Part shown: piece by piece, positions 1-64,000 of the stretch
Position numbering within the stretch: position 1 is the stretch's first letter
Layout: each line of letters opens with the position of its first letter
DNA from: Macrostomum lignano
Taxonomy: Eukaryota
NCBI GenBank assembly: GCA_002269645.1
Contig: NIVC01000540.1
Span: forward strand, 251,478 to 315,477
Length of the DNA stretch: 64,000 bases
Reading direction: 5' to 3'
Notes under the pieces: model-generated
Told to the model about the DNA's origin: nothing
Databases searched by the model: none
The model's input: only the letters and a program-made list of their open reading frames with translations
Position numbers and translations under genes: made by a program

Positions 1-29
1 AGCATGATCCGCACTATGGAATGGCTGTT

Positions 30-330
30 TTGATGGTATGGCCATCCAAATTTGTTATAGGCCTATGTAGCCATTTTGACATATGGCCATTTTGTTATGA
101 GGCCATTTTGCGTGTGGCCATTTTGACGTGGATTTATACTAGTGTATGTCATTACACCAAATTATGCCAAATCACATATACATATCTGCTTTGCTTAGAA
201 GTTAGGGCCTACACCACACTCAGGAAGGTTACATATAAGCCGGAATTTTCCGGCGTACCATTGAGAAGTTTGGCTATTTTGGCGTACCACTTTGGTGTAC
301 TACTTTGAGCTCAAGAAATTTTTGGCATAC
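30..330. repeat. Degenerate short-repeat arrays (GGCCATTTTG; TTTTGGCGTAC), probably the arm of a DNA transposon
   Basis: About 5 GGCCATTTTG-like units at 50-130 and TTTTGGCGTAC-like units at 245-330, recurring at 645-690. Confidence 0.4.
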
Positions 331-2648
331 CAATTTTGGTGAATAAATGGATGCGTGTATAAAAATTGTAATGTAAATTAACCCTTTTTAGTTTTTACGT
401 AAAATGAAGGAAAATTTATATAGTCTAGAAAGTCAGTTTTAAACTTTTTGCTTTTTTACAATTAATAACGAATAAAATTTGTGTAAATTATTGCTAAGAA
501 TTTAAATTTTGCATTTTTTTCTATAGGTTTAATTTAAGTTTGTTTAAAATGAAAATATTTGTAATATTTGAAAGAATTTTTGTACAAACAACCTTTTTTA
601 GAAAACTCTACTCCTGAAAACCGAATGACCTTTTTTAGGAGGAATTTTTGGCGTACATTTTAGGGACTTTTTTTGTTTTTGGCGTATACTGGCATACATT
701 TAGCTGAGATAGGATTCTTGTGTCGGCGTGCACTACTACACGATCCGAACTGTGGGGCCTACACTACATATAACAAAATATTAATCAAATCAGGATATGA
801 AAAAAGATCTTTAAAATCTATATCACTAGACAAATAGACACTTGTATTGGCAATTTAACCAGACGAATAGAAAAAAGGCTATTCATCTAGTCACCAGACA
901 AATAACAACTGCAAAAAAATTAACCTATTAAAGCCTACACTAAGGGCTTTTTCATATATTGCTTGTTCTGGTCCTAGAACCAGATCCAACAGTAAAGTAT
1001 TACTTTCTGTCACATAAAATGGATAGATTTATGTGCTGTATGCATAAAGTAAAGTTGAAATTAATAATTGAATGGCAATAGTCAACGCCAACATCAAGAA
1101 GACTGTGACCCTGTGAGAAATTGAGCTAAGTGAGGCTGTTAGTGTTAAGCAGTGAAACATTCAACAAAGTTAAATAGCTATAGGCCTACTGCTTTTTTTC
1201 TTGGAAGATACGAACCGTTTCTGGTTCTGGAATCAGTAATAGGGCCTATGAAAAGACTTATTAGTTACAGTGCTAGTACTGATGCTAGTTGCCAGCTTTG
1301 GGCTGACGTTCGAAAAGACATGTTTTCGTACTTTTAAAATATCATTTGTAGTCTGTAAAGGATATCTTTTGGAAAACATAATCAAACTTATTTGTTCAAA
1401 TTTAATGTATATAAAAATAGAAGTAAATTGTATCCTGAGAAAATAATACTAAAATAATACTATTTTGTTATACATACTCAAATTTGAAACAACTTTACTT
1501 TCTAATTTTCGTTTACACGCGTCATGCACGGGTCGTTCGCAAATTCTGGAGGAGCAAAAATTTTAACAATTTTCCGAACATTTACTATTGTTACTGCCAT
1601 ATTGAAAATAATAGGACACTTTTATCTGTGAATAAAGATAATTTTTGGGTTAAACTTTATCATGCAAAAGTGTTTTTTAATCATCTGGCGGTATTAAGCG
1701 ATAATTAGCGATGAAAAAATTCAAATTCAATCATTTCACCGATGTTAATTTTTGGTACTACAAGATGTCTGTAGCTAAAAAAAAGTTGTTGTTGTGTTGA
1801 AACCTTGCTATATTACATTTAAAATTAAAGCTTATATAAATTTAATTTAAGATTTTTTTAAAGCTCAATAAACTGCACTATAAATGATTTTATAGACGCT
1901 TAACTGTACGCCTAGCATTTCCGGTGGGATAGCCTCTTTGCGTCTCACAAAATGTATTTTTTCAGCTGACGTCTAGAATGTGCGCTTAAAATGATACATT
2001 TTGATGCAGATAATTAGAAAAACATGTCTTTTTATCTTTTTGTAAAAAATTGTTATGAAATAGAGCACTATTGTTGATAAAAATAATTAAAAGCAACCAT
2101 GCATCGCAATAAACTCCTACTTTGAAGCACAAAATAAATATCCTGTAACCACACTAGCATTCTCCATGGAGCACCTTTTGAGCTGAAATTTTACACAGAT
2201 ATCCAGTAAAGTAAACTGAGCAAATGATTTTTTTGTTTTTGAAAATACTTCAATTTGGCTATGTATCAGTTAGTACATTGGACATATTTATTATATTTTT
2301 ATTAAAATCCTTGTAACCAAGCTACAGAGAAACATGTGCAAAACTGGACCTTGAAATTTGACCTGAATGATCAGCAAATGTGTATCTCGAAATGATTTTT
2401 TTTGTTTTCATCAAGTCATTCTATGCTAATTTTTTCTGAAGGTAAAGATACCATATATTTAGAGTCAATAGGGGAAGCATTTAGACTTATTCAATAGTCA
2501 TTAAAATTGCAACTATATTATTATAATATAGTAATAATATTATACATGTATTATATAGTAATATTAACTTCTAAGATGCCCTTATAAATTTAAGTAAAGA
2601 CAACAGGCCTTAATTAATTAATCAGCATTTTGAAGAAACTGACCTTAT

Positions 2649-3328
2649 AAAATTCGTATTTTTACGCTAATAACATTTACCGAATTACGAGGTTCCGGTG
2701 TTATGCGTTTTTTTGCTATATTTCACGCTGCCATTTATTAACGATGCTACGCCAGGCCTTCAGTGTGGTGTCAATAGTTAGCATTTAAAAAGTGCTTTAA
2801 TTTGAGTGTATGTTCGCTGGCATTGCACGATGCGTTGTACACCTCAGGCCAGGTCACGTGACTTGCTGGAAATGAAATAATGACTTTGTACCTATACTAA
2901 GGATAGGTGAAGCATAAGAATGACCCATATTAGTACTTATTAGAAACATCTAGATGAATACTCTCAGAAAAAGTGACATTCACGTCTGTCAGTTGCAAAA
3001 AAAATTTTTAATTGACTCTCAAAATCGAAAAACGTGATTTTGTGCAAAAACAACCCATTTGAGCACTACATAGGGCGGAAAATATATTAATTTTCGCTAT
3101 GAGGTTCTTAGCTTCCAAGAGCACTATTGTGCCCAGTAAACACGTACAGATGACTGCCATCTTCGTTAGTGTGCGAAAATTCGTATTTTGACGCTATTAA
3201 CATTTTACCGAATTACGAGGTTCCGGTACTATGCGTTTTTTTGCTATATTTCACGCTGCCATTTATTAACTATCCTACGCCAGGCCTTCAGTGTAGTGTC
3301 AATAAATAGCATTTAGCAAGTGCTTTAA
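2649..3328 (+). repeat. Pair of ~150 bp direct repeats (2649-2800 and 3176-3328), likely TE remnant
   Basis: Both copies read AAAATTCGTATTT...ACCGAATTACGAGGTTCCGGT...GCTATATTTCACGCTGCCATTTATTAAC...GTGCTTTAA with few mismatches. Confidence 0.85.
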
Positions 3329-4821
3329 GATGACATCATGCGCATTGCGTTGCGTAAAAGTGTGGGTCCACAGTTTCGTAACAAGTTAAAATGACCTGAT
3401 TTCGCAAAAATCTTTAAAACAAAAAATACCAAATAGGTAACTAAAAAGCCTTTTGAAACTGAATAAAAAATGCACATAAAAGTGCTATTTTGTAACGTAA
3501 AAAGTCTTGCGTCCTGCAAAAATCTTCTATGGTGACTTTTTGGAGCCGTGAAGTGTAAAAACGTGCGCATTTTTAAAGCTGTTGAACTTACTTTTTGAGG
3601 TATATTTTGAAAATAGGCATTTTATAAATTGTATAACAAAATTTAATTGAAGAAAGCAATAAGGTAAAATAGAATTCGAAATTATTTAATTTTGAAATAA
3701 TTAAACTGTACATTTCAGTCGTTCTGTTCCTTATAATTTCTACAAAAATTTAAATTTAAATCGGTTATGTTAACAGTAGTTTATTGCTGTAGGACAAATT
3801 TGACCCCAAATTTTCAAAGCAACTTATCTAAGCAAACGCTATCTAAATCTGAAATATTTTCAAGCTTCAATCTGTAGCTATAATATTCGGTTTTGTTACG
3901 CTATTTATTCGTATCCTACTACATTATATATAATTATTGTACAATATATTATATTCTACAAGTACAAGTTTTAATTGTAATATATTCAATTGTTATCAGT
4001 TTTACACTGTAAGTGTAAGCTTCAAATTTTATTTGAAATATAACTGAAGTATAGTACTTTAATATTATTTTATAGCTAATTAATTGTATTCTGCCAAATA
4101 TTTACGTTTTTTTTCTCTGCTTTGCTTTTTGCTCCATATTTTTATAAATTATAGTCATATTTACATATATCTTTTAAAAGTACTCATCCTTTCACATTTT
4201 ATTTTGTAGTTATCAGTCAAATTTAACTTGAATTTTCCTTTTGTTTGCATAATTTTGACTTAAGACTTTAGTTTTGAAGTAAGTATTCTTTTTATTTCTT
4301 CATATGTTTAGCATAGTACAAATATCTGTAGTACTCTGCTTAATGGTAGAAGTTTGTGGACACTTTTTATAAATTCTGCTCAATTTATTATAAATTTAGC
4401 ATTTTTGCTAGACAATATATACATGCCAATGCTCCTTATATCAAGCAATGCTTGAAAGTGCTAGACACTTAGTTTATGGTGAATTTTTACCAAGGGATGT
4501 TTTTTTGCTGATATAGAATTCCTAGAAGCATGTACAAAAACATGGAATATGCCTGAAAAAACTCTAGAAAATATGCACTAAATCCAAGAAAAAATGTTGA
4601 AAGCACAAAAACTACATGGCACACACCGCCTATATGCCAGTATATTATGCTGCAGCATATTAATCCACAATCCAGTAGCAGTGCTAGTGTTCGTAGTTTA
4701 ACTAAATTTGCCACCAGAAAAGAGTTGAGTTAACTTGGTAAAGAGTAGCATGTTTTCTGTGTTTAGCTAATTAGTTTCTTTATCATTCTGAAATATTTAC
4801 TAACATGTTTATTTAGACAGG

Positions 4822-4900
4822 ATGGGCAACGACAAAAACAGCATCAAGGACAACACTAGCATTAACAAGGATACAAGTGCTTCTTCTGTTGCTGCCAATA
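4822..4900 (+). CDS. RepHel predicted coding exon 1 (MGNDKNSIKDNTSINKDTSASSVAAN)
   Basis: Acceptor TTTAGACAG just upstream, ATG at 4822, donor GTAAGT at 4901; 79 nt in phase 1 fits exon 2. Confidence 0.55.
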
Positions 4901-5119
4901 GTAAGTTTTGTACATTTGTTGCAACTTGCAGGTGATAGGTGCTACTTTCAGGAATAGTTTCAAAGCAATCCTACCTTTATTATTAATATTCACACCTTAG
5001 GAAACCAGCTTTTACTAGCATTCTTGGCTGCCCATTTGGGCAACAGACAAACTAAAAAGTTCCTGCACTACACAATTTATTTACCAAACAATAAATCTCA
5101 ATTGTTCACACTATAACTC

Positions 5120-5408
5120 ACACTGAATAGTTCACAGGTAATTCTGTAAAAAAGTGTTTTTCAGATGTCTAAAAATGTGAATTTTTCAAACTCTTAACTG
5201 ACGCAGCTCAAATCAATAGTTCACACTCAATAGTTTAGATTGAATAGTTTCGCCTGAATAGTTTTGACAGACAGAATAATTTCAACTGAATAGTTACAAC
5301 TGAATAGTTTAGACTTAATAATCTTGACTGAGTAGTTTTGACTGAATAGTGTGAACTCAATAGTTTCGACTGAGTAGTTTCGACTGAATAGTTTCGACAA
5401 AGGGAATA
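5120..5408. repeat. Degenerate 14-bp tandem array (TCGACTGAATAGTT) in RepHel intron 1
   Basis: About 14 ACTGAATAGTT-like units, mostly at 5210-5398. Confidence 0.85.
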
Positions 5409-5679
5409 AATTCAATTGGAATCTGACCTTGTTTGACAGATCATTAAAATAATTATAGAAACTCTATTTTCGAATGTTTAACACCCTTAGAATTTGAGCA
5501 GATTTAAGAAATTTTGACCACTGTATAATCAGTGCAAAATCTGCAATAGTTTAGAAAAAACGCTATCAAAATTGATCAAGAATGGCACGCTCTAGAGCGA
5601 AATAGATGGACAGACATATATATATATATATATATATAGGTAGATTTATAAATTTCTTTTTTACTGTGACTTTAAACAG

Positions 5680-6051
5680 GTGCGAAAAAGTGCGGACGGC
5701 CGAAGAAGAAAAACTGGAGCCGCTCCAAGAATAATATTAAAGTTGCTGCTGTCGGTGATTTAACTGCTGGCGAAGAACAGATTCAAGAGCCAGATGTACA
5801 ACCGGAAGCTGCTGCTGCCTCTTCTATTGCCGCTGCTGGGACTAAAGCTGGTGCTTCTGCTGATGCTGCTGCTAAAACTGAGTCTGTGATTAAGCTGGAC
5901 GAGGCTGGTCTGGCTGCCCTGCTAGCTGAACATGATGCTGCTCTGGCCGACGCTCTGGCTGCTTCGGAATACCCCGTGGTCGAAGGTGATGCTGAAGTGC
6001 CCAATTCTGGTGCTGCTTACAATGAGCAACTTATAGGCTACTTGAGTGCTG
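5680..6051 (+). CDS. RepHel predicted coding exon 2 (AT-hook-like KKCGRPKKK, then an Ala/Glu-rich linker)
   Basis: Acceptor TTTAAACAG, donor GTGAGA at 6052; 372 nt open in a phase 1/phase 1 frame that joins exon 3 in frame. Confidence 0.75.
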
Positions 6052-6236
6052 GTGAGAGTTTTATTTTTTATTGAATTTCTATGCATAGTACAAGTTAATT
6101 TTCTTTCTTACATCTGACTTTGCTTGCGAATATTGAAAATTAGATTTTAGTGTTTACGACTTGTGCAAAATACAATTAATGCTCAATTCCTTAAAATTAT
6201 CATACCTCACTGTTTAAGAGTTGTATTCTTTTACAG

Positions 6237-9200
6237 ATGAAACAGGTGCTACTGCAATGGATTTTGCCGAAGGTCATGTAACTGCTGCTGTACAAGTCCA
6301 ACCTGTATGGGTTCCTTTTTCTTCGTGTCGCGTTGAGAATGTACGAGGTGACGGCAACTGTTTTTTCACGGCCATATTGAGACAATTACAAGAACTGCCA
6401 GGTTTTTCCGCCTATCAATCGCTAAGCGTAGAAGATTTTCGAGATGCGGTTGCTGCAGAATTCGAGCAATGGGTGCATCGCGATGTCAATAATCAGGAAA
6501 GAATTATGCAAACAGGACTGAATTGGGAAAAAGTGCGCGACGATACAAGGCGTCCCCGTATGTACGTGCCATGCGGAGTTCCAGAACTAATTGGTGAACT
6601 GTTGCGGCTAGAAGTGTTTATTTATCAGTCAAACATGCTTAATCTAGCGCGGCCTGGCCATTATTCCCGACCGAATATTGGAGAACGTTTGGCTACTATT
6701 CGATTGTTGTTTAATCCTGGTAGTCAACACTACGAAATCGTTCGTGTCAATGATTTGGAAGTTAATGAAGCAAGCTCAGTTCGGCCGACTGGCCAAGGAG
6801 ATTTGAGCGCCAAGAATGTGGAAATGCCCCCTCTCAACGAGAATGTTCATGTTGTCGAAGATCCTGTTGTAATGATGCCACCTCCAGCTCCACCAATGAC
6901 GCCTTTTGAAAAGGTTGCAGACTGGACCCGAGTTCAAAGTAGGCATTGGAAGGGACGTTGTAGAAATCAAGCAAAGTCCTTGGAAAATAATACGAGTTTG
7001 TTTGCGCATCCGAATTCATATGAAGTGCTTCGGGATCGGAACAACTCTGTCTGGAATTGGAATGTCGATCTTGACGCGGAGGATAGCGCAGAGTCAGTTG
7101 AAATTGAGCATGTGTCAGAGTCAGTTAAAAGTGATCGTGTGTCAGAGTCCGTGCCATCAAATGTTCCGCGGCGCAGTCGGCGTAAAAAGGATGTTGGGAA
7201 GGCAAGTTGCGCTACGCGTCGGAGTAGTCGACTGAGCGCTAAAGCAAACACATTAGAGTCTGTGTCTGTTGCAGCCTCTAGTGTATCTGGTCAGAGCTTA
7301 TTGAGAAGAAGCAGTCGCACTCGGAGAGCACCATGTTGCAGTTGCATCGGTTGTGGCGACTCAGTTTCGGCGGTTTCAAGCGTTTCTTGCCATTTGGAAA
7401 AAGGAAGAGGTCGAGAAAAGAAGAGCGACGTTGTACCAAGTGCTCCTACTCGTCGCAGCGAGCGTTTGAAAAACCAGCAGCAAGTGGTCAACTATGCAAA
7501 TTCTTTACCACGGAAACAGAGATTGACAAACGCAGAAAATCATATCTGCGAACCCGTTCGATCGTCGCCTAGGAAGACGGCACCTTTGCAGCAGGAGCAG
7601 CAAGATAAACGTCAGTCTGATAATATTCCAGCTACTTCTACGTATTCATCACCACGAAAGACACGTGCTACTCAGGAGAAGCCTGATGAAGCGATCCGTT
7701 CGTCACCCAGAAAGCGGCCTACAATGGAGCAGCAGCCAGCTAAAGAAAATGTTCCGCAGAGCAGCACTTCAGAAGAGAGCGCTCAAGATGCTCCAATTGT
7801 TGAAGATGAAATCGGAGATCCTAATCTGCCAAAGTGCCTTCGCAATCCGTTCACAGACCAGTTCAAAAAGATGAGGCAAGACTTTTTCAATGAAAACATA
7901 ACAAAAGTATCACATTTGAAACAGTGCTACGTGTGTAGGGAAAAGTTTCCTGGAAAATATTTTAGCATCGATTCTGAAGACATGTGCGATCGTTGTTTCA
8001 GAGATGACAATGAGCCGAAATCGTTTAGCCAAGAAAACAATGCGATTCCGATGTTGGAGCAGCCAGAAGATTTGCAAGATTTGAGTGTAGCAGAGCAAAT
8101 GTTGATTTCGCCAGTTTTGTCGGTTATTGTTGTGGTACAAATTTTTCCCCAAAAGCAAACAAAATCGAGAGGACACGGAATCATGTTGCCTCAAGATCAG
8201 TCGCACGTTTTGCGAGAGCTGCCAAGACGATCTCTGCCAGTTGTTTTAATGTACGACGAAAGAGCCCGTGTTCAGCCTGGAGAAGCGCAAAGCGGCACAA
8301 TGAACAATTTGCGAGTTCGACGCGACAAAGTGACTAATGCGATGCGCTATTTAATGGCAAACAACAAGTACTTTAGACAGTATCAGGTTTCAATGAATAA
8401 TGATGCGTTGCTACATCTGCCTGAAGATGGTTATGCTCATCAAGTAGAAGGTATGATTGTCGAAATGCAGTCTGACAATGAAGTGAATTTCGAGGCGGCA
8501 CAGCAAGAAGGCGGCTCAGCCAGAGCTGAGCGATTGCAGCAACAAGTAGAAAAAAATGCGGACGAGACGAACGAGCTCGAGGAAACAATTAGTTCGCTGT
8601 TGGAGACTCCTTTGCGTCGATTGGAATCGGCAGTACGAGACAAATTTTTGAGTGAAAAATTGAAATGGCCAGCAAGAAGCAACGAGCCGGTAAACGAATT
8701 TCAGGATGAAGGATATTTTACATTGGCTTATCCTCATCTCTTTCCGGATGGAGCAGGAGATTATAGTACGCCACGTAATTTTGGACTAAGTTTGGGCGAC
8801 TATGCAAAGCATTTGATGCAATTCCGGTGTCCAAGATTTCGTACCGATTTGCGGTTTAAATTTTACATTGAAAATATGGTGATGCGTTGGAGGGCGCTGG
8901 AAGTTGGTCGCGTGTTTGTACACGACAACAAGTATGCTGGATTAAGTGCCAAGGAAATGATTGAAGCACTAAATGACCCGGCAGTATTGGCTAGCGTGTC
9001 AGTTCGAGCATCAGATTTGCGAGGCACAAGCGCTTATTGGCAGAGTAAAGGACGGCAATTGGAAGCCATGATTCGAACGCTTGGTGTTCCTCATTTTTTC
9101 GTGACACTATCGGCAGCAGATGTACATTGGCCAGAGTTGCAGCATGCCTGGGGAATCGATGCAGAGCAATATGAAAGCAATGTAGAACTAAGAGCAGAAA

Positions 9201-12200
9201 TGTTGTCAAAGTTGCAAAAAGATCCCGGAATGGCAGACACTGTGTTTTGGTTGCGATTTGAAACATGTTTGAAACGTTTTTTGGTCGAGCACTGGAAAGT
9301 AAACGATTATTGGTTTCGCATAGAATATCAGAGTCGCGGAAGTCCACACGTTCACGGTTGCATTTGGATGCCAGATGGTGTTGATGTGACATCGAATACA
9401 TTGAATGCAGAAGAATTGACGAGCTTTGTTGACAAGTACATCTGTAGTTGGAATTTGGCCATGGACGAATCGGATTATGGAAATCAAGTTTTGAATGGCA
9501 GTTTAGCAGGTCAAGGTCATCCAGCTCAACTGAAACCGGAAGAGATTGAAAATGACAAGCAAGATTTGCAGTTAATTTCGCATTTGACAGAGAGGCACAC
9601 TATTTGCAGTAAAAAGTGCTTGCGAACAGTAAAAGGCAAACAAGAGTGCCGATTCAAGTATCCGCGCGAGCCGCAGGAAAAGACTGTTGCAAAGCGAGTA
9701 TCCCGTTTAAATTGGCAAGTTGAGACGCAGCGCAACGACGAGCGAATGATTTCTCACAGTCCGCAGTTGCTGTGCATGTGGAGAGCCAATGTCGATGTTC
9801 AAATGATTTCGTCCGTGAAGAATTTGATTCGCTATTTGATCAAGTATGCGACAAAAAGCGAAAAGGAGTCGGATTATATGGCGGAGCTGACAAAGCGTCT
9901 TCATAAGGAGTTGGAAGATAATGCAGAACAGAATGCCGATAACAATTTTCAGCGTAGCAACACTGCAAGGCGTGTTGTACAACAACACTTGATGGCGCAA
10001 GTTGGAGCGCGTGATTATTCGGCGCAAGAGGCAATGCATTTGCTATTGCAGACGTCAATGTACAAGGGTTCGCGAGAATTTGTTTTTGTTCAGACTGGCG
10101 AAACCCGCGCAGTGGAGGAAAAGGGTGTTTGCAGGAATAGTTGCGACAAGTATTCAAAGCGTGCAAAGAATTTGGAAAATGTAACAATGTTTCGTTTCTT
10201 TTCCGACTACTGTCTCAGCCCTAATGGGAGGTGCACAAAAAGGCCGAAACAAGTAGTTTTGCTAATCAGTCCATTTTTTCGACCGAATGAGCAATCAGAC
10301 GAAAGACGCGAAGGCTATTATCGGCAGCAGGTTTTGTTGTACAGTTGTTGGCGAAATGAGCGAGAAGCCAAAGGTTTGCACACAAGCTGGCAGCAAGCGT
10401 ACGAAGCCATGCCTGCTGAGAATCGATGCGAGCTGCAGCTGCCCAATTTGGACGATTTGCGCAACGACGAAGCTGACGAAGAAGTCGAAGCAGTTGCGGA
10501 GCTACCCGAAATGACCAACGCAAATGCGCAATCTGCTGCTCAGCCAACTTATGAGCACGAAGAGCAAGAAGATTGGATGGTTGCAGTGGGGGCACTTCAT
10601 CGCGAGAGAAATCTATTGGCCTGTCCAGAAGATCAATTGCCAAAGCCGCCAGAAAATTTTGACTGGAGCGCAGCTAGTGGCGGCCAGTTTCCAACGGTTG
10701 GAGAAGCAAAGGCGTTTTTAAGTAGCGACCTAAAACTTGGCGCAAGAGAGGTCGCTGACATGCCGATAAACAGTGTTGAATCGCTTAATGTTCGGCAGCG
10801 AGAAATGTACAACCTAATTGAAAGTCATTTGCAGCTTTCAAGACTAGCCGAAGAAAACCAAGGCGAAAAGCCGGAGCCTCTCAAAGCAATTTTGTATGGT
10901 AGCGCTGGAACTGGAAAAAGCTACTTGATTTCTACATTGCGTCGGTTGATTGGAGAATCAAGATGCAGAATTATGGCATCAACAGGCGTAGCCGCTTTCA
11001 ATATTGCAGGCGAAACTTTGCACTCGGCTTTGAAATTGAATGTAAATTTTAGTGCTGGTGTTGGCAAGAAATCCCTAATGGAGATGCAAGAGCAGTGGAA
11101 AGATGTGCGCTACATTTTTATTGACGAATTTAGCATGCTTGGCCAAAGGTTACTCCGTAAGGTGGATGCTCGTTTGCGCGAATTGTTTCCAGAACACAGT
11201 AAACAGAGTTTTGGTGGTCGATCTGTAATCCTAATTGGCGACGTGTTTCAATTGCCTCCAGTTTTGGACACGCAACTGTACGTTTACAATCCAAATCAAA
11301 AGAAGCACGATATATTGAAATCTGAAGGCTATAAATTGTACATGGAGTTCAAAAAGGTTGTGCATCTGACAGAACAAGTCCGACAAGCAAACGATACGGA
11401 ATTCGCCCAGTTGTTGGATAAACTTCGCGAAGGCAAGGCCGACGAAGCCTGCTGGAATTCGTTGATGAACAATTGTCGCGTCTATGCTCCCGACCTTTTG
11501 CCTGAAGGTTTCCAAAGCGGGTGTACATTTTTATATCACACTAACGAGGATGTGAGAAATCGCAACTACATGCTATTGGGAAAGATGGTTTCCGAATTGA
11601 ATCCTGTGCGGCAAATTAACGCAATTTGTAAAGGAGACGAAGCAAAATTGTGTGGCAAAAAGAAGGAACATAAAAAATCGGATACGAATCTGGAGAAGCG
11701 ACTCTATTTGTGTATTGGTGCTCGAGTAATGCTAACTAGAAATCTGTCAGTACGCAATGGACTTGTGAATGGATCAGTTGGAACTGTACGAGGAATTTGC
11801 TACGCTCCTGGAAGGCAATCACCAAAGGATTGGCCAGATTGTATTTGGGTTGAATTTGACAATTATTCTGGCCCAGCAATGGGGGCAATTGTACAAGATA
11901 ATCGTGCAATTCGTGTAGTGCCAATTCTGTCAGTAACGAATGAAAAGTTTAAAGGAGGAGCCCAATTGTCGCGTCAACAATTTCCACTACGATTGGCTTG
12001 GGCTAGTACGATTCACAAGAGCCAAGGACTTACAATTCCAAAAGCGTACGTGGCGTTTAGCAAAGGAGGCGCCAGGAAAGCTATTCCAGCTGGATTATTT
12101 TATACTGCGGTGAGTAGAGTTCGTGCATTTGCAGATTTGCGAGTATCAAGTTGCGATTACAACAATTTCGTGAGCCTTTTTTCTGCACAAAAAGTGCAGA

Positions 12201-12265
12201 CGCAGTTGCATGAGCAAAAGCGTTTGCTGAGAATGTGCTCATCCGCGAATTCTGATAGCCGCTAA
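6237..12265 (+). CDS. Helitron RepHel main exon: OTU cysteine protease, basic SPRK region, C2C2 Zn finger, HUH/Y2 Rep, Pif1 (SF1B) helicase
   Basis: OTU GDGNCFF...QHY (~6330-6745); CYVC...CDRC (~7926-7995); Rep motifs HFFVTLS, PHVH, YLIKYATK; Walker A GSAGTGKS; IDEFSM; GDVFQLPPV; TIHKSQGLT; YTAVSRVR. Acceptor TTTTACAG at 6236. Confidence 0.95.
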
Positions 12266-12280
12266 CTTGCTATTCTAAAG

Positions 12281-15248
12281 TCGGCAACTATTTAGTCAGC
12301 AACTATCCATCCAGTCAGCATCCGTCCAGTCAGCAGCCGTCAGTCAGCAACAATCCAGTCAGCAACCATCCAGTCAGCAACCATCCAGTCAGCAAACATC
12401 CATCCAGTCAGCAACCATTCGTCCAGTCAGCATCCATCCAGTCAGCAACCATCCAGTCAGCAACCATCCAGTCAGCATCCGTCCAGTCAGCAGCCATCCA
12501 GTCAGCAACCGTCCATCCAGTCAGCAACAATCCAGTCAGCAATCATCCAGTCAGCAACCATCCAGTCACAACCATCCAGTCAGCAGTCATCCAGTCAGCA
12601 ACCATCCGTCCAGTCAGCAACCATCCGTCCAGTCAGCAATCATCCGTCCAGTCAGCGACCATCCAGTCGGCAACCATCCAGTCACAACCATACGTCCAGT
12701 CAGCAACCATCCAGTCAGCAACCATCCAGTCAGCAACCATCCATCCATTCAGCAACCATCCAGTCAGCAACCATCCAGTCAGCAACCATCCAGTCAGCAA
12801 CCATTCGTCCAGCAACCATCCATCCAGTCAGCAACAATCCAGTCAGCAACCATCCAGTCAGCAAACATCCATCCAGTCAGCAACCATTCGTCCAGTCAGC
12901 AACCATCCAGTCAGCAACCATCCAGTCAGCAACCATCCAGTCAGCATCCGTCCAGTCAGCAGCCATCCAGTCAGCAACCGTCCATCCAGTCAGCAACAAT
13001 CCAGTCAGCAATCATCCAGTCAGCAACCATCCAGTCACAACCATCCAGTCAGCAGTCATCCAGTCAGCAACCATCCGTCCAGTCAGCAACCATCCGTCCA
13101 GTCAGCAATCATCCGTCCAGTCAGCGACCATCCAGTCGGCAACCATCCAGTCACAACCATACGTCCAGTCAGCAACCATCCAGTCAGCAACCATCCAGTC
13201 AGCAACCATCCATCCATTCAGCAACCATCCAGTCAGCAACCATCCAGTCAGCAACCATCCAGTCAGCAACCATTCGTCCAGCAACCATCCATCCAGTCAG
13301 CAACAATCCAGTCAGCAACCATCCAGTCAGCAACCATCCAGTCAGCAACCATCCGTCCAGTCAGCAACCATCCAGTCAGCAGCCATCCTGTCAGCAGCCA
13401 TCCAGTCAGCAGCCATCCAGTCAGCAACCGTCCATCCAGTCAGCACCCATCCAGTCAACAACCATCCAGTCAGCGACCATCCAGTCAGCAACCATCCAGT
13501 CAGCAACCATCCAGTCAACAACAGTCCATCCAGTCAGCAAACATCCATCCAGTCAGCAACCATCCAGTCAACAACAGTCCATCCAGTCAGCAACCATCCA
13601 TCCAGTCAGCAACAATCCAGTCACAACCATACATCCAGTCAGCAACCATCCAGTCAGCAACCATCCGTCCAGTCAGCAACCATCCAGTCAGCAGCCATCC
13701 TGTCAGCAGCCATCCAGTCAGCAGCCATCCAGTCAGCAACCGTCCATCCAGTCAGCACCCATCCAGTCAACAACCATCCAGTCAGCGACCATCCAGTCAG
13801 CAACCATCCAGTCAGCAACCATCCAGTCAGCAAACATCCATCCAGTCAGCAACCATCCAGTCAACAACAGTCCATCAAGTCAGCAACCAATCATCCAGTC
13901 AGCAACAATCCAGTCAGCAACAATCCAGTCAGCAACAATCCAGTCACAACCATACATCCAGTCAGCAACCATCCAGTCAGCAACCGTCCATCCAGTCAGC
14001 AACAATCCAGTCAGCAACAATCCAGTCAGCAACCGTCCATCCAGTCAGCAACTATCCAGTCAGCAACCATCCATCCAGTCAGCAACCGTCCAGTCAGCAA
14101 CCATCCAGTCAGCAATCATCCATCCAGTCAGCAACCATCCAGTCAACAACCGTCCATCCAGTCAGCAACCATCCAGTCAACAACCATCCAGTCAGCGACC
14201 ATCCAGTCAGCAACCATCCAGTCAGCAACCATCCAGTCAGCAACCATCCAGTCAGCAAACATCCATCCAGTCAGCAACCATCCAGTCAACAACAGTCCAT
14301 CCAGTCAGCAACCATCCATCCAGTCAGCAACAATCCAGTCACAACCATACATCCAGTCAGCAACCATCCAGTCAGCAACCGTCCATCCAGTCAGCAACAA
14401 TCCAGTCAGCAACAATCCAGTCACAACCATACATCCAGTCAGCAACCATCCAGTCAGCAACCGTCCGTCCAGTCAGCAACAATCCAGTCAGGAACAATCC
14501 AGTCAGCAACCATCCAGTCAGCAACCATCCAGTCAGCAACCGTCCATCCAGTCAGCAACAATCCAGTCACAACCATCCGTCCAGTCAGCAACCATCCAGT
14601 CAGCAAACATCCATCCAGTCGGAAACCATCCAGGCAGCAACCATCTAGTCAGCAACCATCCATCGAGTCAGCAACCGTCCAGTCAGCAACCATCCAGTCA
14701 GCAGCCATCCTGTCAGCAGCCATCCAGTCAGCAAACATTCATCCAGTCAGCAACCATCCATCCAGTCAGCACCCATCCAGTCAACAACCATCCAGTCAGC
14801 GACCATCCAGTCAGCAACCATCCAGTCAGCAACCATCCAGTCAGCAAACATCCATCCAGTCAGCAACCATCCAGTCAACAACAGTCCATCCAGTCAGCAA
14901 CAATCCAGTCAGCAACAATCCAGTCACAACCATACATCCAGTCAGCAACCATCCAGTCAGCAGCCATCTAGTCAGCAGCCATCGAGTCAGCAGCCATCCA
15001 GTGAGCAACCGTCCATCCAGTTAGCAACCATCCAGTCAGCAACAATCCAGTCACAACCATACGTCCAGTCAGCAACCATCCAGTCAGCAACCATCCGTCC
15101 AGTCAGCAACCATTCCAGTCAGCAACAATCCAGTCACAACCATACGTCCAGTCAGCAACCATCCAGTCAGCAACCGTCCATCCAGTCAGCAACCATCCAG
15201 TCAGCAACAATCCAGTCACAACCATACGTCCAGTCAACAACCATCCAA
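12281..15248. repeat. ~3 kb minisatellite, 15-bp core ACCATCCAGTCAGCA (19-bp variants) with higher-order duplications
   Basis: Begins ~15 bp after the RepHel stop; a 469-bp offset duplication is shown by identical ORFs 12633-12815 and 13102-13284. Confidence 0.97.
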
Positions 15249-18200
15249 TTATTTACGATAAATTGCGTAATTTGCGTTGCAGTGGCTGCTGAATTCTCAT
15301 AAGCAAAGCACTTAAAAAGCTAATGTCTGCTCGAGTTACAATTTAAATATTCTTTCCAAAAACGAACACTCTATTGAGTGGGTACTGCGCGCATGTTTGC
15401 CGTTTGGCGGTTTTGATACAAATTTGCGAAACTATTATTGCGCGCAGCACCGCCCACAAAATGTGCAGTGAAAGTCCCTAAAAGTGTGAGTAGCATTGAT
15501 TAACCTTTCACAGTGTAAAAAAATTTACAGTGTAAAAAATGGTGTAAAGTTTCCATAAAAATATCTTTGTTTTTAATTCTCATTGCACTGTGTGAGGTTA
15601 GTTAAATGCTCGACGCTTTTTGTTTTAGACACGGCAGTATTTTTCTCATATAATAGTTTACATATTTATTGATTAATTCGTTTTTTCGGAGTTTTGAAAG
15701 CTGCTGTGCCTAATTATGGATTTAGCTAAATGATCAGGCTACCTAATGTTGGGTAACTTGTATCAAATGGCAAAGCATTTCACTGCAAAGTCGCATCCGG
15801 TGGTTTCACGTACCTGTGGGCGTTAAACTGTACATTTGAAATGCTGAATTTCTAGGAAAATCTCATTTCAAATTACAGTGAACAGAATCGGAGCGGCGAA
15901 AATTTTTTTTAACTAATTTCGTTGTTAATTGCAAGATTATTTTTCGTAAGTCCAAATGTCCAAGATATTTATTATGAGTATTATTTCTTGGACCTTAGTA
16001 TATGATGTTAATTCATGTGTCTCAGTTTGATTTTTTGAGTCTATTTAATAGAACTTTGTGATTAAAAAATTAATGAATGGTAAATTATAATTAATTAGTC
16101 ACATAGGACATATGTAACTAAAATACGTAGCATCTAAGTAGTTTACAATAGTTTAACATTTTTAGGGTTTTATGTGTTGCAAAACTGTACTCAAAGAAAT
16201 CAAAAATAATTTCGAAATATTGAGCAATTAATGCACTTCGACCTGCTAAGGTGGCACACCTTCAATCTAGTTAATGGAATTCTCATCTCATGAGCTCTAG
16301 TCTATGGACAAACCTGAAATTACTAGAATATCTAGATAGATCTAAACTTCTTTGAGCAGCGCGTTGCGCTGCGAGCAAAATACATGTAGATTCCTTAGCG
16401 CAACTAATTAATAGTGTAGTACAGTCTACAGCCTGAAGTAGCCTGTGTAAGATGCGGAGGGATGATTTTTGCATAGGAAGCCACTACGGTAAGGTTGATG
16501 GAACTATGGGGAGGTGAGAGATTCAAAGCGAGGGACGGAAGCCATGCATAGTTCGATCATAAGTTTGATTATTCCATGAGTCTGGGGATGCATTAACGAG
16601 AGGCGGACGAGAGCATAGAAATAAAGCGGGCTAAATATATTAATACACAAAATTACATGTACTAGCTAGTAATTTCAGAATGGTCAGCGACTCCTCCGAT
16701 TTGTATCCGCGACCGCGTGCCCACAAATCCCCGGCAGACCCTGTCGCAGTTGGTGGTTGTGCACAGAATACAATGTTAATTTTCGAGCTTCTCTGCAAAA
16801 AATGCGTGATGCACTCAAGATGCGTGCTATAGTCTACTTCTTTGATTGATGGCTGGGTTTTGCCTTTTCGCTTGTGATCATCAAAAGCTTGGGCGTCATT
16901 GCTACTGGTGTTTCAGTGTGCGCATTATGTCTGGTTATCATATTATGTGCATGTGCAGTGTCTTTTACCTACATTTTTGTTTGTCTCTGTTTCCTGCATG
17001 CTCTTTCGCATTTTTACACCTCGCACACCCTCATTTTTCTCAATTAACAAGTGAAATCTTTTTTTAAAGACTAACTGCTATTTTAGTTAAGCTAGTAGGT
17101 TTTTGGTAATTAAATAATTCAATTTTGTCTATTTTCCAAAAAGTTTCAAAAAATGAATTGATTAAAATAAATTTGAATTATTTTAAGTTAATTGGAGTAA
17201 AATGTCTAATAAGTAACTATAATTTTTTATTTTAAGTACATGCAGCTTTGGTATAAGTATTAATGTAATAAGTACTTAAAGTAAAATCAAGCAAGTTATA
17301 GTTTTCAGAAATTATGCTACAAATAATCAAATATATACTAGAATCCGAATTCCTTTATTAAGGAACATGCAGTTGATATTAAATCCACAATGTGCTTTTT
17401 GGTGTTCAAGGATAGTTCCCTGACTTTTTCTATTATTAGTTAGATTTTATTATATTTAATGTAAAAATGAACAATTCTATTCACCGTAAAAATGAACATT
17501 CTTTATTTGTCGAATCATCTTGACTTTGAAAAGATACATAGTGAAAACTTGATTTTTAATTCAACTTTTCAAGACTTATTTAGACTTCTTAATTCAGTGA
17601 TTAGTTAAACTGATCGAAGTCCTTTCGAGTGCATGCTATAATAATTTCGCACTTTTTCGCACACGATAATTTTAAATGTCTGGGATTTAGAGCAGAGTAA
17701 CAAAATGCTGTGCTCAAAAACATTTCCTTTGTCAATTTCTTGTTCTTTTATTTTTGCAAAAGAAATTTAACTGCATATTTAAAATAAAAATAGAAGAAAA
17801 TTTTATTTTCTCTTTAATATTTTTGTCGTTTATTTTCCGCAACAAAGAATAACAAATAGCCTTGATTTCTTCTCAATTTCAAGTTTTCTTGTGGTTTTAG
17901 TAGCAGCTTCTTACAGAAATTGTCGAAATAATTTTTTTTGTACGATTATTGGTCGATGTATAAACTTTTTTTGCAATAACAAAAAGTTGTGACCTAGCTT
18001 TGAGAACGACCCGCACGCTCATACTCATACTACTACACTACACTACACACAGTTTGAATTAATTAAGTCAAAGCTGTTATAAACTTTAGCAAAATAGTGT
18101 AAACTATCACATAAGAGTAACATATAAGATTAACATTACATTAGTCTTAGACAGTATGTTTGGCTTGATCCTAAGCCTGGCCTGAGCTAAGCCATAACCA

Positions 18201-19419
18201 TAAGGCATAAAGCATAATATTGTGATATGTTTAAAAACTTTTAATGTAGTATTTTAGGTTGGCTTATTTTTTGTGTAAATGGTAGTGTTTAAGCAGAACT
18301 GTAGTTCTTTTACACTTATAGTACCTAGGACTGGGTCTAGGATAGGTGGTTAGGCCTAGGCCCTAGGCCAATGATTTAATTTAAAATATTTTTTAGCTTG
18401 ACTAAGTTGGGCAGCTGGCCTACTTAAAGTATAGGGCTAGGCTTTTAATTGAAAGAAGCATAGAATTTCTATTTTGAATTTGCATTTAGGGGCCTAATAT
18501 TAAGCTAGTTAGTTTTTAGCTTAAAAATTATTAGTAGGCCTAACTAATTAAGCTAAAAAACATAGTAGAGGGGGCCTAGTGTTGTCTACAAGTCTACAAT
18601 TATTAACTTTCTTGTCTAATTAAGCTAAGGTGCTTAATTTTCATTATAACTAGCTTAAGCTTGATGGAAAAAATCAATAGAAAAAAGCCTAGTTGCTTTC
18701 AAAGGTGAGTAATTTATTTTTCTTATATTATAAATATTATATTTAAAAGTCTTGTATCATAAATTAATTTAGCACAACATAATAGGCCTAGTCTTTAGCA
18801 GAACAAGATTAAATAGAATAGATTAGAATATGTAAATAGTTGTCCATATCTCTAAGAAGCAATATATTTAGCTTGCTAAATTGGCCAAGTTTATTTTTGA
18901 GTAGCAACAAAGAACAATTTATGAATAATAGATCAAAATGGCATTCCTTTGGTTTACAATTATCCCAGATAGTGACAATCACCTTAAACATTGACAATCA
19001 CCACAAAAATAGTTGTAAGACAAAATCTATAGTTTCCAATGAAACAAAATAAAATGTTGGCAAATTGACTTTGTTTAGGCCTATTTCAAAAGATAGTAAG
19101 ATTGTTGTAACACCTTATTTTTCATCTTTGGTGTATGATCACCTAAGCTGGCAGTAGAAAAGCCTGTCAACTAATTTCTATTGTCAAGTTGCAAGTTTGA
19201 GCTATGGTAGCCTATATATTTCACATTCAATTTATGATCACCCAAATGTATGTTGCCCATTAAAATGATCAATTGTGATCCAAAGCTAGATATAAGAAAG
19301 TGTACTGAGGGTTGACATTTTAATAGAAAATGTATAGTTGGATGATCGTAAACTGAAAGTGATATAAATATTTTAAGCTACATAGCTCTAAGTTGCTCTT
19401 TGAATAGGACTCTTTGACA

Positions 19420-20476
19420 GGGTCCTAGTCATTTCATCAACTGGCATTTTGTCAATTGGCCATTTCATCAACTTGGTTTTATCAGTGGTCATTTCGTCAA
19501 CTAGCCAATGAAGCAATCTCAAACCTCGGTCACTTCATCAATTGGCCAACAGGAAGTGTTCCAACATTGGTCACTTTGTCAACTGCTAATAAACTACCTC
19601 CCGCAGCCGCAAAAAAGTAAAACTGAAATTCATCAGCGTCCAGGTCTTGACACTGTACAGCAGGCTTGATCACTGCCTTGCCTGCAACAATGCTGCCCTC
19701 AAGCGGTTAGCTGTACATTAACCTGGCCTCGCGGACTACAGGACTCCCCCAGACTACATGTAAATGTACTGTAGCTCAAGCCAGTATACATGTACATTTT
19801 AGTGTCAAGCATGACAGGAATGAAATACCTTATACATGTACAGCATGATCAATCGATGAGTGCGTATGAATTGTGCATAATTATTTACTCCAATCAAGAG
19901 CATTACCAGATATCAAGATTCACTGCAAGGGCTTTGGTTGACTATGCATAGCAGGTTGGAGGGGTGGGAAGGCGTACGCAGTCCACCAATTTTCATGATT
20001 CCATATATAAGGGACTTTTTAACAGTCCTCAACGCGTTTTGATAGGAGAAATACCGATGTTATGTAGTCGCATGTATGGTTGCATAACACACAAATACTC
20101 AAGATTCATTAATGCCTGGATGCATATGGGTATGAGTATGCATGGGGTAACGCATTTGCATAGAATATTTGCATCTAAACATTTAACCTAATAGACATGC
20201 AGTCTGGTATTGCAAAATTGCAAAATTTGTTCATTTTTTAAAAATAAGGCAATTAATAAAACAAGTCATCGATATAACAATAATTGTAAGCTATACAAGA
20301 TATGCAGCTATATCAGCTACATATGTATATCATTCATATAATGAAAATTTTAGTCACTTCATCAACAAGCAAATAGGAAAGACCTAGGCATTGGTCACTT
20401 TCTCAACCGCCAATAAAGTTTCCCTAACACTTTGGTCAAAGTTGGTCAACGCCAATTGACAAAATGACCATTACCC
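19420..20476. mobile_element. Non-autonomous TIR DNA transposon (MITE) with 8-bp TSD and subterminal repeats
   Basis: Termini GGGT...ACCC; CATTTTGTCAATTGGC versus GCCAATTGACAAAATG; perfect TSD CTTTGACA at 19412-19419 and 20477-20484. Confidence 0.8.
19625..19700 (-). pseudogene. Small RTE-like LINE reverse-transcriptase remnant
   Basis: Minus frame SLLYSVKTWTL resembles the LLYGxETWTL motif downstream of the RT domain in RTE-clade LINEs; flanks are disrupted. Confidence 0.35.
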
Positions 20477-22369
20477 CTTTGACACGCTTTTCTATAGCCA
20501 GCTTTGGTTCACAATCATCATTTTAATAGGAAAATATATGTTTAGATGATCTTAAACCAAAGGTGATATATATAAGCTACTAGTGAACCAATGTACAATC
20601 CTTTCAATTTCAAATAAACAAAGTTAGTTGATTAGCCAACTTTTGCTTGCTTTTTATTTGAAACTACTATTTCAAATGAATGTTTTTATATCTTAGTTTT
20701 GAACATGATATTTTTGCACTATAGTAAGCAAAATATAAGGTGATTGTAAACCCAAGCTAGAAAAATAGAAGGTGATCATAAACATACATACGCAACCCCC
20801 TGATTTACACTGGCCATGCAACTTACTTTTTGACCAAAAGTGCAACTTACCTATGAAAGAAACCCTAGAGCAACATTAATGCAATATTGGGTAAATGGCA
20901 GGAGTAACTATGACTGTCTTTTAAGGGCTAAATGCCTCATCATCTAATTAGTACTATGTCTGTATTCTTTGGGGTGGGCAATTTTGCGACTTACCCCTGG
21001 TCCACCAAAATTTACGGTGGCCAGATCAGCCAGGTTGGCCAGCAGTTGCGCATGTATGATTATAAACCAAAACTGGCAAAATAGACAATGATTATAAACC
21101 AAAGGATTGCCAAAATAACATGATATAGCTAGGGCCTAGCAAATTTATGATTAGCTAAAAGTTACAATGTACTCTAAGCAAAATTATTGATTTATTAAAA
21201 ATTAATCTCTTGCCAATATATAAAAACCAATATAAGAATATATATCAAAGTTATATCTAGTGGCCTTGCCTTGGTCTACTAATATTAAAAACAAAACATT
21301 TTACAACTAAGCCAACCCCATCGTATTTGCTTCCTTCTAAAATAATATTTATAAAATATAGGTACTGATTATGTAATGTGCTAAGTAGAATTTTAATAAG
21401 CATGCCAGAAAAAACGTAGAGGGCAAGATAAGTGTTCAAATAGTATCACATTGCAAAATGCAGTAGACAATACATCAAATGTGCTAGATAAAATATAGTT
21501 CATTGCTTATCTAGTCCCGACAGACTACATAGATGTGATCCCAACAGGTCATAGATGCTATATAGCTTGTGCACAGTATTGAGAAAAAAAATAGCAGAAC
21601 AAAGTTGGCAATAAATTCTAAACAATGACAAGGGTGCCTAGCTATTAAGGACTATGCAGCAAAAATGGTATGGACTCTGGCTCATAGGCGAGTTGTTAAA
21701 AAAGGAAACTAGAATCTAAATAAAAAAGAGACAAAAGCAAAATACAAAAGAAAATAATTTGATAGCATAGATATAATTAAAATGCAAACATGAAACTTAC
21801 AAAATAATAATGGATATATGTATATATTTGATATCGGATTAAAATATTTATAGTTTTCTAGTAAGCAAGCAAACAAGCAAGTAAGTTATTTAAGGCATTT
21901 ATATGTATTGCAAAATATTAATTTTAGTATATAGATAAATAGACTAAAATGGCCCTTTTTAGGTTGCTTTTAGTTAGAGCTAACCATTGTATATATACCA
22001 ATGAAATGATATATGTGATATAAAAAGTGTTGAATGTTAAATGATCACCTAAGTTGCTAAATAGAGATGATTTGGTAAGTTTTACAAGCTAGTAATAAGA
22101 AAGTATTATGTCAAATAAAAAGGGCCCTTTTAGGACACTGCAACTTGCTGCAATGATATAGATTATAAGCAATACAATGTCAGACTGAAGTTATGAAACT
22201 ACTTAAATTTTCCCAATATTACAACTAGAAAAACACATTGAATTGGGTATTGTTGCTGTGTTTATCCTCAATCTCCTTCTTCCTCTGATTATAAAGTTGT
22301 ATAGTAGTAGCACATATCAATCCAGGATTTGAATGTCAAGGTGGGACCTTCCATTTAAATATGACAAAT

Positions 22370-22964
22370 GGGAGCACAAGAAATGCCCGCAAACAGATTG
22401 CCCACCAAGATTTGCCCGCAGGAGATTTGCCTGTCAAGATTTGCTTGCATAGCTTTTCCCACCAAGAATTGCCTACAGTGCATTTGCCTGTGAGCAAATT
22501 GCCTATGGAGATTTGCTTGCAAGTGAATTAATTGCCTCCAAGGTTTGCCAAGGTTTGCCTATAATGCTTTTTTCCTACAGTGCATTTGGCTACGCAGCAG
22601 ATTTTGTCTGTATTGCCTCCCCAATGCTTAGTAAGTCTTAATAAAAAAATTTACCCAATCAAACATTTCGATTATAACTGTATATTAAATGCATATTTGG
22701 GGGGGCACTACAGACAGAATCTAGTTGCCAAATGTGCTATAGGAAAAAAGCATTGTGGGCAAACCTTGGTGGGAAAAAACTCAGCTGGGCAATTTGCTAG
22801 TGGGAAATTCACTTGCAGGCAAAATCCATTGCAGGCAAATCTTGGCAAGCAATTCTTGGTGGATAAATCTCTATAGGCAATCTTGATAGGAAAAGCTTAG
22901 TGGGCAAATCTTGACAAGCTAATCACAGTAGGCAATTTGTCTGCAAGCAATTCTCATGGACCTG
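22370..22964. mobile_element. Foldback MITE built from TTGCC/GGCAA short repeats, 8-bp TSD
   Basis: Left arm has ATTTGCC-type units, right arm has the inverse GGCAAAT units; TGACAAAT at 22362-22369 and 22965-22972. Confidence 0.7.
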
Positions 22965-23266
22965 TGACAAATTAATCTAGTGTAGCATAGCAGTCCTTGG
23001 AAAAACAAGACTAAACAGAACAGAATATGCAAATAATAGTCTAAGAAGTGATATATTTAGCTTGCTAAATTGGCTAAGTTTATTATTTTTGAGTAGCAAC
23101 AATAAAGTTATTAATAATAGATCAAAATAATAGATAGTACAACAAATTATGATTGGCTAAAAGTTACAATAGGTGCTATGCAAAATTCTAAATTTGTTAA
23201 AAAATATCTCTAGTCAATATATAAAAGGCAATGCAAGAATGTATAGAGAAGTTATATAAAATATGA

Positions 23267-23937
23267 TCTCTACCTATAAAAATCAAAACTCTGTGTGTGT
23301 GTGTGTGTGTGTGTGGACAATTTTGATCGCTATGGACTCCCAAACCGCTCAACCAAATTACACCAAACTTTACACCCACCCTAAACTTACTACGGAGAAT
23401 GTCTTAGGCTACCTTTTAATTTCCTAAATTTGAGTCTTCCTACCTAAAAGTGCAAAAAACTGTTCAAAATGCGCAATTTTTTCACTAAATCCTCCATAGC
23501 GCCGCTCCACTTCTACCGATTCTCTTCAAATTTGACACAGACAATTTTCAACTATTTTGGCACAATCATGTAAAATTTCGAGTCTGAAAGTTAATCCTGA
23601 ACGGCGCTGTGCACTTTTAAAGTTTGGCTGTTTTTTTCAGCGAGGCAGCCACCCCAACCTCCGCCCGCCTGCCTCTCTTTCCCGATCTGGGCAAAGGGTG
23701 TGAGTAGGTTTTAAAATGCCTAACTTTCGGCTGCCATAGTTTTGCTCCACGTGAAGCGATTGACTTCAAATTTGACACAATTCTTTATTGACTCCTTCTC
23801 TGCCTACATGTAAAGTCTCAACTCTGTATCTCAATCAGGACAGAAACTGTAAGCATGTGAAGTTTGTCTGCTTTTTCTGTTGTTTGTGCCACTCACTCAC
23901 TCATTCCCCCAGAGCCAGACGAAGGGTAAGGCGATAG
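23267..23937 (+). mobile_element. Non-autonomous Helitron-like element with internal (GT)n and duplicated core
   Basis: A|TC start then TATAAAAATC and (GT)n; two CTCCAC...CGATT...TTCAAATTTGACACA cores (~23495, ~23735); degenerate GC-rich 3' end resembling hairpin plus CTAG. Confidence 0.4.
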
Positions 23938-24428
23938 GACTGAATGTACATAGCAAATGTACAGTGTTTTGGAATAACTTTATTTATAGCCTTCTCTGCA
24001 CCCCGAGAGTGGAGAGGCTACGTTTAGCCATAACAGTTTAGTGAGAAATTCTAACCACTGCCCTCCCCTCTTCTGTATTGGCAAACTCTGCAGCAGTTTA
24101 ACACTGGATGGCAATTGGCAAATCGAGGCAATCCAGCATGGTTTGTAAAAGCGAAAGATTTATGAAAAGGCGATGCGATGCAATGCAATGAAATACAACC
24201 CTACTAAATTAGGCACACCATGGAAATTTTAAGTTTCTCTTAAAAGTACTTTGAAATTTAAATGGCCTAAGAAATGCGTATTTCCTTGGTTGTTAGACTG
24301 ATGCAGACTGCAGTGGAGCTGAAGATACACAAATTCCTTTCAGGGCTGCAAATTGGCAAGAAAGATGACGTGATCAAAGCATGAGAATAACGATGAGAGT
24401 AGTACGTCGCACAAACTGGCTTTCGAAG

Positions 24429-25896
24429 CAGGGATCGGCAGACTTTTACTTCAAAAGCCAGATAAAGAATCCAGCTTATGTGCGGGCCAGATGAGAGAGG
24501 AAAGGAGAAGGAATCGACTATTAGAAGAGAGGAGAGGCGAGAGGGGGATAAGAGAAAACATGGAAGATAAGAGGAGAGACAAGTGGTGAGGAGAGAGCAG
24601 AGAAGAAGTGAGGAAGAAGCGAGAGGAGGGGAGAAAGGAGGGAGAGGAGGTGTAGAGAGGAAGAGTAAAGGTGAGAAGAGGGGAGAGATGAGACAGAGGA
24701 TCGATGAGAGGAGAGTAAAGAAGAGTGAGAAGAGAGTAGAGATGAGAGAGCAGAAAGAAGATGACAGAGGGTCAAGAGGAGAGGAGAGAGTAGAAAGGAT
24801 AGAGAAGAGAGGAGATAAGAGGGGGAGAGAGGAGTGAGAAGAGAAGAGATAGAGATAAGAGAGGGGTGTAAGAAGAGGGGAGAAAGGAGAGATGAGATTG
24901 TAGAGATGAGACAAATGAAAGGAGAGATGAGAGAGTAAAGATGAGAGATGAAAAAGGTGAGAGGAGAGTGCAGAGAGACGAGAGAAGATAATAGAGGAGA
25001 GAGAGTATAGAAGAGGGAAGAGAAAATAAGAGAGGAGTAAGGAAAGAGAGGAGTCAGAAGAGGTGAAAGAGAAGAGTACAGAGGAGATAAGTGAGAGAAC
25101 GTATTAGAGAGTAAAGATGACAGATGAGAAGGCAGAGTGAGGGTGAACAGACGAGAGATGGGAGAGTAGAGAGAACAGAGGAGAGATAAGAGAGAAGAGA
25201 TTACAGAAACTAGAGGAGAGAGGAGAGACAGGGAGAGAAAAGAGGAAATAGGAGAATGAAGAGGGGAGAGAGTAGAGAGGAGAGGAGAGATGGGAGAGAG
25301 GAGAGGAGAGAGAGAGAGAGAGAGCGCAAAGCAGAGAGAAACGAGAAGAGATAAGAGAGAAAAGATAAAAGAAGAGAAAGGAGAGATAAAAACGCAGAGA
25401 AGAGAGGTGAGGGAAGAGACGAGTGACGAGGGGAGAGAGAAGAGATAAAACAAGAAAAGAGATAAGAGTTAAGAGAAGAGAAGAAAGAATAGAGAGGAGA
25501 AGGAAGAGACGAGAGAAGAGGGAGAGAGAGGAGAAGAGAGAAAACGAAAAAGTAGAGAGGAGAGAGGAGAGAGGAGAGGAGAGAGAAAAGAAAAGGGAAG
25601 AGATGAGATAAGAGATATGAAAGAGAAGAGAGATGAGGGAAGATACGAAAGAAGATAGGAGAAGAGAGGAGAGAGAAAACGAAAGAGTAGAGAGGAGACA
25701 GGAGAGAGGAGAGAATAGAGAAGAGACAAGAGATAAGAGAGATGAAAGAGAAGAGAGATGAGGGAAGATATGAGAGAAGAGAGAGGAGAGACGAGGGACG
25801 AGAGAGAAGAGAGGAAACAGAAGAGACGATAGAAATTTTAAAGGATCCAAGGGACATAGGGAGAGTCAGGGAGAGGCCAGAGTTTGCCAATACATG
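24429..25896 (+). mobile_element. hAT (Charlie-like) MITE with an expanded ~1.3 kb GA-rich interior
   Basis: 5' CAGGGATCGGCAGAC and 3' GAGTTTGCCAATACATG; both ends align with the copy at 55534-55871; purine tract 24490-25830. Confidence 0.7.
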
Positions 25897-28502
25897 TTTT
25901 AGAGTCAGACAGACATTGCCTGACATTCTGTGAAGTAACCCAGCCAACAATATCAATGTTTGCTTCAAATCCTAATTTTACACGAATGTGCTCCATTTTA
26001 TGTCTACCTCTATCCTACTAACTATTAACAAGTTTTTGTTTGTGTATGACCTTAGATTTCAGAATACATGCAAAAGTAGTTCCGGGGATTGGAATTCCCC
26101 GGGTTCAAAATCCACGGGTTTCAACAGCTTGTACATTTATATATAATAGCCTACTAATAATAAAAACAATGATATTTCACAACTAAGTCAACTCTGTCAC
26201 AATCTCTTAACTTATATTATAGTATTGACTTCAATGAGAGCCTTGTGACTTGCAAATATATATATATATAAAGTAGAAATCTCTTTTGTGCTAGTAGATA
26301 ACTGCTATGCAATTAAGTAGAATAATATAAATATAGTATATGTATATAAATGGCTACCCAATGGTTGATTATATTTTGCAAAAATGTCCCAGGGCTCTTA
26401 ATTATTCTTTTGTTTAGCTTTACTCGCTGCCACCAAAGTTGTTGCAGGCCTATTAACTCTGTCTTAATGTACTTTTTGCATAAATGTACTACTAATATTG
26501 GTAGCATCTACTTATCTACTTATATTGGTAGCGTCTACTTATCGAATTATATTGGTAGCGTCTACTTATCTAATGGTAGCGGTTGTACATGTACTATACC
26601 TTTTGCCTGAGCGGTCTATTGGCACTGTCTACTCTTATATCTCTCAGTCCTAGGCGTTCCCTGGATTAGAGGGTCACAGCTTTATATTTTCCCTGTCCTG
26701 AGGTGATTTTCTCTCACTCTGAGGCGGTTCTCCTGCCCTGAGGCAAATTTACTATTACTGCCCTGAGGTGATTTCTCGCTTTTAGCGGTCTGGAACTTTC
26801 CCAATGTAGGGGTTTTTACTATAGAAATGAATAAGTCACGTTGAACAATTTTCTTATCAAGCTATTGCTAGAGCACACAAACGAACAAGTAAGTTGAACA
26901 AGTTGGTCTTCCTGGCCCGCTCGGAGCCTCTATTTGTAGTAAGATTCAGCGTAAATTTTATCAAAATTAATTGCAAGAATATTTTCACAACTCACAACAT
27001 TTAAACAAAGTTTTTTTAGCGCGAATTTAAAATTGACTTTTCTAAGAAATATAGTAAACAGAAACAAGTAATTATAAGTGCCCTTCCTCAAAAATAAAGT
27101 AGATAAAAAATTGTTATTAAACTACTTAAAAAAATTTAAAATATTAAAAGTTAGTGGCTTATTTTAGCTTTTATGCCATGAGTCCAACTTTTATAAGTGC
27201 TTCCTGCTGTAAACAGTGCATGCATTTGTTTGCATACCCTTGGCCATAAAAATACATACCACATACATACCACATACCACATATCACTCAGAAGAAAGCT
27301 ATAAGTAGAGCTGAAGAAAAAGAAGAAGAAAAGAGAAAAGAAGAAAAAACAAAGAAAAAGGAAAATAAAAATAAGGCATAGAAATTGGTTAAGTAAGAGT
27401 ATATATAAAAATATCAATAACCAAGTTTTTGGGCAAAAATGATCATGTAGTGTTAAATAGACAAAATGCATTATAAAAGTATTGAAGAAATTAAGAAACA
27501 AGTTTTGTAGCTTTCTTATTAACTAACCAATTTTCAAAAATAATGTGTATTTATAGTTAGGCATATAAGTATTTATTAAATATAATAGAAAAATGCAAAA
27601 ATATAACTTGAAAAAAACACTCATTGGAGTCCCTATCTATAACACTCAAGTTTCTTTATTTAGTCATTATTCTGTAGTTTAGATTTATAGTTTTGAGTTA
27701 TAATGAATAAAATATTCATATACTGATATACCAACCAACAATTGTTACCAACAGACAGTACCAATAAACCATTTTAGTTACATGGTTGAACAAAATATTA
27801 ATAAATAAATAATACTAAAAATTACATAGATATAAATGCTATAAGTATTGCTCTATTATTTTCAATTTATTGTTTTACATTTTTCTAGATTTCACAATAC
27901 CAACATTGTATTTTAACTATAATTCACAGTTATGTATTTTGTAATGGATGTTAGTATTTTGCATAAAAGTGATTTCAAATTGTATTATTTAAAAGTAATT
28001 TAATATTGCAACTTTTGTAAAAGGCATGTATATAGTACAAAAAATAGTCTAAGATGCCTATAATATACAGTGTATTATTATTAGGTTTTTTTCTTTTCCA
28101 ACAACAATATGAAGTATGTCATATGTATATATATCCTAATAGAGTAATTCTATGTTTCATAGACAGTGCATATCATTAATTTCATTTTTCATGTTTTTGT
28201 CCTTGTTTGGTTGATCAGTTTTGCAACATACCTGTCTTGGCTGCCTTGTCATCTTGCAAATTAAAATATACAAAAGAAAATAAAAGTTTTGATAAATCAA
28301 AAGTTGATAAATAAGTCTGAAGTTTAACAAATGAAGACCAATCAAGGCTTCTTTGGTTTCTATAAGGTAGGCCTAGTGCATATGGGTAGTATGAATAAGA
28401 AACAAGATTATTTTATCATGAACTATATTTTCATTTCAATACCTTAAAAATTGTTTATTGCGAGTTACCACCTTCACTACTCAGACTAAACTGAATTCGT
28501 AG

Positions 28503-29067
28503 GTGCTGGCGAAGATGCTGTCACCTTCTGCGACATCGGCGGCCTCTCCTGCCTCGCCTGGTTCGACTTGGCCAGCCAATGGTCAGCGCGCCCAACTTGT
28601 TGCGCAATCAGAAATACTCCGCTTTGAGCTTCATACCGCAGGTGCTGTACGAGCAGTTCAGCGTGTTTCTCAACTTCTGCTTTCTAGTCATGGCCCTATC
28701 GCAGTTTGTGACCGCCCTGAAGATTGGCTATCTGTACACCTACTGGGGCCCGCTCAGCTTTGTTATCTGCGTCACCGCACTGCGCGAAGCTGTTGACGAT
28801 CTGCGCAGATGGCGCCGCGACCGGGAGCTCAACTCGGCTCTGTACGAGGTTGCCGCCGACGCCTCGGCCGAGTCTGCTGTCCGCCTGCTGCCCAGCCGCC
28901 TGCTGCAAGTTGGCCACGTTGTCCGGCTGGCCAAAGGCGACCGGGTGCCAGCAGATCTGGTGCTGCTGCGCGCCCCGGACAGGCGAGGCGCCTGCTACCT
29001 GCGCACAGATCAGCTGGACGGTGAAACTGACTGGAAACTGCGAGTTGCGCCTGCCGCAACTCAGCTG
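28503..29067 (+). CDS. ATP9: P4-ATPase ATP9/Neo1 ortholog, first identified exon (start codon exon not found)
   Basis: NQKYS..F.P.VLYEQF, KIGYLYTYWGPL, LDGETDWKLR; acceptor CGTAG, donor GTGAGA. Confidence 0.9.
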
Positions 29068-29117
29068 GTGAGAATCAAAACTGAATTTCAAATCAGAGTA
29101 AATGGGATATCGTGAAG

Positions 29118-30310
29118 CATCCCAGTCTCCCATTGAAATGAGTAGCAGCATCCCATTGAAGGATTAGGGGAGTAGCAGCATCCCATTGAAAGATTAGGGG
29201 AGTAGCAGCATCCCATTGAAGGATTGTGGGAGTAGCAACATCCCATTGAAAGATTAGGGGAGTAGCAGCATCCCATTGAAGGATTGTGGGAGTAGCAGCA
29301 TCCCATTGAAAGATTAGGGGAGTAGCAGCATCCCATTGAAGGATTAGGGGAGTAGCAGCATCCCATTGAAGGATTGTGGGAGTAGCAGCATCCCATTGAA
29401 AGATTAGGGGAGTAGCAGCATCCCATTGAAGGATTGTGGGAGTAGCAACATCCCATTGAAGGATTAGGGGAGTAGCAGAATCCCATTGAAGGATTAGGGG
29501 AGTAGCAGCATCCCATTGAAGGATTGTGGGAGTAGCAGCATCCCATTGAAGGATTAGGGGAGTAGCAGCATCCCATTGAAGGATTAGGGGAGTAGCAGCA
29601 TCCCATTGAAGGATTAGGGGAGTAGCAGCATCCCATTGAAGGATTAGGGGAGTAGCAGCATCCCATTAAAGGATTAGGGGAGTAGCAGCATCCCATTGAA
29701 GGATTAGGGGAGTAGCAGCATCCCATTGAAGGATTAGGGGAGTAGCAGCATCCCATTGAAGGATTAGGGGAGTAGCAGCATCCCATTGAAAGATTAGGGG
29801 AGTAGCAGCATCCCATTGAAGGATTGTGGGCGTAGCAGCATCCCATTAAAATGAGTAGCAGCATCCCATTGAAATGAGTAGCAGCATCCCATTGAAGGAT
29901 TAGGGGAGTAGCAGCATCCCATTGAAGGATTGTGGGAGTAGCAGCATCCCATTGAAAGATTAGGGGAGTAGCAGCATCCCATTGAAGGATTGTGGGAGTA
30001 GCAGCATCCCATTGAAAGATTAGGGGAGTAGCAGCATCCCATTGAAATGAGTAGCAGCATCCCATTGAAATGAGTAGCAGCATCCCATTGAAATGAGTAG
30101 CAGCATCCCATTGAAGGATTAGGGGAGTAGCAGCATCCCATTGAAAGATTAGGGGAGTAGCAGCATCCCATTGAAGGATTAGGGGAGTAGCAGCATCCCA
30201 TTGAAGGATTAGGGGAGTAGCAGCATCCCATTGAAGGATTAGAGGAGTAGCAGCATCCCATTGAAGGATTAGGGGAGTAGCAGACCCATTGAAGAATTAG
30301 GAAAGTAGTA
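29118..30310. repeat. 30-bp minisatellite in ATP9 intron
   Basis: GAGTAGCAGCATCCCATTGAAGGATTAGGG tandem units. Confidence 0.97.
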
Positions 30311-30375
30311 GCATCCTAATTTAACTACTGAAGCATTATTAATGCGTACTGTACTGTCATCAAATTAATCCGTAG

Positions 30376-30782
30376 GCCTGGGAAGACTCTGATCTAAATG
30401 CTTCGCAAGGCTCCACCGTGTGGGCGGAACGGCCCAGCATGGACTTATCAACATTTGTCGGCACCCTGACTACCTCAACTGGTGCCCAGGTACCGCTGGG
30501 CATTGAAAACACCCTCTGGGCTGGCACCGTGCTGGCCTCTGCCGGTCCAGTCCTAGGCGTTGTTGTTTACACTGGCCGAGAGACCCGGGCCGCTATGAAC
30601 AGCGCTAAGCCGCGTAGTAAACTATCCCTAATCGATTCCGAAGTTAATTTGGCTACTAAAGTACTTGTAGTATCCGTATTGCTAGTCTCGCTGCTGCTAG
30701 TTGGACTAAAAGGCTTCGGTGGTCAATGGTACAAGTACTTTTGGCGCTTTCTACTGCTGTTCTCCTATATCATTCCGTTGGC
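30376..30782 (+). CDS. ATP9: ATP9 exon (A-domain, TM3-TM4)
   Basis: IENTLWAGTV, YTGRETR, RFLLLFSYIIPLA; AG/GT boundaries, phase consistent. Confidence 0.92.
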
Positions 30783-30879
30783 GTGAGTAGCTCTTGTGTT
30801 CCAATTATTGTCTGACTGAGAAAGATAACTGTGATTTTGTGACAGCAGGAGAGGCTCTAGACGTGAAGTGTGTGAGATT

Positions 30880-33440
30880 TCAGACACAGGTGAGATAGAG
30901 TTCAGAAACGGGTGAAATGTACTTTAGACACGAGTTATTAGGTGAAATAGACTTCAGGCATGGCCTGGGAGAGATAGGCTTCAGGCATGAATCAGATAGA
31001 CTTCAGGCATGGCCTGGGAGAGAGACTTCAGGCATGGCCTGGGAGAGAGACTTCAGGCATGGATCAGATAAAATACAGGCATGGCCTGGGAGAGATAGAC
31101 TTCAGGCCTGGGAGAGATAGACTTCAGGCATGGCCTGGGAGATATAGGCTTCAGGCATGGATGAGATTGACTTTACGCATGGCCTAGGAGATATAGGCTT
31201 CAGGCATGGATGAGATAGACTTCAGGCATGGCCTGGGAGAGATAGGCTTCAGGCATGGATGAGATAGACTTCAGGCATGGCCTGGGAGAGATAGACTTCA
31301 GGCATGGATGAGATAGACTACGCATGGCCTAGGAGATATAGGCTTCAGGCATGGATGAGATAGACTTCAGGCATGGCCTGGGAGAGATAGGCTTCAGGCA
31401 TGGATGAGATAGACTTTACGCATGGCCTAGGAGAAATAGGCTTCAGGCATGGATGAGATAGACTTCAGGCATGGCCTGGGAGAGATAGGCTTCAGGCATG
31501 GATGAGATAGACTTCAGGCATGGCCTGGGAGAGATAGGCTTCAGGCATGGATGAGATAGACTTCAGGCATGGCCTGGGAGAGATAGGCTTCAGGCATGGA
31601 TGAGATAGACTACGCATGGCCTAGGAGATATAGGCTTCAGGCATGGATGAGATAGACTTCAGGCATGGCCTGGGAGAGATAGGCTTCAGGCATGGATGAG
31701 ATAGACTTTACGCATGGCCTAGGAGAAATAGGCTTCAGGCATGGATGAGATAGACTTCAGGCATGGCCTGGGAGAGATAGGCTTCAGGCATGGATGAGAT
31801 AGACTTCAGGCATGGCCTGGGAGAGATAGGCTTCAGGCATGGATGAGATAGACTTCAGGCATGGCCTGGGAGAGATAGGCTTCAGGCATGGATGAGATAG
31901 ACTACGCATGGCCTAGGAGATATAGGCTTCAGGCATGGATGAGATAGACTTCAGGCATGGCCTGGGAGATATAGGCTTCAGGCATGGATGAGATAGGCTT
32001 CAGGCATGGATGAGATAGACTTCAGGCATGGCCTAGGTAGGAGATATAGGCTTCAGGCATGGATGAGATAGACTTCAGGCATGGCCTGGGAGATATAGGC
32101 TTCAGACATGGATGAGATAGGCTTCAGGCATGGATGAGATAGACTTCAGGCATGGCCTGGGAGAGATAGACTTCAGGCATGGATGAGATAGACTACGCAT
32201 GGCTTAGGAGATATAGGCTTCAGGCATGGATGAGATAGACTTCAGGCATGGCCTGGGAGAGATAGGCTTCAGGCATGGATGAGATAGACTTTACGCATGG
32301 CCTAGGAGAAATAGGCTTCAGGCATGGATGAGATAGACTTCAGGCATGGCCTGGGAGAGATAGGCTTCAGGCATGGATGAGATAGACTTCAGGCATGGCC
32401 TGGGAGAGATAGGCTTCAGGCATGGATGAGATAGACTTCAGGCATGGCCTGGGAGATATAGGCTTCAGGCATGGATGAGATAGGCTTCAGGCATGGATGA
32501 GATAGACTTTACGCATGGCCTAGGTAGGAGATATAGGCTTCAGGCATGGATGAGATAGACTTCAGGCATGGCCTGGGAGATATAGGCTTCAGGCATGGAT
32601 GAGATAGGCTTCAGGCATGGATGAGATAGACTTCAGGCATGGCCTGGGAGAGATAGACTTCAGGCATGGATGAGATAGACTACGCATGGCCTAGGAGATA
32701 TAGGCTTCAGGCATGGATGAGATAGACTTCAGGCATGGCCTGGGAGAGATAGGCTTCAGGCATGGATGAGATAGGCTTCAGGCATGGATGAGATAGACTT
32801 TACGCATGGCCTAGGAGATATAGGCTTCAGGCATGGATGAGATAGACTTCAGGCATGGCCTGGGAGAGATAGGCTTCAGGCATGGATGAGATAGACTTCA
32901 GGCATGGCCTGGGAGATATAGGCTTCAGGCATGGATGAGATAGACTTCAGGCATGGCCTGGGAGATATAGGCTTCAGGCATGGATGAGATAGGCTTCAGG
33001 CATGGATGAGATAGACTTCAGGCATGGCCTGGGAGAGATAGGCTTCAGGCATGGATGAGATAGACTTCAGGCATGGCCTGGGAGAGATAGACTTCAGGCA
33101 TGGATGAGATAGACTTCAGGCATGGCCTGGGAGAGATAGACTTCAGGCATGGATGAGATAGACTACGCCTAGGAGATATAGGCTTCAGGTATGGATGAGA
33201 TAGACTTCAGGCATGGATGAGATAGACTTTACGCATGGCCTAGGAGATATAGGCTTCAGGTATGAGTGAGGTAGACTTCAGAGATAAGTGAGATAGACTT
33301 CAGAGATAAGTGAGGTAGACTTAAGGCATGAGTGAAATAGGCTTTAGGCATAAGTAAGATAAACTTCAAGCAAGCATGAGTGAGATAAACTTCAGGCATG
33401 GGTAAGGAAGACTTCGGACATGGGGAGATAGACTTCAGTC
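30880..33440. repeat. 22/27-bp (49-bp higher-order) minisatellite in ATP9 intron
   Basis: GATGAGATAGACTTCAGGCATG alternating with GCCTGGGAGAGATAGGCTTCAGGCATG. Confidence 0.97.
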
Positions 33441-33594
33441 ATAAGTAAGGTAGACTTATTAGTCGCGGAATCAAACACTTAAGACAGTAGGAAAAGAATT
33501 TAGACGCATTTTGGTTTAATGATGGCGTACTGATGCACTTTATTTCACAAATTCGCGCACATAAATTAACAAGCTTGGCACAAACTAATTGCAG

Positions 33595-33760
33595 GCTTCG
33601 CATGAATCTAGACATGGCCAAGATTATCTACGCGTTTATGATTGTGCGGGACAAGTGCTTAGACGGCTGCGTTGTGCGCAACACCACCGTGCCCGAGGAG
33701 CTGGGCCGGATTAGCTATCTACTGTCGGATAAAACTGGCACCCTCACTGAGAATAATATG
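33595..33760 (+). CDS. ATP9: ATP9 exon with the phosphorylation site
   Basis: LRMNLDMAK...[20 protein letters not shown]. Confidence 0.95.
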
Positions 33761-34262
33761 GTGAGTTATTTCTTTGTGAGCGTCATCACAAATACTAGAT
33801 GTGACGTGCATATATTTCACTCACAATTAATCAAGGTTGTAAAATACGGTGCGCCTACTCCTAGTAGTCTCATTTAGAATGTCTCTTTAATTTATTGTGG
33901 CAGCTGAAAAGGGACTGTCAACGTAAGCTTTCATAAAGTTGAGCTCGAGTAACCTATGTATTACAAATGATTTAAAAGGTTACGATGTTATAAGGACTCA
34001 ATTTTGTTAATGTATGACATCACATTCGTGAGAATCCCCCGCTAACTTTGCTAAAAAGGACATAAAGGCAATCGTAAAAGTGCAATTGGGCAACTAGTGT
34101 GTGTCAAACAGTTTCGTTGGGCAATTAGCAATAAAAAGATTATTTGTGCCAAATGTGCCAAAAAAGGAAGACAAAAATTTTTTTATCTATGCTAAAGAGC
34201 ATATATTTGTGACACAACTGGCACAATTACTGTTTTTGAAAGGACTATTATTTTCGGTCGGG

Positions 34263-36835
34263 TGAATTACCTGAGCTAGTAGTAGATCTACAACTACAAT
34301 AATTGAATTACCTGAGCTAGTAGTAGATCTACAACTACAATAATTGAATTACCTGAGCTAGTAGTAGATCTACAACTACAATAATTGAATTACCTGAGCT
34401 AGTAGTAGATCTACAACTACAATAATTGAATTACCTGAGCTAGTAGTAGATCTACAACTACAATAATTGAATTACCTGAGCTAGTAGTAGATCTACAACT
34501 ACAATAATTGAATTACCTGAGCTAGTAGTAGATCTACAACTACATAAGTTGAATTACCTGAGCTAGTAGTAGATCTACAACTACAATAATTGAATTACCT
34601 GAGCTAGTAGTAGATCTACAACTACAATAATTGAATTACCTGAGCTAGTAGTAGATCTACAACTACAATAATTGAATTACCTGAGCTAGTAGTAGATCTA
34701 CAACTACAATAATTGAATTACCTGAGCTAGTAGTAGATCTACAACTACAATAATTGAATTACCTGAGCTAGTAGTAGATCTACAACTACAATAATTGAAT
34801 TACCTGAGCTAGTAGTAGATCTACAACTACAATAATTGAATTACCTGAGCTAGTAGTAGATCTACAACTACAATAGTTGAATTACCTGAGCTAGTAGTAG
34901 ATCTACAACTACAATAATTGAATTACCTGAGCTAGTAGTAGATCTACAACTACAATAGTTGAATTACCTGAGCTAGTAGTAGATCTACAACTACAATAAT
35001 TGAATTACCTGAGCTAGTAGTAGATCTACAACTACAATAATTGAATTACCTGAGCTAGTAGTAGATCTACAACTACAATAATTGAATTACCTGAGCTAGT
35101 AGTAGATCTACAACTACAATAATTGAATTACCTTAGCTAGTAGTAGATCTACAACTACAATAATTGAATTACCTGAGCTAGTAGTAGATCTACAACTACA
35201 ATAATTGAATTACCTGAGCTAGTAGTAGATCTACAACTACAATAATTGAATTACCTGAGCTAGTAGTAGATCTACAACTACAATAGTTGAATTACCTGAG
35301 CTAGTAGTAGATCTACAACTACAATAATTGAATTACCTGAGCTAGTAGTAGATCTACAACTACAATAATTGAATTACCTGAGCTAGTAGTAGATCTACAA
35401 CTACAATAATTGAATTACCTGAGCTAGTAGTAGATCTACAACTACAATAATTGAATTACCTGAGCTAGTAGTAGATCTACAACTACAATAATTGAATTAC
35501 CTGAGCTAGTAATTGAACAATAATTAAGTACAATAATTGAATTACCTGAGCTAGTAGTAGATCTACAACTACAATAATTGAATTACCTGAGCTAGTAGTA
35601 GATCTACAACTACAATAATTGAACTACCTGAGCTAGTAGTAGATCTACAACTACAATAGTTGAACTACCTGAGCTAGTAGTAGATCTACAACTACAATAA
35701 TTGAATTACCTGAGCTAGTAGTATATCTACAACTACAATAATTGAATTACCTAAGCTAGTAACTACCTGAGCTAGTAATAGGTCTACTTAAATAACCTGA
35801 GCTAGTAAGAGCTACTTAAATGACCTGAGCTAGTAGTAGATCTACAACTACAATAATTGAACTACCTGAGCTAGTAGTAGATCTACAACTACAATAATTG
35901 AATTACCTGAGCTAGTAGTAGATCTACAACTACAATAATTGAATTACCTGAGCTAGTAATTGAACAATAATTAAGTACAATAATTGAATTACCTGAGCTA
36001 GTAGTAGATCTACAACTACAATAATTGAATTACCTGAGCTAGTAGTAGATCTACAACTACAATAATTGAATTACCTGAGCTAGTAGTAGATCTACAACTA
36101 CAATAATTGAACTACCTGAGCTAGTAGTAGATCTACAACTACAATAGTTGAACTACCTGAGCTAGTAGTAGATCTACAACTACAATAATTGAATTACCTG
36201 AGCTAGTAGTAGATCTACAACTACAATAATTGAATTACGTAAGCTAGTAACTACCTGAGCTAGTAATAGGTCTACTTAAATAACCTGAGCTAGTAAGAGC
36301 TACTTAAATGACCTGAGCTAGTAGTAGATCTACAACTACAATAATTGAACTACCTGAGCTAGTAGTAGATCTACAACTACAATAATTGAATTAACTGAGC
36401 TAGTAGTAGATCTACAACTACAATAATTGAATTACCTAAGCTAGTAACTACCTGAGCTAGTAATAGGTCTACTTAAATAACCTGAGCTAGTAAGAGCTAC
36501 TTAAATGACCTGAGCTAGTAGTAGATCTACAACTACAATAATTGAATTAACTGAGCTAGTAGTAGATCTACAACTACAATAATTGAATTACCTAAGCTAG
36601 TAACTACCTGAGCTAGTAATAGGTCTACTTAAATAACCTGAGCTAGTAAGAGCTACTTAAATGACCTGAGCTAGTAGTAGATCTACAACTACAATAATTG
36701 AATTACCTGAGCTAGTAACTACCTGAGCTAGTAATAGGTCTACTTAAATGACCTGAGCTAGTAGTAGGTCTACTTAAATAACCTGAGCTAGTAAGAGCGA
36801 CTTAAATGACCTGAGCTAGTAGTAGGTCTACTTAA
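34263..36835. repeat. 41-bp minisatellite in ATP9 intron
   Basis: AATTGAATTACCTGAGCTAGTAGTAGATCTACAACTACAAT near-identical units, giving way to shorter derived units at the 3' end. Confidence 0.98.
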
Positions 36836-36946
36836 ATATCTCGAACCTGAATATTTACTTACAATTCATAGACGAAAAATACGAAATCTGATAATTCGAC
36901 TTTTAATGCCATATTTTGATTTATTTAATTCCAATTCCAACGCCAG

Positions 36947-37369
36947 GTGTTTAAAAAGCTGCACCTCGGCAGCCTTGTGATCACTGACGATGCGGATTCT
37001 CTAGCCGAAGTGCGCTGTCACGTGACCGCCTGGCTAAAAGCTCGAATTGGCTCCGATGAAGACAGCGACAGCGAGCGGCAGACGCAGCGAGACGGCGGCG
37101 GCGGTGGGGTGACCCGTGAAGGCGCCGACGCTGGCAGCCGGGCAGCTGAGGCGGTGCGCGCCCTGGCCCTGTGTCACAACGTCACCCCGGTGCCTGGAGA
37201 GGCCGGCGGACCGGCCGACTATCAGGCCAGCAGCCCGGACGAGGTGGCTCTGGTCGGCTGGGCTGCCTGCGCCGGCCTAGCCTTGGCCGAGCGCGACCAG
37301 GATCGGATGGTGCTGCTGGCTGGGCCTGCTGATGCCGCTGGCGTGCGGTTGGAATATCGCTTGCTGCAG
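36947..37369 (+). CDS. ATP9: ATP9 exon (N-domain)
   Basis: VFKKLHLG, ALALCHNVTPV, YQASSPDEVALV. Confidence 0.92.
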
Positions 37370-37416
37370 GTATTGCTGGCGTTCGGCTATCTACGGTGCT
37401 TTTACTATTAGTAACA

Positions 37417-37695
37417 TTGGGCCATATGTGCAACCGACAGCTCAGCCGCAGCTATTGCGCGGCGCATCTGAAGGCTGCGTACGGCTTTTCAATCCAAGGA
37501 CTGGGTGGGGGGGCGCCACACACACCCTCAATTACCCCAGCTAATGCTGGCACCCATTTTACAGCTGGATGAACTGAAGCAATGCAGAGTTAATTGTCTT
37601 GCTCAAGGACACAAATTGTTCCGAGTGGGGTCGGGAATCGAACCCCGACCTCTCAGTCGGGAGTCTGTCGCTCTAACCCACTAGGCTACAACCCC
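37417..37695 (-). mobile_element. tRNA-derived CORE-like SINE, copy 1
   Basis: Minus strand: A box TAGCCTAGTGG, B box GGTTCGATTCC, then GTGTCCTTGAGCAAGAC...CAGCTGTAAAATGGG resembling the CORE domain. Confidence 0.8.
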
Positions 37696-37854
37696 TTTTA
37701 AGAATCACAATACTCGTAATCATAAAATTACAGAAAATATGAAAACACTGGTTGCCAACCTAGCATTAGGGGTCCAAATTCAGTTATGATTATGTAGTAA
37801 ATGTACTTTCAACCTACACCAGAACGCACGCCCCGGCCTATCTGTCCCCATCAG

Positions 37855-38300
37855 GTGTTCCCATTCAGCTCCGAGTCCAAGCGCATGGGAGTGCTGGTCC
37901 GCGACGAGCAATCAGGCGAGATTGCCTACTACACTAAAGGCGCCGATTCCGTGCTGGCCCCCCTAGTGCAGCCATTGGACTGGATAGACGAAGAAGTAGC
38001 CAATTTGTCCAGGGAGGGCCTGCGCACTCTGCTAGTTGCTAGGCGATGCCTGACGCCGGAATTCTATCGCGATTGGAGCGCTCGCTACGAACAGGCCGGC
38101 CTAGCTGTGCGCGATCGGGAACAGCGGCTTGAACAGGTTCGACAGCAGCTGGATTCCGGCCTGGAATTGCTGTGCGTCACCGGAGTAGAGGATCGGCTGG
38201 CTGACGGCGTGCGCCGCTGCTTGGAGACTCTGCGCGATGCCGGCGTTCGAGTCTGGATGCTGACTGGCGATCGGCTGGAGACCGCCTGCTGTATTGCCAG
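37855..38300 (+). CDS. ATP9: ATP9 exon (N/P domain)
   Basis: FPFSSESKRMG, YTKGADSV, REGLRTL, TGVEDRL, VWMLTGD. Confidence 0.95.
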
Positions 38301-38446
38301 GTTTGTTTACTCCTGAGCACATGCGAGCGCCCCAATACTTTACGCAGGCCCGCACTCATACACACGCTTGCTCACACAGGGTGTACACAGCGGCTTTGAC
38401 TTTCTAATCGTCAGGCATGTACACTCTGTGTCTATCAGACCCAACA

Positions 38447-38693
38447 GGCCTATGGCCAGATAACCGACAGCTCGTACGGCTGTTCAGTCCAAGGACTGGG
38501 GGGGGGGGGTCGACACCCACAGACTCAATTACCCCAGCTAATTCTGGCACCCATTTTACAGCTGGGTGAACTCAAGCAATGCAGAATTAAGTGTCTCACA
38601 CATAAGGACACTAACTGTTTCGAGTGGGTCGAAAATCGAACCCCCGACCTTTCAGTCGTGAATCCGTCGCTCTAGCCACTAGGCTACAACCCC
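38447..38693 (-). mobile_element. tRNA-derived CORE-like SINE, copy 2
   Basis: Clear homolog of 37417-37695 in the same orientation. Confidence 0.8.
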
Positions 38694-38736
38694 TTGTAAG
38701 CATTCATATATACACAGCAAAATTTAAAATTCTCAG

Positions 38737-38962
38737 GTCCGCTCGTTTGGTTGAACGCGGCGCCGGTCTACACGTTTTCCAGCCGGCCCCAGCCGCTATT
38801 GGAGATCCGTCAGTTCCAGGCGGCTCTTCTTCCTCTTCCTCGGCGGCGGCGGCGGCTGCTGCTTCTGGGATTTCCGGTGCCAGCGGGATAGCTGGCAGCG
38901 ATGGAGCCGACCTACTCGATAGGGAGCTCCGTGCTGCGGCTCGGCGCGTTGAAGCGGGACAG
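38737..38962 (+). CDS. ATP9: ATP9 exon with a Ser/Ala/Gly low-complexity insertion
   Basis: SARLVERG..LHVF; phases fit both neighbouring exons. Confidence 0.8.
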
Positions 38963-38994
38963 GTGCGTGCCCGGAATTCAATCCCTCAACAACT

Positions 38995-39600
38995 AATATC
39001 CCTCAGAAAGACAGGAGATCCCACAGAAAGACAGGAGATCCATCAGAAAGACAGGAGATTCTCCAGAAAGATAACAGATCCCTCAGAAAGACAGGAGATC
39101 CCACAGAAAGACAGGAGATCCATCAGAAAGACAGGAGATTCTCCAGAAAGATAACAGATCCCTCAGAAAGACAGGAGATCCCACAGAAAGACAGGAGATC
39201 CATCAGAAAGACAGGAGATTCTCCAGAGAGATAACAGATCCCTCAGAAAGACAGGAGATCCCACAGAAAGACAGGAGATCCATCAGAAAGACAGGAGATT
39301 CTCCAGAAAGATAACAGATCCCTCAGAAAGACAGGAGATCCCACAGAAAGACAGGAGATCCATCAGAAAGACAGGAGATTCTCAAGAAAGATAACAGATC
39401 CCTCAGAAAGACAGGAGATCCTAATGAAGGAGAGGAGGTCCCTCAAAAAGACAGGAGATCCCTCAGAAGACAGGAGATCCCTCAGAAAGGCAGGAGATCC
39501 TCCAGAAAGACAACAGATCCTCCAGAAAGACAACAGATCCCTCAGAAAGGCAGATCCCTCAGAAATCCCTCAGAAAGGCAGGAGAAACAGAAGACAGAAT
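38995..39600. repeat. 20-bp minisatellite with 80-bp higher-order repeat in ATP9 intron
   Basis: CAGAAAGACAGGAGATC variants; a four-unit block repeats about 5 times from 39001. Confidence 0.95.
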
Positions 39601-39645
39601 AGACTTCAGACGAATTTTTACCATAAATTTATTCGCAACTCGCAG

Positions 39646-39852
39646 GCGCTGGCCCTGACCGGAGCGGCCCTGGAGGCGGCGGTTGCCCAAGACGAGCGCC
39701 TGTTTGCTCGAATCGCCTGCCGCGCTCCGGCCGTTGTTGTTAGCCGGTGTTCGCCAACGCAGAAGGCGGCCGTTGTCCGGCTGCTGCAGCGCCACACTGG
39801 CCGACGCTGCGCCGCTATTGGCGACGGCGGTAACGACGTGGCGATGATTCAG
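39646..39852 (+). CDS. ATP9: ATP9 exon (P-domain)
   Basis: RCSPTQKAAVV, AIGDGGNDVAMIQ. Confidence 0.95.
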
Positions 39853-39942
39853 GTTGGATTGTCCAAAATACCATTGCACGTTGTTTGAAACCTATTTTTT
39901 GGTTTCTAACCAAATAGGCACTTAAATTAATGAAAAATTAAT

Positions 39943-40232
39943 CTAAGCCAGGTATGCAGGCGGGTATTCAAGCCAGGTAGACAGGCGGGTATCTAAGCCA
40001 GGTAGATAGGCGGGTACCTAAGCCAGGTAGACAGGCGGGTATCTAAGCCAGGTAGACAGGCGGGTATCTAAGCCAGGTAGACAGGCGGGTACCTAAGCCA
40101 GGTAGACAGGCGGGTATCTAAGCCAGGTAGACAGGCGGGTATCTAAGCCAGGTAGACAGGCGGGTATCTAAGCCAGGTAGACAGGCGGGTATCTAAGCCG
40201 GGTAGACAGGCGGGTATTTAAGCCAGGTAGAC
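39943..40232. repeat. 25-bp minisatellite in ATP9 intron
   Basis: TAAGCCAGGTAGACAGGCGGGTATC units. Confidence 0.95.
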
Positions 40233-40354
40233 ATAAGACAGGAGGGAGGGTAGCCAGTCAGCTCATCGGATAGGCAGACGGATAGAAGAACCCGTAGCTA
40301 GCAAGAAGCCAACAGAGGGATGAAGTATCAATGTTATCATGATTTACATTGCAG

Positions 40355-40717
40355 GCCGCCGATTGTGGCCTAGGAATTGCCGGTCGCGAGGGCCGACAGG
40401 CCGCTCTAGCAGCCGACGTGAGCGTGTCGAGATTCGAGCAGTCAGCCCGCCTGCTGCTGGTGCACGGCCGTCGGTGCTATCGCAATTCGGCCCTGCTAGC
40501 CCAGTTTGTAATCCATCGCGGCCTGGCTATCTCAGCTATGCAGGCGGTGTTCTCAGCGGTGTTTTACTATGCCGCCGTCAGTCTGTTCCCCGGCGCTCTC
40601 ATGGTCGGCTATGCCACCGTGTTCACCAATTTCCCCGTATTCTCGCTGGTGCTGGATCGGGACGTGCCGGCTACCACTGCGGAGAAGTTTCCCGAGCTGT
40701 ATCGCGAATTGCTCAAG
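40355..40717 (+). CDS. ATP9: ATP9 exon (TM5-TM6)
   Basis: [42 protein letters not shown]. Confidence 0.95.
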
Positions 40718-40765
40718 GTTTGTGTGGAAGGGAATAAAATCACTGAGTTGGGTACAGGTTAGGTC

Positions 40766-41175
40766 AAGAGTTTACAGTATAGCGATTGACCGAGTTTACA
40801 GTAGCGATAGACCGAGTTTACAGTAGCGATAGACCGAGTTTACAGTAGCGATAGACCGAGTTTACAGTAGCGATAGACCGAGTTTACAGTAGCGATAGAC
40901 CGAGTTTACAGTACAGCGATTGACCGAGTTTACAGTACAGCGATTGACCGAGTTTACAGTATAGCGATTGACCGAGTTTACAGTAGCGATAGACCGAGTT
41001 TACAGTAGCGATAGACCGAGTTTACAGTACAGCGATTGACCGAGTTTACAGTACAGCGATTGACCGAGTTTACAGTACAGCGATTGACCGAGTTTACAGT
41101 ACAGCGATAGACCGAGTTTACAGTACAGCGATTGACCGAGTTTACAGTACAGCGATTGACCGAGTTTACAGTAGC
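40766..41175. repeat. 22/24-bp minisatellite in ATP9 intron
   Basis: GACCGAGTTTACAGTAGCGATA and GACCGAGTTTACAGTACAGCGATT units. Confidence 0.95.
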
Positions 41176-41255
41176 TTAACTACCGATTATTACCCTTTAG
41201 TTGTGTAAGGAATCAAGTCTGAGTTGCTCCCAAATCCCAATAAATCCCTGTTCAG

Positions 41256-41517
41256 GGCCGCGAGCTCTCAGCCAAGACCCTGTGGGTTTGGACCGCCGTG
41301 TCGCTCTATCAAGGCGGAGTCATCATGTACGGCTCTCTGTGGCTATTTGAGACATCATTTCTAAGAATTGTTAGCATAGCATTCACTGCTATTGTGCTCA
41401 ACGAACTGCTCATGGTGGCCTGCACTGTGCGCACCTGGCATTGGCTGATGTCAGTAGCGGAGCTGCTCAGTCTGCTCTGCTACCTGCTGGCTGTTGTTGT
41501 GCTGCCTAATTATTTTG
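41256..41517 (+). CDS. ATP9: ATP9 exon (TM7-TM9)
   Basis: [31 protein letters not shown]. Confidence 0.93.
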
Positions 41518-41564
41518 GTTTGTTTTTGCTTAATTTTCTCCGTATATCCTATGAAAAATTGTTG

Positions 41565-42415
41565 AGGAGCCTGTTGCAGATTAGTGAGGAGTCTGCAGAT
41601 TAGTGAGCAGACGGTTGCAGATTAGTGAGCAGACGGTTGCAGATTAGTGAAGAGACTGTTGCAGATTAGTGAGGAGTCTGCAGATTAGTGAGCAGACTGT
41701 TGCAGATTAGTAGGGAGACTGTTGCAGATTAGTGAAGAGACTGTTGCAGATTAGTGAAGAGACTGTTGCAGATTAGTAAGGAGCCTGTTGCAGATTAGTG
41801 AAGAGACTGTTGCAGATTAGTAAGGAGCCTGTTGCAGATTAGTGAGCAGACTGCTGCAGATTAGTAGGGAGACTGTTGCAGATTAGTGAAGAGACTGTTG
41901 CAGATTAGTGAAGAGACTGTTGCAGATTAGTAAGGAGCCTGTTGCAGATTAGTGAAGAGACTGTTGCAGATTAGTGAGGAGTCTGCAGATTAGTGAGCAG
42001 ACTGTTGCAGATTAGTAGGGAGACTGTTGCAGATTAGTAGGGAGACTGTTGCAGATTAGTAGGGAGACTGTTGCAGATTAGTAAGGAGCCTGTTGCAGAT
42101 TAGTGAAGAGACTGTTGCAGATTAGTGAGGAGACTGTTGCAGATTAGTAGGGAGACTGTTGCAGATTAGTAGGGAGACTGTTGCAGATTAGTGAAGAGAC
42201 TGTTGCAGATTAGTGAGGAGACTGTTGCAGATTAGTAGGGAGACTGTTGCAGATTAGTGAAGAGACTGTTGCAGATTAGTGAAGAGACTGTTGCAGATTA
42301 GTGAAGAGACTGTTGCAGATTAGTGAAGAGACTGTTGCAGATTAGTGAAGAGACTGTTGCAGATTAGTGAAGAGACTGTTGCTGATAGATTAGTGAGAAA
42401 ACTGTTGCAGATTAA
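41565..42415. repeat. 22-bp minisatellite in ATP9 intron
   Basis: GACTGTTGCAGATTAGTGAAGA units. Confidence 0.96.
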
Positions 42416-42453
42416 GACAGACTACCTTATGTAAATAATGAACTCCGTTGCAG

Positions 42454-42590
42454 ACCCCGGCTTCATCTTGACGCTCAGCTTCCTATGGAAGGTGTCGGTG
42501 ATCACGGCGATCAGCGCCATACCATTCTTCGTCATCAAATTTGTGCGCTATTATATGCGACCGCCGATAACGCGGAAGCTGCAGTCGTAA
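42454..42590 (+). CDS. ATP9: ATP9 terminal exon (TM10, ends PPITRKLQS*)
   Basis: FLWKVSVIT; the 10 exons total 3202 nt with all phases consistent. Confidence 0.9.
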
Positions 42591-43261
42591 GTTATTTAGC
42601 GATGCGGGTGTATCGTTGTCTTTTTAGTTTGGAATTTTCAATTTTCAAGTCATTGCAAACAACTCTAGAGACGACTGTTGAGTCACGAGTGCATCACGTC
42701 AATTGCAGAATCGTAAAAGAGCCGCGAAAAAGTCATCCAATAGTCGTTGTGTTAGCGCTTAAGTTTCTGCAAACTGAAGTGGACTAAATAGAATTGTAAT
42801 AAATGCGAAATGCGATTCTAATAAATTCATAAAATCAAAGCTTCGAGCTGTGCCATGCATTTTTATGATTTTTAGGTACAGGAAATGTACGTAGAATAAA
42901 AATTGTCATAAAATCCGACTTTTCTAAACGAAAAGCTTTATGAATATCAATAGAGCTATAAGAAAGGCACAACATATCAGAAGATGATCATTGGGCCTGC
43001 CTCCAATCTAAAGCAATAACAATTTTTGTGCTTAAATAATAAAAGCTTCCTATCTCCGTAGTGTATTTTTCAGCGAAAACCAGCCTCATAAACATTTTCT
43101 AACGATGGTTTCCCTTCCTACTCAAGTCCTTGGCTCAGATTTTAGATCATAGATTTATTGAAAATCTTAAATTTTATTGACTAAGTGCGCTTGTTTCTAC
43201 TAAAAAGTCAGTAGTCAGTATAGAGAGTTTAAACATTTATTTGATTTTGTCAACTTTTCAG

Positions 43262-43457
43262 TGGCGCCGACTCGCCCGCCTGGTTCGAGCAGGCCGGGCG
43301 GTTGCGGCGGCCTATCGAGGCCCGGCCTCTCCTGTCCTCTATGGTGGACATCAGCGGCGGCGGCGGTGGTGGCGCCGACTTTGAACTGCAGCCGCCTGAC
43401 TCGCCAGCCGGCCCGGGGACGCCCCTGATGATGACGCTGCTGCAGAGCCGAACTTGA
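43262..43457 (+). CDS. ATP9: Candidate alternative terminal exon of ATP9 (+64 aa)
   Basis: GC-rich island after acceptor CAACTTTTCAG; in frame with donor TC|GTAAGT at 42587, which overlaps the TAA stop. Confidence 0.55.
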
Positions 43458-44018
43458 ATAATCAACAGCCTCCTGACCGATCATTGTGTATCTTATTGAA
43501 CTCGCAATCAGCTACTTATGTGTCTAGTGCATCCCGTTTGGCGTTGGTGCATTTCTCTACTATAATGGGTTCTTCACGTTTCCCTTGTCTCTTTTTTGTT
43601 TCCAAATTGCCGCTATTAAACAGAACGAATAAACTTTGTCTGTAGGAGATCTTTAATTGTTAAAATCAGAGGCAATAATTCTGTTTATTTCTGTTGTCTC
43701 TTGTTTGTTATTATCTATGTTTAATAAGCCAGCTTTGCTTCCCTATAAATTGCATTCTCTCGCTAATTTTGTCCTGTCTTCCTCTGTCTCCCTGTACATT
43801 TTGCTGCAATTTGCTATACCTGAAAATAATTATTGATAAAATTCAGATGTTTTCACTTTTCTTATTACAACTGCACTGTGTTGTGTGGGTTTATTCGGGA
43901 TTCATTGCAATTGTCCTTTATTTTATTTTTAATGTTTAGGCATAAATGTTAGCTTTAGGAGTTTTTAGATTAAGAAAAATGAATACGGATATGTCACCTT
44001 TCTCTTATCTCCCTGGGT

Positions 44019-44388
44019 TTTGATGTGGCGCCACTCCCTTCTCCATTGGCTGTTGATGTGGCGCCACTCCCTTCTTCAGTGGCTGTTGATGTGGCGCCAC
44101 TCCCTTCTTCAGTGGCTGTTGATGCGGCGTCACTCCCTTCTCCAATGGCTGTTGATGTGGCGCCACTCCCTTTTTCAGTGGCTGTTAATGTGGCGCCACT
44201 CCCTTCTCCATTGGCTGTTAATGTGGCGTCACTCCCTTCAGTAGCTGTTGATGTGGCGCCACTCCCTTCTTCAGTGGCTGTTGATGTGGCGCCACTCCCT
44301 TCTCCATTGGCTGTTGATGTGGCGCCACTCCCTTCACCATTGGCTGTTGATGTGGCGCCACTCCCTTCACCATTGGCTGTTGATGTAT
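44019..44388. repeat. 33-bp minisatellite upstream of the RPL10 CDS
   Basis: GTTGATGTGGCGCCACTCCCTTCTCCATTGGCT, about 11 units. Confidence 0.95.
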
Positions 44389-44500
44389 TTGCTGTATACT
44401 CGTAGTGGATTAGCATATACAGTTTATAGATGCCCCAGCTCTAGTTGCTGTCTTAACTAGCCGTTGCTTAACCACTTCTTTGCATGCTTCATCGCTCAGC

Positions 44501-44899
44501 ATGGGTCGCCGCCCCGCCCGCTGCTACCGGTACTGCAAGAACAAGCCGTACCCCAAGTCGCGCTTCTGCCGCGGCGTCCCCGATCCCAAGATTCGAATCT
44601 ACGATCTGGGCAAGAAGAAGGCCCGAGTGGACGACTTCCCGCAGTGCGTCCACATGATCTCGGACGAGTACGAGCAGCTGTCCGCCGAGGCTCTGGAAGC
44701 CGCCCGTATCGCCGCCAACAAGTACCTGGTGAAGAGCTGCGGCAAGGACTCCTTCCATCTGCGCGTCCGGCTGCACCCGTTCCACGTGACCCGCATCAAC
44801 AAGATGTTGTCCTGCGCCGGCGCCGATCGCCTCCAGACTGGCATGCGCGGCGCCTTCGGCAAGCCGAACGGCCTCGTTGCCCGCGTGAACATCGGCCAG
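44501..44899 (+). CDS. RPL10: 60S ribosomal protein L10 (uL16), coding exon 1
   Basis: [37 protein letters not shown]...[22 protein letters not shown]. Confidence 0.97.
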
Positions 44900-44959
44900 G
44901 TTTGACATTTTGTTGCAGTGGGTGAATGCGCCTGTAAACTGCCCTGGTTATCCCAGCAT

Positions 44960-45825
44960 AACTGCCTTGATAGTCTTATAATTCCTTATAACTGTCCTTA
45001 GAATCCCCTCATAACTACCCTTAGACTCCCCTCACAACTACCCTTAGAATCCCCTCATAACTACCCTTAGACTCCCCTCATAACTACCCTTAGAATCCCC
45101 TCATAACTACCCTTAGACTCCCCTCATAACTACCCTTAAAATCCTCTCATAACTACCCTTAGACTCCCCTCATAACTACCCTTAGAATCCCCTCATAACT
45201 ACCCTTAAAATCCTCTCATAACTGTCCTTAGAATCCCCTCACAACTACCCTTAGAATCCCCTCATAACTGTCCTTAGAATCCCCTCACAACTACCCTTAG
45301 AATCCCCTCATAACTGTCCTTAGAATCCCCTCACAACTACCCTTAGAATCCCCTCATAACTACCCTTAAAATCCTCTCATAACTACCCTTAGACTCCCCT
45401 CATAACTACCCTTAAAATCCTCTCATAACTGTCCTTAGAATCCCCTCACAACTACCCTTAGAATCCCCTCATAACTACCCTTAAAATCCTCTCATAACTA
45501 CCCTTAGACTCCCCTCATAACTACCCTTAGACTCCCCTCATAACTACCCTTAAAATCCTCTCATAACTACCCTTAGACTCCCCTCATAACTACCCTTAGA
45601 CTCCCCTCATAACTACCCTTAAAATCCTCTCATAACTATCCTTAGAATCCCCTCATAACTACCCTTAAAATCCTCTCATAACTACCCTTAAAATCCTCTC
45701 ATAACTGTCCTTAGAATCCCCTCATAACTACCCTTAAAATCCTCTCATAACTACCCTTGGAATCCTCTCATAACTACCCTTAAAATCCTCTCATAACTAC
45801 CCTTGGAATCCTCTCATAAGTACCT
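44960..45825. repeat. 23-bp minisatellite in RPL10 intron
   Basis: CCCTTAGAATCCCCTCATAACTA units. Confidence 0.96.
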
Positions 45826-45888
45826 ATAGAATTTGCCATAGCAACTGTAAGGCTCATAGCTGGCAACCCCGGCGAACATGTTGGCCAG

Positions 45889-46152
45889 GTGATCATGTCG
45901 GTGCGCGGCCGGGAAAACAACGTGAACTCCATGGTGGAGGCGTTCCGCCGATCCAAGATGAAGTTCCCCGGCAGGCAGAAGATCGCCGTCAGCCGTCGTT
46001 GGGGCTTCACTAAGTGGGACCGAGCCGACTACGAGCAGATGCGGGCCGAGGGCCGCCTGCAGCCTGACGGCGTCGGCTGCAAGTACCTGCCGGAGCACGG
46101 GCCGCTGGACAACTGGAAGCAGGTGCAGGCCGCTATGCGCATGGCCAGCTAA
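45889..46152 (+). CDS. RPL10: RPL10 coding exon 2 (220 aa in total)
   Basis: VIMSVR...FRRSKMKFPGRQKI...WGFTK...EHGPL; AATAAA near 46254. Confidence 0.96.
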   Translation: MIMSVRGRENNVNSMVEAFRRSKMKFPGRQKIAVSRRWGFTKWDRADYEQMRAEGRLQPDGVGCKYLPEHGPLDNWKQVQAAMRMAS

Positions 46153-46631
46153 ATGACGGCTAAATGCTAAGCGGAACTTGGACTAAGGATGCTGGTTGTG
46201 ACCTGTTGCCGACTGATTAATAATTGATTTGCAATGCGGATTAATTAAGCGGAAATAAAAAATCAATCCAAATTATTGGATAGCACTGGCTTTGGCAGTT
46301 GCCGGAATTGTCTTCTGGAAGCACTTACTGCCTGCCTGTTTATTTTTTTTATTTGATTTTAGTTTACTTAGAGCTCATGACAATAGTAGTCCCTCAAGCT
46401 GAAGGCTAGTACTGAAATGAATTCAAGTTCCTCCTCGTTATTACTTCATTAGTATGAGACAAATAAAATAGGCTATTGTTTTATATCGTTATTAGGTACG
46501 AATTAATACGATTTCTAATTTTATTGCATGCTCGATTTCTTCCAAAGCCGCGCTACTATTAGTAGGACAGACGTACACTACACGGATTGACGCTACATTA
46601 ACTGGTCTAATTTCCAAGCGATAGCTAGAGC

Positions 46632-47210
46632 ATGCAAGCTATCAAGTGTGTTGTAGTGGGCGACGGAGCTGTGGGAAAAACCTGCCTGCTCATCTCCTAC
46701 ACGACCAACGCCTTCCCCGGCGAGTACATCCCGACCGTGTTTGACAACTACTCAGCCAATGTGATGGTCGACGGCAAGCCCATCAACCTGGGCCTGTGGG
46801 ACACGGCTGGCCAGGAGGACTACGACAGGCTGAGGCCGCTGAGCTACCCGCAGACTGATGTGTTTCTGGTCTGCTTCTCCCTCATCAGCCCGGCCAGTTA
46901 CGAGAACGTGCGGGCCAAGTGGTACCCGGAGGTGAGCCACCACTGTCCCAACACGCCCATCATCCTGGTCGGCACCAAACTGGACCTGCGCGATGACAAA
47001 GACACAATTGAGAAACTGCGCGAGAAGAAGCTGGCCCCCATCACCCACCTGCAGGGCATGACAATGGCCAAGGAGATTAACGCGGTGAAGTACCTGGAGT
47101 GCTCAGCCCTGACTCAGAAGGGACTGAAGAACGTGTTTGACGAGTCCATTCGGGCCGTGCTGTGTCCGAGGCCGAGGCCGTCCAAGCGAAACAAGTGCGA
47201 CTTGCTGTAA
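46632..47210 (+). CDS. RAC1: Rac1 GTPase, intronless CDS
   Basis: [51 protein letters not shown]. Confidence 0.97.
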
Positions 47211-49756
47211 CAGTGCGCGACCCCAGGCCCGACTCATCCTCGGACACAGCTACTGTAGCTAACAGTTTTGTACATGCGTATAGATGCGATCGATATAAAA
47301 CTAGATTTATTATGCACTAATTCACCTCTGCACCGCCCTCTGTCTCCCTCTGCTGTACGCTAATAGCGGCGGCTTTCCATCGCCCTGGCAACCACGCTGA
47401 GATGCTGAATCTGTGTCTCTGGATTTAAAAAATAAGGCAATCTACCGTGTCTTTTTGTAGTTTGTTATTTAACTGATTATTGTCTGCAAAGAAGAAATCT
47501 GGTCGGCTGCATCTCTAATATTTATTTCATGCTCCAGGTAGTCTTAACATCGCTTTTATATTGCTCGTATATTATATATTATGATATTTTCTGCAATTTC
47601 AACTAATTTGATCGATTTGTGTCTTCTAGTGGCCTGACATACCATTTAACGGTGTTGTTCTTCTGTCCCCTCTACTCCCACAATGCTGTTTAAGTTTCTT
47701 TGCTCTATTTGGTAAACAGTTTCTGCTCTTAACTCATCAAAGTTTAAATTATGATTCTATTCAATATACGAGCTATATATATATTATATGTTCCGAGTTT
47801 TACCTGTCTCAAATATCCTTTCTAATTGTCTGTCACTTTTGCAACGCGTGCTTGCCTCCTGTTCCTTTCTCTCATGCGCACTCATGCTTTTTTACCATTG
47901 TACCTTAGGTAGCAAGTACATGATGTACCCGCAGCACCTGGGGTTGCGTAACATCTCTATTTACTATTCTCAGTCGGTTTTACTTGTACAAATAAATGGC
48001 AATAAAATATATTATATACATTATAGTCGCTTAAAAAATCTACTTATTCCTGCTTGAGTCTTTGCTACGACGATTGAGTCCAGTGCGTCATATTAAGTGG
48101 AATGGCCCAAATCTCATATTTTACTGGTTTCTTCTACTTATGATTTCTTTTTTGGATTGTTTAGAACAGTTGGCATGTATGTTGGTCAAAAGCTAGGTAA
48201 AAAATCGAGGCTATGATTTTCTTCGACCAAGGAGGGAATATAACACATTGATAAGCTAAGTAAAAAACAGTAAAATGCATAGAATCTCTACTGAAGGGTG
48301 TTCCAAAAGTTCCCTGAATGTCTACGAGTATTACAGCTCATCCATGAAAGGCAACTTTAATACGAAGAAGGTGTAGTTAAAATTATGTCAGTGTCATTTG
48401 ACATTTTCCATTCATGCGCCGCATCAAAACTGTCTGCACAAGTCAGCACTAGTGTTACACATCCTCAAATTTGTGAGAAGTCGGGGACTCAACAGGCTGG
48501 GATCATTAAGAGTTCCAGATCAGTTGGTAGATGTCCAATCGATCAGACATCTCTCAAACTGTCACACGAGCATTCGAGTTGGACTGGCCATCCTTAGGCC
48601 GTTCGATCTATTCGAACAAGTAAACAGTCGTTTTCCTAATGCTGTTCTCATCATGGATAGAGAAGAGATGCTCAGAAATCTTGACTCCACTCCATACGGC
48701 TGACTACAGGGCAAAAACTTGACTCCGTTGACTCTCAGGGCTGTAGAGAGAACTAATCTTTTAAAGAAATCTGCAGCCAAAAGCAAGCACTCGGTATGGG
48801 ATCGTTGCGCTGGCAACACCGGCTGCTCTGATACACAGAATCAGCAATTCAACCGGTTGGCCATAGACATTTTGACATTTTTCCACGAAAGTTGATAATG
48901 GGCATGCGACATTTAAGAATGTGGACCGATATAGTACTGAATTGTGCAGACATGATGCAGCGCAGCAATGGAAAATAATATTGACATTATTTTAACTACT
49001 CGTACACCTTCGTATGAATTTTGCATTTTATTTTACATGCAAGATTTAACGAACACATTAATGAGCTGCTCTATTAGACATAAAGAGAACTTTTGTGACA
49101 TCCTTCGTATTTTTAATCTTTTGCTTGGTAGAGGAGGTGCGAGAAAACAGGCAAGCAATGCGCCCAAGCGAGATGACGAAGTCTTGCTGCATTTTCAAAC
49201 TTTTCGTCATGTGATACGTTTTAGTGGGCAGTTATTAAAATGTGTCTAGTTAGAATTGTACTGTACGCTAGAGTTGTTGCGCGCACTCGCATGTGTACAC
49301 TTCATTCCTAGTAGTTAGCAGAAAATGGGGTGCACGAAAGCCTCGCTGGGGCTGTCGCTGTCGGTTAAGCCTGCGGTGCAGTTTATACTCGTACTATGTA
49401 CTCGTACATAGTCAATGGTCATGCTGCATGCACAGGAGTTTGTTTGTGTGAAATCTGAAGTTCTCCAAACAACTTTGATGAATAGGCTTTACAATATGGT
49501 TTTTTTATAGCGAGCATATCAGTGATGCTAGATTAGAATTACATAGCAGGCGGAAAGTATCCTTCACAGTTTCTGCTGCGCTCACATGGAGAGTCTCCAG
49601 AACATTTCAAATGTAGTTTTAATAGAAAACAAATGCGGTGTTCTTTCCGCCTACTGCTAACACAAGGTTACATGATTAGGGGGGGGGGGTAAAGTTACAA
49701 ATTTGATTATAATACCTGGGAAATCGTAATCGTGCTAAGAATTGGTCGTAGGAGGC

Positions 49757-50350
49757 CTACAGCAGGCCGCAGGAGAGTTGCTTCTTTTTCTTCTTGCCAT
49801 CGTCCTGCAGCGCGTGGAAGTGTGCCCGAACAGCCTCGGTGAAGACTGCGTCCAAATTCTTGCTCTTCTTAGCCGAACACTCCACGAAACGGTCGGCATT
49901 GATCTCTTTGGCCAGCTTTTCGCCTTCAGCTGTGGAAATCGGGTCCTTTACCGCTTCTCCGCCGACTTGATCGTCCCGGGTATCGGTCTTGGTTGCAACC
50001 AGAACTACCGGAGAATGGCTGAACCCGCCGAAGTGACGCAACTCGGGCACCCACTTGGCTTTTACGTTTTGATAGCTATCTCTGTTATCCACTGAATAGC
50101 ACAGCAAGAATACGTTGGTGTCTTTGTAACCCAATGGCCGCAGTCTGTCGTAGCTCTCCTGCCCGGCCGTGTCGTATATGGACAGCCTTACTGCCTTTCC
50201 GTCAACTGAAATGTAATGCGAGCTATCGTCGGCCACGGTTGGCGCGTACTCTTCCGGAAATGTGTTTAATGTGTAGACCAGGACCATGCTGGTCTTGCCA
50301 ACTGTGCCGTCGCCAACCAGCACTAACTTTATCGTGGTTATGTTCGACAT
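49757..50350 (-). CDS. Divergent Rho-family GTPase (197 aa from ATG at 50350)
   Basis: GDGTVGKT, YDTAGQE, TKTD, ECSAK, polybasic tail and CAAX CGLL; switch I YAPTVADDSS. Confidence 0.92.
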   Translation of the reverse strand: MSNITTIKLVLVGDGTVGKTSMVLVYTLNTFPEEYAPTVADDSSHYISVDGKAVRLSIYDTAGQESYDRLRPLGYKDTNVFLLCYSVDNRDSYQNVKAKWVPELRHFGGFSHSPVVLVATKTDTRDDQVGGEAVKDPISTAEGEKLAKEINADRFVECSAKKSKNLDAVFTEAVRAHFHALQDDGKKKKKQLSCGLL

Positions 50351-50783
50351 GTTTTGAGGCACTAGCGTGCTGATACACTCGAATGTGTTCTTATCGGCGT
50401 TCAAAATACTGATACGAGCTATGCTATTACAAACTTATCATAGATACGAGTATTTATAATGCTAGACGCACCCATTTACCTGCACTAGCACAGCTTCGTA
50501 CCCCTTGCGTGCCCCCTCTGTGTTAATTCGTCTAACAGCAAACTATGAAAAAAGCAAAAGGGATGGGTAGGGCGGAAAAATACCCCGCCACCACCCAACA
50601 CTACCCCCGAGCACAATGCCGAGGGTTTTAAATACAAAGCTCAAACCTAAGAAGACGACTTGTCTCAGTTCTTCAAAGCTTCTGTCTGTTGTGGCAGTGG
50701 GGGTAGCAGGCGTGTAAGGTAGTTGGCGTGAGAGGTTATCAGAGACTACCGATAAACGACCTGTTACAGGTTTAAAACTATGG

Positions 50784-51195
50784 CTGGCTATTCGAGACAC
50801 CATTTCTAAGAACAGCATAGTGTTCATTGCGATTGTGCTCAACGAACTGCTCATGGTGGCCTGCACTGTGCGCACCTGGCATTGGCTGATGTCTGTAGCG
50901 GAGCTGCTCAGTCTGCTCTGCTACCTGCTGGCTGTTGTTGTGCTGCCTAATTATTTTGGTTTGTTTGCGCTTAATTTGTCTGTGTATTCCTGGAGATTGT
51001 TGCAGATTATCGAGGAGACTGTTGCAGATTAGTGAGTAGCCTGTTGCAGATTAGCGAGGAGACTTTTGCAGATTAGTGAGCAGCCTGTTGCAGATTAGTG
51101 AGGAGACTAGGGATTAGTGAGAAGATTGTTGCAGATTATTGAGGAGACTAGTGATTAGTGAGAAGATTGTTGCAGATTAGTGAGGAGACTGTTAC
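50784..51195 (+). pseudogene. Frameshifted duplicate of the ATP9 TM exon (from ~41340) with part of its 22-bp intronic minisatellite
   Basis: Near-identical [38 protein letters not shown]; 4-bp deletion near 50810; followed by TTGCAGATTAGTGAG units. Confidence 0.9.
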
Positions 51196-51467
51196 TACGT
51201 AATGCGCAGTTAAGTATTGATTTTTAGGCAGATTTGATGCAAAAAACGCAAATTATACTACTATCTGAAAATGAAGTAAGTAGTATATGAAAACGCTATC
51301 CTAAGCGTGTTATATACGTAGCATACCTCAATATGTACTGGTGTATGTACATTAATCCCATGTGAAATGGCACGGCTCAGCTCATTGGTTTTATGAATCT
51401 ATTTTGCCATTCTTAGATGACTGTGTAACAATATGTGTGACAGAGATTATAAAATAGATTATCAAAA

Positions 51468-51740
51468 CCAAAGATTCGAGCTGTGTCATGTATTTTTTTT
51501 TATTTTTAGGGTACAGGAAATACACGTAGGATAAAAATTAACAAAGAATCCTGATTTTCTGACCGGAAAGCTTAATGAATATCAATAGAGCTACGAGGTA
51601 TAAGAAAAGCACAACATATCAACAGATAAACATTGGATTTGCGTCCTATCGAAAGTAATAATTTTTGTGCTGAAAAATCAAAAACTTCTATCTCCGTGGG
51701 GTATTTTTCGGTGAAAAGTGGCCTTCAAAACATTTTCCAT
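51468..51740 (+). repeat. Diverged direct copy of the ATP9 3' region 42835-43100
   Basis: Shared TTCGAGCTGTG..GGTACAGGAAAT..ATGAATATCAATAGAGCTA..GCACAACATATCA. Confidence 0.85.
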
Positions 51741-52014
51741 AGATTTTGAGTGTCGCGTCTTGTATATACTCGTAAGTTGCTTTAGTTGTCATTGTCAAAA
51801 ATCAGCCTTTAGGATAATGCAATCGTCTATGGTTAAACCATGAGCATATTCCATTTATTTTTTCACTTAAACTTCAGGATAATGATTTCAAACTCGGGAT
51901 AATGGACACCTATTTTTAGAACAAAACAGCAAACACCAACAACAAAGGATTATCGCTATGGAAAGTTAATTGTGCAGTATCAATATGGCGCAATTGTCAT
52001 AGTGCCGAAGACCA

Positions 52015-52330
52015 TTACAGATTGCAATTGTTGAAAGTGCAGTTGTTCATAATAAAGATATTCCGACCGTTCATCTGACGACCATCAGACACGCTCACTG
52101 CTTCTTGCACGATGGAACTTTGAATGCTGATGTCAGCAGGCATTGTTACTTGACCGTGGGTCGCGGCGCTTTGTCCCATGTTCAACGCACGCGACACTGC
52201 ATCGCTGCATTGTTGCAGGGACTTGTCCCGTTTAACTGCCAGGTAGCGCCGGATCGTGCTCTCGGACTTTTGACCCGTGATAGCCATGATCTCGCTCATC
52301 GAATGCCCAGCCGATTCCAGGTCTCAAGAA
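52015..52330 (-). mobile_element. Crypton-like tyrosine recombinase C-terminal remnant
   Basis: L.SAG....IMAITGQKSESTIRRY (box II TGH...Y, with H>Q) and the FIMNNCTFNNCN tail typical of DUF3504/Crypton proteins; upstream stop. Confidence 0.6.
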
Positions 52331-52690
52331 AGTGCAAGAAGTTCAAAAAGCCTTTGTTATCCTTCATGTCCTTCTGAGATGTGGAAAGTCTTGAGATCCA
52401 ATTGAGTTCGCTGCTAGATACGTTGGCTAAACTTTCGACAGGCAGATTGCCCCAGTTGATCGGATATGACGTCTGGTTCTCCATGGCCAAGCGAATGTAG
52501 CTATTTACGTTTTATTCTCTCTTTCTCTCCACATCTCCTTCCTTTCCACCCTCTTGACCCCCAGCCTGTTTGCAACTTCGTTGTCTATGGCCCAAACTCC
52601 AGTAAACCACCTCAGTCTTTATGTCTCTCTCTCCTCGGTAACCCCTCTCTCCTTTCGATGCCCTTTTTGTCTATGGCCCCACTGAAATTC

Positions 52691-52809
52691 GACAATGCGG
52701 TTATTCGTAAGTGAGACTTTAGGATAATAGTCCTATGCTCACTCGTGCGCTGCACTCATGAGCCGGACTATTATCCTAAAGTCTCACTTACTAATAACCA
52801 ACCATTGTC
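52691..52809. repeat. Long hairpin/inverted repeat, probable end of the Crypton-like element
   Basis: Perfect 27-bp arms 52707-52733 and 52765-52791, extendable to about 43 bp with few mismatches. Confidence 0.9.
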
Positions 52810-52959
52810 CTTGGTATTAAATTGACTTCAAGCTCCTCTTTATTACTTTTGTAGTAATAGGCTTAGTGTCTTATATCGTTATTATCGACAAATTAATCCT
52901 TATGTTTTTTAATTCTTCTTTCAGATTAATCTCTTTCAGAGCTGCGCTACTGTTAGTAG

Positions 52960-53634
<675 letters not shown>

Positions 53635-54469
53635 ATCTTTTGCTTTGTCGAGGGGGGTTATCGCGTCAAAACAGGCAAGCAATATGCCCTAGCGAGAAGA
53701 CGGAGTCTTGCTGCATTTTCAAGTTTTCGTCATGTGATCTGTGTTTTAGTGGGCAGTTAAAAGTGTCCAGTTTAAATCTAAGATTTTGCACAGTTGCTAC
53801 AGAACTTGTGCAAAGAATTCGCGCACTCGCATGTACGTACACTTCATTCCTAGTAGTTAGCAGGAAAATGGGGTGCACGAAAGCCAATTGCTCGAGCTTT
53901 TGCTGTTGGTACAGCAGTTTGCAGTACAGTTTATACACGGTCAATGGTCATACGCAGGAGTTTGTTTTTTGCAATTTAAAGTTCTCAAAACAACTTTGAC
54001 GAATAGGCCGCTTTACTATTAAGCTGTTTATTAAGTGCGAGCATATCAGTGATACGTGATGCTACGGGCAGATTGACTTACATAATAGCTTAGAAAGTAA
54101 GCTTTGTAGTTTCTGCTGCGCTCAAATGGGAAGTCCTGAAAACATTTCAATGGTGGTTTTATTTTCTATTCTAGAATTTATAGTCCTTGATGAGATTTAT
54201 GTGCAGGAACTCGTGCTAGTTCGATTTAAAAACTGAAACGGATAAAAATTTGTTAATTTTTTAATACCCTATTCGGGCGAATCAACTGGTTCGTCAAATT
54301 ATTGTCAATCCTCAATGTTTTTTTTACTTACTGTAAGTCTTGCAGCAAAAATGTGACAAATTTTCAGCGGGATTTCAGCATTGTAGACTGGAGAGTTTGC
54401 ACTGTTCTATTCGTGAAAAGCAAAAGCAGTGTTCTCTCCGCCTACTGCTGGCTCGTAACGCAAGCTTGG

Positions 54470-55150
54470 TTACATGAGTAGAGGGGCATAAAAGTTGCAA
54501 ACTGGAGTATCATACATGAGCAATCGTAATCGTGCTAAGAATTGGTCGTAGGAGGCGAACAGCAGGCCGCAGGAGAGTTGCTTCTTTTTCTTCTTGCCGT
54601 CGTCCTGCAGCGCGTGGTAGTGTGCCCGTACAGCCTCGTTGAAGACGGCGTCCAAGTTTTTCCTCATCTTAGCTGAACACTCGACAAAACGGTCGGCTTT
54701 GATTTCTTTGGCCAGTTGTTTGCCTTCAGCTGTGGAAATCGGGTCCTTTACCGCTTCTCCGCCGACTTGATCGTCCCGGGTATCGGTCTTGGTTGCAACG
54801 AGAACTACCGGAGAACGGCTGAACCCGCCGAAGTGACGCAACTCCGGCACCCACTTGGCTTTTACGTTTTGACAGCTATCTCTGTTATCCACTGAATAGC
54901 ACAGCAAGAATACGTTGGTGTCTTTGTAACCCAATGGCCGCAGTCTGTCGTAGCTCTCCTGCCCGGCCGTGTCGTATATGGACAGCCTTACTGCCTTTCC
55001 GTCAACTGAAATGTAATGCGAGCTATCGTCGGCCACGGTTGGCGTGTACTCTTCCGGAAATTTGTTCGATGTGTAGACCAGGACCATGCTGGTCTTGCCA
55101 ACTGTGCCGTCACCAACCAGCACTAACTTTATCGTGACTGTGTTCGACAT
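54470..55150 (-). CDS. Divergent Rho-family GTPase, paralog of 49757, with lost stop and a 29-aa extension past the CAAX
   Basis: TAG replaced by TTC after CGLL; ORF otherwise intact, 226 aa from ATG at 55150. Confidence 0.8.
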   Translation of the reverse strand: MSNTVTIKLVLVGDGTVGKTSMVLVYTSNKFPEEYTPTVADDSSHYISVDGKAVRLSIYDTAGQESYDRLRPLGYKDTNVFLLCYSVDNRDSCQNVKAKWVPELRHFGGFSRSPVVLVATKTDTRDDQVGGEAVKDPISTAEGKQLAKEIKADRFVECSAKMRKNLDAVFNEAVRAHYHALQDDGKKKKKQLSCGLLFASYDQFLARLRLLMYDTPVCNFYAPLLM

Positions 55151-55533
55151 GTTTTGAGGCACTAATGTGCGCTCGAATGTGGTTTAGAACTTTGCTTCTT
55201 ATAGCCGTAGTAAATCAAAGGGAACTTTCTAATAGCTGTGGTCCTTTCGCGCACAGAAGTTTCTGAATTTCTCCGACATGCTGAACAGCTTCTTATACCG
55301 GGCGTGCATGCAGCTAATTGTCTGTTCATCTTCTCATAAACTTGCGTTCTTTAGTTTCTAATTATAACTGAAAATTTCTATAGCTCAACATTCGTGCATA
55401 CGAGCAAGTCTGGCCCGCATTGCAGCTTTAATTGAAGCGGATTCGAATAAATACGAGTAGTACAGTCATTTAGTTTTCCTGAGCATTGCAATGCAGCACC
55501 TTTAAACTGAATCAAAAAGTGGGGTATCTGGAT

Positions 55534-55871
55534 CAGGGGTCGGCAAACTCCGGTCCGCGTTCCCACATACGGCCCTCAAAGCGTCTCTATGGCCCTCGGG
55601 TCCTTTAAAACTTTACAATAGCAATCTGGCTCGCTTAAGGTTAATGTCTGTCCCCTCTTCCCTTTCCCCTCTCCCTCTGTCTCTCCCCTATCCCCTCTCT
55701 GCTCTCTCCATTCTCTCGTCTTCCCCCCTATTCTCTTCTCTGTCTTCTTTCTTATCTCTTCTCTCATCCCATCTTTAAATTCACTCTTCTATCATCTATT
55801 CCTTTTCCTTTCCACTCTCATCTGAGCCATGAGCTGGATGCTTCATCTGGCCCTTGAAGTAAAAAGTTTTG
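55534..55871 (-). mobile_element. hAT (Charlie-like) MITE, short copy of the 24429 family
   Basis: CAGGGGTCGGCAAAC terminus; flanks ATCTGGAT and CTAGAT resemble the NTCTAGAN target; ~170 bp CT-rich core. Confidence 0.75.
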
Positions 55872-57087
55872 CCTAGATAAATATGGGATCGTAATACGTA
55901 TCATGCATTGAATGACTAGCAAATCCATCTCTCTACAAGCACGTCTTTGTATTCTTTGAAGTTGAAATATCGATCCAAATGATTCTTTAGCAGACTGACG
56001 GTGGTTAAAGCTTTTCTTTGACAGTGCTAACCTTATCAGCTCCTGGCTTGCACTGCAAACTTATGTTTAAAGTTCGATTTCCTCGATTTGCTTCAAAGTT
56101 GATCGATGCCCGAACCCACCCTACCGATTGATAAGTCACCCCCAAAAAGTTTGAAATCCCTGTAAGCAGTGCATGATGAGCTGAGCAGGAACTGAACTGA
56201 AGTGAAATTCGATCAGGTCGGAAGAGGTTCACAAGGACAATTTCTGCACAGCATGCATCATTGCATTCGCTCACTTTTCTGTACATATAGATAGCTCAAA
56301 CCAGCATAGAATACAATCTCAACTTTTGGCAACTCTGACATTTGTACTGCCAGCCTGCAATTTCTGACATACTGGTTACTTGATAGTTTGTCTGTTCGCT
56401 ATTCGTTGACTAAAGTCTTCTCGAGTTCAGGCCTATGATTATAGTTGAAGAAATTAGCACAGTCATTATCTTGTCTACCCTTGCTGTGTATTTTTCTCTT
56501 TTTTATTCTCTCTGTGGTGTGGCTTATCTTTGTTCTATCAAATGTACTGACTCTATTTATCTGTGACTTTCCACATTGCAGCTAGGCATACACGTAACTT
56601 CACTCAGTCAAATGCTTCATTTCTTCGAAATGGTGTCTAGAGCCATAATCCGAGCACTGCATGATGCATTCAAAATTCAACGCACTAGTCTCAATAGATT
56701 AGCCATTTTTACGAAGTATGCCATATAGTCTACTTTTGATTACTACGCTCGTATCATATTCTCTATGATACGAGCTCGACAGGCTGAACCAGTGAGAGAA
56801 AAGTGAGAATACTTTGCTAAAAAGCGGATACAGTCCGTGCATCTCAAGGATGTGCAATGTTCGGTATTTCGTCACGTTTATTGTTGCTATGTGGCTGTCA
56901 AGAGCGCAAGAAATGTATTGCCCATTCATTCAGTTAATACTGTAGTAGCTACGACGCGTACTCAGCGTGAGCACTGTACGAATATATTTGGGCTGAGATT
57001 AGCAGTAATGTATAAAATTACACACCGAAGCATAGTTAACAAACGATTTAAAAAAATTTAGTTTTTTACAGAAACTTCTCAGTGGAG

Positions 57088-57714
57088 TTACAGCAGAGTG
57101 CAAGGTCTCGTCTTATTATTTTTCTTCTTCTTGCCGCAGATGCCTTTAGCCATTAGGTGGGCTCGCACAGCCTCCTCCATAACCTGCTGCAGGCCGTGCC
57201 CAGTCAGTGCTGAACACTCTACGTACGTTTTGGCGCCAATTTCTGTCGCCATTGCTCGTCCCTCGCTGCTGTCAACCATGGTGATATTTTGCCGTTTCAG
57301 ATAGTCGATGGCAGCCGAGTCAGTACGAAGATCGGCTTTGGTGGCCACTAAGATTATGGGCACGCTTGGGCCATAGTGCCCCAGCTCTGGGCGCCACTTA
57401 TCGCGCACATTCTTGAAGCTGTTCCGGCCGTCAACTGAAAAGCACACTACGAACACGTCGGTGTTGGGATAGCTGAGTGGTCGCAGTCTGTCGTAGTCCT
57501 CCTGGCCTGCCGTGTCCCACAGCTGCAGTCGCACTGGCCGGCTGTCTACTGTGACGTCGTACGAGAAGTTGTCAACAATCGTTGGCACATAAGTCGTCGG
57601 GAAGCCTTTCTTCATGTAGACGCTTAGCATGCAGGTCTTGCCAACGGAGCCATCGCCAACTAGAACGACTTTGAGCGTATCTACTCTGTTGCTGCTGTTA
57701 GCGTTATTAGACAT
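57088..57714 (-). CDS. Divergent Rho-family GTPase (208 aa)
   Basis: [55 protein letters not shown]. Confidence 0.93.
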   Translation of the reverse strand: MSNNANSSNRVDTLKVVLVGDGSVGKTCMLSVYMKKGFPTTYVPTIVDNFSYDVTVDSRPVRLQLWDTAGQEDYDRLRPLSYPNTDVFVVCFSVDGRNSFKNVRDKWRPELGHYGPSVPIILVATKADLRTDSAAIDYLKRQNITMVDSSEGRAMATEIGAKTYVECSALTGHGLQQVMEEAVRAHLMAKGICGKKKKNNKTRPCTLL

Positions 57715-58955
57715 TTGCTATTGCCTTTGGCCAGCCACTCTAAACTTTTGGGGCTGGGGGAGTCTAAGTTGCAACTCGTATAGAGTATAGAGCTAACCAG
57801 GTGAAGATAGAGCAGAGTGTGTCTCGTTTGGTTTATTTGGAAGGTTTCTCGTGGAAGCAAGGTAAATAGCACAGTAATGGCGTATGTTCTGCAAATAGCG
57901 TTCCTGCTTTTATGTGCAGTGCGCAAGAAATTCGGCTTCTCTCTTCACCAGCGTACTGGCTGCGCCCGTGTAGAGTGCCGCAGGCGAGCGGTTTGTCCAA
58001 ACCCTCTTCCACTCTGTCCCTGTCTGTACACTCGAGAAAGGCATACCTCGGGGCTCTTTCAAACAGAAAACTTTTATTTTGGCTCTGACTAATTAGGTTA
58101 AATTTAGCGTAAGAGTTCTGTCCATTATTTTCTACAGCATCTATCATTTAAACTTTTTTTCTCTGAGTAATCATGACCCCTCGAGCGAAGATGCTTGCTG
58201 CTACTGAGTGCACGTTGGTCTCGAGAAAGCTCTCTCTTTTCTCTCTTCTTTCCTGTCTTTTCTTTGATAACTTAAGGAATATTGAGTCGTTACTGTTTGC
58301 TTCATTTCTTAGCTTGAAGCTTAGATGACAAGAATGTTTACTTGGAGATGACATTTCCTAGTCAAATCAAGTTCTCCATTTAAATGTAGACAGAATAAAA
58401 ACTTCTGTTAAAACTGTCCATTTTTTTCTTGAATAGCTTGAATAGAGTTAAAACATGAAACAATTTAAAGCAACGGAGAAAACACTGACCCGTTTGTTTG
58501 CGCCTGTAGCTGCAGTAACATGTAAATGCAAATTTGTTATTGTCATTTGCGCATCTTATCTCACAACTAAGCATCGGGCAACAGTCGCTGCCGCCCTTGC
58601 TCCGCAAACTGCGCAGAGACTTTGCATGCTGTTTCGCTTTTTGGGGATGCAATGAGCCGTTTTGGTTTTCGAGGAGCGGACGAGCAAGCAGCAAGTCAGG
58701 AAAAATTAATTCCGCACAAAATTTCCTAATTTGGTTTATTTTATGCAAACGCGTGCGTACGACGAACTAAACGCATGTCCGCCAACAATTAACGACAGAG
58801 TATATGTATTATTCTAGTTCTGCTTTAAAATTGTATGCACAAACACAAAGATGCTGAAATCCATGGTGAAAAGTCTACTGAAAGATTGGAATGATTAGTG
58901 CGTCATGATTTCTGTAAATTTATGGTCCATATGTTCCTGTTTTCCAGCTTAGTTC

Positions 58956-59537
58956 TTAGAGAACGCTGCAGCTAGGGTTTGGCTTCCTGTGCGGCTTTGT
59001 TGGCATCATCACTGCTCGAATGGCCTCATCGAACACAGTTTTAAGTCCCATCTGCATGCGAGCTGAACACTCCAGGTACTTAACCGCGTTGATCTCCTTG
59101 GCTAGTGCCAGGCCCTGCGCCTGAGAAATCGGAGCCTGATTCTTGCTCTTTAGTTTATCAATGGTATCCTTTTCCTCCCGAAGGTCCATCTTGGTTCCAA
59201 CTAGCACGATTGGCTTGTTAGGACAGTGGTGGCTCACCTCCCGGTACCATTTGGCTCGGACATTCTCATAGCTGGCTGGGCTTACTAAGGAGAAGCAGAC
59301 CAGGAACACGTCCGTATGCGGGTAGCTCAGCGGCCTCAGCCTGTCGTAGTCATCCTGGCCTGCCGTGTCCCACAGGCCTAAGTTGATGGGCTTGTTATCG
59401 ACCATGACGTTTGCTGAGAAGCTGTCGAACACTGTTGGAATGTACTCGCTTGGAAAGGTGTTGGTTGTGTAAGAAATCAACAGGCAGGTCTTGCCGACAC
59501 CTCCGTCGCCGACAACAACGCACTTGATTGACTGCAT
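58956..59537 (-). CDS. Second Rac-subfamily GTPase (193 aa)
   Basis: [51 protein letters not shown]. Confidence 0.95.
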
Positions 59538-60652
59538 GGCTATGTTTTATCAGTAGCTGTGTGCCTGTTCGCAACAGAGGAAGGTCACTTTATGCTGAAT
59601 CAAGCCTCAGTCTGGGGTCGGCTAGAGCACTGAGCCATTGCTTTTTCAACGCACAATAGGCTATAAATGCAGCACAGCTGGAGGGCAAGGGGAGGGTTTC
59701 AAATTTGAGTTTCAGATTTGGTCAGCTTCTAAAAATAGTACAGCAGTCTCTCGGGGTAAGGTGGACGTTGTAGGTCACTGGGTGGGTACCTGGGAGAGTG
59801 GGGTACTCGGAAAACATTCGAGTCTTCAACCAATCAGTGGAAAGAGCTTGAGGTGTTACCGCGACAAAATTGGCCTGCGTCAGCCTCAAAGCGTACTAGT
59901 TTTTCTCTTCAACTAATTATTATTTCGGCTGTTTTCGTACGAGTGTACGCTTTCAGCGAATGCTATTCTCAATATAGAGATAAAAAAAGAGAGCAAAAAA
60001 GCTGGGGCTTATGCCAGTCGCACGAGGTCTAGCGTCTCACAGGCGTTTACGAGTCGCAATTTACATCCGGTTGAGAGAGCAATTTGGGCCGAGTAGTTTA
60101 GTTATGCTCTTACCGGGAGTAAACAAGCTAAAACCTGGAGTTTTAGCAGCAGTTAGTCTGATTCTTTACCTATTGTGCAAAGAATACGCTGGATAGTGAA
60201 TACACGTTACGAGTAGTAATCAATTCTGGGTGAATTTTATTTATGTGAATAAATTTTTCAGGTCTGAATTATTCAAAACTACACGTAGCGACGAAAGTGC
60301 GTTTACGCTTATTACTCGAATAGTAGCTTTCTAATCGGTCGCATTCAAGACTTGTTATCTAGAAAGTTTACTTATAGTTTATTTATAGTGTACTTATATT
60401 TTACTCAGTTGCATCACTTTATTAAATGAAGTTTTTCATGACTAGGCCTGCCAACAAAAGTCCAGATTTTTTAGTAGCTAGATTTTCTTGCCTAAGCTGG
60501 ATCTGAACTTGTTAAATATGAAAATATACTGTTCCATTGGTTAATTAATCTCGAACTGTTATATATGTGTGCCGAAGCTAGTTCATATTAGTTGTATATT
60601 GCCTGAATGATGACAATTTAACGTCCGGCCTAGCTGATAACGATTTTATCGC

Positions 60653-60754
60653 TAGTAGTAGTATGTTTTAAGGGGCTGCGCCACACTTAATTGCTCGGGC
60701 GCATTGCGCGCCAGCTCGCTGGATGACTCAGCCCCTTAAAACATACTACTACTA
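60653..60754. repeat. Perfect 26-bp inverted repeat starting with (AGT)3, candidate Polinton terminus
   Basis: TAGTAGTAGTATGTTTTAAGGGGCTG at 60653-60678 and its exact reverse complement at 60729-60754. Confidence 0.9.
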
Positions 60755-61260
60755 CCAGGAGGTCATGGATTCAAGTGGGTGTGTGATATGTAAATATACA
60801 TATATCTGTGAGTGAGGGTGTTGAGGGTGAGGGCGTGTGGGGGCATTGGCCTGTGGTATATTTCTCAGAACACAGAATTTCCGGAATTTTTATACTTTTA
60901 AAAAGGGGGGGTGCCCTCGCCCTCATGCCCTCACTCATTTTGAAAATCACTAAAAATAAGTGAAAAATGACTAAAAACAGGTGAAAATGGTCTGAAAACA
61001 GCGATTTTTTGTGATTTTCTAATTTTTTTAAAAAGTGCAATTTTCACGATTCCAGCTCTAAAACCATGAGAAAAGTTGGATTCACGGGTCAATTTAATGC
61101 AATTTCAGGTATATACAATATGAAAGTGTCATCTAATTTGACGATAGTAAATTTTATATATATAAAATGGCCTTCAGTAAACCATTATTTCTAGGAAATG
61201 CTTTAGATATTCAGTCAGGTATAGACATAATTGACAATTAGGCATAATCGCCATATAAAA

Positions 61261-62001
61261 ATGAATGATAAAAATGAACACATCTATCCTGTGGTTGAGC
61301 TGCATGAAGCAGATTTGAGGGAGCGGGACTATTTCAATCAGAGAAAGGGTGAAATCAAAGGCAGTATTGAATGCATTACGAAAGATCTTACAATTTATAG
61401 CAAAAAGGTAAAAAAGTACAAACGACAAAGTAGCAGGATAAATTGGATCAACATTGTGACAGGAAATGTAAGTCTCTTGGCTGCTACAGGAATTGGCATA
61501 GCAACATCGATACTGACATTGAATCCCTTAGTTATTGGAGTAGTAATCGGGGCAATGAGTGGTTTTGAAGCTGTAAAATCCACGTCGTTGTTTGCAACTG
61601 TGAAAATTCATTGCCAAAAGCAGAAGGCAAAATACATTGTTCTCAGAGATCTGGCCAATAAATACAGAGAGAGATTATATATTTACTCCCAAAAAGCAGT
61701 TGATGATTATAGATTAACTCTTGAAGAGGTTCAAGCAGCTACTGCAATTTATTCAGAATACAGAGAGAAAAGAGATCAATTGTTAGACGCCGGTGTTGCG
61801 CCTGAAGAAGTTAACCATTCGGAAGTCGTTGATAAAATTCTCAAAGAGAGTAGACTTGGTCATTCAGCGAAGGAAAAAATTAAAAAGGAACTGCTGGAGA
61901 AAGATCTGAGAGAAAAATTGGGTCTAGCCGATAAGCCAAAAGAGTACTCGGCAACACTCAATCTTCAATCAAATGCTCCAACTGCACCCCCCTATGCTTG
62001 A
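61261..62001 (+). CDS. Polinton accessory protein with a central hydrophobic (about 2 TM) segment
   Basis: IYPV...KKYKR, then hydrophobic VSLLAATGIGIATSILTLNPLVIGVVIGAMSG and ..DD..LTLEE; resembles a common invertebrate Polinton ORF (recognised from memory). Confidence 0.6.
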   Translation: MNDKNEHIYPVVELHEADLRERDYFNQRKGEIKGSIECITKDLTIYSKKVKKYKRQSSRINWINIVTGNVSLLAATGIGIATSILTLNPLVIGVVIGAMSGFEAVKSTSLFATVKIHCQKQKAKYIVLRDLANKYRERLYIYSQKAVDDYRLTLEEVQAATAIYSEYREKRDQLLDAGVAPEEVNHSEVVDKILKESRLGHSAKEKIKKELLEKDLREKLGLADKPKEYSATLNLQSNAPTAPPYA

Positions 62002-62026
62002 GTCTGTTTAATTTTTTTTCTTAAAA

Positions 62027-64000
62027 ATGGAAAGGAAAATACCAGCGGCCTCTTATGAATATGATCTCGACACCGTTGAAGAAATTCACGGTTTAATCTC
62101 CCCAATTCTTTCTAAACATTTGATGGCTAGAGATTCAATAAAATACAGAATTTCCTTTGTCGCAGAATTTTATAAAGGAACTACCGACAGTTGGATTGAG
62201 TTCCAATATCATTCAAAGTATCGAACTTTGTTAAATCTGCTTCAAGTTGAAGATAGTATTGAAAGTACAATAAGGGATGTTCTGGATGAATTTGATGAAT
62301 GGAAGGATAGTTTTAATGAAAGGGGATCAGGATATTATTTTGTTAAGTTAGTAAAGATTGTGTTGAAAGTTGTTGGCATTAATCAGTTGAAAGGAGGAAC
62401 TTATATTCTAATTCCAATTAAATCAAACGCATTAGTAAATGTTAAGAACACTAAAGACAATAGGTGCTTTCTCTGGTCTATTTTAGCAAAGCTCCATCCT
62501 GTGAAGGAACATAGATATAGAGTTGGTAAGTATACACAGTATATAAATGAAATAAACTTAGGAGACGTTAAATTTCCAGTGGACATTCGAGATATCTCTG
62601 AGATTGAAAAGTTGAACAGTCTTCATATAAATGTGTTTGGATTGAGGGATATAAATACTAAAGAGTCAATATATTCTATTCGTCTGACAGAAGATTACGA
62701 CAACCCCAATGTTATTGATTTACTACTTGTTGAAAATCATTATTGCTTAATAACAGACTTGTGTTTATTCCTCACGTCCCAAAATTACAACAGGGTTTTT
62801 CTTTGTCGAAAGTGTCTTCAAGTCAAATACTCCCAGGATGCACTGGATAATCATAAAGCAATCTGTAATGACTTCAAAGTGTCAATTGAAGTTCCAAAGA
62901 TTGATAAGAGGATATTAAAGTTTAAAAACTACCACATGAGTGTAAGAAAACCATTTGTGTTTTATGCAATATTAGATTATGTAACGATGGATGATAAATC
63001 ACTAGAGCTATCACAATGGACACTTTTTACTAGTTCCGACTATGAGGACATTATAAAATCAAATATTATTTTAAATACTACAGTGGAATCATTCGTTGAA
63101 ACCGTAATAAAAAAGTTTGAGCATATAAAAAATGAAATGGATAGATATAAACATCCAAGATTAAGTGATGTCGAAGAGACTGATTACAAAGCGGCAGAAC
63201 AATGTTTTCTCTGCTCAAGGCCATTTGTAGATAGTAAAAAATTCGAGAGCATAATCACTACAATGGTAAATATCGCGGCGCAGCATGTCAATCATGTAAT
63301 ACCAAAGAGGGCAAGGCGAATCAAACAGTACCGTTGTTTCTCCTGAATGAATCTGGAAAAGATCTAAACTATTTGATAGCTCCATTAACACGAATGAATA
63401 ATAAAAAATATATATTGGATTTTATTTCTAAAACATCGGAAGACCATGTTGCAATTAAGTTGGGGAATTATACCAGTGGTGTTGTGTTTTTAGATGGATC
63501 TAGGTTTTTGGAACCACCATTTACACTCTCTAAAGAAGAAATAAAATATTTGCCACCCAGTGATACAACAGCAGTAATTAGAAAGATTTACTCATTTGTC
63601 AACGCTTTTGAGAAGTTTCGATCAACATTTTTGAAATATTTCAAGATAGATCCTGCGTATTGCTTTTCCCTTTCTGGATTATCGTGGCATGTGGGGTTGA
63701 AATATACTAATGTGTGAATTGGAATTACTTGGTGATAAAGAAATGATATCCATGGTAGAAAGTGGTATTCGCGGCGGTTTCTCTGGAGTTCTTGGAGATC
63801 GATATAAAAAAATGAATAACAAGTATTTAGAAAGTTATGACAGCAATTCTGAATCGTCGTACATGCTATACTTGGACAAGAATAATTTATATGGTGAAGC
63901 AATGATGAAAAATCTACCTGTGGAGATTTCAAGTTTGAAAATGATCTAGAGTATCACAAGAATATTCCTAATGGCAGGGGTTGTTTTCTTGAAGTTGACC
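62027..64000 (+). pseudogene. Polinton protein-primed DNA polymerase B with three frameshifts (~63238, ~63713, ~63922)
   Basis: ERGSG, NVKN..DNRCFLWSILA.LHP, C2H2 finger, EndoVII-like REHNHYNGKYRGAAC (after frameshift), IDPAY, GIRGG, motif A YLDKNNLYG, then GDFKF...FLEVD. Confidence 0.88.

Follow-up and report, generated by a model that had tools for sequence, protein, structure and literature searches.

The question raised by this locus is whether six Rho/Rac-type genes lying side by side in a flatworm genome constitute a new kind of system or the expansion of a familiar gene family. The window, i.e. the whole stretch of 64,000 nucleotides that was analysed, is the final 64 kb of Macrostomum lignano contig NIVC01000540.1 (assembly Mlig_3_7, GCA_002269645.1); two sister contigs, NIVC01000686 and NIVC01001849, served for comparison. 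A first-pass annotation had described six Rho/Rac open reading frames (ORFs), and all six were recovered at the same positions and on the same strands. They match Pfam Ras (PF00071, E = 2e-43 to 2e-52) without exception, and tblastn searches with Rac1a and RhoD2 as queries return exactly six Rho-type loci and none elsewhere in the window. Each coding region is one unbroken ORF, collinear with human RAC1 across the full GTPase domain, in agreement with the claim that coding introns are absent; the P4-ATPase and RPL10 genes nearby do consist of several exons each. Instead of six diversified genes, the locus comprises four different types of gene together with a duplicated pair that has degenerated (Table 1). 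The locus is likely to be a lineage-specific tandem cluster of Rac-derived small GTPases, formed by repeated local duplication and holding four predicted working switches and two decaying copies. It is a real, fairly ordinary expansion of a well-known switch-protein family, rather than the undescribed system that had been suggested.

Table 1. Features of the Rho/Rac cluster, in positions of the window.
Feature	Position	Strand	Description	Evidence
Unit A	46467..50387	.	duplication unit: Rac1a and RhoD1a, convergent	self-BLAST blocks
Rac1a	46632..47210	+	canonical Rac1, 192 aa, CAAX box CDLL at the end	ORF; Pfam Ras 5e-52
RhoD1a	49757..50350	-	divergent Rho GTPase, 197 aa, polybasic stretch and CGLL	ORF; Pfam Ras
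22-bp tandem-repeat array	50992..51193	.	spacer separating units A and B	TRF
Unit B	52856..55164	.	degenerate copy of unit A	self-BLAST
Rac1b'	53029..53634	+	truncated Rac1 copy	Rac homology 53029-53447 = codons 1-139
RhoD1b	54470..55150	-	stop-loss copy of RhoD1a	ORF; TAG to TTC
RhoD2	57088..57714	-	second divergent Rho GTPase, 208 aa, KKKK and CTLL	ORF; Pfam Ras
RacB	58956..59537	-	second Rac, 193 aa, CSVL at the end	ORF; Pfam Ras
Hairpin element	60653..60754	.	collinearity with the sister contigs stops here	

The G12, T35, D57-Q61, TKxD and SAx elements and a terminal CAAL box are intact in Rac1a, RacB, RhoD1a and RhoD2. Rac1a (GC3 = 0.82) and human RAC1 agree at 92% of residues 1-178, every key residue as well as the P-loop, switch I and switch II being the same. 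The core of RacB (residues 1-178) shows 81% identity to human RAC1 and likewise 81% to Rac1a, or 77-78% to the latter over the full length, with a dN/dS of 0.155 against Rac1a at a dS of about 1.0. Purifying selection among the three contigs is indicated for Rac1a (17 synonymous, 0 non-synonymous differences), RhoD1a (12 and 7, P = 2e-4) and RhoD2 (4 and 1, P = 0.012), in tests that rest on 5-19 substitutions per gene because the contigs differ by 1-2%. RacB is nucleotide-identical on all three contigs, with flanking DNA that differs by about 1%, and therefore gives no signal in this test. The pattern in Rac1a fits the earlier view that one conserved housekeeping Rac is kept, and we infer from it that Rac1a is this gene. 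Gene models of the assembly, which were guided by RNA-seq, are present for Rac1a, RhoD1a, RhoD2 and RacB, a hint that these four are expressed.

The two divergent types retain the catalytic residues and differ from Rac elsewhere. The ORF of RhoD1a opens with TTG (215 aa), and the ATG at 50350 is its most likely start (197 aa). The protein keeps G12, T35, Q61, TKxD and SAK, carries the substitutions F37A, N39D, Y40S and W56Y, and has a Rho insert 4 residues shorter; it is about 50-51% identical to RAC1. Its AlphaFold2 model (pLDDT 86.9) has Rac1 as the top Foldseek match (TM 0.92). RhoD2, 58% identical to human RAC1, retains all G boxes and W56, with the substitutions F37V and Y40F; its best PDB match is Rac1 (226 bits, compared with 205 bits for RhoA). 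In one sister-contig copy of RhoD2 a single nucleotide is missing from a CCC run, which could be a sequencing error. In a database of 5.8 billion proteins, neither RhoD1 nor RhoD2 has a relative above 60% identity outside M. lignano; the closest matches of RhoD1a there are 43-56% identical.

An alternative origin of these two types has to be weighed: RhoD1, and perhaps RhoD2, could descend from an older protostome subfamily of the RhoL or Mtl/MIG-2 kind, as its rapidly evolving flatworm orthologue that kept its place beside Rac. For RhoD1 an insect RhoL profile exceeds the Rac profile by 16 bits, a margin similar to that of the RhoL-like proteins of centipede, springtail and Daphnia. Arthropod RhoL proteins are also its top named matches (52-56% identity), and it resembles them in the reduced length of the Rho insert, in a G5 box of SAK form and in an LLCYS motif. 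A neighbor-joining tree places RhoD1 beside the arthropod RhoL group, but with a bootstrap value below 40, and the identity to RhoL barely exceeds that to Rac1 (50%) or to the neighbouring RhoD2 (49%). The insert deletions moreover differ in length (4 residues in RhoD1, 9-10 in RhoL), and no orthologue of RhoD1 from molluscs, annelids or other flatworms occurs among the best 120 matches. RhoD2 fits the Rac profile better than the RhoL profile (-32 bits), and its best matches are ordinary Rac proteins. Judged by its sequence, RhoD1 thus shows a weak affinity to arthropod RhoL and may not be a purely local invention; on the comparison with Rac and RhoL, an ancient orthologue nevertheless appears unlikely as the source of the divergent genes, and we retain local derivation from Rac as the preferred reading.

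The duplicated pair is traced by three self-BLAST blocks, which align 46467-47050 with 52856-53447 (90%), 49051-49526 with 53568-54053 (76%), and 49666-50364 with 54468-55164 (93%); the RhoD1 block extends to 50387 only in the comparison with NIVC01000686. Coding regions of the two units are 95-98% identical and their flanks 70-76%, and structurally the units are set apart by two deletions, one of 180 bp and one of about 1.6 kb, and by a stop loss. The repeat family of the 22-bp array between them also occurs at 41563-42414, inside an intron of the P4-ATPase gene (self-BLAST). Codons 1-139 of Rac1b', correctly recognized before as a truncated Rac1, are 97.6% identical to those of Rac1a. About 180 bp are then deleted internally, which fuses codon 140 to the former 3' UTR; the copy has neither G5 box nor alpha5 helix nor CAAX box, and its Pfam Ras match ends at profile position 142 of 162. 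RhoD1b is identical to RhoD1a at about 95% of the nucleotides of the shared coding region, and at 93% over the 700-bp BLAST block. It had been described as lacking a CAAX box, which is right for the terminus; CGLL is still encoded and is buried by 29 extra residues that follow the lost stop codon. From contig to contig RhoD1b shows 3 synonymous changes against 5 non-synonymous ones (P = 0.27), a neutral-like ratio.

Gene order is the same on the two sister contigs, and the number of unit-B copies varies: one in the window, one in NIVC01000686 and two, with a period of 5047 bp, in NIVC01001849. One copy among the contigs is a chimera of RhoD1a and RhoD1b with a breakpoint between nucleotides 106 and 278. 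Its sequence points to unequal crossing-over in a locus that is dynamic. Polymorphisms are shared in a mosaic pattern by Rac1a and Rac1b', and between contigs the coding part of Rac1b' diverges by 1.7-3.6%, while its own tail and the downstream spacer diverge by 0%; the shared mosaic and the confinement of divergence to the coding part indicate gene conversion. Segmental duplication, copy-number variation, chimera formation, conversion, the two degenerate copies and the lack of close relatives together bear out the lineage-specific birth-and-death evolution proposed for the locus.

Could the unit-B genes nonetheless be functional novelties? Rac1b' would then be an unanchored decoy or regulator that titrates Rac partners, and RhoD1b a cytosolic form without prenylation. 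In all four copies, spread over the three contigs, the frames have stayed open and the tails are identical, and Rac1b' codons 1-139 show 16 synonymous against 3 non-synonymous differences among contigs. The low dN/dS of Rac1b' (0.03-0.12) could mean function rather than conversion, and a truncated oyster Rac duplicate, CgRac-2 (110 aa), is reported to be highly expressed (PMC4669188). However, Rac1b' lacks the G5 box and alpha5 helix, which a GTPase requires to bind guanine and to fold, conversion from Rac1a explains its low dN/dS, and open frames are expected by chance at such low divergence. RhoD1b evolves in a neutral-like manner and is without a gene model on all three contigs, the latter being weak evidence because the P4-ATPase gene too is unmodelled on the window contig, though modelled on the sister contigs. 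We regard functional novelty in unit B as improbable; Rac1b' and RhoD1b are most likely decaying copies. The idea that the paralogs explore new roles accordingly loses two of its six genes to decaying duplicates.

Beyond the hairpin element, positions 60654-64000 have no counterpart in the fetched stretches of the sister contigs, which carry RhoD3, RhoD4 and a caspase past the end of collinearity; the window array is cut off from these by an insertion and the contig end. Cluster size is thus six in the window, compared with eight to ten members on the sister contigs. RhoD4 has G12E and Q61S; RhoD3 has G12R, lacks switch I and carries DIGCF in place of DTAGQ. Both are without a CAAX box, are predicted to be GTPase-dead Rac derivatives and may be pseudogenes. 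The M. lignano-specific motif GMTMAK.IN, common to RhoD3 and Rac1a, shows local derivation from Rac1. Given that two such derivatives prolong the array on both sister contigs, and that beyond them NIVC01001849 encodes an intact caspase (QACRG motif; Peptidase_C14, 4e-49), the cluster might be read as a rapidly diversifying defence or cell-death module in which GTPase paralogs act with the adjacent caspase. The assembly annotation even fuses RhoD3, RhoD4 and the caspase into a single 804-aa model, and the caspase exon has a good splice acceptor and no start codon of its own. Yet all three genes lie outside the window, the RhoD3 and RhoD4 ORFs both terminate in stop codons, and the fused model needs at least 5 introns, with many alternative exon paths fitting. 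The nearest caspase-3-like database entries of M. lignano also start without methionine and look 5'-incomplete, so that a small 5' exon of its own may serve the caspase, and no evidence of positive selection was found. Nothing points to the defence role proposed in the first-pass annotation, and we consider such a module still more doubtful than functional unit-B genes.

It is very improbable that the repetition arose in assembly, from haplotypes or homeologues of the polyploid genome being joined in tandem. Mlig_3_7 is highly redundant, with duplicated blocks of at least 95% identity amounting to 180 Mb, and the 1-nt deletion in a RhoD2 copy could be a sequencing error. But units A and B are structurally unlike in their two deletions and the stop loss, their non-coding parts have diverged well past the 1-2% seen from contig to contig, and three contigs, each assembled independently, show the same A-B order.

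Under the preferred reading, a tandem cluster grown by local duplication, the founder would have been a Rac gene with an intronless coding region that was repeatedly duplicated in place in the neopolyploid M. lignano. Neither a poly(A) remnant nor a target-site duplication, the hallmarks of retrogenes, is detectable at the locus, and the tandem copies point to DNA-level duplication after a single intron loss. Older duplications, whose synonymous sites are now saturated, would have given rise to Rac1a, RacB, RhoD1 and RhoD2. The Rac1a-RhoD1a pair was copied later as a block to yield unit B, and unequal crossing-over and gene conversion still reshape the locus. Based on sequence and selection, Rac1a, RacB, RhoD1a and RhoD2 are most likely working GDP/GTP switches, geranylgeranylated at the terminal CAAL. 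In RhoD1a and RhoD2 the catalytic machinery seems to be retained, with the effector and exchange-factor surfaces rebuilt at residues 37-40 of switch I, on the beta2-beta3 strands (with residue 56 among the changes in RhoD1) and in the Rho insert. Their range of partners is probably different from that of Rac1, or narrower.

Among known systems, Rac itself (human RAC1, C. elegans CED-10) is closest, with the Rho fold, G boxes, Rho insert and CAAL box common to the intact cluster genes. Rac1a and RacB match it at the core identities given above and the RhoD1a model superposes on Rac1, whereas RhoD1a (51%) and RhoD2 (58%) lie well beyond usual Rac conservation, RhoD1a altering F37, N39, Y40 and W56 and shortening the insert. 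Drosophila RhoL/Drac3 and other arthropod RhoL proteins resemble RhoD1 in being divergent and Rac-like, in their shortened Rho insert and in the SAK of the G5 box, but retain F37, N39 and W56, all of which are changed in RhoD1. Rnd and RhoH are GTPase-deficient atypical Rho proteins in which substitutions of the RhoD3/RhoD4 type abolish GTP hydrolysis; they have no sequence relationship to RhoD3 or RhoD4, RhoD3 being visibly derived from Rac1a. The vertebrate genes RHOB and RHOG have a single-exon coding region and were born by retroposition. They share with the cluster an intronless coding region in a family that normally has several introns; unlike them, the cluster copies stand in tandem, without retroposition marks.

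M. lignano genes have about five introns on average. Bivalve Rac genes have five exons, and retrotransposition is mentioned in the growth of the Rho family (PMC4669188); the cluster coding regions are single-exon. In oyster, CgRac-2 is a Rac copy whose truncation has removed G boxes, and CgRho-1 and CgRho-2 form a tandem Rho pair (PMC4669188). Bivalves are thus, like M. lignano, spiralians with recent local Rho-family duplicates, compared with which the flatworm cluster is larger, intron-free and contains two old, strongly diverged yet constrained paralogs.

The six Rho/Rac open reading frames that the first-pass annotation had placed at 46.6-59.5 kb of the window are present exactly there (192-230 aa). 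All six match the Pfam Ras family (PF00071, E = 2e-43 to 2e-52), and tblastn with two of the array proteins as queries recovers these six Rho-type loci and no others in the 64-kb window; seven ORFs in the spacers of the array have no Pfam match. Six Rho genes within 13 kb cannot be chance. The absence of coding introns likewise holds: all six genes read as single ORFs, seen to be uninterrupted from their collinearity with human RAC1 in one frame. The divergent gene RhoD1a most likely starts with the ATG at 50350 and so encodes 197 aa. The count of six genes stands, but not as six independent members: self-BLAST yields three matches between one gene pair, Rac1a and RhoD1a (unit A), and a second pair, Rac1b' and RhoD1b (unit B), and hence the block carrying Rac1a and RhoD1a has been copied to give unit B. 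The two remaining genes are the divergent RhoD2 and a second Rac, RacB. Elsewhere in the window, a long ORF with Helitron-type domains looks like a Helitron Rep/helicase gene that is still intact.

Coordinates of the features discussed (positions in the window unless a contig is named)
Feature	Position	Strand	Remark
Helitron-type ORF	6221-12265	+	unbroken, 2014 aa; Helitron_like_N (1e-29), PIF1 helicase (7e-27), DUF6570
Low-complexity block (about 24-26 kb)	24267-25968		strongly strand-skewed; GC skew 0.61, AT skew 0.52
P4-ATPase and RPL10, upstream neighbours of the array			multi-exon; introns full of tandem repeats
Long tandem array in RPL10/P4-ATPase introns	44984-45832		period 23 bp
Long tandem array in RPL10/P4-ATPase introns	44020-44386		period 33 bp
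Long tandem array in RPL10/P4-ATPase introns	40768-41173		period 24 bp
22-bp tandem repeats, P4-ATPase intron	41563-42414		unit TGAGGAGACTGTTGCAGATTAG
22-bp tandem repeats, spacer between units A and B	50992-51193		unit TGAGGAGACTGTTGCAGATTAG
Rac1a (unit A)	46632-47210	+	
RhoD1a (unit A)	49757-50350	-	
Rac1b' (unit B)	53029-53634	+	
RhoD1b (unit B)	54470-55150	-	
RhoD2	57088-57714	-	
RacB	58956-59537	-	
Self-BLAST match, units A and B	46467-47050, 52856-53447		90%
Self-BLAST match, units A and B	49051-49526, 53568-54053		76%
Self-BLAST match, units A and B	49666-50364, 54468-55164		93%
Hairpin at end of collinearity	60653-60754		26-nt arms
Non-collinear tail	60653-64000		
Four tail ORFs	61.2-63.9 kb		256, 439, 127 and 79 aa
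RhoD2 on NIVC01000686.1	20172-20438 of stretch L004		1-nt deletion in CCC run, TATCCCAAC to TATCCAAC; truncation to 88 aa
Annotated 804-aa model	NIVC01001849.1 168359-172622	-	two Ras domains and Peptidase_C14; RhoD3, RhoD4 and caspase merged

Judged from its sequence, unit B is a degenerated copy of unit A. Over codons 1-139 Rac1b' shares 97.6% identity with Rac1a; a deletion of ~180 bp inside the gene then fuses codon 140 to the old 3' UTR, from which 61 further codons are read. Rac1b' has thereby lost the G5 box, helix alpha5, its hypervariable region and the CAAX box, and the Pfam Ras match stops at profile position 142 of 162. RhoD1b is 95% identical to RhoD1a with the stop codon changed from TAG to TTC; its CGLL box is internal and followed by 29 residues from the former 3' UTR. 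Its earlier description as a CAAX-less divergent Rho is right in that no CAAX box is terminal, but CGLL is still encoded and the gene is a stop-loss copy of RhoD1a. The gene models of the assembly derive from RNA-seq-guided transcript assembly. Models exist for Rac1a, RhoD1a, RhoD2 and RacB, that of RhoD1a on three of three contigs; RhoD1b has a model on none of the three, and Rac1b' occurs only in one odd 103-aa model spanning two copies. This pattern is a weak hint that unit B is silent, weak because the P4-ATPase likewise has no model on NIVC01000540.1. Exact-protein look-up was dropped as a proxy for expression. RhoD1a (as 215 and as 197 aa) has no record, and RhoD2, Rac1a and RacB are found on NCBI genome contigs only; a missing transcript-derived record is uninformative, since even Rac1a, which must be expressed, has none.

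The G1-G5 boxes (GxxxxGKT/S, T35, DTAGQ, TKxD, SAx) are intact in Rac1a, RacB, RhoD1a, RhoD1b and RhoD2, each with a Pfam Ras match at E <= 4e-47. Terminal CAAX boxes read CDLL in Rac1a, CGLL in RhoD1a, CTLL in RhoD2 and CSVL in RacB. The Rho insert, located between strand beta5 and helix alpha4, has the Rac1 length of 13 residues in Rac1a, RacB and RhoD2; the insert of RhoD1 is diverged and 4 residues shorter. Over residues 1-178, Rac1a has 92% identity to human RAC1 (the reference agrees with the PDB alignment), with identical P-loop, switches, YIPTVFDNY and W56; for RacB, which carries N39S and Y40F, the figure is 81%. Both are assigned to the Rac subfamily by a Rac-type switch I (YIPTVFDNY), W56 and an identity to Rac1 above about 75%. 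RhoD1a and RhoD2 lack the full set of signature residues and this level of identity and are therefore filed as Rac-derived or Rac-related, not as Rac. RhoD2 (58% identity to human RAC1; F37V and Y40F, W56 kept) retains G12, T35, DTAGQ, TKAD and SAL, carries a 12-residue N-terminal extension and ends in KKKK...CTLL; RhoD1a (51% identity; F37A, N39D, Y40S, W56Y) retains G12, T35, DTAGQ, TKTD and SAK and ends in KKKKK...CGLL.

An AlphaFold2 model of RhoD1a (pLDDT 86.9, pTM 0.86) has Rac1, Rac3, RhoA and RhoG as top Foldseek matches (TM 0.88-0.93, normalised to target) and superposes best on Rac1 (TM 0.92); its insert forms a short helix (123-126) followed by coil, with pLDDT about 76-79. The conserved catalytic residues predict GTP binding and hydrolysis as well as regulation by exchange factors, GAPs and GDI. 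Effector binding by Rac, that of CRIB included, requires residues 37-40, and W56 sets recognition by Rac-specific exchange factors. Rac biochemistry therefore suggests that RhoD1a, and less so RhoD2, may be competent switches, anchored in the membrane, whose partners have changed.

Units A and B share 95-98% identity within their coding regions but only 70-76%, with indels, elsewhere. The few variable sites of Rac1a and Rac1b' form a mosaic common to both genes across contigs; the contigs diverge by 1.7-3.6% over the stretch of Rac1b' that is homologous to Rac, and by 0% over the tail specific to Rac1b' and the 0.8 kb after it. This pattern indicates concerted evolution by gene conversion, which would explain the low dN/dS of Rac1b' (0.03-0.12) with no function needed. 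Among the sister contigs, the ratio of synonymous to non-synonymous changes is 17:0 in Rac1a (P under neutrality 2e-11), 12:7 in RhoD1a (P = 2e-4), 4:1 in RhoD2 (P = 0.012) and 3:5 in RhoD1b (P = 0.27). The three contigs carry the same RacB sequence to the nucleotide, with flanking DNA differing by 0.8-1.2%; its identity and that of RhoD3 and RhoD4, two relatives beyond the window, could reflect synonymous-site constraint, recent homogenisation or chance. Values of dS are about 0.1 between units A and B, about 1.0 between Rac1a and RacB, and 1.6-2.0 or not computable (saturated) in the RhoD comparisons; dN/dS between old paralogs is 0.15-0.25 where computable. Given the substitution counts and the dN/dS values, the four intact genes (Rac1a, RacB, RhoD1a and RhoD2) are constrained, and RhoD1b behaves in a neutral-like, pseudogene-like manner.

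The locus recurs on two further contigs of the same assembly, NIVC01001849 and NIVC01000686, at 97-99% identity. M. lignano is a neopolyploid, and assembly Mlig_3_7 holds 180 Mb of duplicated blocks that are at least 95% identical. Unit B is present once in the window, once in NIVC01000686 and twice, with a period of 5047 bp, in NIVC01001849. The additional RhoD1b copy follows the RhoD1a sequence as far as nucleotide 106 and the RhoD1b sequence from nucleotide 278 on, and its upstream flank matches the RhoD1a flank; a chimera of this kind is the signature of unequal crossing-over. The 22-bp repeat family (TGAGGAGACTGTTGCAGATTAG) is also found in the matching spacers of the sister contigs, and these spacer repeats could promote unequal crossing-over. 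The proposed birth-and-death history is supported by paralogs of different ages, one or two copies of unit B, the chimera and the degenerate copies; two members of the array are degenerate in the window, and two more, on the sister contigs, are GTPase-dead. Two local differences were observed on NIVC01000686.1. The RhoD2 deletion of 1 nt may be a genuine null allele, or else a homopolymer error of long-read sequencing. In RhoD1b, eight substitutions tightly clustered at nucleotides 124-139 (DDSSHYIS to DTSSYHVS, switch I / strand beta2) look less like independent point changes than like a micro-conversion or one complex mutation.

Collinearity of the window with the sister contigs ends at a hairpin. 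The last 3.3 kb of the window (AT-rich, to the contig end) have no counterpart in the sister-contig stretches compared, and none of the four tail ORFs has a Pfam match; one of them may resemble a protein-primed DNA polymerase motif. Either the insertion of a mobile element or a break in the assembly probably accounts for the tail. Past RacB, both sister contigs carry two more Rac-like ORFs, RhoD3 and RhoD4, followed on NIVC01001849 by a caspase; NIVC01000686 ends before that point. RhoD3 (G12R, switch I missing, DIGCF replacing DTAGQ) and RhoD4 (G12E, T58L, Q61S) have no CAAX box and are each 100% identical between the two contigs. RhoD3 retains the M. lignano-specific Rac1a residues GMTMAK.IN, and its local derivation is therefore proven.

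The caspase domain downstream of RhoD3 and RhoD4 is complete (QACRG; Peptidase_C14, 4e-49). Its exon has a good splice acceptor and no in-frame ATG; the closest M. lignano caspase-3-like database entries likewise have no N-terminal Met. A frameshift in the caspase was rejected, the correct frame being open and aligning with M. lignano caspase-3-like proteins. The annotated 804-aa model, if true, would be a M. lignano caspase with a prodomain of Rho-type pseudo-GTPase modules, an architecture that to our knowledge is not described, and a real transcript would tie the Rac cluster to cell-death control. Exon paths for this model give zero solutions with consensus-like donors and 123 with any GT-AG pair, every one of which needs at least five introns. 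A search with the caspase exon returned six caspases of 34-42% identity (five of them from M. lignano) and no fusion protein. We consider a true RhoD3-RhoD4-caspase fusion protein unlikely.

Outside relatives of RhoD1 and RhoD2 were sought in a database of 5.8 billion proteins. Among the matches listed, the best for RhoD1 (43-56% identical) are arthropod RhoL and assorted Rac proteins, and those for RhoD2 are at most 60% identical, the single-domain ones being ordinary Rac proteins; no orthologue of either from another flatworm, a mollusc or an annelid stands out among them, and no named best match is called Mtl or MIG-2. PDB searches return Rac1 first for both. A neighbour-joining (NJ) tree places Rac1a with human RAC1, RacB within the Rac clade, and RhoD3 together with RhoD4 (bootstrap 82); RhoD1 stands next to the arthropod RhoL group at a bootstrap below 40, and RhoD2 has no clear placement (support below 40). 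Scored with a RhoL versus a Rac profile, RhoD1 obtains +16 bits and RhoD2 -32 bits. Human CDC42, RHOA and RHOG entered the tree, profile and alignment comparisons as provisional reference sequences. We read the cluster as mostly a local expansion derived from Rac; descent of RhoD1 from an old RhoL-like gene is unlikely.

Coding regions are single-exon in all eight family members of the window and sister contigs, compared with about five introns on average in M. lignano genes and five exons in bivalve Rac genes (PMC4669188). Probably, then, introns disappeared from the founder in a single event, either retroposition or intron loss, and the tandem duplications followed. As to a poly(A) remnant, five of the six genes in the window have no A-run of at least 8 nt in the 700 bp downstream; the exception, an 8-nt A-run 145 bp below RhoD1b, is unconvincing as such a remnant.

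On present sequence evidence, four of the genes are probably functional and two are decaying copies. The usual picture of the animal Rho subfamilies is that they are few, stable and dispersed. The present locus shows how a Rac gene can seed a local cluster in which recombination is ongoing, and in which two constrained paralogs with rebuilt effector surfaces lie beside decaying and catalytically dead copies. M. lignano is a model for stem cells and regeneration, and RhoD1a and RhoD2 are candidates for signalling switches restricted to this species. Partial, near-identical copies adjoin the canonical Rac1 and can confound RNAi, in situ probes and read mapping. The literature searched (Rho/Rac in Macrostomum; RhoL/Mtl distribution) holds no prior description of the cluster. 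The suggested defence role finds no support, and neither does the suggestion of an undescribed system. What the locus offers is an annotation of practical use and a case study in evolution on a small scale, not a new class of system: a very well-known switch family has expanded in tandem in one lineage. In oysters, a truncated duplicate of Rac and a pair of Rho genes in tandem are reported (PMC4669188).
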